Part shown: positions 1 through 64,000 of the stretch, piece after piece | Numbering within the stretch: the stretch's first letter is position 1 | Layout of the letters: each line of letters begins with the position of its first letter | Notes under the pieces: model-generated | Databases searched by the model: none | The model's input: the letters and a program-made list of their open reading frames with translations, nothing else | Told to the model about the DNA's origin: nothing | Made by a program: the position numbers and the translations under genes | NCBI GenBank assembly: GCA_022711115.1 | Contig: JAKLFP010000005.1 | Location: 8,572-72,571 of the forward strand | Reading direction: 5' to 3' | Length of the DNA stretch: 64,000 nt | DNA from: Candidatus Omnitrophota bacterium | GTDB taxonomy: Bacteria; Omnitrophota; Omnitrophia; Omnitrophales; Aquincolibacteriaceae

Positions 1-587
1 TGTCCTGGATCAAACCCGGTGTTCTGTGGGCTAAATATAAGAAGATTGTTATCGCTCCTGTGGATACGACGCATTTGATGAAGGCGGATTTTTGGCAGGA
101 GATGGGACGGAGTGACGACATCGAGAAGGACATCAAGAAACTCGCGCTGTATACCCGATCCTCTTTTCTGCGCGAATTTTTTATGGATCCCAACAAGCGT
201 TTTAAGGTCACGTACAGCATGGAGCCGAATCCCGATACCCTTCAATTGGAAATGGCGTTGACGGAACTGACTCCGAATAAGGTGCTTTTGAAAGCCGCTG
301 GGTATGTGCCGCTTTATGGTTTGGTGGCCAAAGCCGTGAACCAGACGAATACGAGTTATGTGGCAATCGAAATCCGTTTGAAAGACGCTCGGACAGGGGA
401 AATCCTTGCCAAATTCGCGGACAAGAAGAACGAACCACTCACGTTTGTGAATGTCAATCAGATGACCTGGTACGGTTTTGCCGAAAAGAGAGTGGACCAG
501 TGGGCATTGAAGTTAGTCGAGACTCTGAATCGCCGGCCGGGGCAGGTCGTGGAAGGATCCTCCAACATTGATCTGAGTCTATGGTGA
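1..587 (+). CDS. hypothetical protein, 5'-truncated at the window edge (frame stays open to position 3)
   Basis: The reading frame is open from position 3 to the stop at 585-587; the ORF track gives an internal GTG at 60. I could not recognise any catalytic motif. Confidence 0.4.
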   Translation, partial: SWIKPGVLWAKYKKIVIAPVDTTHLMKADFWQEMGRSDDIEKDIKKLALYTRSSFLREFFMDPNKRFKVTYSMEPNPDTLQLEMALTELTPNKVLLKAAGYVPLYGLVAKAVNQTNTSYVAIEIRLKDARTGEILAKFADKKNEPLTFVNVNQMTWYGFAEKRVDQWALKLVETLNRRPGQVVEGSSNIDLSLW

Positions 588-638
588 TTTTCGGATCAGC
601 ACATCAATGAAAAGGTAAAGCTTTCAAGGCTGGTCTTT

Positions 639-1703
639 TCATTTTGTCATACCTTCACGCATTGCCTCGTCCAACTCTTCTGAAGTAATCACATATTTTT
701 TGAGTGCGCGCGGGGTTTTTTCCCAAAGGGCATAGGGAGTAGCGATAATGACTTCCTGGGAAGGGTCCAGCGTCGACAAGCGCTCCATGGAAAAATTCTC
801 CTGCCGGATGTTGTCCGGCAAAGCGAGAGGCGAGCGGTAGATCCGATCGCGCCAATCTTGCACCGTGCTGACCATGGCCGTATGCTTCTTATTTTTAAAA
901 TAATCTCGGTTTGCCATAAAAACAGAAAGCGGCATTTTGGAATAAATTTGTACGTGCTGGTTCTGTTTTTTGAGTTTTCTCCGGGTCATGGCATCCCGAG
1001 ATTTTTCAATCATGGTGATGGCTTTCGAACTGACTCTTACCACCTCCCGGTTGATCCTTTTGAGTCCCGCGGATATTTGCCAGCGAAAGTAACCCATGCC
1101 ATCCGCAACGTAGCCGAGACTTTTCACGCGAACCGGTTTTTTGCTGAGAGAAGACGCTCCCCAGTTGATAGGAGACATAAAAGCTTTGTCTATGTCATAC
1201 AGGATGTCCTCGAGCAAAACAACCAACAAATAAGCACGGACTTGCATTAATGGAGTGACCCCGCCCAGGCTGTCACCCCCTATGACTGAATTTGCCAAAC
1301 GGGCATCGGACAGCGAGATTTGACGCAGTTGTAAGGCGTCCCAAAATTGGCCGAAACGCCGCACCGGTTGAACGCGTGGTAATCGAGAATAAGCGTACTC
1401 AAGCGAATCGAGCGATTTTGAAATAGGGCTTTTGTTATTCCTAGCAATCAGTCCGATCATCCCGTCACCCAACCGCACAAATTCCAGTTCCGTGAAAGCG
1501 AAAGCGGAAGCGGCGATATTGTGAAGGTCTGTATCTTTTTTATAATCATGGACCGTCATAGGATCCGTCCAGAAAAGATCTTCCGACGAATCCTTGACAG
1601 GGGATGCCACAAGCGTCGTGGAAACAAAACAGATAAATCCGAACGCAATGATCCCTGCGATGCTTTTAATTTGCAAAAATCCCTCCGATGGGTTCCGAAT
1701 CAA
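639..1703 (-). CDS. hypothetical exported/membrane-anchored protein
   Basis: 354-aa ORF with an N-terminal hydrophobic segment (IAGIIAFGFICFVSTTLVASPV). It overlaps the stop of the upstream minus-strand phosphodiesterase gene by 38 nt, which suggests co-transcription. Confidence 0.5.
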   Translation of the reverse strand: MIRNPSEGFLQIKSIAGIIAFGFICFVSTTLVASPVKDSSEDLFWTDPMTVHDYKKDTDLHNIAASAFAFTELEFVRLGDGMIGLIARNNKSPISKSLDSLEYAYSRLPRVQPVRRFGQFWDALQLRQISLSDARLANSVIGGDSLGGVTPLMQVRAYLLVVLLEDILYDIDKAFMSPINWGASSLSKKPVRVKSLGYVADGMGYFRWQISAGLKRINREVVRVSSKAITMIEKSRDAMTRRKLKKQNQHVQIYSKMPLSVFMANRDYFKNKKHTAMVSTVQDWRDRIYRSPLALPDNIRQENFSMERLSTLDPSQEVIIATPYALWEKTPRALKKYVITSEELDEAMREGMTK

Positions 1704-3483
1704 AATCTGTTTTTTCGGAGTGGTCCAGGATCTGGAACAAAGTGGGTGTGACGTCGATGATCCGGTGAGGGGAAGGATCGATCCCGGAACGGATGTTGGG
1801 TCCGGAGAGCATCAAAATCGATCGCAGGGAATCTTTATAAGCGGATCCGTGGTCCGCACCATGAATATCCTCACTCCTGAAATTCCAGCCGGGAGTGGCG
1901 GATAACCAAATATCCGGATCCTGCGCCTTGGCCATAGGAGCAAATTCCGGTTTCCACATCAAGGCGTGAACGATCGCACTGATAGCGTCCGGGTAGTCCG
2001 TTTCGTACGTTGCTTCAAGCCATTCCTGATCGTTATGGAATTCCCCGATGAATTTTTCGGGATCGGGAGTATGAAAATGGGGATGTTTGAGATAGCCGAA
2101 AGGATCGTCTGCGGAGGCTGCTTCATAATTCAGAGATCCCTTTGCGTCTTGAGAAACGTTATGGGCCGGTTCATAACGGTAGCGTAATTTGCCCTCGGTT
2201 GATTCGATATGAATCAGGGCGTCATTGCCCGTTCGTTTCGCGATGTAAATAAGCTCTTCTGAAAGTTTTATAATGAGGAAATCCACGGGATGGGGGTCGA
2301 TCTTTTCCGGAAATTTATTTCTTTGGGAAAGGTCAATGTTAAGAAGCTCCCGGATAAGATTTACCGGTTCTCGGTTGGGACCCAGGCCGTAATGTTGTAA
2401 CTCATACAAGGTATTGGGCCGGTCCCATTTTCCGGAATTGCTGTCCCCAACCGGGAGAAAAATCCTTGCCTGCCCTCTTCCCATATTATCGATAAAGGTG
2501 AAAGACGAGAGGTCCGTTCCGGGATGAGAAATCACATAATCCGGGCTGCGGACATTCATCTTGAGGGTTTTGTAAAAAAAATCACGGTCGAGATAGTAAG
2601 GCTGATTGTAAATCCCCCCCATGCCGCCATAAGAGCCGTGGTCGGAAAAAAAGACGACATAAGGAGCGCGGCCGTTATCTTCACGCATGAAGGCTTCGTG
2701 AAGTTTTCCAATCCATTTGTCCACGCCTTCAATTTTTTTCCGGACTTCCTGGCTAAATTGTCCCCACTCGTACCGGTGCTGGTCCTCATCCATCTCGGTG
2801 AACCAAAGCAAAAACAGTTTGCCGCGTGTGTCCGGAACCATATAACGGAGACCGTACAAGCCATTGACGTTGTCTAAACGCTCCGCGGCTTCGATCGTCA
2901 CGCGGTAAGGGTGTTCAACGTCATTGGCCGCGACGTGCGGCCAGGCCCAGGGTGCTATCAGAGGATGGACCGGAACGACCGAAGAATGATACTTCTCACC
3001 CAAGTAATCATAAAATGCCTTGATCCCGTTTTGCTTGAGAATGAAGGACGGCTTATCCACCCGGCTCAGGAGATTGAAATATCTTGGGAAATGCTCGGGA
3101 ATGAAAAACATTCGTTTCATGATATTTTTTTTTCGGACCGGGAAGCGTTCAAAAACGGATTGCGCCTTGAGACCGGATTGATCCTGCCATTTTCCGGTAA
3201 TCAGACAGGTGAAGGCGGTGATGGTGAGGGATGGGAAAGTGCTGAAAAAGTTCGGGAAACGAAGCCCTTGGTCATAGAAAAGTTTTTTGATCGTAGGAAG
3301 CTGGCCTTTATCGACCATGTCATCCACCACATCGGGCCGAAGGCTGTCAACAAAGATGAAAAGGATTTTTGAATCCGGAAGAGCGGCCTTATGAGTACCG
3401 CGCGAAGCGGTGGAAGCCGCATGCGCCGGGACTGAAGACGTAAACCATATGGCTAGGAACAGCCACAGTAATATTCTCTTCAT
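1666..3483 (-). CDS. alkaline-phosphatase-superfamily enzyme (type I phosphodiesterase / nucleotide pyrophosphatase-like), secreted
   Basis: 605 aa with a signal peptide (MKRILLWLFLAIWFTSSVPAHA). FVDSLRPDV near the N-terminus and GADHGS near the C-terminus are the metal-ligand motifs of the AlkP / ENPP family. Confidence 0.7.
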   Translation of the reverse strand: MKRILLWLFLAIWFTSSVPAHAASTASRGTHKAALPDSKILFIFVDSLRPDVVDDMVDKGQLPTIKKLFYDQGLRFPNFFSTFPSLTITAFTCLITGKWQDQSGLKAQSVFERFPVRKKNIMKRMFFIPEHFPRYFNLLSRVDKPSFILKQNGIKAFYDYLGEKYHSSVVPVHPLIAPWAWPHVAANDVEHPYRVTIEAAERLDNVNGLYGLRYMVPDTRGKLFLLWFTEMDEDQHRYEWGQFSQEVRKKIEGVDKWIGKLHEAFMREDNGRAPYVVFFSDHGSYGGMGGIYNQPYYLDRDFFYKTLKMNVRSPDYVISHPGTDLSSFTFIDNMGRGQARIFLPVGDSNSGKWDRPNTLYELQHYGLGPNREPVNLIRELLNIDLSQRNKFPEKIDPHPVDFLIIKLSEELIYIAKRTGNDALIHIESTEGKLRYRYEPAHNVSQDAKGSLNYEAASADDPFGYLKHPHFHTPDPEKFIGEFHNDQEWLEATYETDYPDAISAIVHALMWKPEFAPMAKAQDPDIWLSATPGWNFRSEDIHGADHGSAYKDSLRSILMLSGPNIRSGIDPSPHRIIDVTPTLFQILDHSEKTDFDSEPIGGIFAN

Positions 3484-3718
3484 AGGATATTTTCCTTAGT
3501 TTGGTTCATGATTCTACGGAAATGATATCTTTTAATCAAGCATGGAACTTTGGAGAGGGGCATCTTTCATGTGGTCACAAACAGCTGCAGGGCATGCCAT
3601 GAATTTTGAAGAACTGGCTATCAGTTTCGTATATAATGCTGCCGATCAAGAGACCTCTCGTGATCAGTCTCCAGAAACAATCATTATGGGCCACCAAAAA
3701 GCAACAGGATAGAATTGC

Positions 3719-4438
3719 ATGTTGAGTTCACAACACCATTCGGGAATTGCATCCAAGCCGTCGCGCGTCGGTGCTTTTCGTTTTTCCATGGAATATTTTC
3801 TTCTTTCACTTATTCTTCTGATTGCCGCGACTCCTTTGTTAGAGGAATGGGTTTTTGGTGTTCTTGTTGAATCGCTTCTGCTCACACTTGTCCTTTTGTC
3901 CGCGGTGTTCGCTGTGGCCAGCAACCGGCGATCTTTGATCATTGCATCAGTACTTGTCATCCCTCCCTTAGTCATGCGATGGATCCGGTTTTTTTCTCCC
4001 GAAAGTCTGTGGCCGGAAAGCGTTTTTTTACCCGCGGTGATCTTCATGGTTTATGTGATCTGGCATCTTCTTCGTTTTATTCTGCGAGCGCCGTGCGTGG
4101 ATAAAGAAGTTTTGTGCGCCGGGATCGCGACTTATCTCACGCTGGGTTTGATGTGGGCTTTTATCTATATCCTGTTAAGTAACGTCGATCCGGGTTCTTT
4201 CCGATTCACAAGCGGACCGATGGCGCAGGTTTCCATGAGAGGTTTTACGGGGATCTATTTCAGCTTGGTGACTTTAACCACCGCAGGCTATGGTGATGTT
4301 ATCCCGGTTTCCAGTTTGGCGAGAATGCTTGCCGCGATGGAAGCGGTAACGGGTGTGCTTTATGTGGCGGTTTTGATATCCCGCCTTGTGGCCCTGCATG
4401 CGTCGGAAAGTATGGCGCGACGTAGTGGGGAGCGCTAG
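3719..4438 (+). CDS. potassium channel family protein (2TM/pore type)
   Basis: Selectivity-filter signature TTAGYGD preceded by a pore helix and flanked by TM helices. Alternative start at MEYFLL (3788). Confidence 0.75.
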   Translation: MLSSQHHSGIASKPSRVGAFRFSMEYFLLSLILLIAATPLLEEWVFGVLVESLLLTLVLLSAVFAVASNRRSLIIASVLVIPPLVMRWIRFFSPESLWPESVFLPAVIFMVYVIWHLLRFILRAPCVDKEVLCAGIATYLTLGLMWAFIYILLSNVDPGSFRFTSGPMAQVSMRGFTGIYFSLVTLTTAGYGDVIPVSSLARMLAAMEAVTGVLYVAVLISRLVALHASESMARRSGER

Positions 4439-4480
4439 CGAAGTGTTTATGAGCATTTTAGATTTTGAAAAGGAGTCAGT

Positions 4481-5242
4481 ATGCTTTCAATCTTGAATAG
4501 TTTGTTTGTCTTTGGCTGTGTTTTCGGCGGCGCGCTTGCCGGTTTGTTTATCCGGACGATTCTTCCGGGCCATCATATGAGCGAAGAGTCCAGGGATGCC
4601 GTGAAATTGGGGGCCGGTTTGATCGCCACGCTGACGGCTTTAGTGCTTGGACTTTTGATCAGTTCGGCAAAAGACTCGTTTGATTCTGTGAATTCCGCTC
4701 TGACGCAATCCAGCGCAAAGATCATCTTGCTGGATCGCACGTTGTCGAAATACGGACCGGAGACACAAAAAGCTCGGGAGCAACTGAAAGAGTCTTTAAC
4801 TTCGAGTATTGCGATGTTCTGGCCTGAAAAAAAGGCACAAATGCCGAAGTTGAGTGCTTTTGAGAAAAAAACGGGCATGGAGCAGGTTCAGGACCGGGTT
4901 CGGGAACTCGCCCCGCAGAGCGATCCCCAAAGATCACTTCAAGTGCAGGCGATCCAACTCAGCAATGACATTTTACAGATTCGGTGGTTGATGATCGAGC
5001 AAGCCCAGATTGCGCTGCCGAAAGTGTTTTTCGTGATCCTGCTTGCCTGGCTTACCATTCTTTTTATGTGTTTTGGATTGTTGGCGCCAAGAAACACAAC
5101 TGTCATCGTCGTTTTTTTCGTTTGCGCGGTATCCGTGGCCGGCGCGATGTTTCTGATCCTTGAAATGAACAGTCCTCTTGCGGGCATGATGAAAATTTCC
5201 AGTGCCCCGCTTATCAAAGCCATGGAATTAATAGGGAGATAA
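4481..5242 (+). CDS. membrane protein with 2 N-terminal and 2 C-terminal TM segments (DUF4239-like)
   Basis: 253 aa. Hydrophobic segments at both ends and a polar middle; RBS-like GGAG lies upstream of the ATG. Confidence 0.5.
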   Translation: MLSILNSLFVFGCVFGGALAGLFIRTILPGHHMSEESRDAVKLGAGLIATLTALVLGLLISSAKDSFDSVNSALTQSSAKIILLDRTLSKYGPETQKAREQLKESLTSSIAMFWPEKKAQMPKLSAFEKKTGMEQVQDRVRELAPQSDPQRSLQVQAIQLSNDILQIRWLMIEQAQIALPKVFFVILLAWLTILFMCFGLLAPRNTTVIVVFFVCAVSVAGAMFLILEMNSPLAGMMKISSAPLIKAMELIGR

Positions 5243-5352
5243 AGGGCAGGAAAAAATAATTTTTGTTACAGCAGCCTTTTAATATTTCTTAGCTTGACCT
5301 CCATCCCTTATAGAGAGTTTACAGGCAGGAAGTTCTTGTCTATACTCTCTTC

Positions 5353-6771
5353 GTGATGATCGAAAATTCCCTCGAACGAGACAGGCAGATTTTTAGTCGG
5401 CAAAGTCTGTTAACGCTTGCTTTGGCCGTTTTACTGGTATTCCAGGATGACTTCATGCTCCGAATTGCCGGCTGGCTTTTGATCTCTGGGGCTATCCTGA
5501 AATCTCCGGAACAGGGCATGGCGCTTTGCTTTTTCTTTGCGCCCTTCTTTTGGTATTCGGCAGGTTCCTTCAAACTGTTTTTTACGTTAAAACCTTTCCA
5601 ACTGACTTTTTTTCTTACTGTATTGGCTTGTTTTTTTTCAAAGCGAGAGATAATTGGGCATGCCATCAAGCTCACATGTAAAGACATCAAAAACTGGCTT
5701 CTCCTGGGATTTCTTTTAAGTTTATATCTCGCGATCTTCTTGAATCACGCGGATCAAAAAAGTGTGCGGCTGACCCTGAATCTGACACTGCTGATCGCCT
5801 GGTTTTTTCTGGCCTCTGGTATGATCCGAACTCCGCTGCTCTTTGAGGCCTGCCTTAAAAGCTATTTGGCCGGTAGTGCTCTGATCGTGGGCGGTATTTC
5901 TTTGAAAGGAATGCTAGACCGTGGTTACTCCATCTTTGAAGGGCATAATGCCTACGGCGATTTTCTGCTTTTTTGCATTCCTTTAACAGCAGTTTTTTTT
6001 GTTTCGACAAAAAGCAGGGTTAGGAAATTTTTTCTTTGGTTGTTTTTTTCTCTTCTGCTGCCCAATCTTTTTCTTTCCTTTTCGCGGTCGGCGCTTATAG
6101 CGTGCCTCACCGTTTCTTTAGGCGTGATACTTTTCTTTATTTTGAAAAAGCGTGGGCGAGAGGTTTTAATGCTTTTGGGTGCCTTATGTTTGCCTCTCTT
6201 GGTCGCTTGGTATTTTCCGCATAAATTCGGAGATCCACCGATGACATTTCGAGAACGGGTCATCGGCTGCGTTCAAATGGCCGGAGAGGTTGTGGGCACT
6301 GAAAAGAGAACGCCGTTCGTGATCGGCGGCGGATATCAGAGTATGCAAAACGGTCCGGTTCTAGGAACATTTTCGGTAAAAGGAAAAATGGATGCGGCAT
6401 TGAAATTTCGGTTTCTTGCGTGGCGCGATATGATTTCGGAAATAAAGAAAAATCCCTTTTGGGGTAAAGGGCTCTATCTCGACGGGCACAGCGTGTATGT
6501 CGATGTTTTGTATTCTGCCGGGGTGTTGGGTGCGGGGTGTTTTTTCCTTTTTCTTCTATTCTGGTGTTATCAGGTGCTTTGTTTTATAATTCAAAGCCGT
6601 TGCAAAAATTTGGTTTATCCGGCGGTGGGTGTTTTTGCAGGAGTGACGGCTTGGCTGATCCAGTCTTATGTAGAAACCTATTTCCTGCTTTTCTATATCT
6701 GGGCGTTTCTGGCTGCAGGGGCAGCTTTGAGCCAGTTGGGGCAACGGGAGGCTCCGTTACCGTCGGAATAA
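5353..6771 (+). CDS. O-antigen ligase / polymerase family (Wzy_C domain) polytopic membrane protein
   Basis: 472 aa with at least 10 TM segments. It has the Wzy_C-like loop (FSRSALIACL ... periplasmic loop ... WGKGLY) typical of WaaL/O-antigen ligase-like proteins. Confidence 0.6.
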   Translation: MMIENSLERDRQIFSRQSLLTLALAVLLVFQDDFMLRIAGWLLISGAILKSPEQGMALCFFFAPFFWYSAGSFKLFFTLKPFQLTFFLTVLACFFSKREIIGHAIKLTCKDIKNWLLLGFLLSLYLAIFLNHADQKSVRLTLNLTLLIAWFFLASGMIRTPLLFEACLKSYLAGSALIVGGISLKGMLDRGYSIFEGHNAYGDFLLFCIPLTAVFFVSTKSRVRKFFLWLFFSLLLPNLFLSFSRSALIACLTVSLGVILFFILKKRGREVLMLLGALCLPLLVAWYFPHKFGDPPMTFRERVIGCVQMAGEVVGTEKRTPFVIGGGYQSMQNGPVLGTFSVKGKMDAALKFRFLAWRDMISEIKKNPFWGKGLYLDGHSVYVDVLYSAGVLGAGCFFLFLLFWCYQVLCFIIQSRCKNLVYPAVGVFAGVTAWLIQSYVETYFLLFYIWAFLAAGAALSQLGQREAPLPSE

Positions 6772-6842
6772 AAATGAGAAATATGGCAAAAAACAACCGG
6801 GCTGGAAAGCCTTGAACCCTTTTATTTTTTTGCTGGAGCATT

Positions 6843-7748
6843 GTGGAAGATTATCGCATAAGTAAGCTTCGTCTTCTTGAGGCCGAAAGTATTCACATTA
6901 TTCGTGAAGTGGCCGCGTCTTTCGAGCGTCCCGTCATGCTCTATTCCGTTGGGAAAGATTCCTCCGTCATGGTGCGGCTGGCCCAGAAGGCTTTTCATCC
7001 CGGCAAACTTCCATTTCCTCTTCTTCATGTGGATACCGGCATGAAATTCAAAGAAATGTACCAATTCCGGGATCGGTTCACGAAAGAAATCGGAGCGGAA
7101 TTGCGTGTCTATAAGTTCCAGAAGGCCATGGACCAGGGAACTAATCCGTGGGATCTCGGGACAATCCAATGCTGTGCCCTTCTTAAAACCCAGGCCCTTT
7201 TGAATGCCCTTCAAGAGGGAGGGTATCAAGCCGCGCTTGGAGGTGCCAGGCGGGATGAAGAGAAATCCAGGGCCAAAGAACGTATTTTTTCTTTCCGGGA
7301 CGAATACGGGCAGTGGAATCCCAAGAACCAGCGTCCCGAGATTTGGAAGCTCTATAACACCCTGGCTGGCCAGAAAGAAAGCATCCGCGTTTTCCCGTTA
7401 TCCAACTGGACAGAACTTGATATCTGGCAATATATTCATCTTGAGAAGATCCCTGTGGTTCCGATGTATTTTGCCAAAGAAAGAGAAATGATCCTGCGCG
7501 AAGGGCAGCTGATCCCGCTGGACGGTCCTGTCCCTCTGAGGGAAGGGGAAAAACCCCAAAAGGTTCTTTGTCGATTCAGGACATTGGGCTGCTATCCCTG
7601 TACGGGTGCGGTCCGTTCCGCGGCTGCCACAGTGCCCGAGATTATAGAGGAGATCATGACCGTAAAAAATTCCGAGAGAATTACGCGCCTCATCGATCAT
7701 GATCAGGATTCTTCCATGGAACAAAAAAAGAAGGAAGGATATTTCTAG
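6843..7748 (+). CDS. cysD: sulfate adenylyltransferase subunit 2
   Basis: PAPS-reductase-like fold motif [12 protein letters not shown] and overall CysD-like length and sequence. Its stop overlaps the start of the next gene (TAGTG). Confidence 0.9.
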
Positions 7749-9679
7749 TGCCGCAAGGGGCCAAGAGTGTTCACACAATTCTTGAGCAAAGCGAAAAAGC
7801 GGATCTTCTCCGTTTTACGACCGTAGGAAGCGTGGATGACGGAAAATCAACGTTGATCGGGCGATTACTCTATGAAGCGGGGGGACTTTATGAGGATCAG
7901 CTGGCTGCGATTCGCAAAGACTCCGGGAGATTCAAGCGCGAAGAGTTTGACCTCTCGCTTGCCATGGACGGCCTGAAGGCTGAACGGGAACAGGCAATCA
8001 CCATCGATGTTGCTTACCGTTATTTTTCCACGCCGAAACGCCACTTTATCATTGCCGATACGCCGGGCCACGAACAGTATACGCGCAACATGGCGACAGG
8101 CGCCTCCACGGCCGATCTGGCGATCATCCTGATTGATGCCTGCCACGGTGTTTCCATTCAGTCCAAGCGTCATGCCTTTATCGCTTCGCTTCTCGGTATC
8201 CGGCATATGGTGGTGGCCGTCAACAAAATGGATCTTGTGGATTATTCCGAGGAGGTTTTCCGGAAAGTTGAAGAAGATTTCAATATTTTTGCTGAAAAGC
8301 TGAGAATTTCCGACCTCATGTTCATACCGATCAGCGCGCTGAAAGGGGACAATGTCGTTAAAAAAAGCGGAAACACTCCCTGGTATGAAGGATCGGCCCT
8401 GTTGTCTCATCTTGAGACTGTTCATGTCCAAAGTGACCGGAACCTGATTGATCTGAGGTTCCCAGTGCAATATGTCCTGAGGCCGGACCGAAATTTCCGG
8501 GGATATTGCGGACAACTTGCCGGAGGAGTGCTGCGCAAAAAAGACGAAGTACTGGTTTTGCCTTCTTTGAGGAAAACGCACATTCGATCCATCTCTACCG
8601 GCGAAAAAGAAGTGCCTTATGCCTTTGCGCTTCAATCCATCACCGTGACACTTGAAGACGAAGTCGATGTGACGCGAGGCGATATGGTAGTTCACTCAGG
8701 GAATCTGCCGAAGATCCAGCGTGAAACGGATGCCATCCTCGTGTGGATGGATGAAAAACCCTTAAAAACGGGAGAGGTTTATCTGATCAAACATACCACG
8801 CAGCTTCTCAAAGGGACGGTTGCGCATCTTCATTTCAGCATTGACCCGGATGATCTGAAGCGAAAAAAGGCCAAAGAACTGAAGATGAACGAAATCGGCA
8901 GGGCGACGGTTCAGTTTTTTCGGTCTGTTTTCTGCGATGATTATGCGAGGAACCGTGAAACCGGAAGTTTTATCATGATCGATCCGGTGACCCATGCGAC
9001 TGTGGCCTCAGGAATGATCATCGAGAGAGGGCATCTTCCTTTGATGGCCAAACCGGATGAAAAGGCCTCGGTCAAAAGTCCGTTTCTGCACCGGCAGGAA
9101 GGGATCATATCTCTCAAAGATCGCAGCCGTTTATTGCGCCAAAAACCAGCAACGCTATGGATGACCGGCCTGAGCAGTTCGGGAAAATCCACGATTGCTT
9201 TTGAACTGGAAAAAAGGCTCATGGCTGAAGGTCGCTTGTGTTATGTTCTCGACGGTGACAATGTCCGTTATGGATTGAACCGTGATCTCGGATTTTCGCC
9301 GCAGGACCGGAGCGAGAATATTCGCCGCGTAGCCGAAGTTGCGAATCTTTTTAACGAAGCCGGCGTGATTGTGATCACAGCTTTTATTTCGCCGTACCGG
9401 GAAGACCGGGCACAGGCAAGAAAGATCATCGGGGCTGAACGATTCATCGAGGTTTTCGTGGATGCGCCGGTCGAGGTTTGCGAAACAAGAGATCCCAAAG
9501 GACTTTACAAAAAAGCGAAGAGGGGAGAGATTCCGGAATTTACAGGTGTGAATGCTCCCTATGAAGTGCCGGAATCGCCCGAGGTCCATCTGAAGACCGG
9601 AGAAGAAAGTACGGATCTTTCCGCGGGAAAAGTTTACCAGTATTTGAAGGAACGCGGGTGTCTGGAGGCCTGCGAGTAA
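7748..9679 (+). CDS. cysNC: bifunctional sulfate adenylyltransferase subunit 1 / adenylylsulfate kinase (CysN-CysC fusion)
   Basis: N-terminal GTPase motifs (GSVDDGKSTLIGRL, DTPGH, NKMD) as in CysN. The C-terminal domain has the APS-kinase P-loop LWMTGLSSSGKST and CysC-like motifs (DGDNVR, FISPYREDR). Confidence 0.9.
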   Translation: MPQGAKSVHTILEQSEKADLLRFTTVGSVDDGKSTLIGRLLYEAGGLYEDQLAAIRKDSGRFKREEFDLSLAMDGLKAEREQAITIDVAYRYFSTPKRHFIIADTPGHEQYTRNMATGASTADLAIILIDACHGVSIQSKRHAFIASLLGIRHMVVAVNKMDLVDYSEEVFRKVEEDFNIFAEKLRISDLMFIPISALKGDNVVKKSGNTPWYEGSALLSHLETVHVQSDRNLIDLRFPVQYVLRPDRNFRGYCGQLAGGVLRKKDEVLVLPSLRKTHIRSISTGEKEVPYAFALQSITVTLEDEVDVTRGDMVVHSGNLPKIQRETDAILVWMDEKPLKTGEVYLIKHTTQLLKGTVAHLHFSIDPDDLKRKKAKELKMNEIGRATVQFFRSVFCDDYARNRETGSFIMIDPVTHATVASGMIIERGHLPLMAKPDEKASVKSPFLHRQEGIISLKDRSRLLRQKPATLWMTGLSSSGKSTIAFELEKRLMAEGRLCYVLDGDNVRYGLNRDLGFSPQDRSENIRRVAEVANLFNEAGVIVITAFISPYREDRAQARKIIGAERFIEVFVDAPVEVCETRDPKGLYKKAKRGEIPEFTGVNAPYEVPESPEVHLKTGEESTDLSAGKVYQYLKERGCLEACE

Positions 9680-9715
9680 ATTTTTTTGAATGTCATTTAA
9701 AAAGGAGAAAATGTC

Positions 9716-10468
9716 ATGACCTATTTGATTATAGCAGGCATTACTTTTTTGAGTGAATATCTTGATTCCGGCCTTGGCATGGGATACGGGACGGCGCTCG
9801 CGCCGATTCTTATTTTGATGGGATTCGACCCGGTTCAGGTCGTACCGGCAGTGCTTATTTCCCAGCTGTTTACTGACATCGCCGCCTGCATCAGCCATCA
9901 TAAAATGTTCAATGTGGATCTGAAGCCGGGCTCACAGGATTTCAAGGCAGCATCCCTTCTGGGATTGATGAGCGTGATTGGGGTCGTGATCGCTGTTTTT
10001 GTGGCGGTCAAGATTCCAAAAAAGATCCTGACCCTGTATATCGGGTTGCTTGTTGCATCCATGGGAGCACTTGTCCTTTATACGACGAATCGGCCCATGA
10101 AGTTCTCCTGGAAGAAATTGATGGGCATCAGCCTTTTGGCCTCTTTCAATAAAGGTATTTCAGGCGGCGGCTATGGACCGCTTGTGATGGGAGGACAAAT
10201 GCTCTCCGGCGTTCACGTCAAGAGTGCCGTCGGGATTACGGCATTTGCCGAAGCCATTACGTGCCTCGCGGGTTTTCTTATTTATATTATTACAGGAAAG
10301 GCTATTGATTGGAAGTTGACGCTTACTTTGATCATTTTTGCGACAGGGGCTGTGCCGGTTGCGGCCATGACCGTCAAGCACGCTCCTTCCGCATCTTTGA
10401 AAAGGTATGTCGGGATTATGATGCTGCTGCTCGGCTTTCTGACCTTAACCAAAGTTGCCGGATCTTAA
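9716..10468 (+). CDS. TauE/SafE (DUF81) family anion transporter
   Basis: 250 aa with 7-8 TM segments and the internal-repeat glycine motifs typical of TauE/SafE sulfite/sulfonate exporter family proteins. It sits directly after cysNC. Confidence 0.75.
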   Translation: MTYLIIAGITFLSEYLDSGLGMGYGTALAPILILMGFDPVQVVPAVLISQLFTDIAACISHHKMFNVDLKPGSQDFKAASLLGLMSVIGVVIAVFVAVKIPKKILTLYIGLLVASMGALVLYTTNRPMKFSWKKLMGISLLASFNKGISGGGYGPLVMGGQMLSGVHVKSAVGITAFAEAITCLAGFLIYIITGKAIDWKLTLTLIIFATGAVPVAAMTVKHAPSASLKRYVGIMMLLLGFLTLTKVAGS

Positions 10469-10593
10469 AGGCTGCGGAAATTTGGTGTTTCCTGAGGAAA
10501 TCTGACAAGGTCGGACAATGCGATTGAGTACGTCAATTATTTTTGCTACACTGACCCACTCATTTTTTAAAAATAAGCACTAAAGGATTTAAA

Positions 10594-12321
10594 ATGGAAC
10601 GTATACTTCTGATCAATCCATCAGGTTGGCAGAAGGAGAGCATTAATTTAGGACTCTCCTATTTAGCTTCTTCTTTAATGGCCCATGGGTTTGATGTGCT
10701 CATTCTTGATTTGAATCGTTATGAAATGAGCGATGCCGCATTCTTGGAAAATGTCCGTCAGTTTAGTCCTCGTTTGGTTGGAATATCCATAAAAACTGCA
10801 ACAGCACGAGAAGGGGGGCGACTATCGCGACTCCTGAAGGAAGCGATGCCTGAAGTGATTACCGTTGCTGGCGGACCCCACATGTCTCTCTGCCCAGAAT
10901 CTTATATGCGAGATTATCCTTCCATTTCTTTCGGTGTTATGGGGGAGGGTGAGGAAGCTATGGTCCATTTAGCCAAAGCAATATGCAATGGCGGAAAAGT
11001 GGAAAAACTCAACGGGATCGTATGGAGACAGAACGGTCAAATTCTCCTCAATAAATGGATGCCGCCGGAGAACCTCGATGCTCTGATGTTTCCCAACCTT
11101 GATGTGATTCAGGGGTTTAGTTGGAAAAATTTTCGCTACCCAATACTTTCCAGTCGAGGTTGTCCTTTTGGTTGTATTTATTGCTGTGTGAATAAGCTGA
11201 CTGGTTCCAGAAAGTGGCGTTACCGTACTCCGGAAAATGTGGTGGATGAACTGGAATCGCTTGTGCGAACGAAAGGCATCACTTCTTTTGAAATTTGGGA
11301 TGATAACTTTACATTGGACTTGTCGCGTGCGAAAAAAATTTGCCAATTACTTATCGATCGCAAGCTTAATTTATCCTGGTACTGCCATAATGGAATCCGG
11401 GCCGACCGCATTGATGAAGAGCTGGCTCAAATGATGAAAGCGGCGGGTTGCACAAGCCTGGCTTTTGGCGTTGAGAGCGGAAGTCCTGTCACCTTTGCCG
11501 CCATTAAAAAGGGAGAACCCCTTTCCGCAGTCATTAACGCTGTGAAATTAGTCAAAAAGGCCGGTATCAAAGCCGTTGGCTATTTCATCATAGGACTTCC
11601 TGGGGACACTTTGGAAAGGTTTGTTGAAACGGTTTATTTCCAACGATCCCTCGAGTTGGATCATTATGTCTACGGCATGCTCATCCCTTATCCCCATACG
11701 GAACTCTGGGAAATAGTACAAACTCATGGAACTATGTTCTGCGAAATTACCGAAACACAACACTTCAGCGATGACATGGTTCCAATCTCGTTTGAGCTGC
11801 CAGATTTTCCGAAAGCCGATATGATTCGAGCGTTCTATATTGCCAAATATTTCGACTTGTTTGATGCAATCCGGCAGGTTGCTGACAGCGTCAACCTAAC
11901 CGTGGTCCATCATGTCTCTCCTCCCATGATAAGTCATCTGCCGGGCATGTTTATTGCCGGAGGCTCGAAAATTTGCCATGTAGTCGTTGGCGGGGATGAG
12001 GCTGTTGTGCGGGCACTGCCTTCTTTCACGCAGGTACCAAACACAACCAAAATATTATTTTCTGATAACATGCCTTCAGACATTCCTTTTGAAAATCAAA
12101 TAGCTGTCGTCGATCAAGGCTCTAATATATTGGAACGCATTTCTCCCGATTCCGGCCTTGTCTTATTCGATGCGAGGCGGCCGCTTCGTCATTTGACTCT
12201 AGTGCGGCTTCCCAAGGCTGGATCTTTGGGTGCGCGCGGAGCACCTGACAGTGATTTGAAAAACGATGAAAAGAAGAATGTGTTTTCCAAAGCACTGGAT
12301 GCTTTGGGTATTCATCCATGA
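10594..12321 (+). CDS. B12-binding-domain radical SAM protein (copy 1) with C-terminal extension
   Basis: N-terminal Rossmann-like cobalamin-binding region (ILLINPSGW ... VAGGPH). The radical SAM cluster motif is CPFGCIYCC, followed by a glycine-rich SAM motif. About 175 aa of unassigned C-terminal tail. Confidence 0.8.
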   Translation: MERILLINPSGWQKESINLGLSYLASSLMAHGFDVLILDLNRYEMSDAAFLENVRQFSPRLVGISIKTATAREGGRLSRLLKEAMPEVITVAGGPHMSLCPESYMRDYPSISFGVMGEGEEAMVHLAKAICNGGKVEKLNGIVWRQNGQILLNKWMPPENLDALMFPNLDVIQGFSWKNFRYPILSSRGCPFGCIYCCVNKLTGSRKWRYRTPENVVDELESLVRTKGITSFEIWDDNFTLDLSRAKKICQLLIDRKLNLSWYCHNGIRADRIDEELAQMMKAAGCTSLAFGVESGSPVTFAAIKKGEPLSAVINAVKLVKKAGIKAVGYFIIGLPGDTLERFVETVYFQRSLELDHYVYGMLIPYPHTELWEIVQTHGTMFCEITETQHFSDDMVPISFELPDFPKADMIRAFYIAKYFDLFDAIRQVADSVNLTVVHHVSPPMISHLPGMFIAGGSKICHVVVGGDEAVVRALPSFTQVPNTTKILFSDNMPSDIPFENQIAVVDQGSNILERISPDSGLVLFDARRPLRHLTLVRLPKAGSLGARGAPDSDLKNDEKKNVFSKALDALGIHP

Positions 12322-12567
12322 GCATGGATCACAAGATGCCATCCGGACATAGCTGTGACCAGCCACCATGCGGTTTACGCCTTATGATGAAAAATGCTAG
12401 ATCTTTTTTTCTTTCAAAAATTTCATTAAAGACTTCGCTTCAAAGTCTTAAAAAAAATATTGCCGGTATGGGTAAAATCCTGCAAACACTGAAGCCGGAC
12501 CGGAAATTTTTATGGGTAAAAATACAACTCTTGATGAAACGAAAATCGAAACAAAACTTTCCATACG

Positions 12568-13800
12568 ATGAAAATTCTTCATATTTGTGATTGGTATACC
12601 CCTATTGGGGGAGCCGAGAAACTTCTTTTCGGGACACTTGATAGGCTGGAGCAAAAAGGCCACACAAATATCGTGGTTTTCAACGAACATCCCCATCAGG
12701 GCCTGACGGGGAAGCGTGCTGAGTATGCCTGCAAGTTTCTGGAGCTTTTTGTGTATTTTCATCCTGACGCACCCTCTTTCGCAATGCAGTCTATTCCGCG
12801 ACTCAAGGAGATTATTGACCGGCATGCCCCTGATGTCTGTCATATCCACAATTTTCAAAATCCCTATGCGACAGAATTTTTGCTTGAAGAAATTCCCTGC
12901 GTTCGTTCTATTCACGATCCTCGCCTCTATTGTTTTACGAACTGGCGGTTACTGCCGGATCGCAGTATTTGCCCTTACCCTCTTGGTGTTGAATGTCTTC
13001 GACAAGGTTGTTTGTCTTCCGGGCTAAAGCCGAAGACCGATTTTGATAGGAACGCTTTTTGGGTATTGAGGCATCACAACCTGCATAAAAAGATGCCGGC
13101 GCTTATCCTGGAAAGCCGGATGCAAATGGACTGTATGATCCAGAACGGATTTTCACCGAAACAGCTTTTCTGGCTGCCTAATTCGACGTCGATTCAGCCC
13201 ATAACCGAGGTGCGGGAGTTTGTGGAAAAACACCATGACCCGAATGAACGCATCGTTCTGTTTGTCGGGCGGGCTTCGTATGAAAAGGGGATTCATGTGC
13301 TGGTGGAATCTTGTCGGTATCTTCGCAGTGACTGCAAGATTGTAATTATCACAGCGGGTCCTTTGCTTGAAGAGATCCAGCAGCAAGCTGCTGAATTTGG
13401 CGATCGCATTGAGGTGATTCCCGGGCTGTCTTATGAAGAAACCCGGGTCTACTATGCTCGAGCCTCCGTGGTGGCGGTCCCATCGGTTTGGCTTGAAAAT
13501 TTCTGTCTGGTCGGTCTGGAGGCCTTTGCCAATATGAGGCCCGTGATTGGTTCTCGTATCGGGGGTATCCGCGACTGGATGAAAGAGGAAGAGACAGGAT
13601 GGTTTTTTGAGCCGGGGAATTCAAAAGATCTGGCGGCTAGAATCGATAACGCATTCGAGAACAAAGAACGTCTTCAAGCCATGGGTGAGAGTGCGTATCG
13701 GCGAGTACAAACATATTATAACCAGGATCTCTATACCTTTCGTTTGTTAGAAATTTATTCAAAAGGAATCGAATATTTTAATGCTGAGAGGTGTCTGTGA
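12568..13800 (+). CDS. glycosyltransferase family 1 (GT4-like), copy 1
   Basis: N-terminal MKILHICDWYTPIGGAE and a C-terminal GT-B nucleotide-sugar-binding region (EAFANMRPVIGSRIGGIRDW). It is a paralog of the protein at 28071-29342. Confidence 0.75.
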   Translation: MKILHICDWYTPIGGAEKLLFGTLDRLEQKGHTNIVVFNEHPHQGLTGKRAEYACKFLELFVYFHPDAPSFAMQSIPRLKEIIDRHAPDVCHIHNFQNPYATEFLLEEIPCVRSIHDPRLYCFTNWRLLPDRSICPYPLGVECLRQGCLSSGLKPKTDFDRNAFWVLRHHNLHKKMPALILESRMQMDCMIQNGFSPKQLFWLPNSTSIQPITEVREFVEKHHDPNERIVLFVGRASYEKGIHVLVESCRYLRSDCKIVIITAGPLLEEIQQQAAEFGDRIEVIPGLSYEETRVYYARASVVAVPSVWLENFCLVGLEAFANMRPVIGSRIGGIRDWMKEEETGWFFEPGNSKDLAARIDNAFENKERLQAMGESAYRRVQTYYNQDLYTFRLLEIYSKGIEYFNAERCL

Positions 13801-14846
13801 AGGTCGCTTTGGTAAAGACACACAACCAGGTGCGTCTGGATGAGATCAAGACACCTGTGCCGAGTCCGGGTGAGGTTCTGCTTCAAATCGATGCTTGTGG
13901 TGTCTGCGGTAGCGACTATCTTGAGGCGACGGCTTGGGCGCACTCGTGGAAGCGTTTTGGTCATGAAATAGCCGCCACAGTATTTGCTACAGGAAACGGG
14001 GTAGAAGGATTCGCGGTGGGAGATCAAGTGGTTGTGGCGCTCTCTGTTGCTTGTGGGACATGCAAAAGCTGCCTAGCGGGTCATCCAAGACATTGTTCTC
14101 GTCTTATTATTGCAGAGCAAGGCGGTTTTGGAGATTATTTGTTGGTCAAAGATACCCGCCTTTTATTCAAAGTGGAGCCTCGCCTTCCGGTTGAATTAGC
14201 GGTCTTCACAGAGCCTGTTACCGTTGTGTTGGATGCTTTCCATCTTGTTGAATTAAAACCGGAAGATAAATTAGTAGTGATTGGCGGTGGTTTTATCGCC
14301 TGTATCGCTCTTTTGATCGCCAAGATTCTTGGGGTGATCCATCCCTTGGTATTAAGCCGCAAATCTCATCCGCTGCTGGATGCCTGTCTGGCATCGACAG
14401 GAGGGGATTATGTTTCATGGCTTGCAGTGGGAGAACATACGGTGGCAGCGCCAGAGACTTTTGCACAAAAACTCGCAGAACATACAGGACGTGTTGTGGC
14501 CATCCATACAGCTCCCGCCAAGTTCATGCCTCTTTATATTGAAAAATTGCCCTATGATTCTTGTGTCGTGAATTTGGGTTTGTCTGCAAGCGACAAAGAT
14601 AATGAGATGCCATTGGATGCATCGCGGCTTATTTTTAAAAGAATGCAAATTATGAGTGCTTTTCCGGTTCCCTGTCTTTACCTTGCGGAGGCGGTTCATC
14701 TTCTCCAGAAAAATCAGGATTTATTTTCTCTCCTGACCCCTGAAAGTCTTCCTCTCGAGCGGTTACCGGAAGTGATTGCAGCACCCCGGAAATTAAAACG
14801 TAAAATCATGATCGTTTCCCAACCGTCCGGAGGATTACGATCATGA
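13791..14846 (+). CDS. zinc-dependent medium-chain dehydrogenase/reductase (sorbitol/threonine dehydrogenase-like)
   Basis: CGVCGSD and GHE catalytic-zinc motifs, a structural-zinc Cys cluster (CGTCKSC...C) and a GGGFIA Rossmann motif. The start is 13791 (GTG) or 13797 (GTGA overlap with the upstream stop). Confidence 0.75.
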   Translation: MSVKVALVKTHNQVRLDEIKTPVPSPGEVLLQIDACGVCGSDYLEATAWAHSWKRFGHEIAATVFATGNGVEGFAVGDQVVVALSVACGTCKSCLAGHPRHCSRLIIAEQGGFGDYLLVKDTRLLFKVEPRLPVELAVFTEPVTVVLDAFHLVELKPEDKLVVIGGGFIACIALLIAKILGVIHPLVLSRKSHPLLDACLASTGGDYVSWLAVGEHTVAAPETFAQKLAEHTGRVVAIHTAPAKFMPLYIEKLPYDSCVVNLGLSASDKDNEMPLDASRLIFKRMQIMSAFPVPCLYLAEAVHLLQKNQDLFSLLTPESLPLERLPEVIAAPRKLKRKIMIVSQPSGGLRS

Positions 14847-17023
14847 GCTCAAAAGGTTCGCATACCAGGCCTATTTTTATCACCGCAAGGTTTCGAAGCG
14901 GTTCCACCCTTCTCTGGAATCTTTTTCGCAACCTACCGGGTTGCCTTGCTTTTTATGAACCCTGCAATGACCTTCTCACCACTCATATCGAGATAGATAC
15001 CAAACCCCCTCCGTCACATCAGGGAGTGACTTCCTATTGGGACGAGTATCGACCTATATTGGAAGAGTTGCGTTTGCGGTATCGTCAGGAATTCGGTCTG
15101 AACCATTTGTATTTAGAAAACCAGGATACGTATCCTGATTTTGAGAATTATATCCGTTTTTTGCTGAAAGCAGCTTCGGGAAAAGTCCCGGTGCTCCAGT
15201 TTAACCGAATAGATTTTCGTCTGCCATGGCTGCGCGAACGCTTTCCGAATGCATTTATTTTACACCTTACCAGAAATTCCAGAGATATGTGGTTTTCCAT
15301 GATACGAGGTCTCTCGGGTGAATCCTGGCGGGATCCTTTGGAAAACACGAACTATGATCTTTTGCTGTGGTCTGTAGCTCTTTCCAGTGAGTTTCCGTTT
15401 CTGTTTAGTCCTGAAGTTAAAACGACCTATCATCGTCATTATCTTCTCTGGCGGCTCAGTGGGCTCATGGGGACACAGCAAGCTGACATGACGCTGGATT
15501 TTGATCGTGATCTGCTTGGAACCCGGGAGAAGACACTTCAATTAATCACAGATCTTGTGGGAGCTGACAACGCGGAGATCGAACGTCTTGCGAAGCTGGT
15601 GGTCATGCCCGAAACTGGCGGTTGGAGAAAGTTGATCGATGGGCGCTGGTTTACTAAGGCCGAAATGGAATGTGATGCGCTTCTCGAAGAGTTAGGGCTT
15701 TTGGAGGATTTTGGGAAAAAACCGCTTGCAAGCATAAGAAAAAAACATCTTTCAGCATGGAATCATGCGACAGCTGCGGCAACGGAAAGGGTGGCTAAAG
15801 CGTCCGCAAAACTGTTCGGAATGCTGCGACGGGACCGGCTAGTTTTAGGTAAGGATCATGAACAATATGTGATCAATAGTGGAAATGTTATTCGCCATGA
15901 TAAAAAGTTGCTCGAGGATGCCGCTCACCGTTTAAACTCCGTGCAACAAAACTTTCAGGAAGCAGAGGAGTCGTTGCGTCTCAAACAGCAAGCATTTGAA
16001 GAAAGCCAAAAGGTTTTAGCAAACACCCAGACTGCACTTGAAAATAAGAGGCAGGAACTGGTTACGATCAATCAGCGTTATTCGGAGGTGCAGGAACAAT
16101 TACGCGCCAAGCAGCAAGCATTTGAAGAAAGCCAAAAAGTTTTAGCAAGCACCCAGACTGCACTTGAGAATAAGCGGCAGGAGCTGGTTTCGATAAACCA
16201 GCGTTATTCGGAGAAGCAGGAACAATTACGCGTCAATCAGCAAGCATTGGAAGAAAGCCAAAAGGTTTTAGCAAGCACCCAGACTGCGCTTAACAGTAAG
16301 AACCAGGAGTTGGTTGCGATAAATCAGCGTTATTCAGAGACGCAGGAACAATTACGTGTCAATCAGCAAGCATTCGAAGAAAATCAAAAAGTTTTGACGG
16401 GTACGCAGACTGAGCTCAACAGTAAGAGTCAGGAGCTAGCGGCGCTAAGCCAGTGTTTTTCAGAGACGAAGGATCTGTTGCGTGTCAAGCAGCAGGAATT
16501 CGAGGAAAGCCAAAAAGTTTTAGCAAACACCCAGACTGCGCTTGAAATTGAGAGGCAGGAGCTGGTTGCGATAAATCAGCGTTATTCGGAGACGCAGGAA
16601 CAATTACGCGTCAAACAGCAAGCATTTGAAGAAAGCCAAAAAGTTTTAGCAAGTACCCAGACTGCACTTGAAAATAAGAGCCAGGAGTTGGTTGCGATCA
16701 ATCAGCGTTATTCGGAGACGCAGGAACAATTACGTGTCAATCAGCAAGAATTCGAGGAAAGCCAAGAGGCTCTTTCGGATGCGCAAAATGGACTCAATGA
16801 AAAAGAGCGGGAACTCATTTTGATGAAGGAGACTCTTGGAGAAATGCGCCTGGAATTACACAAAGAAAGATCGGAGCTGGAAAATGCGCAAGAAATACTT
16901 ACTAATACAAGAATTATTTTAGCCCAAAATGAACAGATTTTGCGTGAAACCGCGCTTAGGGTTCAGCCGAAGCAATTTTTTCAAAAAAATTTCATAATTA
17001 AAAAAATAAAAAAATTTTTTTAA
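14843..17023 (+). CDS. sulfotransferase-domain protein with long C-terminal coiled-coil repeat region and basic amphipathic C-terminus
   Basis: The N-terminus has the PAPS 5'-phosphosulfate-binding motif (PIFITARFRSGSTLLWNLF) and the 3'-phosphate-binding motif (LHLTRNSRDMWFS). Residues about 378-671 are 7 tandem 42-aa heptad-like repeats (LRxKQQAFEESQKVLAxTQTALENKxQELVxINQRYSExQEQ). The C-terminal tail is KQFFQKNFIIKKIKKFF. ATGA overlap with the upstream gene. Confidence 0.75.
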   Translation: MSSKGSHTRPIFITARFRSGSTLLWNLFRNLPGCLAFYEPCNDLLTTHIEIDTKPPPSHQGVTSYWDEYRPILEELRLRYRQEFGLNHLYLENQDTYPDFENYIRFLLKAASGKVPVLQFNRIDFRLPWLRERFPNAFILHLTRNSRDMWFSMIRGLSGESWRDPLENTNYDLLLWSVALSSEFPFLFSPEVKTTYHRHYLLWRLSGLMGTQQADMTLDFDRDLLGTREKTLQLITDLVGADNAEIERLAKLVVMPETGGWRKLIDGRWFTKAEMECDALLEELGLLEDFGKKPLASIRKKHLSAWNHATAAATERVAKASAKLFGMLRRDRLVLGKDHEQYVINSGNVIRHDKKLLEDAAHRLNSVQQNFQEAEESLRLKQQAFEESQKVLANTQTALENKRQELVTINQRYSEVQEQLRAKQQAFEESQKVLASTQTALENKRQELVSINQRYSEKQEQLRVNQQALEESQKVLASTQTALNSKNQELVAINQRYSETQEQLRVNQQAFEENQKVLTGTQTELNSKSQELAALSQCFSETKDLLRVKQQEFEESQKVLANTQTALEIERQELVAINQRYSETQEQLRVKQQAFEESQKVLASTQTALENKSQELVAINQRYSETQEQLRVNQQEFEESQEALSDAQNGLNEKERELILMKETLGEMRLELHKERSELENAQEILTNTRIILAQNEQILRETALRVQPKQFFQKNFIIKKIKKFF
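15974..16855 (+). repeat. 7 x 126-bp in-frame tandem repeat inside the sulfotransferase gene
   Basis: Repeat units start at 15974, 16100, 16226, 16352, 16478, 16604 and 16730. Long stretches are identical between units (for example caagcatttgaagaaagccaaaa(g/a)gttttagcaa). Confidence 0.85.
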
Positions 17024-17056
17024 ATAACCGGCAATTCATTCCAAGAAAGGAAGAGT

Positions 17057-18790
17057 ATGGAAAACAAAAAAACTACACTTATCGAATTGGCTCTTTCACG
17101 ATTTAATTTCGCATTTAAAAAACCGAACAATTTTTTTGCAATGTTGCTTAGATACTTTTTAAAAGCAAAGAATAGAAATGATGCGATACCGACATTTATT
17201 AATTTAATTCATTCCCAGCATCCTTATGGGATGACAGTCAATGGTGTTGGTGGTCTGCAAGAAGGTGATAAGGGTTTGTATCGCTGGTTTTCAGGAAGTG
17301 AGACAATACTCCGATTCAAGTTGCCTCAGGAAAAAAATATGCAACTCTGTCTGGATTTTTACAACACCTTTCCTAACCAGAGCATATCGGTCATAATCAA
17401 TGGCCATGTCATGGAATCTTTTAATGATATTCATCCCGGGGCCAGAATAAAAAAACGGTACTCTTTTGAGGGGCATGCCAGTAACGAAATCGTACTGCAA
17501 TATAAAAAAACAAATAAATCACTCAAGCTTTATCCTGACGACGCAAGAGATTTAGCGGCAATCTTTTTTGAATTCAAAGTTCTTTTTAGCGATGTAAATG
17601 CGAACCGCCATTTGCAACGATTCGATCTTTCGTCGATTACATATCTTGGATCACCCCTTAAAAACGCTAGGCTGAATCGAGAAGAATATGAGAAGGGGCG
17701 AACGATTCTGAGAAGTCTTCCTTCTGTGGTAACATTAGCCTTGACGACATATTGCAACAATAAGATCCCGTGCCTCATTTGTGACAGGGTTACCCGTAAT
17801 AGGGTCACTGATTGCGACATCAGTGAAGAAATAATTAACAGTGCCAGTCCATTGCTTAAAACCGCGATGTATGTATTATTACATTCTGGTGGGGAGGCGA
17901 TGCTCTCACGACATTATGATAAACTAATAAAAGAAATTAATCCTCCCACACGAGTTTCTTTTGCTACAAACGCCATGCTCATGACGCCTAAACGGGCGGA
18001 TCTGATGCTTGAGAGGGATATTATGGCCGGTATCGTCATATCGTTAGATGCGGCTACGCCGGAGATGTACCGGCTCATGAGGCCAGGTTCGAACTTTGAA
18101 ACCGTGATTAAAAATGTCGCTTATTATATTGACAAGGCTAAAAGTTTAAATCGACATCACTCTAATGTTGATCTTAATATGACGCTTTGCAACTCCAATA
18201 TCATGGATGTCCCTAAACTGGTTGATCTTGCAAAGAAAATTGGTGCCCGCAGCATAAGTTATACTCATCTTAATATCGGGCTTCACCACAAAGTTCAGAC
18301 AGTCGAGGGTTGGGAGTGGGATTATGTCGAACAGATGAATTTTAAAAACAAGGAGCTGCATGACGATTTACTTTTTGAAGCCTATACTACAGCGAAAAAA
18401 AATGGGATAGTCATTTCTCTGCCATCGAATCGTCCCTACATCGGAAAAAACGCAGAAAAATATAATCAGTCAATGCTCAAAACTCCTTGTGAAATTCCTT
18501 TTCAAGAGAGTCAAGGGGTAAAGCATTGGGATTCGCGGTATCATCATAAGATCGCACCCCATATTCCGCTATGTTTTAAGCCTTGGCAGGAAATAGCTAT
18601 TCTCCCGGACGGGGCAACAAGAATTTGTTGCTTCCATGGTAGGGAATTCTACATTGGATATCTTCGGATGAACAATTTTATGAACATTTGGAATTCCGAT
18701 GTAATGGTAGCAACTCGGGAGCAATTTCTGGCTCATGGTGTGGCTCGTGTATGTGTAGAGTCGCAGCCTTGTCCTCACCGCCCGAAGTAA
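17057..18790 (+). CDS. radical SAM-like protein with non-canonical Cx5Cx2C cluster motif and Cys-rich (SPASM/twitch-like) C-terminus
   Basis: TYCNNKIPCLIC followed about 40 aa later by the glycine-rich SAM motif LLHSGGEAML. The C-terminus has CCFHG...CVESQPCPH. About 220 aa of N-terminal domain could not be assigned. Confidence 0.5.
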   Translation: MENKKTTLIELALSRFNFAFKKPNNFFAMLLRYFLKAKNRNDAIPTFINLIHSQHPYGMTVNGVGGLQEGDKGLYRWFSGSETILRFKLPQEKNMQLCLDFYNTFPNQSISVIINGHVMESFNDIHPGARIKKRYSFEGHASNEIVLQYKKTNKSLKLYPDDARDLAAIFFEFKVLFSDVNANRHLQRFDLSSITYLGSPLKNARLNREEYEKGRTILRSLPSVVTLALTTYCNNKIPCLICDRVTRNRVTDCDISEEIINSASPLLKTAMYVLLHSGGEAMLSRHYDKLIKEINPPTRVSFATNAMLMTPKRADLMLERDIMAGIVISLDAATPEMYRLMRPGSNFETVIKNVAYYIDKAKSLNRHHSNVDLNMTLCNSNIMDVPKLVDLAKKIGARSISYTHLNIGLHHKVQTVEGWEWDYVEQMNFKNKELHDDLLFEAYTTAKKNGIVISLPSNRPYIGKNAEKYNQSMLKTPCEIPFQESQGVKHWDSRYHHKIAPHIPLCFKPWQEIAILPDGATRICCFHGREFYIGYLRMNNFMNIWNSDVMVATREQFLAHGVARVCVESQPCPHRPK

Positions 18791-18852
18791 AAAAATAACA
18801 TGATATTTATTTATCAACCCCTGAATTTTGTTTTTAAAATAAAAATTTAATA

Positions 18853-19638
18853 ATGATTAAATTAATACGCCATAATCGTCACCTGATTGCATCGATGGTT
18901 GCGCGCAATCTAAAGGCCCGATTTGCCGGGACTGCCATGGGAATACTCTGGTCATTTTTTTTACCACTCGTCCAGGTTTGTATCTATACCTTTGTATTCT
19001 CTGTCATCATGCATGCCAAAGCCCTTGGAGAATACCAGCATGTGCCGTTTCCGATATGGCTCTGCGCAGGGTTACTTCCTTGGAACATGTTTAGCGAGGG
19101 TTTGGGGATGGCTGTAGGTTCCATTACCGGGAATTCTCACATTGTCAAAAAGACGATGTTTGATAAAAGGATATTACCGCTTTGTTCGGTTATTACCAGT
19201 CTTGTCAACCACGGTATCGCTCTTTCAGTCCTGCTGGTTTTTATGTTGTTTTTCGGAATCCGTCCGGGATGGACCCTTTTGTGTTTGCCCCTAGTGAGCG
19301 TGATCGTGTTCTTATGGACGCTAGCTTGGGCCTATATCGTTGCCGCTTTGAATGTTTTTTTGCGTGATATCAGTCAAATGGTGGGAGTTATTTTAAACTT
19401 TTGTTTTTTTGCAACGCCTATTGTTTATTCTAAGGATCTTGTGCCGCCGGTTTTTGGAATGATTGTCAAAGCAAACCCGTTTTTTTATCTTTTACAAGCG
19501 TACCGAGAGATTATTTTGCTGAACAAGCTGCCCAATATTTTTGAATTATGCGTCGTCACAGCAGGGATCACGCTTTTTCTGTCTGCTGCGGTTTATTTAT
19601 TTAAGATTTTATCGTACGATTTTGCCGACTCTCTTTAG
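18853..19638 (+). CDS. wzm: ABC-2 type polysaccharide export permease (Wzm/TagG family)
   Basis: 261 aa with 6 TM segments. The N-terminus NRHLIASMVARNLKARFAGTAMGILWSFFLPL is characteristic of Wzm/KpsM-type permeases. Confidence 0.8.
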   Translation: MIKLIRHNRHLIASMVARNLKARFAGTAMGILWSFFLPLVQVCIYTFVFSVIMHAKALGEYQHVPFPIWLCAGLLPWNMFSEGLGMAVGSITGNSHIVKKTMFDKRILPLCSVITSLVNHGIALSVLLVFMLFFGIRPGWTLLCLPLVSVIVFLWTLAWAYIVAALNVFLRDISQMVGVILNFCFFATPIVYSKDLVPPVFGMIVKANPFFYLLQAYREIILLNKLPNIFELCVVTAGITLFLSAAVYLFKILSYDFADSL

Positions 19639-19655
19639 ACACGAGAAAGATCGAA

Positions 19656-20978
19656 ATGGAAAATAAAGTACTGATCACGGTGGATGAGATATCGAAAAAA
19701 TACAAATTGTATAATAAGCCGTTTGACCGGTTGAAGGAATTGGCGGATCCCTTCCGGAGGCAATATCATCGTGATTTTTGGGCCCTTCGCGATATTTCTT
19801 TTGAAGTCCGCAGGGGAGAAAGCGTGGGTATTATTGGCGTGAATGGCAGCGGTAAATCCACCCTGCTTCAAATCATCTGCGGGATATTGAAACCCACGAA
19901 AGGTCAGGTGGAGGTCAACGGACGGATTTCAGCGCTCCTGGAGCTTGGGTCGGGATTCAATCCTGAATTGCCCGGCCGTGACAATGTCTATCTGCAAGGG
20001 GCTATGCTGGGATATTCGCCTCAAGAAATGAAAAGAAAATTTAACAAGATAGTAGAATTTGCGGATATCGGTGATTTTTTGGACCAGCCGGTTAAAACAT
20101 ACTCGTCCGGTATGATGATCCGTTTGGCATTCGCAGTGGCGATTCAGATTGATCCCGAAATTTTGATCGTCGACGAAGCCCTTTCCGTGGGAGATGTTTT
20201 TTTTCAGTCGAAATGTTTTCGAAGAATCGAAGAGCTATGCAACAAAGGTGTCACGATCTTATTTGTCTCGCATCAGCTAAGTACGATCCAATCCGTGTGC
20301 CAAAAGGCTATTCTGCTCGACAAGGGAAGGATTGTCTGCCAGGGAGATTCCAGAACCACAGTGGAGGCTTACATCCGTCATATTGCCACGTTGCATGGAG
20401 CCAGGGATATGGCAACGATCCAAGAAGATATACGGATTGAAAAAGAAGTCAAGGAAACGGTCGCCGCGGAAGATCATTCGAAAGACAACCTGGGCGATGA
20501 ACGTTTTTCAGCAACGAATCGTTATGGGACCGGCAAAGCGAGGCTTCTAAAATATGTCGTCAATGATTTGAATAATTGCAAGCAGATAGTGGTTCAATCC
20601 GCGGCTTCTTTAAAGATCCGGTTGACCTATAAAACACATGCGAGGATAGAAAAACCTTTTGTGGCTATTCGTATCAATACTGTTACAGGTGTTCAGATCT
20701 ATGGCAATAATACGACCTTTGCTAACGTTTCTTTGGAGTCTTGTTCAAAAGGAGATGAGATTGAAGTGGAGTTTGAGCAGTATTTGTACCTGAATCAAGG
20801 AAGCTATTTGCTGACATTCGCTTTTGCCGAATGGGGTGAACATGGGAAAGTAATCCATATCGATCGGTTTGTTGATGCGGTTCACATTAATGTAGCCGGC
20901 GGTCCTTATCCCTACGCCGGAATATGTAATTTTCAAGGGAAAGTAACCGTGCTTAATCATACGAAACAGGAGGCATGA
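19656..20978 (+). CDS. wzt: polysaccharide ABC exporter ATP-binding protein with C-terminal glycan-binding domain (Wzt/TagH family)
   Basis: Walker A GVNGSGKSTL, ABC signature YSSGMMIRLAFA and Walker B ILIVDEALSVGD, plus a C-terminal domain of about 190 aa as found in Wzt. Confidence 0.85.
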   Translation: MENKVLITVDEISKKYKLYNKPFDRLKELADPFRRQYHRDFWALRDISFEVRRGESVGIIGVNGSGKSTLLQIICGILKPTKGQVEVNGRISALLELGSGFNPELPGRDNVYLQGAMLGYSPQEMKRKFNKIVEFADIGDFLDQPVKTYSSGMMIRLAFAVAIQIDPEILIVDEALSVGDVFFQSKCFRRIEELCNKGVTILFVSHQLSTIQSVCQKAILLDKGRIVCQGDSRTTVEAYIRHIATLHGARDMATIQEDIRIEKEVKETVAAEDHSKDNLGDERFSATNRYGTGKARLLKYVVNDLNNCKQIVVQSAASLKIRLTYKTHARIEKPFVAIRINTVTGVQIYGNNTTFANVSLESCSKGDEIEVEFEQYLYLNQGSYLLTFAFAEWGEHGKVIHIDRFVDAVHINVAGGPYPYAGICNFQGKVTVLNHTKQEA

Positions 20979-21703
20979 TGGAAAAGGTGGTTTTTACAAG
21001 TATCCCTAAAACTGGAACGCATCTTTTATTGAGATATTTTTATTTTATTAACTTTAAACAAGCTGGACCCTATGCTGTCCCCTTTTTTGACAAAAAATTT
21101 TACGACTTTATCAGAAATTTAAAATCTGGCGAATACAGCGTGTGGCATTATCACTGGAGTGAAGAACTTGCCGCGATCACTCGTGACGTAGGAGCAAAAG
21201 TTGTTTTTCTCTATAGAGATCCCCGTGCCTGGGTCAGTTCTACGCTGCATTGGATCATGCGGTCACCGACAAACCCCCTTCACGAATTATTTGCGAACCA
21301 TTTTAAGACTGATCAGGAAAGAATTGAAGTATTGATCAAGGGTTCGAACAGCGATGCAATTTCCCCTCCAATTCAAAGTATGAATAATTTTTGGCATACC
21401 TACGAGGGATGGCTGTATGAGCCCAATGTTTATAAAGTACGTTTTGAGGACATTATAGGGCCTCGAGGCGGCGGAGATAAAGAAACGCAACTGCGTGTCT
21501 TGGGTGAATTAATGCAATTTACAGGGGTGAGGAATGAATCGGTCACTAAAGAAGAGATTATCGATCAGCTTTTTTCTTCTGAGGTCGAGACGTTCCGAAA
21601 GGGAACTATCGACTCATGGCGTGAGGATTTTACCCCCGAACTCCACGACTTGTTTTTGAAGGAGGCCGGTGAATTGCTTAAAGTCTGGGGATATGCCCCT
21701 TAA
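20975..21703 (+). CDS. sulfotransferase-domain protein (tandem paralog 1)
   Basis: 5'-PSB-like motif TSIPKTGTHLL and 3'-PB-like motif FLYRDPRAWVSS. ATGA overlap with the wzt stop. Confidence 0.65.
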   Translation: MMEKVVFTSIPKTGTHLLLRYFYFINFKQAGPYAVPFFDKKFYDFIRNLKSGEYSVWHYHWSEELAAITRDVGAKVVFLYRDPRAWVSSTLHWIMRSPTNPLHELFANHFKTDQERIEVLIKGSNSDAISPPIQSMNNFWHTYEGWLYEPNVYKVRFEDIIGPRGGGDKETQLRVLGELMQFTGVRNESVTKEEIIDQLFSSEVETFRKGTIDSWREDFTPELHDLFLKEAGELLKVWGYAP

Positions 21704-21820
21704 GGCATGTCAGTAAGACCAGAAAACGATTCATGGGCCTAGGCCACCAGCAAATTTCATGTGGCAACATGGAAATCTTAATTAACAGGGATCATATAAA
21801 AATCGTCTGGAAAGCAGCTG

Positions 21821-22618
21821 ATGGAAAAAGTGCTTTTTGTGAGTATCCCGAAATGCGGAACGCATCTTTTATGGCGATATTTCCCTTTTGTGGGTTTTAA
21901 GTATGAAGGCCCGTACGATGCCGCTTCATTCAAAATAGAATTTTATGATTATGTTCGAAATTTAAAAGAAGGGTTTTACAGCGCCTATCATTTTCTTTTG
22001 ACGGAAGAATTGTCAGAAATCATCAGATCGAATGGCATTAAAACCGTTTTTTTATATCGTGATCCCCGGGCACAAATTTGCTCAAATAAGAATTATATCC
22101 TAAAAACGCCTTCCCACATATTGCATCGGCATTTTACGGAAGATATGACCGATGATGAAGACAGAATCAAACTGCTCATTCAGGGGTTTGATCCCGACAA
22201 GGATAAGCTATACAAAGAGATTTACCAGAAGCCCATGTACCCTATTTCTTTTCGAAAAAAAGGTCCTGATTTTAAATTTCGAGGAGGGATTAACGCGCTT
22301 TATAGTACCTACGCCCCGTGGCTTGAAGCACCCAACTGCTATTGTGTCCGTTTTGAGGATTTGGTGGGTCCTAAGGGCGGAGGCAGCGCTGAGCGACAGT
22401 TGCAAGTCGTTCGTGAATTAATGGATTTCACGGGGACACCTCGTGGAAGATTAGATCCGAAAGAAGTCGCCAATATCCTTTACAATGAAAAGGCAGATAC
22501 GTTTCATAAAGGTCAAATTGATTCGTGGCGGGAAGAATTTACTCCGGAGTTGCACAAAATCTTTATGCGCGAAGCCGGTGAATTACTGAAATATTGGGGC
22601 TATCCAGAGGATGTTTGA
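21821..22618 (+). CDS. sulfotransferase-domain protein (tandem paralog 2)
   Basis: VSIPKCGTHLL and FLYRDPRAQICS motifs. Its C-terminus (DSWREEFTPELHKIFMREAGELLKYWGY) is nearly identical to that of paralog 1. Confidence 0.65.
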   Translation: MEKVLFVSIPKCGTHLLWRYFPFVGFKYEGPYDAASFKIEFYDYVRNLKEGFYSAYHFLLTEELSEIIRSNGIKTVFLYRDPRAQICSNKNYILKTPSHILHRHFTEDMTDDEDRIKLLIQGFDPDKDKLYKEIYQKPMYPISFRKKGPDFKFRGGINALYSTYAPWLEAPNCYCVRFEDLVGPKGGGSAERQLQVVRELMDFTGTPRGRLDPKEVANILYNEKADTFHKGQIDSWREEFTPELHKIFMREAGELLKYWGYPEDV

Positions 22619-22734
22619 GAGTTTTGAGGCCGAAATTTCGGGGGTTTTCTGAGTGAAAATTATCATAAAGTATGTTGACGAAATTTTAAAAAGAAAACTA
22701 TCTGTTTGAGCTTAACGAAGCGGGGAACCATCCA

Positions 22735-24858
22735 GTGATTTCCGGAAATTTAGATTTTTTAAAGGCATTAAAACGGCAAGAAAAATGGTTGTCAGGGATT
22801 GTCTTATGCGGGGTCATTTTTTTAATTTGGTCCTGGGTACATAGCCGTACTTCGATGGTCGCTTGGCAAACACCGCTGCGTTATGAAGGGGGGAAAGATG
22901 TTGCATTCGTTCTAGCTTATGCAAAGGCATTCATGGATGGTGATATTTTCCCTGTTTTGTCTAAGTGGGTGTCGCATCTGAATGCCCCTTTTTCTGCCAA
23001 TTGGAACGACTATCCTGTAACGGATGAATTTATCTACGCAGCCATGGGCTGGATTGGTAAGGGGATAGGCCTTTTCCCAGCGGCTAATCTTATGGTTCTT
23101 TTGGCGCATTTATTGACGGGGCTATCCTTCTACTACGTGGGCAGAAAATTAAAATATCGTCTTGCCTTTGTCTTCGCGGGCGCCGTTCTGTTTACTTTTT
23201 TCCCTTATAGTTTCCCACACAATTTAGTAAATATTATGTATTCCTATTACGGGCATATACCGTTAATGTTGCTAGTGAGCTGGTGGGCCTTTTCATCGAC
23301 GACGCCCCAAATTAAGAGCCGAAAATGGTCCATAGCGGTTGTCATTGCTGCGATCTCGGGCACGTTTAATGTATACTACACAGGAATGTTTCTGCAGTTT
23401 CTCGGATTTACGGTGTTGCTGCATCTTGCCAGGAAGGAGTATCGTCTCATCACCTTTCCCCTATTGTTGATCGGAGTCACTGTGGCTAGTTTTCTAATTA
23501 TGAATGCTGATACTCTAAGCTATACATGGTTTCACGGACAAAACCCTCAAGCCATTGTTCGTAACTTGACATCTTTGGATAAATTTGCCTTAAGGATTCC
23601 CTCACTGGTATTTCCTCAAGATCATCACCGTTGGCATGCTTGGGCTGAATACGGGCAGAGCCATTACTTTATTCCCACAATGATAGAAGGGGAAAAAAAG
23701 GGGGGGTATCTTGGTTTGGTTGGGTTGGCTGGATTGATGTGGCTGACGGGAACAAGTTTGTTTCGCCTCCTCCAAGGTAAGTTGAACCTGATTCCTATAC
23801 ATGCATGGCAAATCCTTTGGGTTTTGCTGTTTTCTCTTGCGGGTGGCATTAATCTTCTTTTAGGGACATTCGGATTTGTTTTATTTCGCTGTACGTTTCG
23901 GTATGGCCTTTTCATATTCGCTCTTGTTTTATTATTCTTAGTACGCCAACTCTCTCGGAAATGTTCCCCCAAATGGACTATACCCTTAGCATGTGGAATT
24001 ATCGTTATTGGCTTATGGGATCAATTACCTCCTAAAGATTCACCGGCCGAAATTCAACGCATAGCTAATTTTATGAAATCTGAACGTAATTTTTCAAAAG
24101 AATTAGAAGCGCAATTACCTCAGGATTCGATGGTATTCCAATTGCCTGTTGTCGCCTTTCCAGAGACTCGCCCCATATATCAGATGACTGATTATGAGCA
24201 TTTTAGACCATATTTGTTTACACGACACCTGCATTACTCTTATGGTACTAATAAGGGCCGGCGTGATGCCGATTGGCAAGTGGTGGTCAATAAATTAACT
24301 CCAGCAGATATGATTGCTAAACTAGAATCTTATGGATTTGGCGCGATTATCATTAACCGCAAGGGATATGAAGACAAAGCTGTACAGTTACTTGAGGGCA
24401 TAGTCGCTACGGGTCGGTCCATCATTGCGGATAACGGTGAATTGGTTGCGATCAAATTAAAGCCTATGGCAAAGCCGATTCTTCCAGAGATACCCCCGTT
24501 TTATAGCACTGGCTGGTCGTTAGATGAGGGCACTCACAGATGGGCCATCTCAAGGCATGCCGAAATCAACATTTTTAATAATGACAAAAAACCAAAGCAG
24601 GTAACTATAAAATTCGCCTTAATCACTTTAAAACCGAGAAATGTACGAATCGGAATTAATGGTACAACATTACAAACTGCCTCGCTAGACAACACTAATG
24701 CAAAGCCATATTTTGAATTGGTATCCGTAACCTTGAATCCTGGTGGAAATTCCTTGTTTATTGATACAGATGTCCCTCCTCAATATCCGGGGAATAATGA
24801 TTCGCGTAAAATATCCTTTGGAATTTCTGGTTTTATGATTAAAGAGTACCAAACATGA
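22735..24858 (+). CDS. large polytopic membrane protein with C-terminal soluble domain (GT-C/YfhO-like architecture), function unknown
   Basis: 707 aa with about 12 TM segments in the first roughly 430 aa, then a soluble domain of about 270 aa. Putative GTG start. Confidence 0.5.
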   Translation: MISGNLDFLKALKRQEKWLSGIVLCGVIFLIWSWVHSRTSMVAWQTPLRYEGGKDVAFVLAYAKAFMDGDIFPVLSKWVSHLNAPFSANWNDYPVTDEFIYAAMGWIGKGIGLFPAANLMVLLAHLLTGLSFYYVGRKLKYRLAFVFAGAVLFTFFPYSFPHNLVNIMYSYYGHIPLMLLVSWWAFSSTTPQIKSRKWSIAVVIAAISGTFNVYYTGMFLQFLGFTVLLHLARKEYRLITFPLLLIGVTVASFLIMNADTLSYTWFHGQNPQAIVRNLTSLDKFALRIPSLVFPQDHHRWHAWAEYGQSHYFIPTMIEGEKKGGYLGLVGLAGLMWLTGTSLFRLLQGKLNLIPIHAWQILWVLLFSLAGGINLLLGTFGFVLFRCTFRYGLFIFALVLLFLVRQLSRKCSPKWTIPLACGIIVIGLWDQLPPKDSPAEIQRIANFMKSERNFSKELEAQLPQDSMVFQLPVVAFPETRPIYQMTDYEHFRPYLFTRHLHYSYGTNKGRRDADWQVVVNKLTPADMIAKLESYGFGAIIINRKGYEDKAVQLLEGIVATGRSIIADNGELVAIKLKPMAKPILPEIPPFYSTGWSLDEGTHRWAISRHAEINIFNNDKKPKQVTIKFALITLKPRNVRIGINGTTLQTASLDNTNAKPYFELVSVTLNPGGNSLFIDTDVPPQYPGNNDSRKISFGISGFMIKEYQT

Positions 24859-25051
24859 GAAGATGGAAAACCGTAATATCAATCAAAAATAATTGAAGCT
24901 TCTGTAATGCTCCCCGTTAAGCAAGAGTGAAAAACTGTAGAACCGAGCTCGTGTTTTGGTGGGGCTATAAATGTGTAATTGATGAATAAACATATAGCGG
25001 CAAAAAAAATAATCCTAATAATTTTTTTGAATATAGCATTAATATTGGGTA

Positions 25052-25981
25052 TTGGGTATTGGGGAAGTTATAGCCCGCATCACCTATGTGAAACCATGGT
25101 ATTTGAAATTAATTGAAGAACAAAAAGCCAATTATTTAAGAATCAAACCGCGCATCAATGCATTAGGTTTGAGGGGCGGAGATTACCAAGCAACAAAAGC
25201 ACCGAATTGTATGCGAGTCCTTGTTTTGGGAGATTCTTTTACTTTTGGTTCGGGAGTCGGCGATGATGCGGCGATCTTTCCGGAAGTGTTGGAAAATAAA
25301 CTCAGCATGGAATTTCTGCGGCAAGGGGAAAAAATCGAAATTTTAAATGGCGGTATTCCCGGAAGTCTTACGAGCGATTGGGTGGACCTTTTGTTAAAAC
25401 TAAAAGACCCTTTTAAGCCCGATATCATTTTGGTGGTATTTTTTATGCGCGATGGAACAAAAACCAGTTCCATGGGAAGCTTTTTTTCACCCATACGGGA
25501 AGAAATGAAGTTGCGGGACAAGCAATCTTTTCTATACCAGCACCTGTTTTTTTTCAGATTCATTCAGGAATACCGAGACCGTGTCTGGTTATCCAAAAAA
25601 TATTCTACCGCATTGCTTGAGTCTTATTTTGGGGATACCACGCAAACAGAGGAATGGCAAAATGCGCAAAGAAATATTTTGAAGATTAAGAAGCTCGGAG
25701 ATGAAATGAACGCCAAGGTGGCGCTGGTGGTTTTTCCAATACTTGTTGAATTAAATCGAAATTATCCTTTCAAAGACATTGATCGAGCTGTTAGTGAATT
25801 TGGGATCCGGCATCATATTCCTGTCCATAGTCTTTTGCCTGCTTTTATGGGGAAAAATGGAGCTCAATTATGGGTATCTCATTACGATCAACATCCCAAT
25901 GCGCAGGCGCATTTGATCGCAGCGGATTCTATTTTACCCTTCTTGAGAGAATTGCTAGTATCAACGGGCGCTGGAAATTAA
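25052..25981 (+). CDS. SGNH/GDSL-family hydrolase (possible glycan O-acyl esterase/transferase)
   Basis: GDS(F) block VLVLGDSFTFGSG and downstream SGNH-like blocks (NGGIPG, DQHPN). The ORF track starts at a TTG (25052); the ATG at 25211 (MRVLVLGDSF) is an alternative start. Confidence 0.55.
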   Translation: MGIGEVIARITYVKPWYLKLIEEQKANYLRIKPRINALGLRGGDYQATKAPNCMRVLVLGDSFTFGSGVGDDAAIFPEVLENKLSMEFLRQGEKIEILNGGIPGSLTSDWVDLLLKLKDPFKPDIILVVFFMRDGTKTSSMGSFFSPIREEMKLRDKQSFLYQHLFFFRFIQEYRDRVWLSKKYSTALLESYFGDTTQTEEWQNAQRNILKIKKLGDEMNAKVALVVFPILVELNRNYPFKDIDRAVSEFGIRHHIPVHSLLPAFMGKNGAQLWVSHYDQHPNAQAHLIAADSILPFLRELLVSTGAGN

Positions 25982-26220
25982 AATAGTGTCAATATTCATT
26001 TGAGATTGAACGAGCTAACCAAAGAAACCGGAACATACTCATTCTTCGCTTTTCCCGTTCTTTATCATGGTTTTTTCCCGATGATTCAAATGTATGGAGT
26101 CATGAGATTCAGAGCGATCAGCCCTTGGACCAGTAACTTTTTGAGAAAGATCAAAACTCACCACATATTACAAAGATCAACCGCTGAGATTTTAAAAATG
26201 AAATTATCAGGATTGAAATC

Positions 26221-28074
26221 ATGAAAATCCTTTTGATCAACCCGCCGGGGTGGCAGGACGGAAGTGTCAGTCTTGGGCTGGCGTATCTTTCAGGCGCTTT
26301 GCTTCAAGGAGGTCACGAGGTCAAAATTCTTGATTTCACCGGGAAAAACACAACGCCGGAAGCCATTGCCGAGATGGCAAGAGAGTGGGAGCCTGAGTTC
26401 ATTGGCTTACATATAAAGACAGCACAGGCTAATACCGCATCTAAAATTTCCAAGGCTATAAAGAAAATTTTTCCTCATGCGCTTCATGTGGCAGGGGGGC
26501 CGCATGTGACGCTTTGTTATGAAAAATACCTGAAGGAGAATCCGGAGTTTGAATATGGATTCTCGGGAGAGGCCGATCGCAGTTTTCCCGAGTTTTGCGA
26601 AAGGATTCAGAAAAAGGAATCTGTTGAAAGCCTGGGAGGACTGATCTTCCGGCGAAACGGAAAAATCATTCTAAACACACCGGAACCGATTCTTGATCTT
26701 GATCATTTGCCGCAGCCCTGTTTTGATGTTATGGAAGGTTTCCATTGGGCTGGATTTCGTTACCCTCTTTTAACAAGCCGCGGATGTTCCTATCAGTGTA
26801 ATTTTTGTTCCGTTCCTCGTTTATCAGGAAAAAAATTTCGTTATCGATCACCGCAAAATTGCATCGAAGAATTAGCTCGCGTTAAAGCTGACAAAGGGAT
26901 CCAATCGTTCGAAATTCTCGATGACAATTTTACGTTTTTGATGGATCGCGCAAAAGATTTCTGTCGCAAGTTGATCAAGGCCGATCTCCATCTCTCATGG
27001 TATTGCCATAACGGTATCCGTGCCGACAGGTTTGACGATGAACTTGCCGGACTCATGAAAGAAGCGGGGTGCACGAGCGTTGCTTTTGGTATTGAATCGG
27101 GTGATGAGGCCGTGTTCCGCAGGATCAATAAAGGCGAAAAACTGGAGCAGATTGTACAGGCGATTGCCACGGCCCGAAAGGCAGGGCTTCAGACGGTCGG
27201 ATATTTTATTATCGGGCTTCCGGGGGATAGTTTGCAGGCGGTGAAGAGAACGATCGCTTTCCAGAAAACTCTCAAGCTGGACCATTATATCTATGGCATT
27301 TTTATACCTTACCCCGGGACCAAGGGAGAAGAGGATGTCTTAAGGGAAGGCAGAATCCTTCGGGATATTAGGGAAACAAGCCATTTTTCTGACCGGCCAC
27401 AAGTTCCCATCGAATACCCTTATTTTACAAAAGAAGAGATAGAAGAGGCTTACTATTTGGCATCTGCGGGGGAGTTGCTTGATCTTATCGAAACATGGAA
27501 GATCAACGGTTCCTTGAAAAATGTTATTTTTGTTGAAATGAATCCGCCGACCTATGCCTTTCGCAGGTTTTCTCGATGGGTGGAGGGAGGGATGGATCTT
27601 TTGATCAATGCGATTTTTGACGGCTGTTTTGAGCTTGATAAAAAAGAAGGATCGGTGCGGCAGGTCTATTCCTACCAACATTATTTGTATCGCTGGCGGA
27701 TGATTCGAGAACTCGTCAGTCATTTTTGGCTTCTTCGGAAAAAAAGATACCAATTGGCTTTTTTCCCGTTCAAAAGAAGAAAATCCGTCCTTTTATTTTT
27801 TTGGGCGATTGTGGGTGCGAAACATACTGTGCTTTATGATTTTGAGGGGAGCCGTTTTGTGGAAATCTCTCTGCGAAGCCCCCATTTCCGGTCTTTTTTG
27901 AAAAGATACATAAAAAAGCAAATCCCAAACATTCCCTGGATATTGCTCGACGGCATCAGCGGTATCTTTGAAGGCGTCCTTCAAAGGATCATTCATGCCG
28001 GTATTTGTTGTTATCTCTATTTCCGAAAGCCTTTTTCATCGGAAGCTCTTCAAAAGGAAAACGGAGAAAAATGA
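26221..28074 (+). CDS. B12-binding-domain radical SAM protein (copy 2) with divergent C-terminal extension
   Basis: Paralog of 10594-12321 with the same order of B12-binding, radical SAM (CSYQCNFC) and SAM motifs. About 200 aa of extra hydrophobic/basic C-terminal tail. Confidence 0.8.
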   Translation: MKILLINPPGWQDGSVSLGLAYLSGALLQGGHEVKILDFTGKNTTPEAIAEMAREWEPEFIGLHIKTAQANTASKISKAIKKIFPHALHVAGGPHVTLCYEKYLKENPEFEYGFSGEADRSFPEFCERIQKKESVESLGGLIFRRNGKIILNTPEPILDLDHLPQPCFDVMEGFHWAGFRYPLLTSRGCSYQCNFCSVPRLSGKKFRYRSPQNCIEELARVKADKGIQSFEILDDNFTFLMDRAKDFCRKLIKADLHLSWYCHNGIRADRFDDELAGLMKEAGCTSVAFGIESGDEAVFRRINKGEKLEQIVQAIATARKAGLQTVGYFIIGLPGDSLQAVKRTIAFQKTLKLDHYIYGIFIPYPGTKGEEDVLREGRILRDIRETSHFSDRPQVPIEYPYFTKEEIEEAYYLASAGELLDLIETWKINGSLKNVIFVEMNPPTYAFRRFSRWVEGGMDLLINAIFDGCFELDKKEGSVRQVYSYQHYLYRWRMIRELVSHFWLLRKKRYQLAFFPFKRRKSVLLFFWAIVGAKHTVLYDFEGSRFVEISLRSPHFRSFLKRYIKKQIPNIPWILLDGISGIFEGVLQRIIHAGICCYLYFRKPFSSEALQKENGEK

Positions 28075-29342
28075 AAATACTCCATGTCTGTGATTGGTAT
28101 CGGCCGTTTGGAGGTGCGGAAAGGCTTCTCTTGGGGACATTGGAACTTTTGGAGGCGGCAGGGCATCAAAATATCATAATCACTTCGGATCACCCCTCGC
28201 AGATGAGGACGGGTAAGCGTTTGGAATATTTCCTTCCCAATCTCGAAATCAATTTCGCGTTATTGCCCCGGTGGAGAATTTTTGCACGAAATATGAAACA
28301 GCTTCAAAAAAACATCGGAGCTATTATCCGGGAACACAGGCCGGATGTGATTCATATCCACAATCTGCAAAATCCTTATGTGATTCAAATCTTAACTCCA
28401 TTGGCTCCTACGGTGCGATCTGTTCATGATCCAAGGCTTTATTGTTTTACGAACTGGAGATTGCTTCCCAATAACGAAATTTGTCCTCATCCTCTGGGAA
28501 AGGCTTGCCTAAAAGAAAAATGCTTGTCGTGGAACTTTTTGAGGCTTTCGAACACTGAAAAATGGGCGCCGTTCAAGTTAATGCATTTGCGCGAAAACAA
28601 AAAAATCGATATGCTGATAGCGGAATCTCATGCCGTGGAAGCCTGTTTAAGGCAAAATGGATTCTCCGATCTCCAGATTGCTCTGCTTCCTAATTACACG
28701 GAGAAAAAAGGGGAATGGCGGCAGGTCGAAGCATTTAACCGGCGTTATCACGTTCCAGGACAACGCGTGGTTGTTTTTGTGGGCAGGGCTTCTTACGAAA
28801 AAGGAATAGAGCATTTGGTGGAAGCCATGGCGCTGATCCCTAGGCCGTGGAAGCTGGTCCTTGTGACGGGCGGGGAATATCTCGGCCGGGTGCGTGAAAA
28901 GATCGAGGCTTTGAATCTTGGCGATGCCGTAGAGATCCCCGGAGTTCATGATTATGAAACAACACGCACCTATTATGCCCGCTCCGATGTGGTGGTTGTT
29001 CCTTCTGTTTGGATGGAATCTTTTTGTCTGGTGGGGCTTGAGGCGATGGCAAACGGGAAACCCGTTGTTGCTTTTCGGGCAGGCGGTATTCCGGATTGGC
29101 TTCTAGACAATGAAACAGGCCTTTTGGCGCCTGTCAGGGATGTCAAAGCGCTCGCGGGGAAAATACAAACATTGCTTGATAATGAAAAACTTGCCCGTGA
29201 AATGGGCAGAAAAGGATATGAAAGAGCCGCAAAAGTTTTTTCGAAAGAACGATATCTTTCGGCTCTGGAAGGAATTTTTCAAAAAGCAATCCAGCTGAAA
29301 AACAAAAGCCATAAAGCAAACGTTACACAAAACCAAGCCTAA
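28071..29342 (+). CDS. glycosyltransferase family 1 (GT4-like), copy 2
   Basis: MKILHVCDWYRPFGGAE N-terminus and GT-B C-terminal motif EAMANGKPVVAFRAGGIPDW. ATGA overlap with the upstream radical SAM gene; the ORF-track start at 28005 was rejected as an upstream read-through. Confidence 0.75.
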   Translation: MKILHVCDWYRPFGGAERLLLGTLELLEAAGHQNIIITSDHPSQMRTGKRLEYFLPNLEINFALLPRWRIFARNMKQLQKNIGAIIREHRPDVIHIHNLQNPYVIQILTPLAPTVRSVHDPRLYCFTNWRLLPNNEICPHPLGKACLKEKCLSWNFLRLSNTEKWAPFKLMHLRENKKIDMLIAESHAVEACLRQNGFSDLQIALLPNYTEKKGEWRQVEAFNRRYHVPGQRVVVFVGRASYEKGIEHLVEAMALIPRPWKLVLVTGGEYLGRVREKIEALNLGDAVEIPGVHDYETTRTYYARSDVVVVPSVWMESFCLVGLEAMANGKPVVAFRAGGIPDWLLDNETGLLAPVRDVKALAGKIQTLLDNEKLAREMGRKGYERAAKVFSKERYLSALEGIFQKAIQLKNKSHKANVTQNQA

Positions 29343-29484
29343 AATTTTAACGTAGAAATAAAACCCTTTCTCGCGTTTTTAGGCGAAATTCACAATAACT
29401 TAAAGTGCGGTGTAGTGAAAAGCATAGAGGTTGATGAATATGACTGTCGATCTTGAACTCGAAGCTAAAGTGGAATAACCGATC

Positions 29485-30702
29485 ATGAAAATTGCTTTTT
29501 TCCACAATCTTCCGTCCGGCGGCGGTCTCAAAACGCTTTGTCAGAAAGCAAATTGTCTCAGGCAAAAAGGGCATGAGATTGTCGTTTATAGTTTTAGTTC
29601 CGCGGAGAAGGACTTCCCTCGCTTATGGGATCATGTCACGGATCATCAAGTCGTGATTCCGTTGGAGTTTAGGGGGGGCGGAAAATACCGTGCGTATCAG
29701 AAGGCTTCGGAAGAACTGGCGGGACGGATCAATCAGTCGGATGTGGATATGGTGCTTGTTGACAAGTGCCGGTTTTTGGGTTCGCCGACGATGATGCGGT
29801 ATTTGAAGAAACCGTTTATTTTTTACACGCAGGAGCCCTTACGGTACAAAGAACATGAACGTTTAGCGCCCCCTGATTTTTTAGCAAAGAATTTTATCCA
29901 TAAAAAAAAGCCAATACAGGCGGGCGGCAGAGGGTTCCGTTTGGGGCAGATCTTTGATCACTTGATGATCCGAAAAATCGATCGGCAAAATTTACGCAAA
30001 GCTGAAAATATTTGGACCAATTCCTGTTTTAGCCAGGCGTGGCTTCAGCGTGTCTATAATGTTCGTGCGGAAGTGGTTTATCAGGGGATCGATGTGGAAT
30101 GCTTCAAACCCGAACCCGGTCTTAAAAAAACAAACCGGGTTCTTTCAGTGGGACGGATTAGCCGGATCAAAGGCTATGATCTGCTTTTAGAAGCCATCAC
30201 AAAAATTCCTGTTGCCGTGAGACCGGGATGGGACATCGTTTGTGATGATGAAACTTCATCCTATTCGATGGGACTCCAGAAACAGGCTGAGGAAAACGGG
30301 GTTGACTTGCGTGTCTTCAGACGGATTCATGAAAAAGAGCTTTGCCGTTTATATCAGGAAAGCAAGGTTGTTCTTTGTGCTTCCCACCGGGAACCCTTTG
30401 GATTGGTCCCGCTGGAAGCGATGGCTTGCGGAACGCCGGTGATTGCAGTGGATGAGGGGGGGTATCGGGAAACGGTTGTTCATGGAAAAACAGGCCTTTT
30501 ATTGCCGCGGGATCCGGCGCTCTGGGTCCAACACATTCAAGAAATCTTTAAAGAACCTGAGATGAGGGAAAATTTTGGAACCGCGGGACGACAACGAGTA
30601 GAACGGCAGTGGACTTGGAAAAATTTTATAGATGCGATAGAATCCTGGGCACAAAGCCATTTAGAAAGAGGCGACAAAATTCATGGACCGCGTCCCACAT
30701 AA
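29485..30702 (+). CDS. glycosyltransferase family 1 (GT4)
   Basis: The EPFGLVPLEAMACGTPVIAVDEGGYRETV motif is the canonical GT4 E-x7-E nucleotide-sugar-binding block. Confidence 0.8.
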   Translation: MKIAFFHNLPSGGGLKTLCQKANCLRQKGHEIVVYSFSSAEKDFPRLWDHVTDHQVVIPLEFRGGGKYRAYQKASEELAGRINQSDVDMVLVDKCRFLGSPTMMRYLKKPFIFYTQEPLRYKEHERLAPPDFLAKNFIHKKKPIQAGGRGFRLGQIFDHLMIRKIDRQNLRKAENIWTNSCFSQAWLQRVYNVRAEVVYQGIDVECFKPEPGLKKTNRVLSVGRISRIKGYDLLLEAITKIPVAVRPGWDIVCDDETSSYSMGLQKQAEENGVDLRVFRRIHEKELCRLYQESKVVLCASHREPFGLVPLEAMACGTPVIAVDEGGYRETVVHGKTGLLLPRDPALWVQHIQEIFKEPEMRENFGTAGRQRVERQWTWKNFIDAIESWAQSHLERGDKIHGPRPT

Positions 30703-31687
30703 AACAGTCAAGTTGACCATTATCATTGTGAATTGCGATACTCCGGAATTGACGATGGACTGCATCTACTCTATTTATCAATTCAAGCCGTCATGCCCCT
30801 TTGAAGTCATCCTTGTCAACAATGGTACGAACGGAATCGAGGCAGAGCATCTGAAAGAATTTCCCGGGATTAAAATGATCAAGACCGGCAGCAACCTGGG
30901 ATTCAGCAGGGCCAATAATCTCGGGATTTATAATTCCTTGGGTGATTTTATCGTTCTCCTCAATAGCGATACCAAGTTGATCGATCGGAGTTTTGACGCC
31001 ATGCTGGACTATATGGAAGAAGCCAAAAACCGGCATGTCGGAGCACTGGGCCCCAGAGAAGTGGACGGTGAACAACGGTTTCGCCTTTCCTGTGGTTCTT
31101 TCCCGACTTTTTTTTCCGAATTGACCAGAAAAGTTTGGCACTACCGTCTTTCGATCAATGATTATAATTTGCGCGATTATCTTGATTCAAAGCACGCGAT
31201 CATGAAAGACGTGGACTGGGTATCCGGCTCCTGCCTGATGCTGCGCCGGTTGGCGCTTCATGAGGCCGGTTTGCTGGATGAAAGCTTTTTCTTGTATTTT
31301 GAGGACATTGATCTTTGCAGCCGTTTGTGGAAAAAAAAGTGGGAAGTTCACTATTTCCCGGAAACCAGCGTGATTCACTATGGGGGCGGCTCTGCCCGGA
31401 AAAACTTGATGCTGGCCATGACGGAATACCGCCGCAGTGAGATTTATTTTGTCAGGAAATATTATGGTTGGCTTGGGGAAATGGGGATTCGCTTTTTTCT
31501 GTTTTTAAAATACGGCTACTATTTTGCGAAACAGTATCCTGTTTTTCTGATCCGGAAATTCCTCAAAAAAAGGTTCCGGGAGGCTTACGTGGCCGCGCTG
31601 CTTTCAAAAAAAGTCGTCGAAATCACATGGGATGCTGTCAATGCCAATCCCATCGAGCCTCCTTTAAAGATGAAAGGCAAAAGCTGA
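30683..31687 (+). CDS. glycosyltransferase family 2
   Basis: LTIIIVNCDTPELT (GT-A N-terminus), the VLLNSDT DxD-like block and a GT2-typical length. 20-nt overlap with the upstream GT1. Confidence 0.75.
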   Translation: MDRVPHKTVKLTIIIVNCDTPELTMDCIYSIYQFKPSCPFEVILVNNGTNGIEAEHLKEFPGIKMIKTGSNLGFSRANNLGIYNSLGDFIVLLNSDTKLIDRSFDAMLDYMEEAKNRHVGALGPREVDGEQRFRLSCGSFPTFFSELTRKVWHYRLSINDYNLRDYLDSKHAIMKDVDWVSGSCLMLRRLALHEAGLLDESFFLYFEDIDLCSRLWKKKWEVHYFPETSVIHYGGGSARKNLMLAMTEYRRSEIYFVRKYYGWLGEMGIRFFLFLKYGYYFAKQYPVFLIRKFLKKRFREAYVAALLSKKVVEITWDAVNANPIEPPLKMKGKS

Positions 31688-31791
31688 CAAAGGGCAGGCG
31701 CATCCGGTGTTTGTTTTTGTCATCGATTGTTTTTTAAAAGAATAAGCTTCTCAACTTGCAATTTGTATACTTCCCAGTATAATGCATCCCC

Positions 31792-32601
31792 ATGTTACTT
31801 GATACCTTCACCCACTTACAAGACATGACAGACGATAAGTTTGTCTCTCCGCTCAAGAAGATGAACTCTTTGACAGAGTCCATGAAACTTTATTGTCTCG
31901 GCGTCAGTCCTGAAGACTGGTCTTTGGTAAGTAACATCGTTTATGAGAGCGGCGACATCATCGTTCCTTTTTTTGGGATCCATCCGTGTCATGTGAACCA
32001 CACCCCGCCCGGATGGGAAAATCAGCTTAAGAATATCTGTGTCAAGCACATCGAATCCGGGGTCGGGGAGATCGGGCTTGATAAAGCGACAAAGGCGACG
32101 GATTACGAAAAGCAGAAGGAGATTTTCAAAGCTCAGGTCAATCTCTCGGAGAAGCTTCTCAGGCCGATGGTGATCAGTTGTGTCCAGGCGTGGGACGATC
32201 TTTACTCGGTCTTGAGCGGCATCAACACTTATAGCTCCCGCTTTATGATCAAAGCCTATGACGGACCTTCGAGTATGCTGAAAAAACTGCTGGATCTCGG
32301 TGGTTTTATCTCGTTTTCCCACAGGCAGCTTGCCAGCGGGAAAGAGTTCATCAAGAATCTTTTGGCGGATGTGCCATTGGACCGGTTGCTGGTAGGGACG
32401 GATTATCCTTTTTCGGAGAACCGCAAAATCGAAGCCGTCACAAGCTACGACAAATATCTTGCCCGGCTCCGGGAAACTTATACCCTGGCAAGGCAGGGCC
32501 GAGATATTGAAGAGGCGGAATTTAAAAAGACCTTGTACGCCAACGGGGATTACTTTGTTACGGGGCATAAGAACCCCAAAGACAAAAAAAAGCTTCTCTG
32601 A
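31792..32601 (+). CDS. TatD-family metal-dependent hydrolase
   Basis: GEIGLD and LLVGTDYPF motifs of the TatD/amidohydrolase TIM-barrel fold. The antisense ORF 31816-32568 was rejected. Confidence 0.6.
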   Translation: MLLDTFTHLQDMTDDKFVSPLKKMNSLTESMKLYCLGVSPEDWSLVSNIVYESGDIIVPFFGIHPCHVNHTPPGWENQLKNICVKHIESGVGEIGLDKATKATDYEKQKEIFKAQVNLSEKLLRPMVISCVQAWDDLYSVLSGINTYSSRFMIKAYDGPSSMLKKLLDLGGFISFSHRQLASGKEFIKNLLADVPLDRLLVGTDYPFSENRKIEAVTSYDKYLARLRETYTLARQGRDIEEAEFKKTLYANGDYFVTGHKNPKDKKKLL

Positions 32602-33100
32602 AATTCCGCATCAAGCTTCTCAATATTCCACCTTCTGGTTGTTCCTTATTTGCAAATATTACTGAAACACAAAATTCAACTCACCTTCGACATCATCTTT
32701 TCGATTAGAACAAACGAATAACAAATTTTCGCATTTTCGTGTTCGAACTTTTATTTTTAAAATCATTGCCAAAGCATATCTTTTTTCAAAAATACATTCT
32801 GTTTCACTGATTTTGATCGATGTAAATACAACTCAATCCAATCCAATACCAGCCAAAAACCTGCCGAGTTTACTTATTCTCGAAAAAGAAATATGAAACG
32901 TTTTTGTTCAATCATTCTTTAAAAAAGAGAAATCTTAAAGTATTTTCAAGTAAGGCTAGTTCCTGCTATATTCTGCTAGAAAGAACTTTCTCGGATGTCC
33001 TGGTCTGTCCCGGTCTGTCCTATTGTAGTAATTTCATCGATTGTTTATACTTCCTCCGTATTGAAAAAATTCGAATTACTAACTGAGGGGGACTCATCAC

Positions 33101-34003
33101 ATGAAAAAACTAATCATCATTGGCTTTATAATGCTTTCGTTTGTACCGGCGGCCTTTGCCGTTACGGTTCTTCCTGATCCTTCGACGACATACGATGGAC
33201 TTCCGGTGGCCTTACCCTATGATCAGTTTTTTTCTTACTCAACGAAATTACTTACCCAATTCGGTTATTCAGGATTTACCAATGCGGCGGGCGTCGGAGG
33301 ACTCGATGTTGTGCTTCTTACGCAGGCCGGCGGTATCGACAATGATCCTGTAAACGGAAGTTTTGTTTTTGAGGATCCCCAACCTTCTGCTACCGGTGGC
33401 ACGGACACATTGTCAGGCACATGGGGCGCTGGCAATGAAGCTCACGGCCCTGTACTTGTCGATAATTTGGTCGGATATTTGCATAATCAATTTGGTCCCA
33501 CCAATAATATCCCGGTATTTACTTTTGATATAGTAGAGCCGGGCAACGGTGATCCATTTTCTGGAATCCCGATTCCTCCAAGTCCGATTGATTTACAAAT
33601 GGTAGCAAAATTTAGCGTTTATGATCCTGTCACTAAAACGGACAAAGCAATTTGGTCGCTTGACGGTATCAACAATGGCTCATGGGATCCCAATGATTTT
33701 ATTACTGTTCACGGAAAACTATCGTTTCAAGGACTGTCCGGCACTGTTTATACAGCAGACAATACAGGGTCGGGGAAGTACGATTTTCTTGTCTATGCTC
33801 CGACCATGGATCTTAGCCAGTATACAGGGAAGGGGTATGAATTTCATATTAACACCCAAATGAAACTTTTGGATGGAGGTGGGGAGGAATCTTTTATTTC
33901 GGGTGCTTTTACGACCGGTAGGACGGTCACTCCCGAACCTGCAACTGTTCTTCTCCTTGGGACAGGTCTGTTAGGGTTAGTGATCAGGCGCAGGCTTTTC
34001 TAA
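33101..34003 (+). CDS. PEP-CTERM sorting-domain secreted protein
   Basis: Signal peptide, then the C-terminal PEP-CTERM signature VTPEPATVLLLGTGLLGLVIRRRLF (PEP motif, TM helix, Arg cluster). The gene follows a roughly 500-nt AT-rich leader. Confidence 0.8.
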   Translation: MKKLIIIGFIMLSFVPAAFAVTVLPDPSTTYDGLPVALPYDQFFSYSTKLLTQFGYSGFTNAAGVGGLDVVLLTQAGGIDNDPVNGSFVFEDPQPSATGGTDTLSGTWGAGNEAHGPVLVDNLVGYLHNQFGPTNNIPVFTFDIVEPGNGDPFSGIPIPPSPIDLQMVAKFSVYDPVTKTDKAIWSLDGINNGSWDPNDFITVHGKLSFQGLSGTVYTADNTGSGKYDFLVYAPTMDLSQYTGKGYEFHINTQMKLLDGGGEESFISGAFTTGRTVTPEPATVLLLGTGLLGLVIRRRLF

Positions 34004-34247
34004 AACCGCTTAGTTTTTTCAGCGTTACAGTATCCTCATATCACTCGCCATACTCTTTCCTGACAGAGTGTTTCCTTTCGCGGGATTATTCCCTTCATAA
34101 AATATGTAAAGACACAGACCTTTGTCGAGATCCTTGCCTTAGACAGGAAGCTTCTTGTCGACAAATACTTCAGCGAGGGAAATTAAAACTTTTTCAAGAA
34201 TGGTAATAGCGCGCTTCTAAAAGGTAGCGACTGTGATTCAAAGAGGA

Positions 34248-35132
34248 TTAGCTGCTATTTTTGGAAAGAATGAACTGGATAAAGGCCTGAGCGGCGGAGC
34301 TCATTTCCGCATTCATTCTTGTTGCGATGGCCAGGGGATATTCCCAGGAGCTTTGCGGAACTGAGATTTTCTTGATTCGCTTTAATTCCACTTCTTTTTC
34401 AACCGCTATCTCTGGAACAATCGCAATACCCAGTCCGCTCTCAACAGCTTGTTTCATGCTTTCAACTTCATCAAAAACATGAACGATATTAGGGCGAATA
34501 CCCATTTCATTTAAGAGTTGATCGATGACCTTGCGTGCCGGCAGAGTTTTATCAGGGAAAATAGTCGGATTTTGAAAAAGCCTACTCAGACCCGATAAGG
34601 TGGAAGCATAGCGCGGGTATGTTGGGGGAGTGATGATAGCAAGTTTGTTTTTTTTGAATATTTGAAGCTTTATTTGAGGATGTTTTTGAGGAAAAGCCAC
34701 AAGCGCCAGGTCTGCTTTATCGCTTAAAATATGCTCATAAATATCAGGCATCTTGGCATAAGTAATGTTGATATGGATTTTGGGATATTCCTGCATAAAG
34801 GGGCCGGAATAAACGGGCAATTCATGTATTCCCACGGTGATGCTCGTGGCGATTTGGATCGGCCCGGCAATTTCAGCGGAGTCTTGCGCAAGCGATTTTC
34901 TAAGCCTCTCATAATCACGAAGAATAGCGATGCTTGTTTTATAAACCTTTTTTCCTGCTTCCGTAAGCTGGATGGAGCGCCTTGCCCGGTTGAGGAGGCG
35001 GTGGCCGAGATTTTCTTCCAGAGAACGTATATGATGACTGACGGCGGATTGGGTAATGTAGTTGATTGAGGCTGCTTTGGTAAAACTGCTCATTTTTACA
35101 AGGTCGCAAAAAATTTTCAAAGAATGTAACAT
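34248..35132 (-). CDS. LysR-family transcriptional regulator
   Basis: N-terminal wHTH (FTKAASINYITQSAVSHHIRSLEENLGHRLLNRARR) and a LysR substrate-binding domain. I chose the start at 35132 (MLHSLKIF) because a GAGGAA RBS lies 7 nt upstream; the ORF track extends to 35168. Confidence 0.85.
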   Translation of the reverse strand: MLHSLKIFCDLVKMSSFTKAASINYITQSAVSHHIRSLEENLGHRLLNRARRSIQLTEAGKKVYKTSIAILRDYERLRKSLAQDSAEIAGPIQIATSITVGIHELPVYSGPFMQEYPKIHINITYAKMPDIYEHILSDKADLALVAFPQKHPQIKLQIFKKNKLAIITPPTYPRYASTLSGLSRLFQNPTIFPDKTLPARKVIDQLLNEMGIRPNIVHVFDEVESMKQAVESGLGIAIVPEIAVEKEVELKRIKKISVPQSSWEYPLAIATRMNAEMSSAAQAFIQFILSKNSS

Positions 35133-35253
35133 GAGAAATTCCTCATATGAGTAATAAATATTATTCATTTACTTTATACATCGAACTGTGCCATAATGCA
35201 ACCCTTAAATGGGCAACTCAAAAGCTTTCTGCAGTTCTAACCAGGAGGAAATC

Positions 35254-36261
35254 ATGAAAAAAGTTTTGAGTTATTTTGTCGTCTTCTCCCTTCTTGTAGG
35301 TATCCCCCTATTAACCTCTTCTACGTTATCGTATGCCGCCGAAACAAATCAGAATAGCCAGTATGAAAATGACCTTGGAGGATTGGGTATCTGGAGCATG
35401 ACCGGAGGCGGGCATGCGGATCAGAGAGAAAATAAAGGTTACAAAGCCTTTCAGGACAATACACTGGTAACGTCAGCAGGGTTTGACAAGATCGTGACCC
35501 CGCATGTTCGTCTTGGGAGCTATTTCGGGTACGGGTATTCCAATAAAAATTACAAAGTGAATATGCCCGGGTATGGAAGTTACGGATTGAATGACGATGC
35601 GTTCAGTGTGGTAGGGACAGTGACTTACGATTCGATCAATCTTTGTGAATCCCGATCAAGGGGGAAGTATTCGCCCGAAGCGGTTCGGAATCAAGGCATT
35701 GACGGATGGTATGTTGATAGCGCTATGGGATTCACCCAGCATAACTATGATCTGCGTACGGAAAGGTTCAATGGCGCCCTTGCCCCCAATCTGGAGGTTG
35801 GAAAAGGTGATGATCACGGGCAGGAATATTTCGTCGGGTCAGAAGCAGGATACATCTACAATACGGGCAAGGAGAACACAATTCATATTACCCCCTTTAC
35901 GTCCTTGTCATATGATCATCTCTATAAAAATGTGCTGAAAGTCAAAGGTCTGGGCGTCAATGACTACAAGCTCAAAGAGGGGGGATCCAATAGTCTTGAG
36001 CAAGGCTTTGGCGTCAAACTCGCCAAGTCGCTTGTTTCCGAGAAAATGGGTACTTTCATCCCTTATGTTAAAGCCGAGTGGTTGATCGATTATATTCACG
36101 ATATCCAGAGCCAGAATAGACAGAGGAACACCGGAGTGTTTGGAGCCGGGATCATCTTTCTGAGCAAAGGGCACATGACCTGGTCGGCCAACTGGGATAT
36201 GGACATTCAGAACAGGAATTTTGGAAATGTCGGCTACGGAAAAATCCGGTATGATTTCTAA
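35254..36261 (+). CDS. outer-membrane beta-barrel protein (autotransporter beta-domain/OMP-like), divergent from the LysR gene
   Basis: Signal peptide (MKKVLSYFVVFSLLVGIPLL), alternating beta-strand pattern, and a C-terminal aromatic residue (IRYDF). Start taken at 35254 with an AGGAGG RBS. Confidence 0.55.
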   Translation: MKKVLSYFVVFSLLVGIPLLTSSTLSYAAETNQNSQYENDLGGLGIWSMTGGGHADQRENKGYKAFQDNTLVTSAGFDKIVTPHVRLGSYFGYGYSNKNYKVNMPGYGSYGLNDDAFSVVGTVTYDSINLCESRSRGKYSPEAVRNQGIDGWYVDSAMGFTQHNYDLRTERFNGALAPNLEVGKGDDHGQEYFVGSEAGYIYNTGKENTIHITPFTSLSYDHLYKNVLKVKGLGVNDYKLKEGGSNSLEQGFGVKLAKSLVSEKMGTFIPYVKAEWLIDYIHDIQSQNRQRNTGVFGAGIIFLSKGHMTWSANWDMDIQNRNFGNVGYGKIRYDF

Positions 36262-36300
36262 GCAAAGGTTTTTTTCAAAACAACAACAGGAGGTTTAACA

Positions 36301-37776
36301 ATGTTTCACTCTAAAAAATTCATGAGTGTTCTCGTTTTGCTGCTTGTCGTCGGTACGGCGTTTGTGATGTCGGGCTGTGCGACTTGCTGCGGCGGCCCCG
36401 CTCCCGTGAAAGCCAGCAAGTGTGCGTTTGGGGTTCAAGGGTGCGATAAAGGTAACAGTGCCATCTGGATCGAGAAATCGATGCCGGAGCAGGTCGTTGT
36501 CGGGAAACCCTTCGAGTACACCATCCAGGTGACGAACCTGAGGTCGTGTGCGTTGGAGGATGTGGCAATTAGTGAGAGAGCTTCAGAAGGGCTTACGATT
36601 CAGTCAGGTGAAGCGGAATTGAAGATCGGGACTATGAAGCCGCATGAGGTGCGTCAGATTAAGATGACCGCTGTTGCCAATGCGGGCGGGACTCCCTCGA
36701 CTTGCACTAAAGCGGATTACAAACCCGTGCTTTGCTGCGGGTTGGAAGCGATTTCACCGAGTTTGAAAGTTGTTCTTGAAGCGCCGAGTCAGGCGTTACT
36801 CTGCGATCTCATTCCCGTGAAAGTAACGGTGACGAATACGGGTACGGGCAATGCGCAGAATGTGAAAGTAACACAAGCTTTACCTCAGGGATTGACCACG
36901 CATGATGGAAAGACATCCCTTGTGATGGATGCGGGGACACTTGCAGGTGGGGCTTCCAAGAGCTATACAGTAAACCTGAAAGCCGCACAATCGGGTGATT
37001 ATAGTAACAGCGCTTCAGCGGCTGCCGCGAGTGGTATTACGGCCGCTTCAGGAGCTGTGACGACTTCCGTTGTGCAGCCTGTGCTCAAGGTTGGCGTTTC
37101 TGGTCCAGGCAAGATTTTTGTGACCAAAAATGCGGATTTCAAGGTTGATGTTCAGAACACCGGAAATGCTGATTCTGCAAACACCACAGTGATGGCGACC
37201 ATTCCCGCGGGGATGAGGTTTGTTGGCGCCTCCAACGGTGGTGCTGTTTCTGGTAATTCGGTGGTTTGGAACATCGGGACGTTGCCTGCCGGCAAAGGTG
37301 CTACTCTTGACATGACCTTCAATGCTGTGTCGGGTGGAACGGGAGAAAGCATTGCCAGAGCCACGGGTACTTGCTGCCAGGAAGCAAATGCAGCAGTCAA
37401 ATCCGATGTCGAAGGAATCCCGGCGATCCTGCTGGAGGTTGTTGATACGGAAGATCCTATTCAGGTTGGTGCGGCGGAAAAGTATTACATCACGGTTACC
37501 AACCAGGGATCTGCTCCGGATAACAACATTGTCGTGAAAGTGAATTTCGAAGACAATCTCGACTATGTGTCTTCTTCCGGTCCGACCCAAGGTCAGTCCG
37601 GGGATGTCAAATCAGTCGCATTTGCTCCGTTAGCAACACTCGGAGCTGGCCAAAGGGCAACATGGGAAGTGACTGCGAAAGCGGTCAAAGAAGGGGATCA
37701 TCGCACGACGGTTGTTATGACGAGCGATGTGATCAGCCGGCCGGTTCAGGAAACGGAAGCGACTCGAATTTACTAA
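36301..37776 (+). CDS. lipoprotein with DUF11 (conserved repeat domain, OmcB-like) repeats
   Basis: Lipobox VMSGC, then repeated blocks of about 110 aa of the type (Y/F)TI(Q/T)VTN-G ... NxV as seen in DUF11/CARDB-like repeats. Several paired cysteines (CCGG, LCCG, GTCCQ). Confidence 0.6.
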   Translation: MFHSKKFMSVLVLLLVVGTAFVMSGCATCCGGPAPVKASKCAFGVQGCDKGNSAIWIEKSMPEQVVVGKPFEYTIQVTNLRSCALEDVAISERASEGLTIQSGEAELKIGTMKPHEVRQIKMTAVANAGGTPSTCTKADYKPVLCCGLEAISPSLKVVLEAPSQALLCDLIPVKVTVTNTGTGNAQNVKVTQALPQGLTTHDGKTSLVMDAGTLAGGASKSYTVNLKAAQSGDYSNSASAAAASGITAASGAVTTSVVQPVLKVGVSGPGKIFVTKNADFKVDVQNTGNADSANTTVMATIPAGMRFVGASNGGAVSGNSVVWNIGTLPAGKGATLDMTFNAVSGGTGESIARATGTCCQEANAAVKSDVEGIPAILLEVVDTEDPIQVGAAEKYYITVTNQGSAPDNNIVVKVNFEDNLDYVSSSGPTQGQSGDVKSVAFAPLATLGAGQRATWEVTAKAVKEGDHRTTVVMTSDVISRPVQETEATRIY

Positions 37777-37800
37777 TTCGAGGATTGTGCTGTCAGTCAG

Positions 37801-37842
37801 CAAAGGCGCCGAAGGCAGCAATTCGGCGCCTTTGCTGTTTTA
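37801..37842 (+). terminator. Rho-independent terminator
   Basis: 13-bp perfect stem CAAAGGCGCCGAA / TTCGGCGCCTTTG with an 8-nt loop, followed by CTGTTTT. Confidence 0.65.
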
Positions 37843-37992
37843 CGAATTTATGAGCAAGGCGATTTCTGAAAAAAAGTTGGCACGCTATTCCTCCTTGGTT
37901 TGGTAAGCGTGCCTTCTTTTTCACAAGGAAAGTCTAACCCCTGCTTTATAACGTTCAAGGGAAGCACATTTTTAAAAAAAGGAAGGAAGACA

Positions 37993-38412
37993 ATGAAAAA
38001 AAATATATTCAAAATAGCGAGTCTCTGTTTTCTCATGTTTTGCGTTGCTTCGCTGGGCGTTGTTGCTTACGGTGAGGATGTCACGGAAAAAACCCCCGAA
38101 GGTTGGAGCAAAGGGCTGAAAAAAGGCTGGCAGGGGAATATGCCTCCCGGGCTTTCGAAAAAAGAAAGCAAAAAGATAAGTAAAGAAGCTGAAAAGGCTG
38201 CAAAGGAAGTTGACAAGCAAAAGAAAAAAGCAGAGAAAGAAGCCAAAAAGGCTCAGAAGCAAGCAGAGAAAGATGCCAAGAAAGCCAAGAAGCAAGCTGA
38301 AAAAGAAGCCAAGAAGCAGAAGAAAAAAGCAGAAAAAGAGGCTAAGAGAGCAGAAAAAGAAGCCCGAAAGGCCCAGCAACAGGCTGAAAAAGAAGCGGGG
38401 AAAGTTTCTTAA
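37993..38412 (+). CDS. small secreted Lys/Ala/Glu-rich repeat protein
   Basis: Signal peptide MKKNIFKIASLCFLMFCVASLGVVAYG, then about 90 aa of AEKEAKKAQKQ-type degenerate repeats. RBS AGGAAGG upstream; the ORF-track start at 37900 was rejected. Confidence 0.5.
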   Translation: MKKNIFKIASLCFLMFCVASLGVVAYGEDVTEKTPEGWSKGLKKGWQGNMPPGLSKKESKKISKEAEKAAKEVDKQKKKAEKEAKKAQKQAEKDAKKAKKQAEKEAKKQKKKAEKEAKRAEKEARKAQQQAEKEAGKVS

Positions 38413-38477
38413 ACTTTTAAATGTGAAGCGTTTGTTTTGAAAAGCTTTTTTTATTTCAAAAAAGGAGAAATGAAACT

Positions 38478-38918
38478 ATGAAAATCATGGAAGAATTCAA
38501 GGCCTTTGTCATGCGCGGCAATGTCATTGATATGGCGGTCGGCGTGATTATTGGTGCTGCTTTCGGGAAAATAGTGACGTCTTTGGTGAACGATGTCTTG
38601 ATGCCGCCGATCGGACTACTGCTCGGTAAAGTCGATTTCAGCAACCTCTATATCAACATGTCAGGAAAAGTGTTTGAATCTTTGGCGGAAGCTCAAAAAG
38701 CCGGTGCTCCGACCTTGAACTACGGGATCTTTCTAAATAACGTGATCAATTTTATAATTGTGGCCTTTGTGATCTTCATATTGATCAAGCAGATCAATCG
38801 GCTGCAGCGTCAACCGAAACCGGCACCCGCGGTTCCGACGACCAAGGACTGCCAGTTTTGTTGTTCTACGATTCCGATTAAGGCGACCCGCTGTCCGAAC
38901 TGCACATCTCAGGTCTGA
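38478..38918 (+). CDS. mscL: large-conductance mechanosensitive channel with C-terminal CxxC...CxxC zinc-ribbon-like tail
   Basis: Conserved MscL N-terminus ([27 protein letters not shown]...DVLMPPIG), a second TM segment, then [24 protein letters not shown]. Confidence 0.85.
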
Positions 38919-38967
38919 TCGGTTGCTTCAGATGTTTTTTAACATTAAAATCAATGGAGGCATTAAC

Positions 38968-39711
38968 ATGAAAAAACTTTTTGTGGTGTTTTTGGTGGGA
39001 GGGATGATTCTGGCAGGCATGTCCGGTTGTTCCAAGCAAGAACAGCCCGTGCAGAATTTGCCGGTTGTTCCGTCGACGGAACAGCCTTTGCAGAACGTGG
39101 TTGACCAAACGACCGAACAAGTTCAAACCGTTGCTGCGGAAGCCCAATCGAAGGCGGATGAGGTTGTGCAAAATGTTCAAGAAAAAGTCACAGAAGCGGG
39201 AACGGCCTTCCAGGACCAGCTGAATAATATGGTCAAGTCTTCAGAAAATGTTACGGAAGATCTTGCGCAGAAAGTTGATGCGGCAGTGGACAGCACGGTA
39301 ACGCAGGCTGAAACTAAGGCCGCTGAAGCGACAGCCCCCATTACGGAACCTTCAATTCCGGCTTCGCCGGATGCTGTGGTGAGTCAAGCCGAGCAGGCGG
39401 TTGAGGCAGTTGTGGAGGGAGAGGCGAAACAAGTTGGCGCCACAGTTGCAGACACGGCAGCTCCGGTGGCGGCACCTTCGGTCCCGGACACGCTCGATGC
39501 TGTGGTAGAGCCGGTAAAAGAAGAGGTTGTTGCCGCGGTTGATAGTATGGCAAAATCAGCCGAGACTCAAGCCGCAGAGGTTTCAGCTCCGATAACAACA
39601 GAGACAGTGCAACCTGCAACTCCTGTGACGCCGGCTGCGGCAAATGTTGCCAATGCCGTTAGTGAGGCTGTTGCGCCGGATTCAACGAACACTCCTGCCT
39701 CTACGATTTAA
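38968..39711 (+). CDS. low-complexity (A/V/E/Q/T-rich) lipoprotein
   Basis: Lipobox GMSGC after the signal peptide MKKLFVVFLVGGMILA; the remainder is low-complexity. The ORF-track start at 38923 was rejected. Confidence 0.45.
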   Translation: MKKLFVVFLVGGMILAGMSGCSKQEQPVQNLPVVPSTEQPLQNVVDQTTEQVQTVAAEAQSKADEVVQNVQEKVTEAGTAFQDQLNNMVKSSENVTEDLAQKVDAAVDSTVTQAETKAAEATAPITEPSIPASPDAVVSQAEQAVEAVVEGEAKQVGATVADTAAPVAAPSVPDTLDAVVEPVKEEVVAAVDSMAKSAETQAAEVSAPITTETVQPATPVTPAAANVANAVSEAVAPDSTNTPASTI

Positions 39712-39722
39712 GAAAACAAGCT

Positions 39723-39769
39723 AAAGAGGTGCCCCATTTTAACTGGTTGGGCGCCTCTTTTCCTTTTCT
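39723..39769 (+). terminator. Rho-independent terminator
   Basis: 12-bp stem AAAGAGGTGCCC / GGGCGCCTCTTT (one G-U pair) with a 14-nt loop, then TCCTTTTCT. Confidence 0.5.
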
Positions 39770-39808
39770 AATCAAAGAATCGCATCACTTTTAAAAGGAT
39801 AATCTCGC

Positions 39809-41152
39809 ATGATTCAGAAAATGCAACGATTTTTAAAACAGGATATCTGGCGCATTCGAGTCGGGGAAGCCAAGGGGTTTCGAGGAAAAGGGATCCGCCT
39901 GCTACGCATTTTTTTACTCTCTTTCAGTCAGTTTTCAAGCGATATGTGCTCGCTTCGCGCTTCTGCGCTTACGTTCTATACCCTTCTTTCCATCGTTCCG
40001 GTGCTCGCCATGTCTTTCGGCATCGCCAAAGGGTTCGGTTTGGATAGGCTTTTGCGGGAAAAGTTAATCGAGGGCATGCAGGGCCAGCAGGAAGTTCTGA
40101 ATCGGGTCATTACGTTTGCGGAAACCATGCTGGAAAATACACGGGGCGGGTTGGTCGCAGGGGTCGGTGTCGCCCTTCTTCTCTGGTCCGTGATCCAGGT
40201 GCTTGGAAATATCGAATCCTCATTCAATGATATATGGGGTATCAAAAAGCAGCGCAGTTTAGGAAGGAAATTCACGGATTATCTTTCCATGATGTTGATT
40301 GCTCCGATTCTTTATATTGTCGCAAGCAGCGCCACCGTGTTTGTGACGAGTCAGATCACCCTGATTATGGAAAAGATAGCTTTTCTTGGCCCCGTGGCGC
40401 CTTTTATTATTATGAGCCTCAAAATCCTTCCTTTTTTTATTTTTTGGGGACTTTTGACTTATCTCTACATTGCCATGCCTAACGGAACAATCCATTTTAA
40501 ATCCGCACTTCTCGGAGGTATTGTAGCCGGCACGATGTATCAAATTGTTCAATGGATTTATATCCGTTTTCAGATCGGAGTCTCGAGTGCAGGCGCTATT
40601 TACGGAAGCTTTGCGGCTTTGCCGCTTTTTTTGATTTGGCTGCAGATGAGCTGGCGGATCGTGCTTTACGGCGGAGAACTTGCGTTCTCGCATCAGAACG
40701 AACAAACCTTTGAGTTCGAACATGATTGTCTGAATGCAAATTATGCTGTCAAAAAACTTCTTTCGCTCCGGATCGCGCAAATCTGTGTTAACCGTTTTGC
40801 CGAGGGACTGCCGCCTCTTACTGCCGAAAAAATTGCGGCGCAGTTGGAAATGCCGGTGCGGCTCGCGCGGGACCTGATCTTTCATTTGACGGAGGCGAAT
40901 ATTTTGACGACGGCTCAAGGAGAAAACGAACGTGACCGCCGTTACCAGCCTGCCCGTGATGTGGGGGATATGACGGTCCAGTTCGTGATCGAACAAATGG
41001 AGAAAGCGGGGACAAGCGATATCCCGGTCATAGAAACGCCCGAGCTTGATAAATTGCGGGGATCGCTTATGGCCTTTGGCGTTGCTGTCAAAAAACTGCC
41101 TGAAAATAAACTTCTGAAAGACTTGCATGCGATCTCTTCACCTGTGTCGTGA
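39809..41152 (+). CDS. YihY/BrkB family inner-membrane protein with about 150-aa C-terminal cytoplasmic extension
   Basis: YihY-like N-terminus (ASALTFYTLLSIVPVLAM) and 6 TM segments. The antisense 289-aa ORF was rejected. Confidence 0.7.
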   Translation: MIQKMQRFLKQDIWRIRVGEAKGFRGKGIRLLRIFLLSFSQFSSDMCSLRASALTFYTLLSIVPVLAMSFGIAKGFGLDRLLREKLIEGMQGQQEVLNRVITFAETMLENTRGGLVAGVGVALLLWSVIQVLGNIESSFNDIWGIKKQRSLGRKFTDYLSMMLIAPILYIVASSATVFVTSQITLIMEKIAFLGPVAPFIIMSLKILPFFIFWGLLTYLYIAMPNGTIHFKSALLGGIVAGTMYQIVQWIYIRFQIGVSSAGAIYGSFAALPLFLIWLQMSWRIVLYGGELAFSHQNEQTFEFEHDCLNANYAVKKLLSLRIAQICVNRFAEGLPPLTAEKIAAQLEMPVRLARDLIFHLTEANILTTAQGENERDRRYQPARDVGDMTVQFVIEQMEKAGTSDIPVIETPELDKLRGSLMAFGVAVKKLPENKLLKDLHAISSPVS

Positions 41153-41155
41153 AAT

Positions 41156-41902
41156 ATGATGCATAGAAAAACAGCCTGCTTTATTTGCTTTGTTTTTTTT
41201 GCGGCTATTTCGTGTGTTCAAGCGGGTTGGAGAGAACAGCTGCAAACGGTATTCAAACCATTGCAACAGGCAAGTCTTAGCGATACCCAAATCGGGCAGG
41301 GGTTGAAAGAAGCTTTAATGACCGGTGTCGATCATGCGGTCAAAAAGGCAAGTGCGGCAGGCGGGTATTTCCAAAACGAACAAATCAAGATCAAGTTCCC
41401 GCAACAGCTTTCCATGGTTGAAAAAGGGCTAAGAACGATCGGGATGGGCTCGAAGATCGATGATTTTGAGAAAAGCGTCAATCGCGCGGCAGAAGCAGCG
41501 GCCCCTCAAGCCAAAGGAGCTTTGCTGGATGCGGTCATGGGGATGTCCTTTGAAGATGCACGAACGATTCTTAAAGGAGGTGATACGGCCGCCACGGATT
41601 ATTTCAAGCAAAAGACTTGGAACCGGCTTTACCAGATGGTGGCGCCCTCGATGAAAAAGACCCTCGACCAATACAGTGTTTCTCAGAAATATGATCAGTT
41701 GCTTGGGGCGTACAACAAAATCCCTCTTGCCGCGAAGCCGAAACTCATTTCAGCAGATCAGTATGCCACGGCCAAAGCGCTGGATGGGCTTTTTGTTCTG
41801 ATTGCCGAGCAAGAGAAAAAGATCCGGACCGATCCGCAAGCCCGTATCACTGACCTTCTGAAGAGCGTTTTTGCCTCAACCGGAAAAAACAACAAGTTAT
41901 GA
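41156..41902 (+). CDS. secreted hypothetical protein (DUF4197-like)
   Basis: Signal peptide, 248 aa, no catalytic motifs recognised. Confidence 0.45.
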   Translation: MMHRKTACFICFVFFAAISCVQAGWREQLQTVFKPLQQASLSDTQIGQGLKEALMTGVDHAVKKASAAGGYFQNEQIKIKFPQQLSMVEKGLRTIGMGSKIDDFEKSVNRAAEAAAPQAKGALLDAVMGMSFEDARTILKGGDTAATDYFKQKTWNRLYQMVAPSMKKTLDQYSVSQKYDQLLGAYNKIPLAAKPKLISADQYATAKALDGLFVLIAEQEKKIRTDPQARITDLLKSVFASTGKNNKL

Positions 41903-42132
41903 TGACACTTAAACACTGGATATTCTGTGTAATGGCGTGTATGTTGATTGCGGGATGTGCCAGTAAACCTGTTCCCGAAGAATGCAGCACGTGCCGGGAA
42001 ACAGCCCCGGCGGTCTCCCCGTCCAATCACGGCCTCGTTTAAAGAAATATTCCGGCATGGTCTAGCACAAAGCAGATTCAAAGCTTGATGCAAAAGTTTC
42101 TTCGACACTTCAACATGAAAAGGAGATTGAAC

Positions 42133-43989
42133 ATGAAAAAGTTTCTTATGATTCTTTTTATCATCATACTTATCATCATGGTGGGGGGGGCTGTTTTTTT
42201 AATGACGCTCGACGTGGATAAATTCAGGCCTCAGATCGTGAGCCAGATCGAAAATGCCATCAAAAAACCTGTCCTTTTGGATAAAATCAAATTGGGCTGG
42301 CAATCCGGTATGGCCCTGGAGCTTCGGGGATTTGCTGTTTTAAAGAGCCAGCAAAGTTCTGAAGCGCTCGTCAAAGTGGATTCTGCCAAGGCCCTTTTGA
42401 AACTCGCGCCACTTTTTTCCCGGCAGATCCAGATCACGACTATCTACTTGGATCATCCCTTAATCCATCTCATCAAAAAACAGGACGGGACGTTCGAAGG
42501 TTTGGAATCTGCAGTACAACCGCCGAGCCGGCCACAAGACGGGAACAGTTCGGGTCAAGCAGCGGCCCTTGCCTTTCTTGTGAATGACATCAGGATCAAC
42601 GACGGAGAAGTTATTTTTAAAGATGTTTCGGGTAAAGAACCGATGGAGATCAACCTTCGCAAGATCCATGTGACCCTTGCCAATGTCGCGCTGAATGAAC
42701 CGATCGATTTCAAAATCGCAGCAGCGGTTTTCAGCAATGGTCAAAATCTGAACGCCCAAGGGAAACTAACGATTTCTCCACAAGAGCGAACCCATACCGT
42801 AAAGGGATTTCACGCCGCATTGCAATTGGCGCCAATGGATTTCCAGGAAATGGTCAAAGTCAGCCCGGCTCTCAAGACGTCGGGGATTGTCTTTCCGCTT
42901 GAGGGAACCCTGACGGTCGATGCCGACTCCTTGAAGATGGATGATCAAGGACTTAAAAATGAACCCATAAAAATTCGTTTGAATCGCGGCAAGATCCGTT
43001 TGCAATCGCTTAAAGATCCGGTTGAAAATATTTCATTGGATGCACTTGTGACGGTTGCCATGATCAAGGTTCAAAAATTCACGGCCGACCTTGCCGGCGG
43101 AAAAATTGAAGGACAAGGTGCAGTTAACATCACAAATCCTTCAAGCCCGGTAACCGCTTTTGATGTAAAAGTAGATAAATTGAAAATCGAGAATCTGACC
43201 ACATCGCTTCCACAAGCCGGTCCCCAAGCTAAAGGATTGCTTTCAGTGGTGGTGAGAGGGAACTTGACCGGACAAACTCCGGAGGATATCCAACAGACGA
43301 TCACTGCGGAGGGGACTGTGACTTTGGAACAGGCTGTGATCACCCATCTGAATATTCTGAGGGAAGTCTTTCAAAAACTGTCCGTGATTCCCGGTCTGGT
43401 GGAAAAACTTCTGATGCGTTTACCGAAGAATTACCAGGAAAAATTAAAAACAGAAGATACACAACTAAAAACGGTTCAGTTTCCATTTTTAGTAAAGAGC
43501 GGAGTAGTTCGTTTGCCGCAAATAGATGTGAGTACAGATTCCTTTCAGGTAACAGGCTCCGGGACCTATGGCTTGGTACAAAGTGATGTGGCCGGAACCG
43601 CTGTGCTTGCCATCGAACCGGATCTTTCCGGGGCGATGATCCGTAGTGTAGAAGAACTGCAGTATCTGACAAATGAAAAGAAGGAAATTCAGGTTCCTCT
43701 GGCGATTCAGGGCCGTATCCCGAAAGTTACGGTGATGCCGGATCTTCAGTTTGTAGCTTCCAAGATAGCGGCCCAGAAGGCAAAAGAAGTGATCGGCGGT
43801 TATCTGGAAAAGGCGCTCGGCAAAAAAGAAACCCCAGCAGATCCAAGGACCACATCTGCCAAGTCTGAACCGGTGACTGCGGAATCTCCGACTAAAAAGG
43901 CAGGACTGCTTGGAGAACTGCTCCGGCAAGGTATGAAGGAAATTCTTTCCGAAGACCCAGCATCTACAGCAACAGAAAAAGTCTTATGA
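42133..43989 (+). CDS. AsmA-family protein (outer-membrane biogenesis/lipid transport-like)
   Basis: N-terminal TM anchor (MKKFLMILFIIILIIMVGGAVFLM) followed by a long beta-rich periplasmic region with the AsmA-like N-terminal block (LDVDKFRPQIVSQIENAIKKPVLLDKIKLGW). RBS AAGGAG upstream. Confidence 0.7.
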   Translation: MKKFLMILFIIILIIMVGGAVFLMTLDVDKFRPQIVSQIENAIKKPVLLDKIKLGWQSGMALELRGFAVLKSQQSSEALVKVDSAKALLKLAPLFSRQIQITTIYLDHPLIHLIKKQDGTFEGLESAVQPPSRPQDGNSSGQAAALAFLVNDIRINDGEVIFKDVSGKEPMEINLRKIHVTLANVALNEPIDFKIAAAVFSNGQNLNAQGKLTISPQERTHTVKGFHAALQLAPMDFQEMVKVSPALKTSGIVFPLEGTLTVDADSLKMDDQGLKNEPIKIRLNRGKIRLQSLKDPVENISLDALVTVAMIKVQKFTADLAGGKIEGQGAVNITNPSSPVTAFDVKVDKLKIENLTTSLPQAGPQAKGLLSVVVRGNLTGQTPEDIQQTITAEGTVTLEQAVITHLNILREVFQKLSVIPGLVEKLLMRLPKNYQEKLKTEDTQLKTVQFPFLVKSGVVRLPQIDVSTDSFQVTGSGTYGLVQSDVAGTAVLAIEPDLSGAMIRSVEELQYLTNEKKEIQVPLAIQGRIPKVTVMPDLQFVASKIAAQKAKEVIGGYLEKALGKKETPADPRTTSAKSEPVTAESPTKKAGLLGELLRQGMKEILSEDPASTATEKVL

Positions 43990-44111
43990 GACTAAGCGCC
44001 ATTCTTGGCATCAGCAAAAGATAATCCCGCAAAGCGCATGATTTTGGTTTGCATCCCTCAGGTGATGAGAAGAGCAAAGTTGCTTGGTCAATGGAGCCGT
44101 CTGTAAAGCCT

Positions 44112-44924
44112 ATGGGGAATAAAAAAAGGGCGCATCAAGCGATAGCCGTATTCCTTTGCCTTTCCCTGGGGATGGCGGGTTGCGCGGTTTTAAAAACAGA
44201 TGAGTATGCCCAATTTGGGTACAAAGGCCAGGCTGAAACGAAAGAAGGCCAAAGAGTTCTGCCGATTGATTGGCTCGGGAATTTTTTTGGAGCTTTTTCA
44301 AAATTGATTCTCTGGAATTGGAAAGTAGACCGCCATCATATTCAGGCAGATACCCAAGAAGTGGTGGCCCAATACCTACGAGCTCACGAAGATACGCTTG
44401 GAAATGTTTTGGTTCAGTTGAACCGTTATGCCCCTCAGGATTCCTGGGGACGTCTTTTTCAAAATAAGGGAGTCCAATGGCCGTATCGGTATTTTTTGGG
44501 GATTTTCAGTGTTTTAATTTTGGATACGCTCCTGCCTGGGCGCATCTTTGGCGGTGATCGATACGATCCTTTCACGCATACAGTCCATCTTTACTCTGAT
44601 CTTCCCTCGATCGCTCTGCATGAACTTGGCCACGCGGAGGACTTTGCAGAACGCCGTTACCGTGGCTCTTACGCCTTATTCCGGATCGTGCCCTTTGCCG
44701 ATCTTTATCAAGAACGTAAAGCTACCGATTTTGCCTTTCAGTATGTCCGTAGTGAAAAAATGTATTCCACCGAAATCGAGAGTTATAAGGTGCTCTACCC
44801 GGCGTATGGAACCTATGTGGGCAGTTATCTGTTTTCTTTTGGAATCGTAGCTCTTATTGTGGGCCATATCTGGGGGAGATCGGAAGCTCACGGGCTGGAA
44901 AAACGCATTGCCATAAAGGCATAG
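44112..44924 (+). CDS. putative lipoprotein with HExxH (zinc-metallopeptidase-like) motif and C-terminal TM segment
   Basis: Signal/lipobox-like GMAGC, the motif ALHELGHAEDF, and a C-terminal hydrophobic segment. The start is uncertain; the ORF track begins at 44049. Confidence 0.4.
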   Translation: MGNKKRAHQAIAVFLCLSLGMAGCAVLKTDEYAQFGYKGQAETKEGQRVLPIDWLGNFFGAFSKLILWNWKVDRHHIQADTQEVVAQYLRAHEDTLGNVLVQLNRYAPQDSWGRLFQNKGVQWPYRYFLGIFSVLILDTLLPGRIFGGDRYDPFTHTVHLYSDLPSIALHELGHAEDFAERRYRGSYALFRIVPFADLYQERKATDFAFQYVRSEKMYSTEIESYKVLYPAYGTYVGSYLFSFGIVALIVGHIWGRSEAHGLEKRIAIKA

Positions 44925-45134
44925 TTTTCAGCAAAGCAGACAAGGCTGTTGCCGAATGACAAACCGCATCTTTCTCAAACGAAGGGCCCCGGTTTTCTTC
45001 CAAAGACTTGCATCGCTCCATTTGGATCGCAGAATATCCCAAGTTGTGATCTATGATCTTGTGTTATAAAAGCTGATGCCGATTTGTATGTGGCCTATTT
45101 GGTCGAAAAGAAGTAAAATGCCACCTTAAAATAG

Positions 45135-46517
45135 GTGGTGTATCCCATGCTTTCAAGAAATCTTCACGCGACTTTTTTGCGTTTCGCGGCTTGTCTTTTT
45201 GTCATCTCGCTTATAGGTGTTATAAGTGCAGGGTGTGCGCGCTATCGGCCTGACTTTTCCAAAAATGCACCATACTTCCAACGGGTACAGACCCAGGAGA
45301 AAGACAATGTTTCTGTGTCCGTGGTCGGATTGAGCGCGGAGGAGAGCAAGAAAACTTTTGGAGCAAAGCTTGCCAAGAAGAAAATCCTTCCTTTGTGGCT
45401 CAAGATCGAGAACCGCGATCCCAAGAAATCTTACTTCTTTTGGGAGCGGGGAATCGATGCCGACTATTACCCTGCGGGAGAAGCGGCTTATATGCTCAAA
45501 GTAAAGCCGGGGATTCGGTTATTCGACCGGCCTCTCATGCGGCTGCTTTTACCATTGGGTTTTCTCGCGATGCCGATTGACCATTTTTTTGTTCAGCCTG
45601 CCAATGACAAAATGAGAGAGACTTTTACGCGCGAGTCGATCCGGTTTGGATGGATCGCACCGGGAGAGACGAAGTCCGGGTTTATTTTTGTACCTCTCGA
45701 ACTCGGAACAAAGCAGGTGACGGTGGATCTCTATGGTGATGAGATCAAGACGGGAGGGGAAGGCCTGAAGCATTTCAATTTCTTTGTGCAGATTCCAGGA
45801 ATCCAGGCGGATTATCGCACCAAAAAATTCGAAAGCTACTATAGAGCGGACCAAATCAAAGAGATCGCCGATGACAAGGAATTCGCAAAGGAAGTGGTAG
45901 CACTTCCGTGCTGTGTGACGAACGCGAGCGGAACAAAGAACGGAGATCCTGTGAATTTGGTTGTGATCGGGACTCAGGATGAATTGTTGTCGGCATTCAC
46001 GACCGCCAAGTGGGACGAGACCGAGATCTTGTCATTTAAAACAGCGATGAAGATGGCGGGTTCGTTTCTTTTCGGCGAGAGTTATGACTATTCGCCGTTC
46101 AGCTCTCTTTATCTTTACGGACGCAGTCAGGATATCGGGCTTCAAAAAGCGCGCAACATGAATGAACGGTTACACCTCAGACTTTGGTACAGCCCGATCC
46201 GATATAAAGGAAAACCGGTCTGGGTAGGGCAGGTGAGCCGGGATATAGGAGTTCGGTTTACGACCAAGACTTGGAATTTGATGACGCATAAGATCGATCC
46301 GGATATTGATGAATCGGCCGTTTATGTTCTTTCGGATTTAATGTACCACCATCGCATTGCCAAGCAGGGTCCTGTAGGGGGGAGTGTTCCTAGCACTCCT
46401 GAAAAACCCGCCAAGAACCTGACCGGAGATCCCTATTTCACTTCTGGGAAAAGGGTTGTGATCTTACTTTCGGAAAATATTGCCGCGGGTCCTCCGGGTT
46501 GGTTTGATTGGCAATAA
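45135..46517 (+). CDS. lipoprotein with LssY-C-terminal-like domain (paralog A)
   Basis: Lipobox ISAGC. The conserved C-terminal block (NGDPVNLVVIG ... LHLRLW ... GKPVWVGQVSRDIGVRFTTKTWNLMTHKIDPDIDE) is shared with the protein at 58494-59849. Confidence 0.55.
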   Translation: MVYPMLSRNLHATFLRFAACLFVISLIGVISAGCARYRPDFSKNAPYFQRVQTQEKDNVSVSVVGLSAEESKKTFGAKLAKKKILPLWLKIENRDPKKSYFFWERGIDADYYPAGEAAYMLKVKPGIRLFDRPLMRLLLPLGFLAMPIDHFFVQPANDKMRETFTRESIRFGWIAPGETKSGFIFVPLELGTKQVTVDLYGDEIKTGGEGLKHFNFFVQIPGIQADYRTKKFESYYRADQIKEIADDKEFAKEVVALPCCVTNASGTKNGDPVNLVVIGTQDELLSAFTTAKWDETEILSFKTAMKMAGSFLFGESYDYSPFSSLYLYGRSQDIGLQKARNMNERLHLRLWYSPIRYKGKPVWVGQVSRDIGVRFTTKTWNLMTHKIDPDIDESAVYVLSDLMYHHRIAKQGPVGGSVPSTPEKPAKNLTGDPYFTSGKRVVILLSENIAAGPPGWFDWQ

Positions 46518-46712
46518 TAAAAATATTCCGATACAGCGTTTTTTTGATGATGGAGGAGTCAACCTTTGTACTTGAATTTAAAGGGCTTACGTTTAGTATA
46601 AATGCCAATTTCCATTTTGTGAATCTCCATCGATGCGTTGAATATCGGAGTTTACTCCCAAGGCTCAGCACGAACTTTTTTTTTAAAATCATCAACGATT
46701 AAGGAGTCAACT

Positions 46713-47771
46713 ATGTCTATAAAAATTTCCAAGCAGTCTTTTAAAAAAATCATTCCTGTTATTGCCGTCGCGGCAGTCGTGGTTTTTGGTGTCCAGTATT
46801 GGAAGGCGAAGCAGTCGGAATTGCCAAAGGGCATCGCCTCGGGGAACGGGAGGATCGAGGCCAAACTGGTTGATGCTGTCGCTAAGGATGCATTGAGGGT
46901 CAAGGAAATCCTTGTTGATGAAGGAGATCTTGTTAAACCGGGTCAGGTATTGGCTGTTCTGGATACGGCTACATTTGAGTCTCAATTAGCAGAAGCCAAG
47001 CTCAATGCTGTCGCTGCGGAACAACGCGTCGCAACCGCTAATGCTGCCGTGATCAAGCAAAAGAGCCTTCTTGATAACGCAAAGCTCGAGTACGAGCGTA
47101 CAAAAAAGCTTGTCGAACAGAATGCCCTTTCTCAAAGGGAATTCGATGCCCGCACAACATCTCTAGCCACCAATACGGCTGCTCTTGCAGAAGAAGAAGC
47201 GAAGTTGAATACGGCAAAACAAGAGGTCGAAGTGGCTAAGCAGAATATCATAACCATTCAAACCCATATTGATGATGCCACGCTCAAGTCTCCCGTGACC
47301 GGAAGAGTTCTTTATCGCTTGGCTGAGCCAGGGGAAATGCTTGCTGCCGGAGGAAAAGCATTGACGTTAGTAAATTTGGGAGACGTTTATATGGAGATCT
47401 ATCTTCCCTCCGAACAAGCCGCCGGTCTTAAAGTCGGTGCCGAGGCTAGATTGACAGTTGATTTTGCTCCGGGCCGCGCGGCTCGCGGGTATGTCAGTTT
47501 TGTATCTCCCGAGGCGCAATTTACTCCTAAACAGGTCGAAACACGCAGTGAACGGGATAAACTGATGTTTCGGGTCAAGATTCAGGTTCCCAAAGAGTTG
47601 GTGTCTGCCTCTGTGGAACGCATCAAGACGGGGATACGTGGTGTCGGGTATGTCAAAATAAAGGATTCCGCAGTTTGGCCAGAGTGGTTGCAGAATTTAT
47701 GGGTTCCCCCCAGCCAACCGAACACAGAGCCCACTCGACAATCGGCCACTGCTACAGCAATAACGAAGTAA
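46713..47771 (+). CDS. HlyD-family membrane-fusion (periplasmic adaptor) protein
   Basis: N-terminal TM anchor, the biotinyl/lipoyl-like hairpin (VKPGQVLAVLD ... TLKSPVTGRV) and a central coiled coil. AAGGAG RBS upstream. Confidence 0.8.
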   Translation: MSIKISKQSFKKIIPVIAVAAVVVFGVQYWKAKQSELPKGIASGNGRIEAKLVDAVAKDALRVKEILVDEGDLVKPGQVLAVLDTATFESQLAEAKLNAVAAEQRVATANAAVIKQKSLLDNAKLEYERTKKLVEQNALSQREFDARTTSLATNTAALAEEEAKLNTAKQEVEVAKQNIITIQTHIDDATLKSPVTGRVLYRLAEPGEMLAAGGKALTLVNLGDVYMEIYLPSEQAAGLKVGAEARLTVDFAPGRAARGYVSFVSPEAQFTPKQVETRSERDKLMFRVKIQVPKELVSASVERIKTGIRGVGYVKIKDSAVWPEWLQNLWVPPSQPNTEPTRQSATATAITK

Positions 47772-47878
47772 AGCAAATGTTATTCTTGCTGGGGCCTTTC
47801 AAGGTGCTAGAAGGAATCACTTTGTGGGGTAACATCGATTTAACCCCAATGAAATGCATGACTAGAGGAATCTGACCT

Positions 47879-50674
47879 ATGGTGTCTTCTGCTTTCCGAA
47901 CATCTTCGATAGAATCACCTGGAAAACCCGTGGTTTCTATTAAAGATGTGATCCATCGTTATGGCAAAGCCGTAGCACTCAATAACATTTCTCTCGATAT
48001 TCCAAGCGGACTCATGGTTGGGATTATCGGCCCTGACGGTGTCGGCAAATCAACGATTATGGCGTTGATTGCCGGATCCAAAACAATACAGCAAGGAAGC
48101 GTGACAGTTTTGGATGGTGATATGGCAGACATCAAACATCGGCGTGTCGTATGTCCTAAGATTGCGTACATGCCTCAAGGACTGGGGAAAAACCTCTATT
48201 TGGAACTCAGTGTTTATGACAATGTTGCTTTCATGGCGCAACTCTTCGGACTTTCCAAAGAAGAAGTTCCGATACGCGTAAAGCAACTGCTTGAGGCTAC
48301 GGGGCTTGGCCCTTTTGCCAGTCGTCCTGCGGGCAAGCTTTCAGGTGGTATGAAGCAAAAAGTCGGTCTTTGCGGTGCGTTGGTTCATGATCCAGACCTC
48401 CTCATTCTTGATGAACCCACGACGGGCGTCGATCCGCTTTCTCGGCGTCAGTTCTGGACGCTTATTGATGATATCCGTGCTAGCCGGCCTGGTATGAGTG
48501 TTCTCATTTCCACAGCCTACATGGATGAAGCGCAAAAGTGGGACTGGATCGTCGCCATGGATGCCGGCCGCGTGCTGGCAACAGGTACGCCGAAAGAATT
48601 GATGAAGCGGACTAACGCTAAAGATCTTGAGGAATGCTTCATTGGTCTGTTGCCGGAAGAAAAACGCAGAGGACATACCGAACTTGCTATCCCGCCACTC
48701 ACCATCGAAAAATCTGAAATTGTCATTGATGCTAAAGGTCTAACGCGTCGTTTCGGCAGCTTTACAGCAGTGGACCATGTCACTTTGTCGATAGAGTGCG
48801 GCGAGATCTTTGGTTTTCTTGGCTCCAATGGTTGCGGCAAGTCCACTACCATGAAAATGTTAACCGGATTGTTACCTTCTACTGAAGGAACCGCAACTCT
48901 TTTTGGAAGTTCGGTCGAAGCCGGGAGCATGGAAGTACGCAAGAAGCTTGGTTACATGACGCAGGCGTTTTCTCTCTACGGAGAATTGACTGTTCGCCAA
49001 AACCTGGTTCTGGATGCTCTTCTTTATCATATTCCAAAGGAAAAGGCAGATACGCGTATTAAAGAGTTGGTCGAAAAATTTGGCTTAGGTCCACACCTCG
49101 ATTCGTTGGCGGATTCTTTACCGATGGGTTTACGGCAGCGGCTTTCGCTGGCAGTTGCCGTACTTCATGAACCTAAAATATTGATCCTTGATGAACCCAC
49201 TTCGGGGGTCGATCCCGTTGCCCGCGACAGTTTTTGGGAGCTGCTGATCGATCTTTCGAGGAAACAGGGTGTGACGATTTTTATCACCACGCATTTCATG
49301 AACGAAGGTATGCGCTGTGACCGAATCTCGCTTATGAACTCGGGAAAAGTGCTAGCATGTGATGCTCCACAGAAACTGATCGAAGAGCGTGGTGCTACTT
49401 GTTTAGAAGATGCCTTTATCGCCTATATGGAAGACGCGATTGCTGAAAGCCCTTCCGGTGGCAAAGGTAAAGATAAGGCGAAAGGGGATGCTTCCTCAGT
49501 CCAGCAGTCCGGACTTTCTCAAACATCATCAACTCCGTCTTCTTTTCAATTGAAACTTATGCGCATGTTTGCTTATGTTCGTAATGAAACCATGCAGATT
49601 CTTCGTGACCCCGTGCGATTGGTTTTTTCATTCTTGGGATCGGCACTATTGATGCTTGTTTTCGGCTTTGGGATCACGACCGACGTCGAACACGTTCGCT
49701 ATGCCGCATACGATCTTGACCAGTCACCAGAAAGCCGTGCGTATCTTGAGCAATTCGCGGGATCGCCCCGTTACTTTACTCGTACGCCAGAGGTTCGATC
49801 TTCCGCGGAAGGCTTGCATCGGCTTCAAGCAGATGATATTTCGGTACTTCTTGAAATTCCGCCTAATTTCGGCAGAAATTTCCGCAGGGGAAATAGTCCC
49901 GATATCCTGGCTCAGGTGGATGGCGCCATGACATTCCGTGGCGAGACGGTTGCCCAGTATGTTCAAGGCGTCAATGATAAGATGCTGCAGAATCCTGCGA
50001 TGGGATTGCAAACGGGTGCTCCGAAATACACCGCTCAATTTCAAGAACGCTATATGTACAATCCAACGTTCGAAAGTGTTTTTGCAATCGTGCCGAGTGT
50101 TCCGGCCTTGTTGCTTGTTTTGATTCCGGCGATTCTCATGGCAGTGAGTATTGTGCGCGAAAAAGAGCTTGGTTCCATGATTAACTTTTATGTGACGCCG
50201 ACAGGAAAACTGGAATACCTTCTTGGAAAACAATTACCCTACATCGCGATAGCGTTGCTCAACTTTGTGATCCTAGCCATAATGGCGCGATTTGTTTTTG
50301 GTGTGCCTATCAAAGGCAGTTTTCTATTTTTGACGTTGTGCACGTTGCTTTATGTGACGACGACCACGGGTATCGGGATGGTCATATCGACTTTTACCAG
50401 CAGCCAGGTTGCGGCTGTGTTTGTGACTGCGATTCTCACGATTACACCTACGGTTCAATTTTCAGGCTTGTTGCAACCCGTCTCGACACTGATGGGAAGA
50501 GCACGGCTCTTTGGGACATTCTGGCCCACCACTTATTACATGCATTCGAGTGTGGGAGCTTATACCAAGGGAATCAGTGCCTGGCTCATGATGCCGGACA
50601 TCATTTATCTTGCTTGTTGTATCCCGATTCTTTGGGCAATCAGTATGCTTGGCCTTAGAAAGCAGGAGAAATAA
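47879..50674 (+). CDS. fused ABC transporter: two ATP-binding domains plus an ABC-2 permease domain (RbbA/YhiH-like)
   Basis: Two Walker A sites (GPDGVGKST; GSNGCGKST), two ABC signatures (LSGGMKQKV; LPMGLRQRL), two Walker B sites (LLILDEPT; ILILDEPT), then a 6-TM ABC-2 domain. Confidence 0.85.
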   Translation: MVSSAFRTSSIESPGKPVVSIKDVIHRYGKAVALNNISLDIPSGLMVGIIGPDGVGKSTIMALIAGSKTIQQGSVTVLDGDMADIKHRRVVCPKIAYMPQGLGKNLYLELSVYDNVAFMAQLFGLSKEEVPIRVKQLLEATGLGPFASRPAGKLSGGMKQKVGLCGALVHDPDLLILDEPTTGVDPLSRRQFWTLIDDIRASRPGMSVLISTAYMDEAQKWDWIVAMDAGRVLATGTPKELMKRTNAKDLEECFIGLLPEEKRRGHTELAIPPLTIEKSEIVIDAKGLTRRFGSFTAVDHVTLSIECGEIFGFLGSNGCGKSTTMKMLTGLLPSTEGTATLFGSSVEAGSMEVRKKLGYMTQAFSLYGELTVRQNLVLDALLYHIPKEKADTRIKELVEKFGLGPHLDSLADSLPMGLRQRLSLAVAVLHEPKILILDEPTSGVDPVARDSFWELLIDLSRKQGVTIFITTHFMNEGMRCDRISLMNSGKVLACDAPQKLIEERGATCLEDAFIAYMEDAIAESPSGGKGKDKAKGDASSVQQSGLSQTSSTPSSFQLKLMRMFAYVRNETMQILRDPVRLVFSFLGSALLMLVFGFGITTDVEHVRYAAYDLDQSPESRAYLEQFAGSPRYFTRTPEVRSSAEGLHRLQADDISVLLEIPPNFGRNFRRGNSPDILAQVDGAMTFRGETVAQYVQGVNDKMLQNPAMGLQTGAPKYTAQFQERYMYNPTFESVFAIVPSVPALLLVLIPAILMAVSIVREKELGSMINFYVTPTGKLEYLLGKQLPYIAIALLNFVILAIMARFVFGVPIKGSFLFLTLCTLLYVTTTTGIGMVISTFTSSQVAAVFVTAILTITPTVQFSGLLQPVSTLMGRARLFGTFWPTTYYMHSSVGAYTKGISAWLMMPDIIYLACCIPILWAISMLGLRKQEK

Positions 50675-50676
50675 CC

Positions 50677-51801
50677 ATGAATTCGTTGCTGAACATTTTT
50701 TGGCTTGGGCTCAAGGAGATTCGCAGTTTGATTAGCGATAAAGTGATGCTTTTATTCGTGATTTACGCTTTCACGATGGCCGTCTACATTCAGGCGACTG
50801 GGACCTCGAATGAAGTCAACAACGCTTCGATTGCTTTTGTGGATGAAGATAATTCCGCCTTGTCAAAAGAACTCTTCAATGCGTTCTACCCACCACGCTT
50901 TCAGATCCCTAAGAAAATTAATGCGCATGAGGTCGAAACCGCTATGGATAAAGGGCAGTTTATGTTTGTGGTGGTCATTCCGCCTCAATTTGAATCCGAC
51001 CTTCGTGCTGGGCGTAATCCGGAAATTCAAATTAATATCGATGCCACAGCGATGCAACAAGCCAGCATTGGCACGAATTACATCAAAAATATCATTAACA
51101 AACGCATCTCAAATTTTCTTAAACGTACAGATGAAAAAACCACGATGCCTGTGAATCTCATCGTTCGCAAACTTTTTAATCCCAACGGAGTGTCTTCTTG
51201 GTTTTTGAGTGTGGTGGCTATCATCAATCAGATCTCTTTGCTGACGATCGTGTTGACGGGTGCTGCGGTTATTCGCGAACGTGAGCATGGAACATTGGAA
51301 CACCTGCTCGTCATGCCGCTCACCGCTTTTGAGATCGCAATGGCAAAAGTTTGGGCTAATGGTCTGGTGATTCTGATCGCTACAGCCGTTTCGCTTTTTG
51401 GTGTCGTGGAAATGGCTCTGAAAGTGCCCTTTGCCGGTTCGCACTTGCTGTGGTTTTTTGGCGTCATTCTCTATTTGTTCTTTGCCACGGCACTCGGGAT
51501 ATTTTTAGGGACCATTTCGCGTTCGATGGCTCAATTCGCTCTTTTGATCATCTTGGTCATTCTTATGTTGATGCTCCTCTCAGGAGGATCGACGCCTGTC
51601 GAAAGCCAACCCGAGTGGCTTCAGCGCCTGACTTTCTTTTTACCGTCACGACATTTTGTGAGTTTTTCACAAGTGATCATTTATCGTGGCGGCGGGCTGA
51701 ATGCGGTTTGGAGTCAATTTTTGATGGTCAGCGCGATGGGTCTCGGATTTTTCATTTACAGTCTTGCGCTTTTTAGAAAATCAATCGCAGTCACGAAATA
51801 A
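50677..51801 (+). CDS. ABC-2 family permease (YhhJ-like)
   Basis: 374 aa with an N-terminal TM segment, a large periplasmic loop and 5 C-terminal TM segments. It starts 2 nt after the upstream stop. Confidence 0.8.
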   Translation: MNSLLNIFWLGLKEIRSLISDKVMLLFVIYAFTMAVYIQATGTSNEVNNASIAFVDEDNSALSKELFNAFYPPRFQIPKKINAHEVETAMDKGQFMFVVVIPPQFESDLRAGRNPEIQINIDATAMQQASIGTNYIKNIINKRISNFLKRTDEKTTMPVNLIVRKLFNPNGVSSWFLSVVAIINQISLLTIVLTGAAVIREREHGTLEHLLVMPLTAFEIAMAKVWANGLVILIATAVSLFGVVEMALKVPFAGSHLLWFFGVILYLFFATALGIFLGTISRSMAQFALLIILVILMLMLLSGGSTPVESQPEWLQRLTFFLPSRHFVSFSQVIIYRGGGLNAVWSQFLMVSAMGLGFFIYSLALFRKSIAVTK

Positions 51802-51829
51802 GTTTAATCATCGTAGAGGAGAACATTCA

Positions 51830-53233
51830 ATGAAGCAGACGACCCTTTTTCTTATTCTTGCCGTATTCGTTTCTGGTTGTGCGATCGGGCCGCGCTACCG
51901 TGAGCCGAAAATGGAACTACCTCAAAGCTACCGCAGTTACAAGACCGTAGAACAGGGTGAGGCCATGGTCAATATGCCGTGGTGGAAAGTTTTCAATGAC
52001 CAGACCCTGCAAGAGTTGATTCGGGAAACTCTTGCCAATAACTACGATCTTCGGGCGGCAGCTGCGCGCGTTGATGAGGCGCGAGCCCAGGTAGGCGTGA
52101 CGCGGTCTCAGATCATGCCTCATACCGATCTGACAAGCAGTGTTTCGCGGGATCGCAATTCCAAAGATCTTTATCCATGGTTGGAGCCACTTACATCCAC
52201 CTATACTGGCGGGTTCAATACGGCGTGGGAAGTTGATCTTTGGGGAAAGATCCGTCAGTCTATCCGGGCTTCCAAGGCTGAATTTTTGGCCACCGAAGAT
52301 GCGCGTCGGGGTGTGATGGTGACCCTTGTGGCCGATGCGGCTCAAACTTATTTCACAATCCTTGAGCTTGATCTTGAACTGGATATTGCCACTAAGACGC
52401 TTAAAACTCGGAGTGACAATTTAGATCTATTCAGGAAGCGCTTTCAAGGTGGTACTGCTTCAGGGCTTGAAGTGGCTCGGGCCGAAGCAGACTATCAACA
52501 AACCGCCGCAAATATTCCCGAGATCGAACGTCAGATCGCGATCCAGGAAAATAAGCTATCGGCGTTGTTGGGAAGGAATCCTGGGCCGATCCAGAGAACG
52601 GCTACCCTTGACAAGCAATCCTTCGTGCCCGCCATGCCCGGATCCGGTCTTCCGTCCGAAGTATTGAAGCGGCGTCCGGATATTATGGGAGCGGAACAAA
52701 TGGTGCGTGCGGCGAACGCGACGGTGGGCGTTAAGGTCGACGAATTCTTACCGCTCGTGAATCTAAACAATTTTGTTGGCGGTGCTGGCGAACGCCCTTC
52801 AAAGGTTTTTGATTCGGATGGGTATACTTGGACAATCGGTGGAGATGTGAAGATGCCTCTCTTCCAAGGTGGGAAAAATGTCTATAACTATAAAGCCGCT
52901 AAAGCGCAATGGCAGCAGTCGGTCGCGTATTATAAACAGACGGTAGTGACTGCATTCCATGAGGTAGCGGACGCGTTGGTCGGTATTGAAAAGATAAAAA
53001 AGGTCCGTGAAGAACAAGAGAAACAGGTAGAGGCACTCAAAGAGTCTGCCAAGCTTTCACTATCACGCTATGACGCCGGGCTTTCCAGCTACATCGAGGT
53101 TCTAGATGCCGACCAGCAATATTATAGCGCACAGACTTCTCTTGCAAAAACCCAAGGCTCTCAGTTGATCTATTATGTTCAACTTTATCGAGCGCTTGGC
53201 GGCGGTTGGCAGCCTGAAGAGACCAAGAAATAA
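51830..53233 (+). CDS. efflux transporter outer-membrane factor lipoprotein (NodT/OprM family)
   Basis: Lipobox VSGCA, PRYxxP-like motif (GPRYREPK) and TolC-like repeat blocks. RBS GAGGAG upstream; the ORF-track start at 51764 was rejected. Confidence 0.8.
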   Translation: MKQTTLFLILAVFVSGCAIGPRYREPKMELPQSYRSYKTVEQGEAMVNMPWWKVFNDQTLQELIRETLANNYDLRAAAARVDEARAQVGVTRSQIMPHTDLTSSVSRDRNSKDLYPWLEPLTSTYTGGFNTAWEVDLWGKIRQSIRASKAEFLATEDARRGVMVTLVADAAQTYFTILELDLELDIATKTLKTRSDNLDLFRKRFQGGTASGLEVARAEADYQQTAANIPEIERQIAIQENKLSALLGRNPGPIQRTATLDKQSFVPAMPGSGLPSEVLKRRPDIMGAEQMVRAANATVGVKVDEFLPLVNLNNFVGGAGERPSKVFDSDGYTWTIGGDVKMPLFQGGKNVYNYKAAKAQWQQSVAYYKQTVVTAFHEVADALVGIEKIKKVREEQEKQVEALKESAKLSLSRYDAGLSSYIEVLDADQQYYSAQTSLAKTQGSQLIYYVQLYRALGGGWQPEETKK

Positions 53234-53270
53234 AGATTTTTTGAAGATAGTTATTACGAGATCTTAATCT

Positions 53271-54563
53271 ATGACCGAATCGAATCTTGATTTTACAATA
53301 CAAAAACTTGGTGAATGCCGTTTCTCTTCACCTGTCTCAGACAGACATTTTTTGACGGATAACGATCTGTTGCTTTATCACTCCCAATTAAAAGATTTCA
53401 AGCCCTACTCCGATATGTGGCAAAATTTACCGGCCATGGAATTGGCGGGCCCCAGGGATAAAATCTTTTTTGATCCGAACGAGTTGAATTGCGGCATCGT
53501 GACGTGCGGCGGTCTTTGTCCAGGGCTGAATGATGTGGTGCGGGCCGTGGTCATGGAACTTCACTATGGCTATGGTGTCAAAAAAGTTCTTGGGTTCCGT
53601 TATGGCTATGAAGGATTAGTGGAAAAGTTCGGACATATTCCTGCGGAGTTGACGCCGCAAAATGTTAGCAGGATTCATGAAATGGGCGGGACGATTTTAG
53701 GTTCGTCACGCGGAAATCAAGACCCGTGTGAAATGGTAGACAGGCTTCAGGCTTTGAAGATCGGGGTTTTATTCACGCTCGGAGGGGACGGAACACTGCG
53801 GGGGGCTCATGCAATCTATGAAGAGATCACAAGGCGTGGTTTGAACATTGCGGTTATCGGAATTCCAAAAACGATCGATAATGATATTTCGTTCGTACAG
53901 AAAACTTTTGGATTGGAAACAGCCGTCAGCGAGGCTCGGCGTTTCACTTATGCAGCCCACAGTGAGGCGACGGGTGCCCGCAACGGGATCGGACTTGTGA
54001 AACTCATGGGGAGGGACTCCGGATTTATTGCGGCTTATACATCCCTTGCGGACAGTCAGGTCAATTTCTGTCTGGTCCCGGAGTCGGTGTTTACGCTCGA
54101 AGGTTTTTTAAAAGCCTTGCAAAAAAGGATCGAAGCCAAGGGGCATGCTGTGATTTTGGTGGCGGAAGGGGCCGGACAGGATCTGATCGTAAAAGATGTG
54201 ACGCGAAAGAAAGATATGTCGGGGAATATTCTTCATGAAGACATAGGGGGTTTCCTTCGCGATGAGATCAAAGCCTATTTCAAGGAAATCGGAGTTGAGA
54301 CCAGCGTCAAATATATCGATCCCAGCTATACCATCCGAAGTATGCCGGCCAATGCCCATGATTCCGCGTTCTGTCTTCTTTTAGGACATGCCGCAGTCCA
54401 TGCCGGCATGTCAGGTCGGACCGATATGATGGTGGGTTCCTGGAAAGGGGAAGCGACGCATATTCCCATTTCTTTGGCAATCTCTAAGCGTAAAAAAATC
54501 GATCTTCACGGTTGGTTATGGGAAACCGTTCTCGCCTCGACGGGTCAACCCCGAGTGATGTAA
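53271..54563 (+). CDS. pfk: 6-phosphofructokinase (long, group III-like)
   Basis: GGDGT, PKTIDND and GLCPGLND motifs. It carries Gly in GGDG but Lys in PKTIDND. Confidence 0.85.
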   Translation: MTESNLDFTIQKLGECRFSSPVSDRHFLTDNDLLLYHSQLKDFKPYSDMWQNLPAMELAGPRDKIFFDPNELNCGIVTCGGLCPGLNDVVRAVVMELHYGYGVKKVLGFRYGYEGLVEKFGHIPAELTPQNVSRIHEMGGTILGSSRGNQDPCEMVDRLQALKIGVLFTLGGDGTLRGAHAIYEEITRRGLNIAVIGIPKTIDNDISFVQKTFGLETAVSEARRFTYAAHSEATGARNGIGLVKLMGRDSGFIAAYTSLADSQVNFCLVPESVFTLEGFLKALQKRIEAKGHAVILVAEGAGQDLIVKDVTRKKDMSGNILHEDIGGFLRDEIKAYFKEIGVETSVKYIDPSYTIRSMPANAHDSAFCLLLGHAAVHAGMSGRTDMMVGSWKGEATHIPISLAISKRKKIDLHGWLWETVLASTGQPRVM

Positions 54564-55483
54564 TTTTGAATTTCTTAGATTCCGTTAAACTTAAAGCAGG
54601 CACGTGTTTCAAAGAAAAATTTCCGAAAGCAACTTCTTTTTTGACACGGAAGCACTGGGTTGCAATATTCACCCTATTTTGTTTTTTGTCCAGCTCTTGT
54701 GCGACGATTTCGCCGGATGTCCGGCGTTCTAAAGCGGACAACATGGCAGAATTAACCGGCTTCAAGAAAGAGATGGTTAAAACCGATCCCTTCCTTCTAA
54801 CTGCTTACGCGCGCCTTTCGGAGCCCGGGAAACCGATTCACATCTATATTGAAGGGGACGGTTATGCTTGGGTAACACCGTCAAGAGTTTCCGGGGATCC
54901 GACCCCCCGTGATCCCATGGTGCTTTCGTTGGCGGCCGAAGATCCCGCTTCTAATGTGGTTTATCTAGCGAGACCATGCCAATACACTTCTATGGGAAGC
55001 AATCCGGAATGTGAAGCTTTTTTTTGGACGAGCGGCCGGTTTTCGGAAGAAGTGGTGCGGTCCATGAGCCAAGCTGTTTCCTATGTCGCCGCTAGCGTAA
55101 AATCTTCTGAGATCCATTTGATTGGGTATTCCGGTGGCGCGGCTGTCGCAGTATTGATCGCTGCTAGGCGGCAGGACGTTAAAAGTTTGCGGACTATCGC
55201 GGGCAATCTTGATCCTGAACTCGTGAATCGACGTCATGGCGTGAACCAACTTAAAGGATCTTTAGATCCACTTGATGTTGCTGACCGTGTTGCTTCCATT
55301 CCGCAGATTCATTTTGTGGGGGGCGACGATACGGTTATTCCTTTGGAAGTCACAGGTTCTTTTTTGGAAAAAATGGGGAATGATCGGTGTTTTCAGATTC
55401 AATCTCTTCCCGAAGCTTCCCATAAAGACGGTTGGAGGGATCACTGGAAGGAACTGCTTCGCTTGCCTTTGCGGTGTCAGTAG
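54512..55483 (+). CDS. alpha/beta-hydrolase-fold lipoprotein (start uncertain)
   Basis: GYSGGA (GxSxG nucleophile elbow) and a lipoprotein-like FLSSSCA. The ORF overlaps the pfk 3' end by 52 nt; an in-frame TTG at 54641 is a plausible alternative start. Confidence 0.5.
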   Translation: MVMGNRSRLDGSTPSDVILNFLDSVKLKAGTCFKEKFPKATSFLTRKHWVAIFTLFCFLSSSCATISPDVRRSKADNMAELTGFKKEMVKTDPFLLTAYARLSEPGKPIHIYIEGDGYAWVTPSRVSGDPTPRDPMVLSLAAEDPASNVVYLARPCQYTSMGSNPECEAFFWTSGRFSEEVVRSMSQAVSYVAASVKSSEIHLIGYSGGAAVAVLIAARRQDVKSLRTIAGNLDPELVNRRHGVNQLKGSLDPLDVADRVASIPQIHFVGGDDTVIPLEVTGSFLEKMGNDRCFQIQSLPEASHKDGWRDHWKELLRLPLRCQ

Positions 55484-55560
55484 AATTTATCTGATGCAAC
55501 ATCAAGCTCAGGGAGGCTTCGGGCAGACCGCCGGTAGTTTTATAAGGCAATAATTAAAAT

Positions 55561-55590
55561 TTGACAAACGGAACGAGATAGGGCATATTA
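55561..55590 (+). promoter_or_regulatory. sigma70-like promoter candidate (TTGACA, about 17-19 nt, CATATT/TATTAA)
   Basis: Perfect -35 hexamer at 55561-55566 with a weak -10. A second perfect TATAAT lies at 55774-55779, just upstream of the cspA RBS. Confidence 0.3.
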
Positions 55591-55627
55591 ACACCGTAGT
55601 AAGCAAAGAGGTAGAACAAGCTTTGTA

Positions 55628-55668
55628 CCGCAAGGTAAGACAGTTCGCCTTGCGGTTTTTTGTTTTTA
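55628..55668 (+). terminator. stem-loop plus U-tract (intrinsic terminator or attenuator) between the hydrolase gene and cspA
   Basis: CCGCAAGG - 12 nt - CCTTGCGG, followed by TTTTTTGTTTTT. Confidence 0.5.
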
Positions 55669-55803
55669 CCCTGTTTTTAACTTCCCGAAAGGGAAAAAGA
55701 AGCGGGCTAGCTCCAACTGGACGTGGTTGAATTCAGTACCGAACAGAGAAAGTTGGTCTTGTCATGCGTTACTATAATTTTATCGAAAGGAGTACTGACA
55801 ACC

Positions 55804-56004
55804 ATGGTAAAAGGTAAAGTGAAGTGGTTCAACAACTCAAAGGGTTTTGGGTTCATTTCTCGTGAAGGTGGCGCTGATGTCTTCGTACATCACACCGCGA
55901 TTCAGGGGGAAGGATACAAGTCTTTGGAAGAAGGCCAAGCGGTCGAATTCGAAGTGACCCGCGGTCCCAAGGGCGAACAAGCCTCTAACGTTGTGAAGAT
56001 CTAA
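55804..56004 (+). CDS. cold-shock protein (CspA family)
   Basis: [34 protein letters not shown] carries the RNP1/RNP2 motifs; 66 aa. AAGGAG RBS; the ORF-track start at 55723 was rejected. Confidence 0.9.
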
Positions 56005-56023
56005 CACCACAACTGAACAAATC

Positions 56024-56062
56024 AAAAAGGCCCGATGGCGTAAGCTGTCGGGCCTTTTTTTG
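56024..56062 (+). terminator. Rho-independent terminator
   Basis: GGCCCGA - 12 nt - TCGGGCC followed by TTTTTTT. Confidence 0.7.
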
Positions 56063-56124
56063 TCCATTCTTGCTATGTCCAATGCAATTTTTTATACTAT
56101 CCACAATTTGGGAGGAAAGGATCC

Positions 56125-57522
56125 GTGACTTCCAGTCAGGTGTGGCTGATTGCTAGCGTTGCGATGTATATGGCTTTCATGCTCGGGATCGGTTTCTGGA
56201 CGAGTAAAAGAATCCATAATACCAAAGACTACATTATCGCAGGTGGCAAAATGGGTTGGTGGCTTTCTGTCGGCACCATTTTCGCGACTTGGTTTGGGGC
56301 TGAGACCTGCATGGGTTCTTCCCGTACGGCATTTGAAAAAGGTATTCTTGGTGTCATTGCTGATCCGTTTGGCGCCGGGCTTTGTCTCATTTTGGCGGGT
56401 CTTTTTTTCGCCAAGATTTTTTACCAGTTGAAAACCGAAACGATTATTGATTTTTTTGAGCAGCGGTACGGAAAAAATGTCGCGGCCATTCTGAGCCTTC
56501 TTTATATTCCCGTTTATCTCGGTTGGATTGGCGGTCAATTACTCGCTTTTGGCATCATTCTCCATGCACTGACGGGGCTTCCGGTCATGTTGTCGGTGTT
56601 GATCTCAACTGCCGTGGTGATCCTTTACACCTATTGGGGCGGGATGTGGGCGGACGCGGTGACGGATCTTTATCAGATGATATTTATCCTGCTGGGTCTT
56701 TTGATCCTTTTTCCATTACTCGTACATGATCTCGGAGGATTTTCCTCCGTTGTAGCCAAGACGCCAGAATCCTATTTTCATTTCTATCCACACACAAATT
56801 CCAAACTCACCTGGTTGAACTATATTCAGGCCTGGATGATGGTCGGGATCGGTTCGCTGCCCGCACAGGACCTTTTTCAGAGGATGATGGCCCCCAAAAC
56901 CGCGGCGATGGCAAAAAAGGCCGCGATTCTTTCGGGAATGATGTACATTGTGATCGGGTTTATTCCGGTCATGCTCGGCATTTTGGGAAGGCTCGCGATG
57001 CCGGAAAGTACCGGAGAGTCGATTCTGATCGATCTTGCCCAAAAATACCTTTCGCCGCCACTTATGGCGCTGATGGTGGGCGCGCTTCTTTCTGCCATCA
57101 TGAGCTCCGCGGACAGCGCGCTTCTTGCGCCGGCAGGTATTATCGGTCACAATATTGTTTCTTATCTCAGCCCCGGAGCCAGTGAGAAATTGAAACTTCA
57201 GTGGTGCCACAGAAGCATTCTCATCGTAGGGGTGTTGTCGCTTGTCCTTGCGCTTTATTTTCGAAATATTTACACGCTTTGCACACATGCCTGGGGGATT
57301 CTTCTTGTGGGAGTGGCTGCCCCGATGATGGCGGGGGTGTATTGGCATAAGGCCAGCACTGCGGGCGCAGTGGCCGGAACTTTGTCCGGAACGTTTTCTT
57401 GGATTTTGTTTTCTGTTTTTTTACCGGAGGGTTACCCGACCCATCTCTTTGGCTTTTTAATTTCTTGTTTAGGCTTGATCATCGTTAGTTTATTCACATC
57501 GCGGAAAGGACGTTTCTCATGA
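56125..57522 (+). CDS. sodium:solute symporter family (SSF) transporter
   Basis: 465 aa with about 13 TM segments and SSF-typical N-terminal blocks (DYIIAGGKMGWWLSVGTIFATWFGAETCMG). GTG start with a GGAGG RBS. Confidence 0.8.
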   Translation: MTSSQVWLIASVAMYMAFMLGIGFWTSKRIHNTKDYIIAGGKMGWWLSVGTIFATWFGAETCMGSSRTAFEKGILGVIADPFGAGLCLILAGLFFAKIFYQLKTETIIDFFEQRYGKNVAAILSLLYIPVYLGWIGGQLLAFGIILHALTGLPVMLSVLISTAVVILYTYWGGMWADAVTDLYQMIFILLGLLILFPLLVHDLGGFSSVVAKTPESYFHFYPHTNSKLTWLNYIQAWMMVGIGSLPAQDLFQRMMAPKTAAMAKKAAILSGMMYIVIGFIPVMLGILGRLAMPESTGESILIDLAQKYLSPPLMALMVGALLSAIMSSADSALLAPAGIIGHNIVSYLSPGASEKLKLQWCHRSILIVGVLSLVLALYFRNIYTLCTHAWGILLVGVAAPMMAGVYWHKASTAGAVAGTLSGTFSWILFSVFLPEGYPTHLFGFLISCLGLIIVSLFTSRKGRFS

Positions 57523-58457
57523 AAAAAATTCTTTTCTGGCTCGCGAATGGATTTCCGGTATGGGTCCTCGCGGCTTCTCTGATCGCCTTATGGCAGCCTT
57601 GGATTTTTACGTGGTTTGCCGGTCGCCTGATCACGATTGGGTTGGGGATCATCATGCTTGGGATGGGGCTGACACTCACGCTTGAGGATTTTAAGCGAGT
57701 TGTGAAATTCCCAGCGTGGGTAGGGATCGGAATGCTTCTCCAGTATACCGTGATGCCGCTTTTGGGATGGGGCATGAGTTATCTTTTTCATCTCCCGACT
57801 GTTTTTGCAGTCGGGTTGATTCTTGTTTCGTGTTGCCCCGGTGGCACGGCGTCGAATGTGGTCAATTACCTGGCCCAATCAGACGTGCCGCTTTCTGTGA
57901 CGATGACGGCCATTTCCACGATCCTCGGTGTTGTGATAACGCCGCTTCTCACCGCACTGCTTGCCGGCAGCCGCATTGAAGTGAATGCCTGGGGTCTTCT
58001 TGCTGATTGTTTTTGTGTTGTTATATTTCCTGTAGCGTTAGGGATAGGGTTAAACCGATATGCTCCAAGATTCACGCAGAAAATCGTACCGGCAGCCCCG
58101 TTTGCTGCCGTTGTATTCATTACTTTGATTGTGGCATCCATCATCGGCGCCGGCCGCGATATGATCCTTCGGAGCGGTCCGTCACTGCTTGGAGCAGTTT
58201 TTAGTCTTCATGCCGGAGGTTTTTTTCTGGGATATCTTTTCAGCAAGTGGATGACCCATCATGAGATTGTTTCACGAACCATCTCTGTGGAAGTAGGCAT
58301 GCAGAATTCCGGACTTGGTGCCGTTCTGGCGCGTAATAATTTCACAGATCCCGCGACCGCAATTCCTTCTGCGATATCAAGCCTGACACATTGTCTTATC
58401 GGGAGTTTTCTTGCAGCCCTTTGGCGGTTCAAAAACATGCGGCAAGAAAGACATTGA
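57519..58457 (+). CDS. bile acid:sodium symporter (BASS/SBF) family transporter
   Basis: 312 aa with about 9 TM segments and BASS-like blocks (LGLILVSCCPGGTASNVVNYLA ... EVGMQNSGLG). ATGA overlap with the upstream gene. Confidence 0.8.
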   Translation: MKKILFWLANGFPVWVLAASLIALWQPWIFTWFAGRLITIGLGIIMLGMGLTLTLEDFKRVVKFPAWVGIGMLLQYTVMPLLGWGMSYLFHLPTVFAVGLILVSCCPGGTASNVVNYLAQSDVPLSVTMTAISTILGVVITPLLTALLAGSRIEVNAWGLLADCFCVVIFPVALGIGLNRYAPRFTQKIVPAAPFAAVVFITLIVASIIGAGRDMILRSGPSLLGAVFSLHAGGFFLGYLFSKWMTHHEIVSRTISVEVGMQNSGLGAVLARNNFTDPATAIPSAISSLTHCLIGSFLAALWRFKNMRQERH

Positions 58458-58493
58458 GATGAAAAATTCCTTTCGTTTTTTGAAGAATCACGC

Positions 58494-59849
58494 TCAGCTT
58501 AGATGATCGACCAAATCATTCCAGCTAAAAGAACTTACGGGAACATCCTGGGTAGAAAGTTCAAGCACGAGCAATTTATTATCCGTTTGATAGGGATCTC
58601 CCGTAAGGTTTTTACGGGGGTGGGTAGATTGTTCCAATGCCTGATTTTTGATGAAGCCGAATTTTGTTACCTTGAATACTTGCATCAGATCTGCTAGCAG
58701 ATAATCCCGCGCATCATCGAGGTTCGGATCAATTTTGTGGGTTGTCAGATACCAAGTCTTGGTGGTGAGCCTTACTCCGATATCGCGGCTGATGGTGCCG
58801 ATCCAAACGGGTTTTCCATTGCAACGGATGGGAGTATACCAGAGACGCAGGTGAAGCCGTTGATTGATGGTGTTTCTGGCTTTTTGAAGTGCGATGTCCT
58901 GTGGGTGTCCTTTGTAATAAAGAGGACTCACCGGTGAGTAGCGGTCACTTTCTCCTGTAAAAAAGGCCTTGGCCATGGCAAATCCTGAACCGGCCGTAAG
59001 CGCCTTGGTTTCATCCCAACCGGCTGAGGTGAAAATCGTTATGACGTCTTCAAGTTCCCCAAGCACCACAAGATTAAAGGGATCTCCGTTCTTCGTACCT
59101 TTTTTATTCGTGGTACAGCAAGGGATTTTTTTTAAAAGTTCAGGGATCTGTGCCGTCGAACACTCCGTGACTGTTTCTTCCGGGTAACGATCCTCGTAAT
59201 CCTTTGTCGTGTAGTCAGGTTTGATCCCCGGAACGGTGACTACAAAATCCATTGTTTTGGGGCCTTCGTTGCCAAGGAGTTCTACTTTTACGTGTTTGGT
59301 CCCTTCGTCCACGGAAGTGAAGACGAATCCGGATTCCTTGGACTTTGGCATGATAATATTGCTGGGTAGGGCAACTTTATTAAAAAAAGTGTCCATTTTT
59401 TTATTGTTATAATTAGCCGCAATAAGGTTCACTGGAATGATCGCCAGTGCCGGGAAGAAAATAATTGCGATCAATCCTGCCTCTAAGAGTTGGCGGCTTT
59501 TTTTGAAATGAGCCATATAGGAGGCTTCTTCGGTTGAATAATAATTTGGGTCCATGTTGTGCGGTATGAAAACATAGGGGGTTATTCCTTGATTTTCGAT
59601 CTCAAGCCAGACAGGCTGGATTCCTTTTTTGGCAAGATTGACCCCGAAGGTTTTTTTGCTTTCTTTGTCGCTTAAGACCGTGATGGTTGCGCGGAGGTTA
59701 TCTTTTTCCTGGGTTTGGGCTCGCTGCATGAAGGAACTGCGGTCGGTGATGTTCGGCCGATAGGAGATGCAACCTGAAAAAGACATCGCCAAAATAAGAA
59801 AAGGGACGACTGCTTCTTTTATCCTTTTGATCCGATTTATTCCGGGCAT
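58494..59849 (-). CDS. lipoprotein with LssY-C-terminal-like domain (paralog B)
   Basis: Lipobox FSGC. Co-linear similarity to 45135-46517 over the whole length (QRAQTQEKDN, KNGDP(F/V)NLVV(L/I)G, LHLRLWY(T/S)PIR, THKIDP(N/D)(L/I)D). Confidence 0.55.
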   Translation of the reverse strand: MPGINRIKRIKEAVVPFLILAMSFSGCISYRPNITDRSSFMQRAQTQEKDNLRATITVLSDKESKKTFGVNLAKKGIQPVWLEIENQGITPYVFIPHNMDPNYYSTEEASYMAHFKKSRQLLEAGLIAIIFFPALAIIPVNLIAANYNNKKMDTFFNKVALPSNIIMPKSKESGFVFTSVDEGTKHVKVELLGNEGPKTMDFVVTVPGIKPDYTTKDYEDRYPEETVTECSTAQIPELLKKIPCCTTNKKGTKNGDPFNLVVLGELEDVITIFTSAGWDETKALTAGSGFAMAKAFFTGESDRYSPVSPLYYKGHPQDIALQKARNTINQRLHLRLWYTPIRCNGKPVWIGTISRDIGVRLTTKTWYLTTHKIDPNLDDARDYLLADLMQVFKVTKFGFIKNQALEQSTHPRKNLTGDPYQTDNKLLVLELSTQDVPVSSFSWNDLVDHLS

Positions 59850-59980
59850 GTTTTTAACCGTTTTTTCGAAAGTACCTTTTAGTGGAGTTCAGTAGTATTG
59901 TGTTTTATAATACAAACGTATTAAGAACAACGTCTAATATCTTATCTTCTTTATCAAAATACAAAAAGGGAGATTTTTTC

Positions 59981-60772
59981 ATGAAAAAGATCACTCTGTT
60001 TGCTATATCCTTATTTCTTATCGGTTGCACTACCGTGCCTATTACGGGGCGCAAACAGCTTTCCTTTATCCCTCAGGGGGAATTGCTCACTCTTAGTGAT
60101 CAAAATTACAAACAGGTGCTGAGCCAGTCCAAAATTTCATCGGATGCCAATTGGAGCGCCAAGGTGACAAGTGTCGGGCAAAAGATCGCGGTATCGGCTG
60201 AAACGTTCATGCGTGAAAACGGCATGGAAAAAGAGCTCCAGAATTATCAGTGGGAATTCAGGTTGATCGATGACCCGAAGACTGTGAATGCTTTTTGCAT
60301 GCCGGGCGGGAAGATCGTGGTCTATACGGGAATTTTGCCGGTCGCAAAGGATGAAATTGGTCTCGCAACGGTGATGAGCCACGAGGTTGCGCATGCCATT
60401 GCCAATCACGGCGGCGAGCGTATAAGCCAGCAATTACTTGTTCAATTGGGAGGGATGTCGCTGGAACAGGCCATGAAATCTAAGCCTGCCGCAACTCAAA
60501 AGATCTTGATGCAAGCCTATGGCGCCGGAACGCAAGTCGGTGTTCTTTTGCCTTACAGCCGTTCGCATGAATCTGAAGCCGATCATATTGGTCTTATCCT
60601 GATGGCTCGTGCCGGATATGATCCCGCGAAAGCGGTCGCGTTTTGGGAAAGAATGAATGCTTTGGGCGGGATGAAATCGCCTGAGTTTCTTTCTACCCAT
60701 CCAGCGACCTCGCGCCGGATCGCGGATATCAACAAAGAAGTTCCCGAAGCAGAAAAGTATTATAAAAACTAG
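59981..60772 (+). CDS. M48-family zinc metallopeptidase lipoprotein
   Basis: Lipobox LIGC. HEXXH motif MSHEVAHAIANH and a downstream E (GHESEADHIG), characteristic of the M48/Ste24-like fold. RBS AAGGGAG upstream. Confidence 0.75.
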   Translation: MKKITLFAISLFLIGCTTVPITGRKQLSFIPQGELLTLSDQNYKQVLSQSKISSDANWSAKVTSVGQKIAVSAETFMRENGMEKELQNYQWEFRLIDDPKTVNAFCMPGGKIVVYTGILPVAKDEIGLATVMSHEVAHAIANHGGERISQQLLVQLGGMSLEQAMKSKPAATQKILMQAYGAGTQVGVLLPYSRSHESEADHIGLILMARAGYDPAKAVAFWERMNALGGMKSPEFLSTHPATSRRIADINKEVPEAEKYYKN

Positions 60773-60864
60773 CACGAAATAAAATATGCGGCATGAAGCA
60801 AAAACTTTTTTTGCCGCATAGCGTATGATTTGCGCGTCATGCATTTTAAATTGAGGGAGGCAGT

Positions 60865-62319
60865 ATGAGCGGTATTTACGGAATTATTTCTAAAAAAGAT
60901 TGTATGGATTCCCTGTTTTACGGAACGGATTATCATTCCCATCTTGGAACGGAATTCGGAGGGATTGCTGTGATGGACGGGGATCAGTTCAGCCGGCAGA
61001 TCCATGGCATTGCGCAGAGCCAGTTCAAGTCTAAGTTTTTTGAGGATCTGCCAAACCTGAAGGGGAATAAGGGCATCGGTGTGATCAGTGACTGCCATGA
61101 GCAACCGATCTATTTTAATTCCAAATTCGGGCCGTTTTGCATTGTTACGGTTGGACTCATTGAAAATTCCGAAGAGCTGGTTGAAGAACTTCTTCACCGT
61201 GGGCACTCATTTGCTGAGATGAGCAGCAAGGGGCCCGTCAATACGACCGAACTTATTGCCAAGCTCATTACGCTTGGAGACAACCTCGTTGATGGGATCG
61301 ATCATATGTTTGACATGATCGAAGGCTCTTGTTCGCTTCTAATCCTCAACCGGGACGGGATCTATGCCGCCCGTGACCGGTTTGGTTATACACCGCTTGT
61401 CATTGGAAAACGTGCGGATGCTTATGCGGTGGCTTCCGAAACTTCGGCTTTTCCGAACGATGATTTCAAAATTCTGAAATATCTTGCTCCCGGAGAGATC
61501 CTGCTGCTCAATGAAAACGGTCTTTCGACTCAGAGAGAAGGAAATGCTGAGATGCAGATCTGTACCTTCCTTTGGATCTATACCGGGTTTCCAGCTTCGG
61601 ACTATGAAGGTGTCAACACGGAAGCTTCAAGAGAACGCTGCGGCAGAGCTCTTGCAAGGAAGGATAAGGATATTCAGGTGGATCTGGTTGCAGGCGTCCC
61701 GGATTCCGGGACCAGTCATGCGATTGGGTATGCCATGGAAAGCGGAAAGCCGTTACGACGTCCGCTGGTAAAATATACACCAGGTTATGGGCGCAGCTAT
61801 ACGCCACCTACACAAAGAATTCGTGATCTTGTTGCAAAGATGAAATTGATCCCGATCCGCGAAATCATTGCCGGGAACAGGATTGCGATTTGCGATGATT
61901 CTATTGTTCGTGGGACACAACTCAAGAACTTCACGATTAATAAACTTTGGGAAGCCGGCGCCAAAGAAATTCATGTTCGGCCCGCTTGTCCGCCATTGAT
62001 GTTTCCGTGCAAATTCTGTCTTTCCACGCGCAGTACCCATGAATTGGCCGCACGCAAGGCGATCCGCAGCATTGAGGGCCAGGACGTGGAGGATGTTTCA
62101 GAATATGTGGATCCTGATTCTCCCAAGTATAGGAAAATGGTTGATTGGATTGCAAAAGATCTTGGAGTCACAACACTCCGGTACCAGACTGTGGACGACA
62201 TGGTCGAGGCGATCGGTTTACCGAAAGAAAAATTATGCCTTTATTGCTGGACGGGGGAATGTCCGGTTTCCAAGAAGAAAGAATTTCATAAATCTTGCAA
62301 TGCGTCTGGGAGATCATAA
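60865..62319 (+). CDS. amidophosphoribosyltransferase-like protein (class II glutamine amidotransferase domain + type I PRTase domain) with Ser in place of the N-terminal Cys nucleophile
   Basis: The N-terminus MSGIYGI compares with PurF MCGIVGI. The PRTase PRPP-binding loop is IAICDDSIVRGTQL. C-terminal Cys cluster (CPPLMFPCKFC ... CLYCWTGEC). Strong GAGGGAGG RBS. Confidence 0.7.
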   Translation: MSGIYGIISKKDCMDSLFYGTDYHSHLGTEFGGIAVMDGDQFSRQIHGIAQSQFKSKFFEDLPNLKGNKGIGVISDCHEQPIYFNSKFGPFCIVTVGLIENSEELVEELLHRGHSFAEMSSKGPVNTTELIAKLITLGDNLVDGIDHMFDMIEGSCSLLILNRDGIYAARDRFGYTPLVIGKRADAYAVASETSAFPNDDFKILKYLAPGEILLLNENGLSTQREGNAEMQICTFLWIYTGFPASDYEGVNTEASRERCGRALARKDKDIQVDLVAGVPDSGTSHAIGYAMESGKPLRRPLVKYTPGYGRSYTPPTQRIRDLVAKMKLIPIREIIAGNRIAICDDSIVRGTQLKNFTINKLWEAGAKEIHVRPACPPLMFPCKFCLSTRSTHELAARKAIRSIEGQDVEDVSEYVDPDSPKYRKMVDWIAKDLGVTTLRYQTVDDMVEAIGLPKEKLCLYCWTGECPVSKKKEFHKSCNASGRS

Positions 62320-62345
62320 ATTCTGAGTAACGAAAGGAAAAACGT

Positions 62346-62735
62346 ATGGAGCGTAAGATCGCGTCAAGTTTCTTGTTGATTATTTTCATGCTTATGATCC
62401 TGTTCGGACCGGTTCAGGCGGCAGAAGATGCGGTTTCTCCGGGGACTCAAGCTTCTTCCCAAGCTTTAAACGAACAAGTTTCTTCTCAGAGTTTAGGCGC
62501 ACAAGCCGGGGAAACCGCCAAAGAATTAAAAGATAAAGCTGAAGTGGCTAGTGTCAAAGTTGCTGAGGCATCCAAAAAAGTTGAAGCGGAAGCCCAGGAT
62601 CTCTTTAAGGATCTTCAAAAACAATGGGATGAATTTGCCAAGCGGTTCCAGGCATCGCTCCAACAGCTATCCGTTCAAATGAAACAGCAGGAAGAAGATT
62701 TCAAAAAATCCTTCAATAAACCGCCCAAGTCTTAG
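62346..62735 (+). CDS. small secreted hypothetical protein
   Basis: Signal peptide (FLLIIFMLMILFGPVQA) followed by a charged helical region. RBS AAAGGAAA. Confidence 0.45.
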   Translation: MERKIASSFLLIIFMLMILFGPVQAAEDAVSPGTQASSQALNEQVSSQSLGAQAGETAKELKDKAEVASVKVAEASKKVEAEAQDLFKDLQKQWDEFAKRFQASLQQLSVQMKQQEEDFKKSFNKPPKS

Positions 62736-63198
62736 TTTCTTTTATAAACGTCGTGGGTGGTGCTGATGTTGCGATGTTTTCTCTATAAAAAATCATCAAG
62801 TAATGATCTGAACCTTTTGTTACGGTTGCAGCGAAAAAGACATCTTCAAAAGACTTCCTAGCGGTTTTTAAATCAGGGTAAAATGCCTTTTACCGGTTAT
62901 TTTGGATCTTGTGTCGGTGCATGAAAAATCTGGACCAAGGGAAAGGGGCGTAAAAAAATCCCATTTTGAAGGGCATCTTTCCAAGGAGATGCCGCCAATA
63001 TTTTTGGTTCCAGGGAAGCTCTTTTCTAAAAGAGCCGATTATTTTTAGAAGAGATTTTGGTCATAGGCATACCAGCTTAGTAGGGCGGCTTATGAACGCG
63101 GCTATGACTTTTCTCACCAAGAAGAGTGTTCAGGTTGTGGTTGCCATTTTTTTCCTTATCAAAGTGATTTAAAGACTGACAGGGGGCATGATTCGTTG

Positions 63199-64000
63199 AT
63201 GAAGAAAGTAATTGTCCTCTCCTTTTTTGTTCTTGGCTTTACATCGCTCATTTCGCAGGTAGTTATCATTCGGGAAATTGCGATGAGCTTCTATGGAAAC
63301 GAATTTTTTATCGGCTGGGTCCTTTTTGTCTGGCTTTTTTGGACAGGATTTGGCAGTTATCTCGAAAACAGGTTTTCAAAGACTCCAGAAACAGCCTTCC
63401 GATGGTGGGGATTCTGCCACATTGCGGTCGCCCTGCTTTTCCCGTTTATGCTCGCACTGATTCGCTCAGGAAAGTTGCTTCTCGGAACACCGGCGGGTGC
63501 GGTTCCGGATCTTTTTTCCTCGCTTGCTTTCTCCTGCCTTGCTCTCGGACCTTTCTGCTTAATTTTGGGTTTTCAGTTTGCGGTAACTGCACGATGTTGG
63601 GTGCTTCAGGATCCCGAAACGCGAACTTCGTCCGTTCTAGGCCGGTCTTATCTGTATGAAACGTTTGGTTTTATTGCAGGGGGCACTCTGTTCAGCTATG
63701 CGTTTGTTTTTGCCAATGAGTTTAAAGTGGCATTCCTTCTCATGCTCATGAATTTTACAAGTGCCGGCATTCTTTTTTATTTAACGAAAAATCAAAAACG
63801 GAAAATCTTTTTGGGACTCTGTTTGATTTTTACTTGGGCATCTGTGGGTATATTTTTTGCCGCCGAATTTTTACAGCGACAAACGGCCCGATGGCATTTT
63901 CCGACGGAACAATTTGTAGAGATGCGCAATACCGTGCATGGCAATCTCGCGGTGACGCGGGTCGGTCACCAATATAATTTTTACCAAAACGGTCTTCTTT
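63199..64000 (+). CDS. spermidine-synthase-family protein with N-terminal multi-TM domain (3'-truncated at the window end)
   Basis: ATG at 63199 in frame 1, absent from the ORF track because no stop is reached. About 7 TM segments, then the start of the soluble domain (VHGNLAVTRVGHQYNFYQNGLL), which resembles the SpeE N-terminal tetramerisation segment. Confidence 0.45.
   Translation, partial: MKKVIVLSFFVLGFTSLISQVVIIREIAMSFYGNEFFIGWVLFVWLFWTGFGSYLENRFSKTPETAFRWWGFCHIAVALLFPFMLALIRSGKLLLGTPAGAVPDLFSSLAFSCLALGPFCLILGFQFAVTARCWVLQDPETRTSSVLGRSYLYETFGFIAGGTLFSYAFVFANEFKVAFLLMLMNFTSAGILFYLTKNQKRKIFLGLCLIFTWASVGIFFAAEFLQRQTARWHFPTEQFVEMRNTVHGNLAVTRVGHQYNFYQNGLL

What the first reader, a model, noticed from the sequence alone, without database searches (positions are those of the whole stretch)
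17057..18790. Radical SAM-like protein with Cx5Cx2C instead of CxxxCxxC, an unassigned 220-aa N-terminal domain and a Cys-rich C-terminus
The only three-cysteine cluster upstream of the glycine-rich SAM motif (LLHSGGEAML) is YCNNKIPCLIC, spacing 5/2 rather than the canonical 3/2. Non-canonical spacings are known in only a few families (for example HmdB-like). The C-terminus has CCFHG and CVESQPCPH, which could ligate an auxiliary cluster (SPASM/twitch-like). It sits between the sulfotransferase-ruler gene and wzm, so it is probably another glycan-tailoring enzyme. The N-terminal 220 aa have no feature I can place.
Basis: seen in the sequence. Interest (0 to 1): 0.6.

Follow-up and report, generated by a model that had tools for sequence, protein, structure and literature searches.

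The report
Glycan-binding radical SAM enzyme, variant motif
This gene encodes a real radical SAM enzyme with an unusual but strictly conserved iron-sulfur motif and a sugar-binding-like front domain, and it probably works with a neighbouring sulfotransferase "ruler" to finish a sulfated cell-surface polysaccharide, a job not yet described for this enzyme class.

Summary
ORF 17057-18790 (+) encodes 577 aa with C233-x5-C239-x2-C242, a GGE motif and a Cys-bearing C-terminus. Pfam Radical_SAM and SPASM both pass their thresholds.

- **Motif:** all 56 close homologues carry Cx5Cx2C (50) or Cx6Cx2C (6). More distant relatives are canonical, so this is a fixed 2-3-residue insertion and not an error.
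- **C-terminus:** it is a BtrN-type twitch domain, not a full SPASM domain. Four invariant Cys (506, 524, 566, 572) are present, and three align to BtrN C169/C187/C232.
- **N-terminus:** residues ~46-177 form a confident β-sandwich resembling CBM6/CBM35. It is a mobile module with no Pfam model (496 representative proteins), fused elsewhere to AlgX-like acetyltransferases, FkbM methyltransferases, GT-C enzymes and B12 radical SAM enzymes.
- **Context:** long-form homologues lie in a conserved module of B12-rSAM, GT4, ADH, sulfotransferase-coiled coil, this gene, wzm and wzt(Wzt_C). One natural protein fuses the sulfotransferase, coiled coil, CBM-like domain and rSAM.

Most likely it is a polymer-level glycan-tailoring radical enzyme partnered with the sulfotransferase ruler. 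The chemistry is unknown; a BtrN-like oxidation is my leading guess. I rate it a new variant of a known kind, of moderate to high interest.

The parts
17057..18790 (+). Whole gene: 577-aa radical SAM/twitch protein with an N-terminal CBM-like domain. It is identical to an NCBI 'radical SAM protein' from a Candidatus Omnitrophota MAG.
   Evidence: ORF; Pfam; 100% identical protein P0001; SD-like AAAGGAAGAG at 17046-17055
17078..17167 (+). N-terminal basic/amphipathic helices (aa 8-37), poorly conserved and modelled with low confidence. Possible docking or membrane-association segment (inference).
   Evidence: AF2 secondary structure and pLDDT 37-52; variable in alignment
17192..17587 (+). CBM-like β-sandwich domain (aa ~46-177). 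It is a mobile module with no Pfam model. Conserved residues are G63, R76-W77, Q108, N115, N143 and R164.
   Evidence: Domain model pLDDT 90.4; Foldseek hits to CBM35/CBM6/BcsB at E ~3e-5, TM 0.4-0.56; 496 representative proteins; partner domains; conserved columns
17720..18436 (+). Radical SAM partial TIM-barrel core (aa ~222-460)
   Evidence: Pfam PF04055 over aa 229-360; AF2 β/α pattern; Foldseek matches to BlsE, DesII, SuiB, SkfB, MoaA and anSME
17753..17782 (+). CNNKIPCLIC: the Cx5Cx2C motif (C233, C239, C242), presumed ligands of the SAM-binding [4Fe-4S] cluster. It carries a 2-residue insertion relative to CX3CX2C, and P238 is nearly invariant.
   Evidence: Translation; invariance; 50 Cx5 + 6 Cx6 of 56 members; HMM alignment to BtrN/BlsE places a 2-residue gap
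17888..17896 (+). GGE motif (G278-G279-E280), the SAM amino-group binding motif
   Evidence: Translation; G279 and E280 invariant, G278 >=90%
18188..18190 (+). C378, an invariant Cys at the C-terminal end of a core β-strand (LNMTLC). It is not part of either cluster motif. It is a candidate active-site residue such as an H-atom donor (inference).
   Evidence: Invariant; strand 371-377 followed by a helix; translation
18572..18772 (+). Twitch-type auxiliary-cluster domain: C506-x12-G519-x4-C524 ... C566-x5-C572
   Evidence: Pfam SPASM 37.2 bits (cutoff 21.5) over aa 506-555; four invariant Cys; alignment to BtrN C169/C187/C232; translation
14843..17023 (+). Partner gene: Sulfotransfer_3 domain plus a long coiled coil (726 aa). 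Fused to a homologue of the target in P0070.
   Evidence: Pfam; fusion; synteny; 126-bp x 6.2 tandem repeat at 15981-16765
18853..19638 (+). wzm (ABC-2 permease), conserved immediately downstream
   Evidence: Pfam; synteny
19656..20978 (+). wzt ATPase with a Wzt_C carbohydrate-binding domain, the type that recognises terminally modified O-polysaccharide
   Evidence: Pfam PF14524 E 2e-26; synteny
10594..14846 (+). Conserved upstream triad: B12-binding radical SAM (10594-12321), GT4 glycosyltransferase (12568-13800) and Zn-type ADH (13791-14846)
   Evidence: Pfam; present in 8/8 long-form loci

Best explanation
The protein is an active radical SAM enzyme of the twitch (BtrN-like) subclass.

**Cluster sites (inferred from sequence).** A [4Fe-4S] cluster held by C233/C239/C242 binds and reductively cleaves SAM. 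The cluster loop is lengthened by two residues, one of them a conserved Pro. A second, fully Cys-ligated [4Fe-4S] cluster sits on C506/C524/C566/C572.

**Substrate and partners (inferred from architecture and context).** In this long form, an N-terminal CBM-like β-sandwich holds a glycan chain. The enzyme acts at polymer level on a lipid-linked, sulfated O-polysaccharide-type glycan made by the ABC-transporter (Wzm/Wzt) pathway. It works as the partner of the upstream sulfotransferase-coiled-coil 'ruler'. Together they resemble a WbdD-like two-enzyme terminating or tailoring unit whose product is exported by Wzm and the CBM-bearing Wzt.

**Chemistry (guess).** The 5'-deoxyadenosyl radical abstracts a sugar C-H hydrogen. 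The auxiliary cluster then takes the electron, as in BtrN, so the net reaction would be oxidation of a secondary alcohol to a ketone or an elimination that follows from it.

**What is shown:** motif conservation, fold, domain homologies, synteny and the fusion. **What is inferred:** cluster binding, a polymer substrate and partnership with the sulfotransferase. The exact reaction is a guess.
For: Radical SAM identity:
- Pfam PF04055 and PF13186 both exceed their thresholds.
- GGE and the three Cys are invariant.
- The AF2 model has pLDDT 88.8 and its best PDB matches are BlsE and DesII, both sugar-acting enzymes, at E 2e-11.

Twitch assignment:
- The family profile's best PDB match is BtrN (E 3e-9 to 4e-9). 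C506, C524 and C566 align with C169, C187 and C232.
- BtrN's auxiliary cluster has Cys4 ligation and is proposed to act in electron transfer (PMC10337720).
- The best NCBIfam hit is the twitch subfamily NF033640.

Glycan substrate:
- The N-domain folds as a CBM6/35-like jelly roll.
- The same module is attached to AlgX-like SGNH acetyltransferases, FkbM methyltransferase, Acyl_transf_3, GT-C/PMT and B12-rSAM enzymes.

Partnership with the sulfotransferase:
- The gene order B12-rSAM/GT4/ADH/sulfotransferase/target/wzm/wzt recurs in Maridesulfovibrio, Desulfovibrio and other metagenomic contigs; one further contig, L005, holds the same genes in a different order.
- P0070 is a single 1019-aa polypeptide combining sulfotransferase, coiled coil, N-domain and a Cx5Cx2C rSAM. 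It is seen in two assemblies in the same module.

Sulfated product: cysD, cysNC, TauE and three sulfotransferase genes lie in the cluster.
Against: - No biochemical data exist for any family member, and the literature searches found none.
- About half of the family are short forms of ~400 aa that lack the CBM-like domain. Some of these sit in less clearly glycan-related contexts.
- The closest structural relatives, BlsE, DesII and BtrN, act on small molecules, not polymers.
- The N-domain's match to CBMs is only moderate (TM 0.4-0.56, E ~1e-5). No ligand-binding residues could be checked.
- Similarity to BtrN is remote, so the chemistry cannot be transferred.
Confidence: 0.5

Rival explanations
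1. It modifies a soluble nucleotide-sugar or sugar precursor, as DesII, BlsE and BtrN do. It would supply an unusual monomer to the glycosyltransferases rather than acting on the polymer.
For: The top structural and profile matches are small-molecule sugar enzymes. Short forms lack the CBM-like domain. An ADH-type dehydrogenase and GT4 are always nearby, as in precursor pathways.
Against: The CBM-like module is otherwise attached to enzymes that act on polymers or lipid-linked glycans. The gene is fused to, or adjacent to, a coiled-coil sulfotransferase and wzm/wzt rather than to nucleotidyltransferases. No sugar-nucleotide synthesis genes were found next to it.
Confidence: 0.25
2. The enzyme, substrate class and partners are as in the best explanation, but the chemistry is redox-neutral or reductive. 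Examples are epimerisation or deoxygenation with invariant C378 as the H-atom donor. The auxiliary cluster would then be structural or serve to re-reduce the enzyme.
For: C378 is invariant, lies outside both cluster motifs and sits at the end of a core β-strand. From my own knowledge, radical SAM epimerases use an active-site Cys as H-donor.
Against: No positional evidence places C378 near the substrate. The four-Cys twitch site matches the dehydrogenase BtrN best.
Confidence: 0.15
3. It is a SPASM-type peptide or protein maturase, such as an anSME-like sulfatase maturase or a RiPP enzyme, that happens to lie in a glycan cluster.
For: There is a Pfam SPASM hit. anSME, SuiB and SkfB are among the Foldseek matches. 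Weak NCBIfam hits to maturases were also seen.
Against: Only four conserved C-terminal Cys are present, so there is no second auxiliary cluster. No RiPP recognition element or sulfatase domain was found among the roughly 45 larger window ORFs scanned with Pfam; small precursor-peptide ORFs were not searched for, and the lone phosphodiesterase-family protein lacks a sulfatase C/S-x-P-x-R signature in context. Synteny is with glycan genes across phyla.
Confidence: 0.05
4. The lengthened Cys loop has abolished SAM-cluster function, leaving a catalytically dead scaffold or glycan-binding subunit, as in the pseudo-SAM/SPASM families.
For: The spacing is non-canonical. There is a weak NCBIfam hit to a pseudo-SAM/SPASM family.
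Against: All three Cys, GGE, and the core S329, D331 (SLDAAT) and N305 (ATN) residues are invariant or nearly so over deep divergence, which implies purifying selection on the catalytic site. Functional families with CX4 to CX11 spacing are known (PMC9477430).
Confidence: 0.05

Closest known systems
BtrN (2-deoxy-scyllo-inosamine dehydrogenase, the prototype twitch radical SAM enzyme; PDB 4M7S/4M7T)
   Same: It is the best PDB match to the family profile. It has a radical SAM core plus a short C-terminal domain with one auxiliary [4Fe-4S] site. Target C506, C524 and C566 align to BtrN C169, C187 and C232. Its substrate is carbohydrate-like.
   Different: BtrN has canonical CX3CX2C (C16/C20/C23) and a CX2C final pair, whereas the target has Cx5Cx2C and Cx5C. 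BtrN is 250 aa with no N-terminal domain. It acts on a free aminocyclitol in an antibiotic pathway. The similarity is visible only by profile (E ~4e-9), so the two are not orthologues.
BlsE (cytosylglucuronate decarboxylase) and DesII (TDP-4-amino-4,6-dideoxyglucose deaminase/dehydrogenase)
   Same: These are the top Foldseek matches to the AF2 model (E 2e-11). BlsE is also the second profile hit. Both are radical SAM enzymes that abstract H from a sugar ring.
   Different: Sequence identity is 11-16%. Both have the canonical motif and soluble nucleoside or nucleotide-sugar substrates. Neither has a CBM-like domain or an O-polysaccharide context.
SPASM-domain maturases (anSME, PqqE, SuiB, SkfB)
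   Same: The Pfam SPASM model matches aa 506-555, and the CX9-15GX4C hairpin is present.
   Different: The CX2CX5CX3C block and the seventh Cys are missing, so only one auxiliary cluster is possible. No peptide substrate or RiPP recognition element was found.
HmdB/HcgA-type radical SAM enzymes (Cx5Cx2C)
   Same: They share the Cx5Cx2C spacing of the SAM-cluster cysteines (literature).
   Different: No specific sequence relationship was detected; the NCBIfam hits shown are all SPASM/twitch, MoaA or viperin types. HmdB-type enzymes belong to a different pathway (FeGP cofactor in methanogens) and have a different architecture. The shared spacing looks convergent.
WbdD (E. coli O9a chain terminator and molecular ruler)
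   Same: A coiled-coil protein carrying two tailoring activities, encoded next to wzm and a wzt with a C-terminal CBM. Here the sulfotransferase-coiled coil and the rSAM are adjacent, and in P0070 they are fused (WbdD described in PMC3482155).
   Different: WbdD's modules are a kinase and a SAM methyltransferase. Here they are a PAPS sulfotransferase and a radical SAM enzyme with a CBM-like domain. No sequence homology exists between the systems, and a terminator role is not demonstrated.
CBM6/CBM35-type carbohydrate-binding modules (and the CBM appended to AlgX-family acetyltransferases)
   Same: The N-domain has a β-jelly-roll fold. The same module is appended to AlgX-like SGNH domains in many proteins.
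   Different: It belongs to no Pfam or PDB sequence family. Structural similarity is moderate. Sugar binding is untested.

Membership tests
Radical SAM superfamily (PF04055) | Profile match above Pfam's gathering threshold | tested here: met
   39.5 bits against a cutoff of 29.5, over aa 229-360
Radical SAM superfamily (PF04055) | Three conserved Cys in the loop after β1 that ligate the SAM-binding [4Fe-4S] cluster | tested here: met
   C233, C239 and C242 are invariant in 35 sequences and present in all 56 family members
Radical SAM superfamily (PF04055) | Canonical CX3CX2C spacing | tested here: not met
   The spacing is Cx5Cx2C here and in 50 of 56 relatives, and Cx6Cx2C in the other 6. Canonical spacing appears only in outgroups. 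Variant spacings are accepted within the superfamily (PMC9477430).
Radical SAM superfamily (PF04055) | GGE SAM-binding motif and partial (β/α)6 barrel | tested here: met
   G279 and E280 are invariant. The AF2 β/α core matches rSAM crystal structures at E 1e-11 to 1e-8.
Radical SAM superfamily (PF04055) | Reductive cleavage of SAM to the 5'-deoxyadenosyl radical | not testable with these tools
   Requires anaerobic biochemistry
SPASM domain (two auxiliary clusters) | Profile match to PF13186 and the CX9-15GX4C motif | tested here: met
   37.2 bits against a cutoff of 21.5. C506-x12-G519-x4-C524 is present in all members.
SPASM domain (two auxiliary clusters) | Seven or eight Cys including CX2CX5CX3C, ligating two [4Fe-4S] clusters | tested here: not met
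   Only C506, C524, C566 and C572 are invariant in the C-terminal domain. There is no CX2CX5CX3C block.
Twitch domain (BtrN-like, one auxiliary cluster) | A truncated SPASM domain with 3-4 Cys positioned as in BtrN | tested here: met
   The profile alignment maps C506, C524 and C566 to BtrN C169, C187 and C232. The numbering was checked against BtrN's C16/C20/C23 motif. The fourth Cys is shifted, giving Cx5C instead of Cx2C.
Twitch domain (BtrN-like, one auxiliary cluster) | NCBIfam NF033640 (N_Twi_rSAM) curated cutoff | tested here: not met
   63.8 bits against a cutoff of 170. It is the best NCBIfam hit but falls well below threshold.
BtrN orthologue (DOIA dehydrogenase) | Close sequence similarity and a butirosin or aminoglycoside gene context | tested here: not met
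   The single sequence finds no PDB relative. Only the profile reaches BtrN, at E ~4e-9. The context is O-polysaccharide export.
HmdB/HcgA-like Cx5Cx2C enzymes | Specific sequence relationship beyond the shared Cys spacing | tested here: inconclusive
   None of the 25 NCBIfam families shown (of 31 hits) is HmdB or HcgA. No direct comparison was run.
WbdD-type O-polysaccharide terminator/ruler system | A coiled-coil protein with tailoring domains, encoded with wzm and a Wzt that carries a C-terminal CBM | tested here: met
   Upstream gene: Sulfotransfer_3 plus a long coiled coil with a 42-aa x 6.2 repeat. Wzt_C scores E 2e-26. The P0070 fusion joins the sulfotransferase, coiled coil and rSAM.
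WbdD-type O-polysaccharide terminator/ruler system | Modification of the non-reducing terminus that stops polymerisation and licenses export | not testable with these tools
   Needs genetics and glycan structural analysis
Carbohydrate-binding module (CBM6/35-like) for aa 46-177 | β-jelly-roll fold similar to known CBMs | tested here: met
Carbohydrate-binding module (CBM6/35-like) for aa 46-177 | Sequence membership in a described CBM family | tested here: not met
   The window's own domain matches no Pfam family. Among 17 homologues there are only scattered sub-threshold hits (CBM_35 in 1 of 17, E 0.037). There is no PDB sequence hit, and it is unrelated to the neighbour's Wzt_C by hhalign.
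Carbohydrate-binding module (CBM6/35-like) for aa 46-177 | Binds a carbohydrate ligand | not testable with these tools
   Indirect support only: its partner domains are glycan-modifying enzymes

The most novel reading that the evidence does not exclude
A radical SAM enzyme is an integral catalytic module of an O-polysaccharide chain-terminating 'ruler' complex made of a sulfotransferase, a coiled coil, a CBM-like domain and the twitch rSAM. In this reading it performs radical C-H chemistry directly on the non-reducing end of a lipid-linked polysaccharide, and creates, together with sulfation, the terminal epitope read by the Wzt carbohydrate-binding domain. As far as my searches show, this would be the first radical SAM enzyme shown to act on a polysaccharide and the first in glycan chain-length control.
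Probability: 0.3. Interest if true: 0.8.

Novelty: new variant of a known kind. Interest (0 to 1): 0.6.

Why it matters
Radical SAM sugar chemistry is known for small molecules such as aminoglycosides, nucleoside antibiotics and deoxysugars. It is not known for assembled bacterial surface polysaccharides.

A conserved family that joins a twitch radical SAM core to a glycan-binding-like module, and is sometimes physically fused to a sulfotransferase ruler beside Wzm/Wzt, points to a new class of anaerobic polymer-level glycan tailoring. It may also be a new type of chain terminator.

The family also gives a clean natural example of a lengthened (Cx5/Cx6) SAM-cluster loop inside the SPASM/twitch group, which is useful for understanding how much that loop can vary.

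The CBM-like module itself has 496 representative proteins and no Pfam model. It is a candidate new domain family that marks glycan-modifying enzymes.

Tried and rejected
- **Single-sequence PDB search:** only chance hits with E > 0.5. The family profile was needed to reach BtrN and BlsE.
- **Pfam scan of the N-domain and 16 homologues:** no consistent family. The profile against PDB sequences gave nothing.
- **hhalign of the N-domain against the neighbour's Wzt_C domain:** no relationship, probability 0.5%. I therefore dropped the idea that it is a duplicated Wzt CBM.
- **anSME-like sulfatase maturase idea:** rejected. No sulfatase was found among the window ORFs scanned, and the one phosphodiesterase-family protein lacks the C/S-x-P-x-R signature in context.
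- **Second family copy in the window:** an HMM search of all window ORFs found no second copy of the N-domain or of the rSAM family.
- **Literature searches:** I searched for radical SAM with O-antigen, Wzt, CBM and twitch-sugar terms. No characterised homologue turned up, and the two Xanthomonas hits were irrelevant.
- **Short-form contexts (L004/L010, L013):** uninformative or not obviously glycan-related.
Full report
**1. The observation**

The ORF at 17057..18790 (+) is real. It is 577 aa with an ATG start, preceded by a purine-rich SD-like stretch at 17046-17055. Nt 17753-17782 encode CNNKIPCLIC, which is C233-x5-C239-x2-C242. GGE lies at aa 278-280. The C-terminus reads C506FKPWQEIAILPDGATRIC524C525...C566VESQPC572. 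The protein has 12 Cys in all, and no other three-Cys cluster precedes GGE.

The exact protein exists in NCBI as a 'radical SAM protein' from a Candidatus Omnitrophota MAG. Window GC is about 0.40-0.50 with no local anomaly at the gene.

**2. Is the odd motif real biology?**

A database search returned 56 close relatives (E <= 1e-86). About half are long forms of 500-594 aa and half are short forms of 364-445 aa. After these there is a sharp drop to remote radical SAM/SPASM proteins.

In a 35-sequence alignment, C233, C239 and C242 are invariant and P238 is nearly so. G279, E280, T304, S329, D331 and A332 are also invariant, and N305 is nearly so; all fall in stretches typical of SPASM/twitch-type cores.

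All 56 members have Cx5Cx2C (50) or Cx6Cx2C (6). The remote hits P0057-P0059 have the canonical spacing. HMM alignment to BtrN and BlsE places a two-residue gap inside the loop, so the family carries a fixed 2-3-residue insertion.

Two more distant sister groups also have lengthened loops. One is a ~390-aa protein with CCINPPCLIC, found just after wzt in L005 and L009. The other is CNVTPPCVQC in L013. Further outgroups are canonical.

Variant spacings from CX4 to CX11 are documented in RadicalSAM.org, including a CX5CX2C cluster (PMC9477430). The spacing is therefore unusual but not unprecedented.

**3. Domain anatomy**

Pfam gives Radical_SAM over aa 229-360 (39.5 bits, cutoff 29.5) and SPASM over aa 506-555 (37.2 bits, cutoff 21.5). 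No NCBIfam model reaches its cutoff. The best is the twitch subfamily NF033640, at 63.8 bits against 170.

AlphaFold2 with the family alignment gives a confident model (pLDDT 88.8, pTM 0.86). It has four parts:
- low-confidence N-terminal helices (aa 8-37);
- an all-β domain (aa 46-177);
- a β/α core (aa ~222-460);
- a small C-terminal domain.

Foldseek against the PDB ranks BlsE (7VOB) and DesII (8HZV) first at E 2e-11, followed by SuiB, SkfB, MoaA and anSME.

The family profile searched against PDB sequences finds BtrN best (E 3e-9 to 4e-9) and BlsE second. In that alignment target C506, C524 and C566 pair with BtrN C169, C187 and C232. I checked the numbering against BtrN's own C16/C20/C23 motif.

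BtrN's auxiliary cluster has Cys4 ligation (PMC10337720). That its ligands are C169, C187, C232 and C235 is from my own knowledge.

Only four C-terminal Cys are invariant: 506, 524, 566 and 572. C525 of the 'CC' pair is usually Tyr. The domain is therefore a twitch domain with one auxiliary cluster, not a full seven-Cys SPASM domain. Its last pair is spaced Cx5C instead of BtrN's Cx2C.

C378 is a further invariant Cys at the end of a core strand, outside both motifs.

**4. The 'unassigned' N-terminus**

Modelled alone, aa 41-197 fold confidently (pLDDT 90.4) into a nine-to-ten-strand β-sandwich. The best PDB matches are CBM35, CBM6, the BcsB carbohydrate-binding domain and the receptor-binding domains of binary toxins, at E 3e-5 to 1e-4 and TM 0.4-0.56. 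The full-length model also drew hits to CE2 esterases and GH26-CBM35 enzymes.

The domain has no Pfam family and no PDB sequence relative. It is not related to the neighbouring Wzt_C domain.

A profile of the domain searched against 1.84 billion representative proteins found 496 proteins at E <= 1e-3 and 212 at E <= 1e-10. The domain mostly sits at the C-termini of longer proteins, sometimes in two or three tandem copies.

In a sample of 20 of these proteins, the partner domains were:
- AlgX-like SGNH acetyltransferase, in 10 of the 20;
- FkbM methyltransferase;
- Acyl_transf_3;
- GT-C/PMT_2/TMEM260-like glycosyltransferases;
- glucose/sorbosone dehydrogenase with cytochrome c;
- a B12-binding radical SAM enzyme;
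- in P0070, a sulfotransferase plus rSAM.

This is the distribution expected of a glycan-binding module used by polymer-level tailoring enzymes on either side of the membrane. Conserved polar and aromatic positions are G63, R76-W77, Q108, N115, N143 and R164.

**5. Genomic context**

The window cluster reads as follows:

| Coordinates | Gene |
|---|---|
| 5353 | Wzy_C/O-antigen-ligase-like |
| 6843 | cysD |
| 7748 | cysNC |
| 9716 | TauE |
| 10594 | B12-rSAM |
| 12568 | GT4 |
| 13791 | Zn-type ADH |
| 14843 | sulfotransferase-coiled coil |
| 17057 | the target |
| 18853 | wzm |
| 19656 | wzt with Wzt_C |
| 20975, 21821 | two more sulfotransferases |
| 22735 | 707-aa unknown |
| 25052 | GDSL |
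| 26221 | second B12-rSAM |
| 28005-31687 | GT4, GT4, GT2 |

This is a PAPS-supplied, ABC-transporter-dependent pathway for a sulfated polysaccharide.

The run B12-rSAM/GT4/ADH/sulfotransferase/target/wzm/wzt recurs in Maridesulfovibrio frigidus (L001), L002 and L006. L005 holds the same genes in a different order, with wzm-wzt upstream of the sulfotransferase and the target, and the B12-rSAM/GT4/ADH triad downstream of it. The run also recurs in genome-collection loci from Maridesulfovibrio and Desulfovibrio MAGs. A Terriglobia locus (L011) keeps relatives of the triad genes nearby, but it is interrupted by a transposase and only the ADH was confirmed by Pfam there.

By tblastn, all 8 long-form loci have relatives of the triad. 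Six of 8 have the sulfotransferase and 6 of 8 have wzm/wzt. The exceptions are a truncated contig and the transposon-disrupted locus.

Short forms are more variable:
- tandem paralogues next to wzm-wzt in L003;
- GT4 plus methyltransferases in L014;
- an unclear context in L013 and L004.

**6. The fusion**

P0070 (1019 aa) is one polypeptide. It combines Sulfotransfer_3 (aa 5-178), a coiled coil, the N-domain (aa 457-588) and a Cx5Cx2C radical SAM/twitch region (CNNRTPCVIC). It appears in two assemblies, each time between ADH and wzm in the same module.

This Rosetta-stone fusion is the strongest evidence that the two adjacent window genes form one functional unit.

The window's sulfotransferase protein has a 126-bp x 6.2 tandem repeat encoding 42-aa coiled-coil units. 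Orthologues range from 372 to 726 aa, as expected for a variable ruler.

**7. Mechanism**

I take four things as shown:
- a conserved radical SAM site with a lengthened loop;
- a BtrN-type four-Cys site;
- a CBM-like module;
- genetic and physical linkage to a coiled-coil sulfotransferase and to Wzm/Wzt(CBM).

From these I infer the following. The enzyme binds two [4Fe-4S] clusters, cleaves SAM and abstracts a sugar C-H hydrogen on the nascent lipid-linked glycan held by the N-domain. It acts together with the sulfotransferase as a WbdD-like tailoring or terminating unit (WbdD: PMC3482155).

The reaction type is a guess. BtrN-like two-electron oxidation is favoured by the Cys4 twitch site. An epimerase or reductive route using C378 is the main alternative.

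A precursor-level role on a nucleotide-sugar remains plausible, because the nearest characterised relatives are small-molecule enzymes and the short forms lack the CBM-like domain. A peptide-maturase role or a dead-enzyme role is unlikely.

**8. Comparison and novelty**

The protein is a member of the radical SAM superfamily and of the twitch structural class. It is not a member of any curated equivalog family and is not a BtrN orthologue. I found no specific link to HmdB-type Cx5Cx2C enzymes.

Four things are new:
- a rare clade (56 clusters among 5.8 billion sequences) with a fixed Cx5/Cx6 loop inside the SPASM/twitch group;
- its N-terminal module, which has no Pfam model and is CBM-like;
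- its conserved placement in O-polysaccharide ABC-transporter clusters of mostly anaerobic lineages (Omnitrophota, Desulfovibrionales, Terriglobia/Acidobacteriota, Pirellulales);
- its occasional fusion with a sulfotransferase ruler.

No paper in the searchable library describes such an enzyme.

I rate it a new variant of a known kind, with interest 0.6. The most novel reading not excluded is a radical SAM module of a chain terminator acting on the polymer. I give that about 0.3 probability.

Noticed in passing
window 15981-16765 (within gene 14843-17023): There is a 126-bp tandem repeat of 6.2 copies at 83% match, encoding 42-aa coiled-coil units in the sulfotransferase 'ruler'. Orthologous sulfotransferase proteins range from 372 to 726 aa, so coiled-coil length varies between lineages, as expected for a chain-length ruler.
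   Followed up: partly
L029 7670-10729 and L030 3442-6501 (protein P0070): A natural 1019-aa fusion combines sulfotransferase, coiled coil, CBM-like domain and a Cx5Cx2C radical SAM/twitch region. It sits in the same B12-rSAM/GT4/ADH/.../wzm/wzt module and was seen in two assemblies.
   Followed up: yes
L005 6812-7978 and L009 13933-15102: A sister clade of ~390-aa radical SAM/SPASM proteins has the loop CCINPPCLIC (Cx4 or Cx5 spacing) and is encoded immediately after wzt. A third variant, CNVTPPCVQC, occurs in L013 19853-21151 (-). Lengthened SAM-cluster loops therefore mark a wider group; the L005 and L009 members lie beside wzm/wzt.
   Followed up: partly
window 10594-12321 and 26221-28074: Two B12-binding radical SAM genes lie in the same cluster. 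Their best NCBIfam hits are only weak (BchE and HpnJ classes). The first forms a conserved triad with GT4 and a Zn-type ADH in all long-form loci. Elsewhere a B12-rSAM (P0076, 813 aa) carries the same CBM-like module at its C-terminus.
   Followed up: partly
window 13791-14846: The conserved ADH-family protein's best NCBIfam hit is scyllo-inosose 3-dehydrogenase IolM (weak: 90.6 bits against a cutoff of 450). The target's closest characterised relative is an inosamine dehydrogenase (BtrN), and HpnJ-like B12-rSAMs are present too. Together these hint that a cyclitol-like or otherwise rearranged sugar may be made. This is speculative.
   Followed up: no
window 22735-24858: A 707-aa ORF inside the polysaccharide cluster has no Pfam or NCBIfam match at all.
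   Followed up: no
window 6843-10468: cysD, the cysN-cysC fusion and a TauE-type exporter sit at the head of the cluster, with three sulfotransferase genes (14843, 20975, 21821) further along. The cluster thus carries a dedicated PAPS supply for a heavily sulfated glycan. The same PAPS genes accompany the homologous cluster in L005.
   Followed up: partly
window 35209-36261; also L001 1021-2046, L002 18749-19714, L006 2748-3797: A ~320-350-aa protein with an autotransporter β-domain recurs close to the homologous polysaccharide clusters in several unrelated contigs. It may be an outer-membrane component linked to this glycan.
   Followed up: no
window 45135-46517 and 58494-59849 (-): Two paralogous LssY_C-domain proteins flank an ABC exporter and OEP efflux region. 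They are unrelated to the finding.
   Followed up: no

Follow-up and report, generated by a model that had tools for sequence, protein, structure and literature searches.

Why two small sulfotransferase-like genes should lie directly behind the ATPase gene of a glycan exporter, and on what their products might act, is the question raised by a locus in the window, a 64,000-nt stretch from the metagenome-assembled genome (MAG) of an uncultivated Omnitrophota bacterium. An earlier note had described the two as tandem paralogs, cytoplasmic and coupled to wzt, within a glycan locus carrying a third sulfotransferase; this overall picture held in every test that was run on it. Both ORFs are present on the plus strand with the sizes originally reported, and are referred to here as A and B. 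The pair is laid out as follows.

20968..20978, + strand: wzt-A junction; AGGAGG at 20968-20973, ATG at 20975, wzt stop TGA at 20976-20978, second ATG at 20978
20975..21703, + strand: small sulfotransferase A, 242 aa from the first ATG; short mid-region form
21704..21820, unstranded: spacer between A and B, 117 nt
21821..22618, + strand: small sulfotransferase B, 265 aa; mid-region 22 residues longer than that of A; H replaces the RKG arginine

Direct reading of the junction bears out the proposed ATGA overlap between A and the wzt stop, the first ATG occupying 20975-20977; even the second ATG has one base in common with the stop. This second ATG is the start of a 241-aa NCBI database entry (P0001) that is 100% identical to A and bears the name 'sulfotransferase domain-containing protein [Candidatus Omnitrophota bacterium]'. 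The sulfotransferase label for protein A is already in NCBI, and the cluster type is already known. Consensus scans for promoters and terminators around the pair, including the spacer, yielded nothing above shuffled expectation. Co-transcription and translational coupling to wzt would keep the sulfotransferases and the exporter in step.

A and B share 47% identity across 261 alignment columns (E 1e-86 in a pairwise protein comparison). This similarity lies far beyond chance, and the two are paralogs. The shared blocks that had been claimed are found in both proteins, as FTSIPKTGTHLLL and VVFLYRDPRAW in A and as FVSIPKCGTHLLW and TVFLYRDPRAQ in B. The C-termini, in contrast, are less alike than the "near-identical" ends that had been described: over the last 47 aligned codons, identity amounts to 60% in protein and 36% at third codon positions. 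With nucleotide identity at 56% overall and third-position identity at 41%, recent duplication or gene conversion was rejected as the source of the C-terminal likeness, which from the alignments is best read as family-wide conservation (TFRKGxIDSWRE...WGY) and not as recent copying. Third-position identity is raised (57%) only in the first 60 codons, a tract that weakly hints at an old conversion between A and B. The proteins diverge most in the mid-region (24% identity, versus 44-60% elsewhere), mainly in the stretch from the 3'-phosphate-binding helix to the FED strand, which contains the additional residues of B.

Family assignment was addressed by profile and fold searches. Both proteins match Pfam PF00685 (Sulfotransfer_1), A with 28.1 bits and B with 23.1 bits against a gathering cut-off of 22, margins of just 1-6 bits. 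The earlier note had pointed to the Sulfotransfer_3 and Stf0 families; this assignment was rejected, the Pfam and NCBIfam searches for it being negative. Neither A nor B matches PF13469 at E <= 0.01, and their family is the SULT-like Sulfotransfer_1. A also gives a sub-threshold match to Sulfotransfer_4 (16.7 bits, cut-off 22.8), and searches of NCBIfam with A and B returned no match, there being no NCBIfam model for the subfamily. The family profile A1 matched SULT7A1 with E 3e-12 and retrieved 38 PDB sequences, all named sulfotransferases except for retinol dehydratase, a PAP-binding member with the same fold. AlphaFold2 models were obtained with pLDDT 94 and pTM 0.91 for A and pLDDT 92 for B, whose insert (about residues 125-156) is modelled as a helix and a loop with pLDDT around 75. 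Among the best 50 Foldseek matches of each model in the PDB, all have the sulfotransferase fold, with TM scores up to 0.68 (A) and 0.63 (B). The nearest solved structures in these sets are small-molecule SULTs, not carbohydrate sulfotransferases, and because of this the fold is uninformative on a glycan acceptor.

Mouse SULT7A1 (PDB 5x2b; Foldseek E 7e-9, TM 0.68 with A), an example of the cytosolic SULTs, carries PAPS-site motifs in the same order as A and B: PKxGTH, catalytic His, Rx7S, (Y/F)ED and FRKGxxxxW. When A is aligned to PAP-bound SULT7A1, PKTGTH falls on PKSGTH, H58 on the histidine of PTHL, FLYRDPRA..S on IVRNPKD..S and FRKGTIDSW on FRKGVVGDW. Cytosolic SULTs differ from the pair in sharing only 13-18% identity with it and in serving small-molecule metabolism, whereas A and B come from a bacterium and are encoded alongside a glycan exporter; A and B are also about 40 residues shorter, and their family has an invariant GPxGGG loop of its own past the FED strand. 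According to a review, the defining features of sulfotransferases are the PSB lysine, the PB serine and the catalytic histidine (PMC11625862). The PSB motif PKxGT reads P11-K12-T-G14-T15 in A and P10-K11-C-G-T in B, with the lysine kept in 68 of 72 homologues. The 3'-phosphate-binding arginine and the serine eight residues on (R81..S89 in A, R80..S88 in B) are each conserved in 71/72, and the catalytic histidine (H58 in A, H57 in B) in all 72. Other invariant positions are D82-P83-R84, E158, G162, G165, G167, T206, F207, G210 and W215. The Asp of the RxxxDxxxS consensus (PMC11625862) is Ala in the A/B family.

Intact PAPS-site motifs, together with the fold, lead us to predict that A and B are PAPS-dependent sulfotransferases with a SULT-like fold. 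The opposing idea, that they belong to another P-loop family of kinases or NTPases and resemble sulfotransferases by chance, could draw on the narrow Pfam margins and the silence of NCBIfam. It was ruled out by the fold and profile searches and retains a barely more than negligible probability: no kinase or NTPase, which the earlier note had named as the finding that would overturn its reading, occurs in the best 50 fold matches of either model, all PDB sequence matches of the family profile have the sulfotransferase fold, every PAPS-site motif can be matched, one residue after another, to a PAP complex, and PAPS genes are linked. The cytoplasmic placement likewise stood, as Kyte-Doolittle profiles revealed no TM-like segment or hydrophobic, signal-like N-terminus in either protein (maximum over 19 residues, 0.59 and 0.71).

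The one feature only partly present in B is the C-terminal motif. A has TFRKGTIDSW (R208-K209-G210), while B has TFHKGQIDSW, keeping K, G and W but with the arginine changed to histidine, one of three deviations at this position among the 72 sequences. Substitutions in the PAPS site (R208H/D/N, K12Q) occur only in the wzt-linked clade, and those of its copies with D, N or H at the RKG arginine, or Q at the PSB lysine, need not all be active. Separately, naturally occurring proteins combine two or three domains of the family in a single chain (P0095, P0097, P0098), and two of the three domains of P0095 are without PKxGT and RKG. SULTs are dimers. These observations would fit an arrangement in which a single member of the pair is catalytic and its partner in a heterodimer is impaired or non-catalytic, serving acceptor binding or regulation; B would be the likelier candidate for this second role. 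We consider this rather improbable, since B retains K11, H57, R80..S88, the K-G of RKG and every invariant family residue, a histidine is still able to contact phosphate, and one copy suffices in three of the related loci described below (L005, L006 and L009).

The surrounding genes form a string on the same strand, which includes cysD, cysN-cysC, three sulfotransferase genes of two families, three GT4 genes, one GT2 gene and wzm/wzt.

5353..6771, + strand: Wzy_C (O-antigen-ligase-like) polytopic membrane protein; PF04932 34 bits vs 31.7, nine TM-like segments
6843..7748, + strand: CysD, sulfate adenylyltransferase small subunit; NF003587 456 bits vs 195, PAPS_reduct domain
7748..9679, + strand: CysN-CysC fusion (sulfate adenylyltransferase large subunit and APS kinase); NF004035 899 bits vs 715, APS_kinase and GTP_EFTU domains
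9716..10468, + strand: TauE/SafE-family anion permease; PF01925 98 bits
10594..12321, + strand: B12-binding radical SAM enzyme, conserved module; domain searches, synteny
12568..13800, + strand: GT4 glycosyltransferase, conserved module; Glycos_transf_1 113.7 bits, synteny
13791..14846, + strand: Zn-dependent dehydrogenase (ADH_N), conserved module; domain searches, synteny
14843..17023, + strand: large sulfotransferase; N-terminal Sulfotransfer_3 domain, then a long coiled-coil-like region
17057..18790, + strand: radical SAM/SPASM protein, between the large sulfotransferase gene and wzm in all six loci
18853..19638, + strand: Wzm, ABC-2 permease; ABC2_membrane 62.5 bits, five TM-like segments
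19656..20978, + strand: Wzt, ABC ATPase with C-terminal carbohydrate-binding domain; ABC_tran 89 bits, Wzt_C 93 bits
22735..24858, + strand: 707-aa polytopic membrane protein immediately 3' of B; at least six TM-like segments
25052-25981, + strand: GDSL esterase/acyltransferase-like protein, beginning the rest of the glycan gene string (25052..31687)
26221-28074, + strand: B12-binding radical SAM enzyme
28005-29342, + strand: GT4 glycosyltransferase
29485-30702, + strand: GT4 glycosyltransferase
30683-31687, + strand: GT2 glycosyltransferase

The third sulfotransferase-like gene, noted previously at 14843, was confirmed as Sulfotransfer_3, its product matching PF13469 over residues 10-178 with 27.8 bits (cut-off 27); residues of about 340-700 match SMC and other coiled-coil models. 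The 707-aa membrane protein has no match in Pfam or NCBIfam, and no similarity was found to the large unknown proteins in L005 and L009, of which it had been considered a possible homologue. The cysD and cysN-cysC genes lie 11-14 kb upstream of A. Their products are predicted to make PAPS, and because both genes belong to the same gene string they strengthen the sulfotransferase reading. The combination of cysD/cysN/cysC with sulfotransferases and an ABC transporter has been defined as the hallmark of sulfated polysaccharide clusters (PMC11641403), and by its predicted gene content the locus displays this hallmark.

The order large sulfotransferase, radical SAM/SPASM protein, wzm, wzt, small sulfotransferase recurs in five metagenomic loci (L001, L005, L006, L007 and L009). 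Orthologues of the large sulfotransferase measure 490-659 aa in L001 and L005-L007, and L009 shows only the C-terminal end of one. The small gene occurs in one to three copies per syntenic locus (a single copy in L005, L006 and L009), with a mosaic in one locus. Kinship among the copies is crosswise: the short A is closest to the long L001_c, and the long B to the short L001_a and L001_b. Simple orthology of short and long forms across loci was rejected on this ground, and mid-region length must therefore have changed independently or by recombination.

The genomic context also bears on the nature of the acceptor. If A and B acted not on the polymer but on a precursor or on something else (for example a nucleotide sugar, lipid or small metabolite), linkage to wzt would reflect shared regulation only. 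The small-molecule SULTs nearest in structure agree with this. So does L002, an Acidobacteriota genome whose close tandem pair has an MFS transporter and unknown genes as neighbours and is not part of a recognisable glycan cluster, as do most of 78 distant family loci, which have no wzm/wzt in their flanks; this survey, however, used window proteins as tblastn queries and would therefore miss divergent glycan genes. Against such an acceptor, the close subfamily follows wzt in six loci, and members in L003 and L008 stand beside GT4, pyruvyl-transferase and ABC-2 genes. We regard it as improbable. An APS kinase gene is found within 6 kb in 8 of the 78 loci, and in L008 an APS kinase gene and an inositol-monophosphatase-family gene (the family of CysQ) adjoin the sulfotransferase gene. 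The arrangement wzm-wzt-sulfotransferase also occurs in three Desulfobacteraceae genomes, with a sulfotransferase only 26-27% identical; the wzt match upstream of it covers no more than about 230 aa, too few to accommodate a C-terminal domain.

We thus return to the glycan as acceptor, and to the manner in which it might be modified. The C-terminal 160 aa of Wzt match PDB 2r5o (E 3.8e-5), a solved O9a-type domain that binds the chain-terminating modification in Escherichia coli O9a. In that system, Wzm and a Wzt with a C-terminal carbohydrate-binding domain are likewise accompanied by a coiled-coil-bearing modifying enzyme, WbdD, a kinase-methyltransferase adding phosphate and methyl, and its gene, wbdD, follows wzt directly, the very place taken by the small sulfotransferase genes in six loci. 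One or both of A and B could accordingly be imagined to make a non-reducing-end cap, the terminal sulfate stopping growth and being read by the Wzt C-terminal domain while the large coiled-coil protein does something else. The cap in O9a is phosphate plus methyl, whereas the candidates here are sulfotransferases. It is the large sulfotransferase, with its catalytic domain and coiled coil (490-726 aa, variable in length), that comes nearer to the architecture of WbdD; the one to three paralogs, whose acceptor regions diverge, are more than a single cap calls for; and the Desulfobacteraceae wzt genes leave no C-terminal domain to read it. A capping role for the small enzymes is thus unlikely in our view.

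A moderately probable reading, and the one we favour, is that A and B are soluble cytoplasmic O-sulfotransferases acting on the lipid-linked glycan at different positions before ABC export. CysD and CysN-CysC would supply PAPS, and the glycosyltransferases of the locus would assemble the glycan at the inner membrane face, linked to a lipid carrier. A and B would each move sulfate from PAPS onto a glycan hydroxyl, most likely with separate acceptor residues or positions, because their mid-regions differ and B has the longer one. Wzm/Wzt would then export the sulfated chain, and its attachment would probably fall to the ligase-like protein. The variation in copy number and the concentration of divergence in the mid-region both speak for different acceptors. 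We infer that the acceptor is the glycan, that A and B modify different positions in it and that sulfation is internal and not terminal. The division of labour proposed earlier, in which internal residues are modified by the small enzymes while the large one adds the cap, is a plausible, putative split, and the reverse arrangement is likewise compatible with the data.

Several described systems resemble the locus. The cluster for the sulfated capsular polysaccharide of Vibrio sp. KMM 8419 (PMC11641403) also unites copies of cysD/cysN/cysC with several sulfotransferase genes and an ABC transporter, but this is a KpsM/KpsT capsule-type exporter in place of Wzm/Wzt with Wzt_C. Its sulfotransferase genes are scattered, not arranged in tandem behind the ATPase gene, and it is a cluster with a product of known structure. 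Synechan, made by the xss cluster of Synechocystis PCC 6803 with two sulfotransferase genes (XssA and XssE), carries two sulfates per eight-sugar repeat (PMC8205485). That cluster is Wzx/Wzy-dependent with no PAPS genes reported, unlike the Wzm/Wzt locus here; sulfotransferase genes have also been noted in ABC-type cyanobacterial clusters (PMC8205485). NodH, LpsS, KpsS and Stf0 of rhizobia and mycobacteria exemplify bacterial cytoplasmic PAPS-dependent sulfation of surface glycoconjugates. They are of the Sulfotransfer_3/Stf0 type with an RxG-type PSB, like the large sulfotransferase, whereas the PSB of A and B is of the lysine type seen in PF00685. Compared by description only, ORF19 ('Hyp') of the ABC-dependent wb(salmo) O-antigen cluster of Aeromonas salmonicida is a 216-aa sulfotransferase-domain protein whose gene, like that of A, comes right after wzt (PMC4483657). 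Its O-antigen is not known to contain sulfate, and the description of the cluster mentions no PAPS genes (PMC4483657); this example counts against a glycan-sulfation reading.

A bolder scheme combines elements of the alternatives: the wzt-linked small sulfotransferases would form a hetero-oligomer of catalytic and degenerate subunits docked on Wzm/Wzt, and sulfation would end chain growth and license export via the Wzt carbohydrate-binding domain, replacing the phosphate/methyl or Kdo signal. We hold this to be a long shot. The multi-domain fusions and the clade-confined PAPS-site substitutions can be seen to foreshadow it. If true, ABC-dependent glycans would gain an additional class of signal for chain termination and export, and the locus would be the first sulfated LPS-type glycan system on record for Omnitrophota.

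The finding as we favour it changes no concept and is a sound but fairly ordinary case of a known arrangement. Only a small number of polysaccharide sulfotransferases from bacteria have been characterised, and regiospecific ones are wanted for sulfated glycan synthesis (PMC11625862, PMC11641403). The locus offers a compact, self-contained test set, with PAPS genes, three sulfotransferases and an ABC exporter with a cap-binding domain, and its five syntenic relatives, with one, two or three small sulfotransferases, amount to a natural experiment on the contribution of each copy. Judged from its genes, this bacterium probably makes a sulfated surface glycan, which points to surface display of such glycans in Omnitrophota, a phylum of which metagenomes are almost the only record.

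Directly after wzt, the gene of the exporter ATPase, the ORF listing and translation give two reading frames on the + strand: A (20975-21703, 242 aa) and B (21821-22618, 265 aa). The proteins align over 261 columns with 47% identity (E 1e-86) and have the SIPK(T/C)GTHLL and VFLYRDPRA blocks in common. The tandem paralogy proposed in an earlier note from sequence reading is thus borne out, as is the proposed ATGA overlap with wzt: the first ATG of A, at 20975, overlaps the wzt stop TGA at 20976-20978. An AGGAGG motif (20968-20973) lies ahead of this start; the database entry, of 241 aa, begins at a second ATG, 20978. The two genes are separated by a 117-nt spacer, in which consensus scans identified neither promoter-like nor terminator-like sites; in the wider region around the pair, matches to such consensuses were not above those in shuffled sequence. 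The assertion that A and B are free of transmembrane segments and signal peptides also held, no hydrophobic segment compatible with either being found in the two proteins. "Near-identical C-termini", by comparison, was too strong a description: the last 47 aligned codons show 60% protein identity and 36% identity at third positions, and the C-terminal TFRKGxIDSWRE...WGY block is conserved family-wide, beyond A and B. The observation as a whole is confirmed.

Assignment to a family by profile is narrow. A and B pass the Pfam Sulfotransfer_1 cut-off (22 bits) with 28.1 and 23.1 bits, respectively, and no NCBIfam model matches either one. A search of 5.8 billion proteins yielded 93 relatives, and the entry matching A at 100% is annotated as [quoted passage not shown]. 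AlphaFold2 models were confident for both A (pLDDT 94, pTM 0.91; 72 homologues used) and B (pLDDT 92, pTM 0.91). For either model, the best 50 Foldseek PDB matches comprise only PAPS-dependent sulfotransferases and retinol dehydratase, which binds PAP and has the same fold; the top match is SULT7A1 with PAP (A, E 7e-9, TM 0.68; B, E 1.5e-6, TM 0.63). Likewise, the 38 PDB sequences matched by the family profile all have the sulfotransferase fold. Kinases and other NTPases, which according to the earlier note would have spoken against the assignment as best fold matches, are absent from both sets, and the assignment therefore stands on this point. We conclude with high confidence that A and B are sulfotransferases; that they are something else, as the slim Pfam margins might suggest, is extremely unlikely.

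Every element of the PAPS site of SULT7A1 is matched in A. PKTGTH pairs with PKSGTH, H58 with the histidine of PTHL, FLYRDPRA..S89 with IVRNPKD..S, and FRKGTIDSW with FRKGVVGDW. Across the 72 homologues, H58, D82-P83-R84, E158, G162, G165, G167, T206, F207, G210 and W215 (numbering of A) are invariant, and K12, R81, S89 and R208 nearly so. Conserved residues of the K12, S89 and H58 type are those that a review names as defining sulfotransferases: the PSB lysine, the PB serine and the catalytic histidine (PMC11625862). A GPxGGG loop behind the FED strand is particular to the A/B family. Taken together, the results show A and B to be soluble paralogs that fold like sulfotransferases and have a PAPS site that is complete in essence. 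B has a histidine in place of R208, one of three deviations at this position among the 72 sequences, and deviations in the PAPS site (R208H/D/N, K12Q) are confined to the wzt-linked clade. One of the two might on this account be a non-catalytic partner; next to the otherwise complete site, we regard this as quite unlikely.

The pair lies within a string of + strand genes.

Genes of the + strand string, approximately 5353-31687
5353-6771, +, Wzy_C ligase-like membrane protein
6843-7748, +, CysD (NCBIfam 456 bits, cut-off 195)
7748-9679, +, CysN-CysC fusion (NCBIfam 899 bits, cut-off 715)
9716-10468, +, TauE-family permease
10594-12321, +, B12-radical SAM enzyme
12568-13800, +, GT4
13791-14846, +, Zn-dehydrogenase
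14843-17023, +, large sulfotransferase, 726 aa (N-terminal Sulfotransfer_3 and long coiled-coil-like region)
17057-18790, +, radical SAM/SPASM protein
18853-19638, +, Wzm
19656-20978, +, Wzt with Wzt_C domain
20975-21703, +, sulfotransferase A
21821-22618, +, sulfotransferase B
22735-24858, +, 707-aa polytopic membrane protein without family match
25052-25981, +, GDSL protein
26221-28074, +, second B12-radical SAM enzyme
28005-29342, +, GT4
29485-30702, +, GT4
30683-31687, +, GT2

PAPS synthesis genes are encoded together with A and B: CysD and CysN-CysC score far above their cut-offs, so the locus encodes its own PAPS supply. The third sulfotransferase-like gene, reported at 14843, is indeed present, its 726-aa product having an N-terminal Sulfotransfer_3 domain. 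In architecture this protein recalls WbdD, which in E. coli O9a serves as terminator and "ruler", here with a sulfotransferase head. Its coiled-coil-like tail matches SMC and Rad50 models, and its orthologues measure 490-726 aa (L001 2743-4236, L005 4451-5998, L006 4458-5930, L007 3116-5095, in related loci described below).

Further features of the window were recorded. The 707-aa membrane protein directly after B has a large soluble C-terminal part. It matches nothing in Pfam or NCBIfam, does not resemble the large unknown proteins found in loci L005 and L009, and might act as a GT-C-like periplasmic transferase. The two B12-binding radical SAM enzymes, one of which is kept in the syntenic loci, may act as C-methylases or modify sugars in some other unusual way. 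A 605-aa alkaline-phosphatase-superfamily protein (1666-3483, -) with a Phosphodiest and a weak Sulfatase match is encoded on the opposite strand, upstream of the sulfation locus. Just past the glycan locus are three surface proteins (33101-34003, 35209-36261, 36301-37776), one each of the PEP-CTERM, autotransporter beta-domain and DUF11-repeat types, and amid their genes a divergent LysR regulator (34248-35168, -). Two LssY_C-domain proteins (45135-46517, +; 58494-59849, -) have between their genes an efflux set (46638-53233) of HlyD, fused ABC ATPase-permease, ABC-2 permease and outer-membrane efflux protein.

The order large sulfotransferase, radical SAM-SPASM, wzm, wzt, small sulfotransferase(s) is kept in five metagenomic or MAG loci (L001, L005, L006, L007 and L009, the sequence of the last beginning inside the large sulfotransferase); L001 and L005-L007 also have B12-radical SAM, GT4 and ADH_N genes upstream. 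The 577-aa radical SAM/SPASM protein of the window (17057-18790; L009 counterpart 802-2553) is kept between the large sulfotransferase and wzm in 6/6 loci, counting the window. All six have small sulfotransferases placed directly behind the gene of the exporter ATPase; L009 has an extra 379-aa radical SAM/SPASM gene (4779-5918) between wzt and its small sulfotransferase. Adjacency to wzt is conserved; overlap with it is not (gaps of 13-170 nt). Copies number three in L001, two in L007 and one each in L005, L006 and L009. Residues of the PAPS site that are otherwise near-invariant are changed in B (R208H), in L001_b (R208D; L001 9068-9781), and in L006_a (L006 10001-10819) and L007_b (L007 10001-10813), both K12Q; L006_a is the sole small sulfotransferase of its locus.

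Tandem pairs of the subfamily recur in Acidobacteriota, in L002 outside a glycan cluster and in L003 adjoining ABC-2, GT4, B12-radical SAM and pyruvyl-transferase genes. A single copy in L008 adjoins genes for APS kinase, a Sulfotransfer_4 protein and an inositol-phosphatase-family protein. A one-genome-per-species scan returned 172 relatives, the best 80 of which (78 distinct loci) come from many phyla and are 24-34% identical. About 19 of the 78 loci have at least two copies within 6 kb, the flank of 8 contains an APS kinase, and three, in Desulfobacteraceae genomes, show the wzm-wzt-sulfotransferase arrangement. When 1.84 billion representatives were searched by profile, relatives numbered 4088 (E <= 1e-3), of which 710 reached E <= 1e-30, the close subfamily comprising only about a dozen representatives. 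Some of the best profile matches combine two or three domains of this family in one polypeptide (P0098, 550 aa; P0095, 784 aa; P0097, 832 aa); P0095 has lost the PKxGT and RKG motifs in two of its three domains. Judged from sequence, these fusions hint that the paralogs may work together, some being non-catalytic.

The duplication that gave rise to A and B is old, as indicated by 56% DNA identity and 41% identity at third codon positions. Third-position identity reaches 57% in the first 60 codons (20978-21157 versus 21821-22000), as opposed to 28-39% elsewhere, a pattern that an old gene-conversion tract may have left. A and B diverge most in the mid-region, which runs from the 3'-PB helix to the FED strand (24% identity); the 22 additional residues of B there were modelled as a helix and a loop of moderate confidence. 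Loop length and relatedness are discordant: the closest copy to the short A is the long L001_c, whereas the long B is nearest to the short L001_a/b. The L001 copies (8135-10852) are mosaic, a and b having 100% DNA identity over the 3' ~60%, and b and c 98% over the first 60 codons; the tandem copies may have recombined, or the pattern may be an artefact of metagenome assembly.

The mid-region corresponds to where the acceptor-binding loops of SULTs lie, and since A and B diverge most there, each would sulfate a position of its own. On balance we favour A and B acting as cytoplasmic O-sulfotransferases on a lipid-linked glycan, at the cytoplasmic face and ahead of Wzm/Wzt export; small-sulfotransferase copy number would vary like a decorating function. 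The interpretation first offered, of cytoplasmic sulfotransferase paralogs coupled to wzt, is supported. The synechan cluster, with two sulfotransferase genes and two sulfates per repeat, offers a parallel to the pair (PMC8205485). Alternatively, the small enzymes might make a terminal cap read by Wzt_C; the last 160 residues of Wzt (about 280-440) match the solved Wzt C-terminal domain 2r5o. We consider the cap unlikely. In Aeromonas salmonicida, a small sulfotransferase-domain gene directly follows wzt and sulfate is not known in the O-antigen (PMC4483657), which calls for caution in reading A and B as glycan-sulfating enzymes; an acceptor other than the polymer is regarded as unlikely.

A and B belong to an already known kind of sulfotransferase and cluster. 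In Sinorhizobium, LpsS sulfates LPS. The window locus, with cysD/cysN-cysC, sulfotransferases and an ABC exporter, resembles the cluster of Vibrio KMM 8419, where cysDNC, sulfotransferases and an ABC exporter were termed a hallmark of sulfated polysaccharide synthesis (PMC11641403). Specific to the present case are the GPxGGG-loop subfamily, a conserved module in which a coiled-coil sulfotransferase is joined by a radical SAM/SPASM protein, small sulfotransferases whose copies are mosaic and vary in number, and the domain fusions of their family. The more unusual questions concern the locus as a whole: whether sulfate may serve as an export-licensing cap, and what role the coiled-coil sulfotransferase would have.

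Follow-up and report, generated by a model that had tools for sequence, protein, structure and literature searches.

Does a PEP-CTERM gene that stands alone, with no exosortase gene beside it, encode a genuine exosortase client, and what controls its transcription? These questions are raised by a 64-kb stretch of Omnitrophota DNA (hereafter the window), in which such a gene lies behind long AT-rich noncoding DNA that harbors a tandem repeat. We favor, with a probability of about 0.6, the reading that this is a monocistronic gene of the DUF8239 family, encoding a surface or matrix protein sorted by an exosortase and transcribed from a sigma-70-type promoter under the control of a TGTCC operator. 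The coordinates of the features discussed below are given in Table 1.

Table 1. Features of the PEP-CTERM gene and its upstream region (positions in the window)
Feature	Position	Strand	Description
AT-rich intergenic DNA before the array	32602..32995	+	GC 30-35%; probably mostly untranscribed
Alternative extended -10 promoter-like site	32943-32972	+	TTTTCA, 18 nt, TGcTATATT; from promoter scan
Three TGTCC boxes, 10-bp period	32996-33000, 33006-33010, 33016-33020	+	Array 32996..33020; contains tandem GGTCTGTCC; proposed operator
Predicted sigma-70-type promoter	33023..33051	+	TTGTAG 33023-33028, 17-nt spacer, TATACT 33046-33051
Predicted short 5' UTR	33058..33100	+	Shine-Dalgarno GAGGGGGA at 33085-33092, 8 nt before ATG
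PEP-CTERM protein ORF	33101..34003	+	300 aa; N-terminus MKKLIIIGFIMLSFVPAAFA followed by VTVLPDP; C-terminus ...VTPEPATVLLLGTGLLGLVIRRRLF
Predicted Sec signal peptide, residues 1-20	33101..33160	+	Predicted cut between AFA and VT, then LPDP
Mature domain, residues 21-275	33161..33925	+	Modelled acidic beta-sandwich, DUF8239 family
PEP-CTERM sorting signal	33926..34003	+	VTPEPA, hydrophobic helix, RRRLF, stop codon

Sequence and structural features of the encoded protein

The N-terminus of the protein is hydrophobic and has an AxA site, both of which are kept across the family and predict a signal peptide. Family alignments also reveal little or no variation at A20, L24, P25 and P27, and an invariant LPDP motif after the signal peptide. 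The C-terminus has the layout VTPEPA-TVLLLGTGLLGLVI-RRRLF, i.e., a Pro-Glu-Pro motif, a hydrophobic helix and a basic cluster, and P278, E279 and P280 are invariant in 21 homologs. This tail matches PF07589 at the extreme C-terminus (residues 277-298 of 300) with 28 bits against a cut-off of 20.7, and TIGR02595 with 22.6 bits against a cut-off of 16; with both cut-offs exceeded, the assignment as a PEP-CTERM protein made in the initial annotation is borne out. The tail is the only one of its kind in the window. The GenBank entry of the protein (HOW58358.1) already labels it as PEP-CTERM.

Homologs with 53-64% identity align with the protein over its full length, and most of them have a precomputed match to PF26711 (DUF8239), a family of unknown function, unlike the window protein, which has none. 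The mature part contains 13% Gly, 10% Thr, 8% Asp and 5.5% Asn, has a pI of 4.1 and lacks Cys; of the Gly/Asn/Asp-rich body described earlier, Gly and Asp stand, but Asn is unremarkable and the composition is in fact Gly/Thr/Asp-rich. The mature domain was modelled by AlphaFold2 with a pLDDT of 89.6 and a pTM of 0.89, and a second AlphaFold model has a pLDDT of 84. Foldseek searches initiated using the two models against the PDB found no fold match (best E-value 6e-3), the weak look-alikes, with E-values of at least 6e-3 and TM scores of at most 0.26, being jelly-roll and carbohydrate-binding-module structures. A profile search of PDB sequences with the protein likewise found no match. On these models, the mature domain is a confidently modelled beta-sandwich without a structural counterpart in the PDB. 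The surface or structural role suggested earlier fits the predicted signal peptide, the sorting tail and this non-enzymatic beta-sandwich model.

The flocculation-associated PepA of Zoogloea and Aquincola, likewise small, secreted and of the PEP-CTERM type, is expressed from a regulated promoter of its own; it is encoded in or beside an EPS/exosortase locus and ties exopolysaccharide to cells (PMC9850573). By analogy, a similar tying of exopolysaccharide to cells is a plausible role for the window protein, whose match to the floc_PepA model (NF033554; residues 207-298, 33 bits against a cut-off of 80) is mostly to the tail. We also note a 12-nt perfect inverted repeat flanking the coding sequence (33102-33113 and 34010-34021), which is not kept in the sister strain L001 and was treated as chance.

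A phased TGTCC array upstream of the gene

The tandem repeat reported about 90 nt before the ATG does exist, as two exact copies of GGTCTGTCC at 33002-33010 and 33012-33020, 81-99 nt ahead of the start codon. No further exact copy exists in the 64 kb, and copies with one mismatch number nine against 8.4 expected by chance, so that the signal is the tandem arrangement and not the word itself. The repeat is part of a longer array of three TGTCC boxes, which is 100% identical in L001, where the adjoining leader DNA is 72-77% identical. The three-box array is also present upstream of other genes of the family: besides the window (and its duplicate L005), it is seen in L001/L002, L006, L015, L016, L017 and L019. 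The neighbors of these loci differ, and include PHO4/PhoU, a cNMP-binding protein, FecR and an exosortase. In about 279 kb of gene-flanking DNA searched on both strands, no three-box array was found outside the DNA upstream of family genes, the chance expectation being 0.12 per 64 kb. Exact TGTCC-N5-TGTCC is counted seven times where 0.65 would be expected, in each case in intergenic DNA of this kind, and the 3.25 kb of DNA upstream of family genes contain six copies of the heptamer GTCTGTC, for which 0.05 would be expected. When the array was used as a search profile, no other significant site emerged, and the window yielded no further regulon member. The repeat had been proposed as a candidate regulator-binding site, and its recurrence in orthologous leaders of six lineages upholds that proposal; we read the array as a conserved, family-specific control element and a candidate operator of a dedicated transcription factor. 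It provides a specific, conserved and testable cis-element for the control of PEP-CTERM genes outside Proteobacteria.

A predicted sigma-70-type promoter and short leader

The array ends 2 nt before the -35-like hexamer TTGTAG. The succession of array, 2 nt, TTGTnn, 17 nt and TAT(A/G)CT is a fixed layout in the window, L001, L006 and L015, even though their spacers are unrelated in sequence; the window and L001 have identical hexamers, and substitutions are confined to the spacers. L016 and L017 are without the clean geometry of TTG, 17 nt and TATRCT. The predicted promoter would place the transcription start near 33058, about 43 nt before the ATG. The whole gap (32602-33100) spans 499 nt with 33.5% GC against 46.2% over the window, in agreement with the AT-rich leader of about 500 nt noted earlier; as a transcribed leader, though, it is likely about 43 nt rather than 500 nt long, and the rest probably mostly untranscribed, because this is what the conserved promoter predicts. 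The DNA before the array (32602..32995) is shared with no ortholog other than L001, with which a block at approximately 32790-32880 is 90-97% conserved in 30-nt bins. A search of the leader against Rfam returned only noise, and RNA folding revealed no significant structure (z-scores of -0.4, -0.4 and +0.5, the last for the short 5' UTR); a riboswitch or other structured leader was rejected on these grounds. The alternative promoter-like site at 32943-32972, if a real promoter, would place the array inside the 5' UTR.

Were transcription to start near 32979 from that site, the 5' UTR would span about 120 nt and include the GUCUGUCC repeats, which could then serve as targets of an RNA-binding protein or small RNA acting on translation or stability. 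The site itself, found by the promoter scan, is kept in L001, and orthologs add some weight to a role in RNA. For example, L013 and L018 have one GTCTGTCT each, located between a sigma-54 promoter and the ATG and hence transcribed. A site downstream of the promoter points to a repressor or to action at the RNA level more than to an upstream activator. The array of L019 could also be co-transcribed with exosortase and EpsI. However, the strict 10-nt phasing of the boxes is a property of the DNA helix, the leader lacks the structure or Rfam match noted above, and the promoter-like site is missing in L006, L015, L016 and L017. A control element acting in RNA would also leave unexplained the fixed distance from the array to the -35 and -10 hexamers in four sequences. 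We therefore consider this explanation unlikely.

Sigma-54 promoters in orthologs

In Proteobacteria, the regulatory region of PEP-CTERM genes has an upstream motif (motif 1, ending in TTTACA) and a sigma-54 element, with -24(GG) and -12(GC), about 70 nt before the start codon (Haft 2006, PMC1569441). The pepA gene is similarly RpoN-dependent, with a mapped -24/-12 promoter (PMC9850573). Given this paradigm, the repeat in the window could be the enhancer for a PrsR-type sigma-54 activator, with sigma-54 RNA polymerase transcribing the gene. Six array-less orthologs (L003, L009, L010, L013, L018 and L020) do have GG-N10-GC promoters, located 58-90 nt before the ATG and matching 8-10 of the 11 consensus positions, and L019, the seventh ortholog with a good sigma-54 promoter, has the array as well, about 135 bp upstream of that promoter. 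L019 has a second TGTCC pair before another sigma-54 promoter, ahead of an EPS priming glycosyltransferase, and genes for a GAF histidine kinase and an NtrC-family regulator are part of the same locus, so that TGTCC repeats stand upstream of two sigma-54 promoters beside such a regulator. This ties the array to the exosortase regulon and also speaks for the operator reading favored here.

The window copy, on the other hand, has neither the proteobacterial motif nor the promoter. GG-N10-GC is absent from the 300 nt upstream of the gene, as it is from L001, L006, L016 and L017, and L015 has only a poor match (6/11) far upstream at -154. From the array to the ATG, the sole GG is that of the Shine-Dalgarno sequence; the closest similar element, AGGCTAGTTCCTGCT, precedes the array and has a 9-nt spacing, and the sigma-54 consensus can be matched in the leader only with three mismatches and without the GG. 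Motif 1 as published has TTTACA, not TGTCC, at its end (PMC1569441). Even in L019, the relevant proteins score below the cut-offs of their models (389 against 502.6 bits for PrsR, 94 against 300 for PrsK and 50 against 312 for PrsT). Canonical control of the PrsR type, which had been put forward for testing, is thus unsupported for the window copy since it has no GG-N10-GC promoter, and we regard it as improbable here. In a neighbor-joining tree (without support values), array-type and sigma-54-type orthologs are interleaved. We propose that in this lineage the array and a sigma-70-like promoter replace the sigma-54 promoter of most orthologs, such that orthologs of a single family appear to use either sigma-54 promoters or an array with a sigma-70-like promoter, which is a new observation.

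Exosortase and genomic context

None of the 47 window ORFs of at least 150 aa has a Pfam match to Exosortase_EpsH or EpsI, and an HMM built from 120 Omnitrophota exosortases found nothing in the window, though it did find the exosortases of related loci; the earlier statement that the window lacks an exosortase is correct. PrsK, PrsR and PrsT are likewise missing from the window, and tblastn found neither EpsI remnants nor traces of the partner lipoprotein in it, which sets the locus apart from the described PEP-CTERM/exosortase system (EpsH, XrtA; PMC1569441). Two membrane ORFs (22735..24858 and 44049..44924) belong to no family and do not match the exosortase HMM either. The gene is flanked by TatD upstream and LysR downstream and is not adjacent to exosortase or EpsI. 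Such a position is no oddity: PEP-CTERM genes mostly occur as dispersed single-gene units, away from the exosortase and preceded by more than 200 nt of noncoding DNA (Haft 2006, PMC1569441), and both long upstream regions and dedicated cis motifs have been described for units of this kind (PMC1569441). In its sorting signal, its single-gene layout and its long upstream region, the locus is a textbook PEP-CTERM case. The linkage to glycan biosynthesis genes is also alike (PMC1569441), but the placement at the end of a glycan cluster, which had been presented as a pattern, is true of only 3 of about 12 lineages.

The orthologs in L003 (61% identity) and L019 (49% identity) lie directly downstream of Exosortase_EpsH and EpsI, and because of this the DUF8239 family is probably a genuine exosortase client. 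The exosortases of these two loci score 148-157 bits on TIGR02602 against a cut-off of 105.55. For related Omnitrophota exosortases, only the score on the general 8TM_EpsH model exceeds its cut-off; on the XrtA model they reach 168-172 bits against 208. Exosortases of this type are widespread in the phylum, with 455 matches to the exosortase of a relative.

Could the tail instead be a coincidental membrane anchor, in an organism without exosortase, with the protein remaining in the inner membrane? The lack of an exosortase within 64 kb would agree with this, and so would the position of the gene, which corresponds to the exosortase and EpsI site of the relatives but is preceded here by a TatD gene. 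The PEP motif, helix and basic cluster are, however, kept across the family, orthologs adjoin an exosortase in two lineages, and PEP-CTERM domains co-occur with EpsH across genomes (PMC1569441). Moreover, the source is a metagenome-assembled genome, of which 64 kb are visible. Together with the abundance of such exosortases in Omnitrophota, this makes a coincidental anchor very improbable.

Candidate regulators of the array

OmpR/PhoB-family regulators bind operators such as GTAAA-N5-GTAAA (CpxR), TGTTA repeats (ArcA) and the Pho box CTGTCAT (PhoB). The array resembles these operators in its design: a pentamer recurs in direct orientation once per helical turn, two or three times in all, next to or in place of a weak -35 element. 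In the window, three boxes with an exact 10-bp period end 2 nt before TTGTAG, which agrees with the general plan of two or more head-to-tail cores spaced 10-11 bp apart beside the -35 region. To our knowledge, its core TGTCC matches no described operator. It also differs from the OmpR/PhoB operators in that no OmpR-family gene lies near the candidate TGTCC operator. A Pfam scan of the window ORFs of at least 150 aa found no response regulator, nor is the array accompanied by any one DNA-binding protein from locus to locus. We nevertheless infer that a response regulator is the most likely class. A precedent for an upstream motif of its own with a dedicated regulator, rather than PrsR and sigma-54, is ZepA, the Zur-regulated cyanobacterial PEP-CTERM exoprotein, whose motifs are palindromes, unlike the direct-repeat array (PMC10957091). 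The mature domain of ZepA is unrelated, the match of the window protein to NF038125 (THxN family PEP-CTERM) is to the tail only (25.8 bits against 85), and nothing in the window suggests metal binding.

The neighboring LysR-type regulator (34248..35168, minus strand) had been put forward for a test of binding to the repeat, through which it might control the gene. The protein is LysR-type over its full length (HTH_1 68 bits, LysR_substrate 123 bits), and its pairing with the PEP-CTERM gene is kept in L001, but what speaks for it is proximity only. LysR proteins recognize T-N11-A dyads, not phased direct repeats, and the LysR and PEP-CTERM genes converge, with a divergent autotransporter/DUF11 operon 40 nt from LysR, which is the usual arrangement of a LysR target. 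LysR is a neighbor at none of the other array-bearing loci, and we deem this binder highly improbable. That the repeat is a functionless chance duplication or slippage product, as its shortness (19 nt) and the chance frequency of one-mismatch 9-mers might suggest, is already contradicted by the comparative data, the same phased array standing before orthologs with unrelated surrounding DNA and nowhere else in the flanking DNA examined.

Proposed mechanism

We hypothesize that a dedicated transcription factor would bind head-to-tail on one face of the DNA at the three helically phased TGTCC boxes, centered near -60, -50 and -40, immediately upstream of a weak sigma-70-type promoter (TTGTAG, 17 nt, TATACT) that would start transcription about 43 nt before the ATG. 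The factor would most likely be a response regulator acting as an activator, perhaps an OmpR/PhoB-type winged-helix protein or the NtrC-family regulator of the exosortase loci of relatives. NtrC-family proteins usually bind dyads, not direct repeats, which counts against the second candidate. The protein would then be exported by Sec, with the signal peptide predicted to be cut after AFA, and anchored in the inner membrane through its PEP-CTERM helix. An exosortase encoded outside the window may subsequently release it at the PEP motif, and the released protein would perhaps be passed to the cell surface or to a sulfated glycan layer. The processing by exosortase in this scheme is inferred from relatives because the exosortase of the source genome itself was not located, and the processing steps and final location are likewise predictions.

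A bolder extension, which we put forward tentatively, is that the TGTCC array is the site of an undescribed regulator of an Omnitrophota exosortase/PEP-CTERM regulon, in which promoters switch between the sigma-54 and the sigma-70 type while retaining the same operator word, and that the product is a structurally novel, strain-diversifying surface protein. If so, L019 would represent a combined state with both promoter/operator elements, and the surface protein might mediate cell-cell or host contact in very small bacteria. The TGTCC boxes offer a concrete entry point to the regulator of exosortase systems in this uncultured phylum.

Variation between sister strains

Nucleotide identity between the window and L001 is 57-66% across the mature domain, against 97% in tatD just upstream and mostly 96-100% from 35200 onward. 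Amino-acid identities calculated per segment reveal that residues 61-220 are hypervariable between these sister strains. The locus thereby flags a surface protein whose exposed core is exchanged between near-identical strains.

Sorting signals and exosortase context

The 300-aa protein has a typical N-terminal Sec signal peptide (MKKLIIIGFIMLSFVPAAFA, then VT) and ends in VTPEPATVLLLGTGLLGLVIRRRLF, the single PEP-CTERM tail within the window, which scores 28 bits with the Pfam PEP-CTERM model (cut-off 20.7) and 22.6 bits with TIGR02595 (cut-off 16). It is identical to HOW58358.1 from a 446-kb contig of a Candidatus Omnitrophota MAG, annotated as 'PEP-CTERM sorting domain-containing protein'. 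Since the ORF, the tail scores and the 499-nt AT-rich gap with its tandem repeat all check out, the initial annotation is correct as written in its observation and accurate in its PEP-CTERM classification, which is mostly ordinary for such a system. To this we add a conserved, family-specific putative TGTCC operator, a window copy in which the usual sigma-54 promoter is replaced, and a mature domain that is hypervariable and structurally unmatched.

Positions of features in the window
Feature	Position	Strand	Remarks
Glycan cluster, ABC-transporter type	5353-31687		upstream of PEP-CTERM gene; Wzm/Wzt transporter genes, GT2 and GT4 glycosyltransferases, three sulfotransferase-like genes, three radical-SAM genes (two with B12-binding domain, one with SPASM domain)
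PAPS_reduct-type CysD	6843..7748		PAPS synthesis, further upstream
CysN/APS kinase	7748..9679		PAPS synthesis, further upstream
TauE exporter and Wzy_C-type protein	within 5353-31687		part of glycan cluster
TatD-family hydrolase			end of glycan cluster, upstream of PEP-CTERM gene
-35-like TTGTAG	33023-33028		two nt after last TGTCC box
-10-like TATACT	33046-33051		17 nt after TTGTAG
PEP-CTERM gene	33101..34003	+	ORF, 300 aa
LysR gene	34248..35168		downstream of PEP-CTERM gene, convergent with it
Autotransporter beta-barrel gene	35209..36261		divergent from LysR gene, 40-nt gap between
DUF11/CARDB repeat protein	36301..37776		follows autotransporter gene, same operon

The reported lack of an exosortase in these 64 kb also holds: a Pfam scan of the 47 window ORFs of at least 150 aa found no exosortase, EpsI, response regulator or PrsK/R/T look-alike, and the window was likewise negative with an HMM trained on 120 Omnitrophota exosortases, which did detect the exosortases of related loci. 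This is no problem for the PEP-CTERM reading: Haft et al. (PMC1569441) report that over 65% of the genes with such a tail form operons of a single gene, preceded by >200 nt of non-coding DNA, and that these units are scattered over the genome. Exosortase_EpsH and EpsI immediately precede the ortholog in L003 (Omnitrophica RIFCSPLOWO2_12_FULL_44_17, 61% identity) and likewise in L019 (49% identity), a locus that also encodes an EPS priming glycosyltransferase, a TPR protein, a GAF histidine kinase and an NtrC-family sigma-54 activator. With 148-157 bits, both exosortases exceed the cut-off of the general TIGR02602 model (105.55); with the XrtA model they score 168-172 bits, short of its cut-off of 208. 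Judging from this gene adjacency, the family probably consists of true exosortase clients, and we infer a link of the window protein to an exosortase of its own genome.

A conserved TGTCC array

The tandem repeat, GGTCTGTCC at 33002-33010 and 33012-33020 with no further exact copy in the window, forms in register three TGTCC boxes (at 32996, 33006 and 33016) with a period of exactly 10 bp. When the window and 18 related loci (~279 kb, both strands) were scanned for phased three-box arrays, matches were confined to DNA upstream of family genes, the chance expectation being 0.12 matches per 64 kb.

TGTCC boxes in array-bearing loci
Locus	Box 1	Box 2	Box 3
Window and its duplicate L005	TGTCC	TGTCC	TGTCC
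L001, L002 (sister strain)	TGTCC	TGTCC	TGTCC
L006	TGTCT	TGTCG	TGTCC
L015	TGTCT	TGTCC	TGTCC
L016	TGTCA	TTTCC	TGTCC
L017	TGTCA	TGTCC	TTTCC
L019 (added after main scan)	AGTCC	TGTCC	TGTCC

Exact TGTCC-N5-TGTCC occurs seven times against 0.65 expected (250 kb, both strands), each copy preceding either a family gene or the EPS priming glycosyltransferase of L019. For the GTCTGTC heptamer, 3.25 kb of DNA upstream of family genes gave six copies against 0.05 expected. An array profile search across the window gave no further significant site. The flanking genes differ among array-bearing loci, so conservation of the array is not explained by shared synteny; compared with L001, identity reaches 100% in the array bin, against 72-77% in adjacent leader DNA. 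The repeat, proposed earlier as a regulator site, is conserved in orthologous leaders, the phased array preceding family genes in L001/L002, L006, L015, L016, L017 and L019, and is part of a conserved, family-specific putative TGTCC operator.

The gap before the gene is 499 nt of non-coding DNA with 33.5% GC, against 46.2% for the window. L001, L006 and L015 repeat the window geometry (TTGTnn, 17 nt, TAT(A/G)CT, with 25 nt from array to -10) around spacer sequences that are unrelated among them, and L016 and L017 fit it more poorly. This geometry predicts a transcription start at ~33058 and a 5' UTR of ~43 nt, with GAGGGGGA, 8 nt from the ATG, as its Shine-Dalgarno sequence. Relative to such a start, the centres of the boxes would lie at about -60, -50 and -40, the classic position for an activator on one helix face. 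With this start most of the supposed '500-nt leader' would be untranscribed spacer; its length and AT-richness stand. Neither an Rfam match nor a significant fold was obtained for the leader. A block at 32790-32880 shares 90-97% identity with the sister strain, against 57-83% in flanking leader DNA, and is without RNA family match, significant fold or counterpart in other orthologs.

Two promoter classes

The orthologs without the array (L003, L009, L010, L013, L018 and L020) have good sigma-54 promoters: a GG-N10-GC element that agrees with the consensus at 8-10 of 11 positions lies 58-90 nt upstream of the ATG, precisely as published for PEP-CTERM genes (PMC1569441; pepA, PMC9850573). No such element lies upstream in the window, L001, L006, L016 or L017, and that of L015 is poor (6/11) and far upstream at -154. 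The usual sigma-54 promoter is replaced in the window copy. Both elements occur in L019, where the array lies ~135 bp upstream of the sigma-54 promoter TGGCATAAGTCTTGCT, and a second TGTCC-N5-TGTCC pair (10997-11011, in the region 10938-11277) follows the ortholog's terminator, ~250 bp before another sigma-54 promoter (TGGCACAGTGTATGCA, ~11262) that precedes the EPS priming glycosyltransferase. Two promoters of a single exosortase locus thus carry the TGTCC word upstream, which ties the word to the exosortase regulon. Array-type and sigma-54-type orthologs are interleaved in a neighbour-joining tree, which is without support values and is read cautiously. In L018, a tandem direct repeat (CCGATTTAAGG x2, ~7220-7250) lies ~150 nt upstream of the sigma-54 promoter and may be a different enhancer word.

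Candidate regulators

Given the tie to the exosortase regulon, the NtrC-family regulator of L019 is one candidate binder; its score with the PrsR model (389 bits) is below the cut-off of 502.6, and it is hence no certified PrsR. Direct repeats in helical phase are a more usual target of OmpR/PhoB-type regulators, so the binder may come from either family. Two observations leave room for the array to act as a repressor site or, improbably, at the RNA level: L013 and L018 have a single GTCTGTCT between sigma-54 promoter and ATG, and in the window the array is preceded by an alternative promoter-like site of the extended -10 type. Binding by the neighbouring LysR protein, initially proposed for testing, is unlikely: its gene is wrongly oriented, convergent with the PEP-CTERM gene and divergent from the autotransporter operon, and is absent from other array-bearing loci, and LysR proteins recognise dyads, not direct repeats. 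The autotransporter/DUF11 operon is the more likely LysR target.

Variation and fold of the mature domain

The window and the sister-strain contig L001 are syntenic. Nucleotide identity between them is mostly 96-100% from 35200 onward, ~97% in the TatD gene and mostly 84-97% in the glycan cluster, and falls to 57-66% in the PEP-CTERM gene body (33200-33800 against L001 10100-10700), the breakpoint lying near 34080-34250. Protein identity is 100% in the signal peptide, 82% at residues 22-60, 50-61% at 61-220, 82% at 221-270 and 93% in the sorting tail, and the promoter-proximal leader is likewise conserved. At residues 61-110 the window allele is 80-82% identical to other species, against 50% to its sister strain. 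These alignments suggest that the exposed core has undergone allelic replacement or has diversified, its flanks staying conserved, a pattern to be expected of a protein exposed at the surface.

The mature domain is acidic (pI 4.1), Gly/Thr/Asp-rich and devoid of cysteine. AlphaFold2 (41 homologs; pLDDT 89.6, pTM 0.89) models it as a beta-sandwich with two short helices, for which Foldseek against the PDB found nothing below E = 6e-3 (TM-scores <=0.26), the weak matches being jelly rolls and carbohydrate-binding modules. A sequence profile search found no solved relative of the domain, and NCBIfam matches to other PEP-CTERM families (PepA, THxN, XDP1) are tail-driven and far under cut-offs. Our best guess is a structural, glycan-associated role, as for PepA (PMC9850573).

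The product of the glycan cluster appears to be a sulfated, methylated polysaccharide. Within the cluster, an ORF at 22735..24858 (+; region 22716-24967) encodes a 707-aa polytopic membrane protein without Pfam or NCBIfam match, possibly a glycan polymerase or transferase; L001 has 53 nt in its place, a strain-specific insertion or deletion.

Family distribution

A word-indexed search found 67 homologs, mostly of ~300 aa, many carrying the precomputed Pfam PF26711 (DUF8239), and an exhaustive profile search gave 132 clusters with E <1e-30, or 309 with E <1e-10. Outside Omnitrophota the family extends to Desulfovibrio, Desulfomicrobium, Acidobacteriota and Thermodesulfobacteriota. Orthologs other than those of L003 and L019 lie in unrelated neighbourhoods, behind mostly long upstream gaps (145-653 nt across loci). 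Directly 3' of the ortholog, four lineages conserve a lipoprotein-like gene of ~270 aa, without family match and not in the window (L003 11001-11837, L016 2296-3102, L017 10920-11729, L014 ~830-1534). Small proteins of 162-170 aa with a cyclic-nucleotide-binding domain, no other domain and a conserved C-terminal GG(Q/K)P(F/Y)xxxEG motif are encoded near three array-type orthologs (L015 12241-12753, L016 721-1215, L017 7924-8412); the window encodes none. In L008, from a Deltaproteobacteria MAG, an ORF with a PEP-CTERM tail (…PEPASLVLLGVGLAGAAFRRRRVRK, ~1420-1550) lies directly upstream of the homolog, so that PEP-CTERM genes can be tandem in this MAG.
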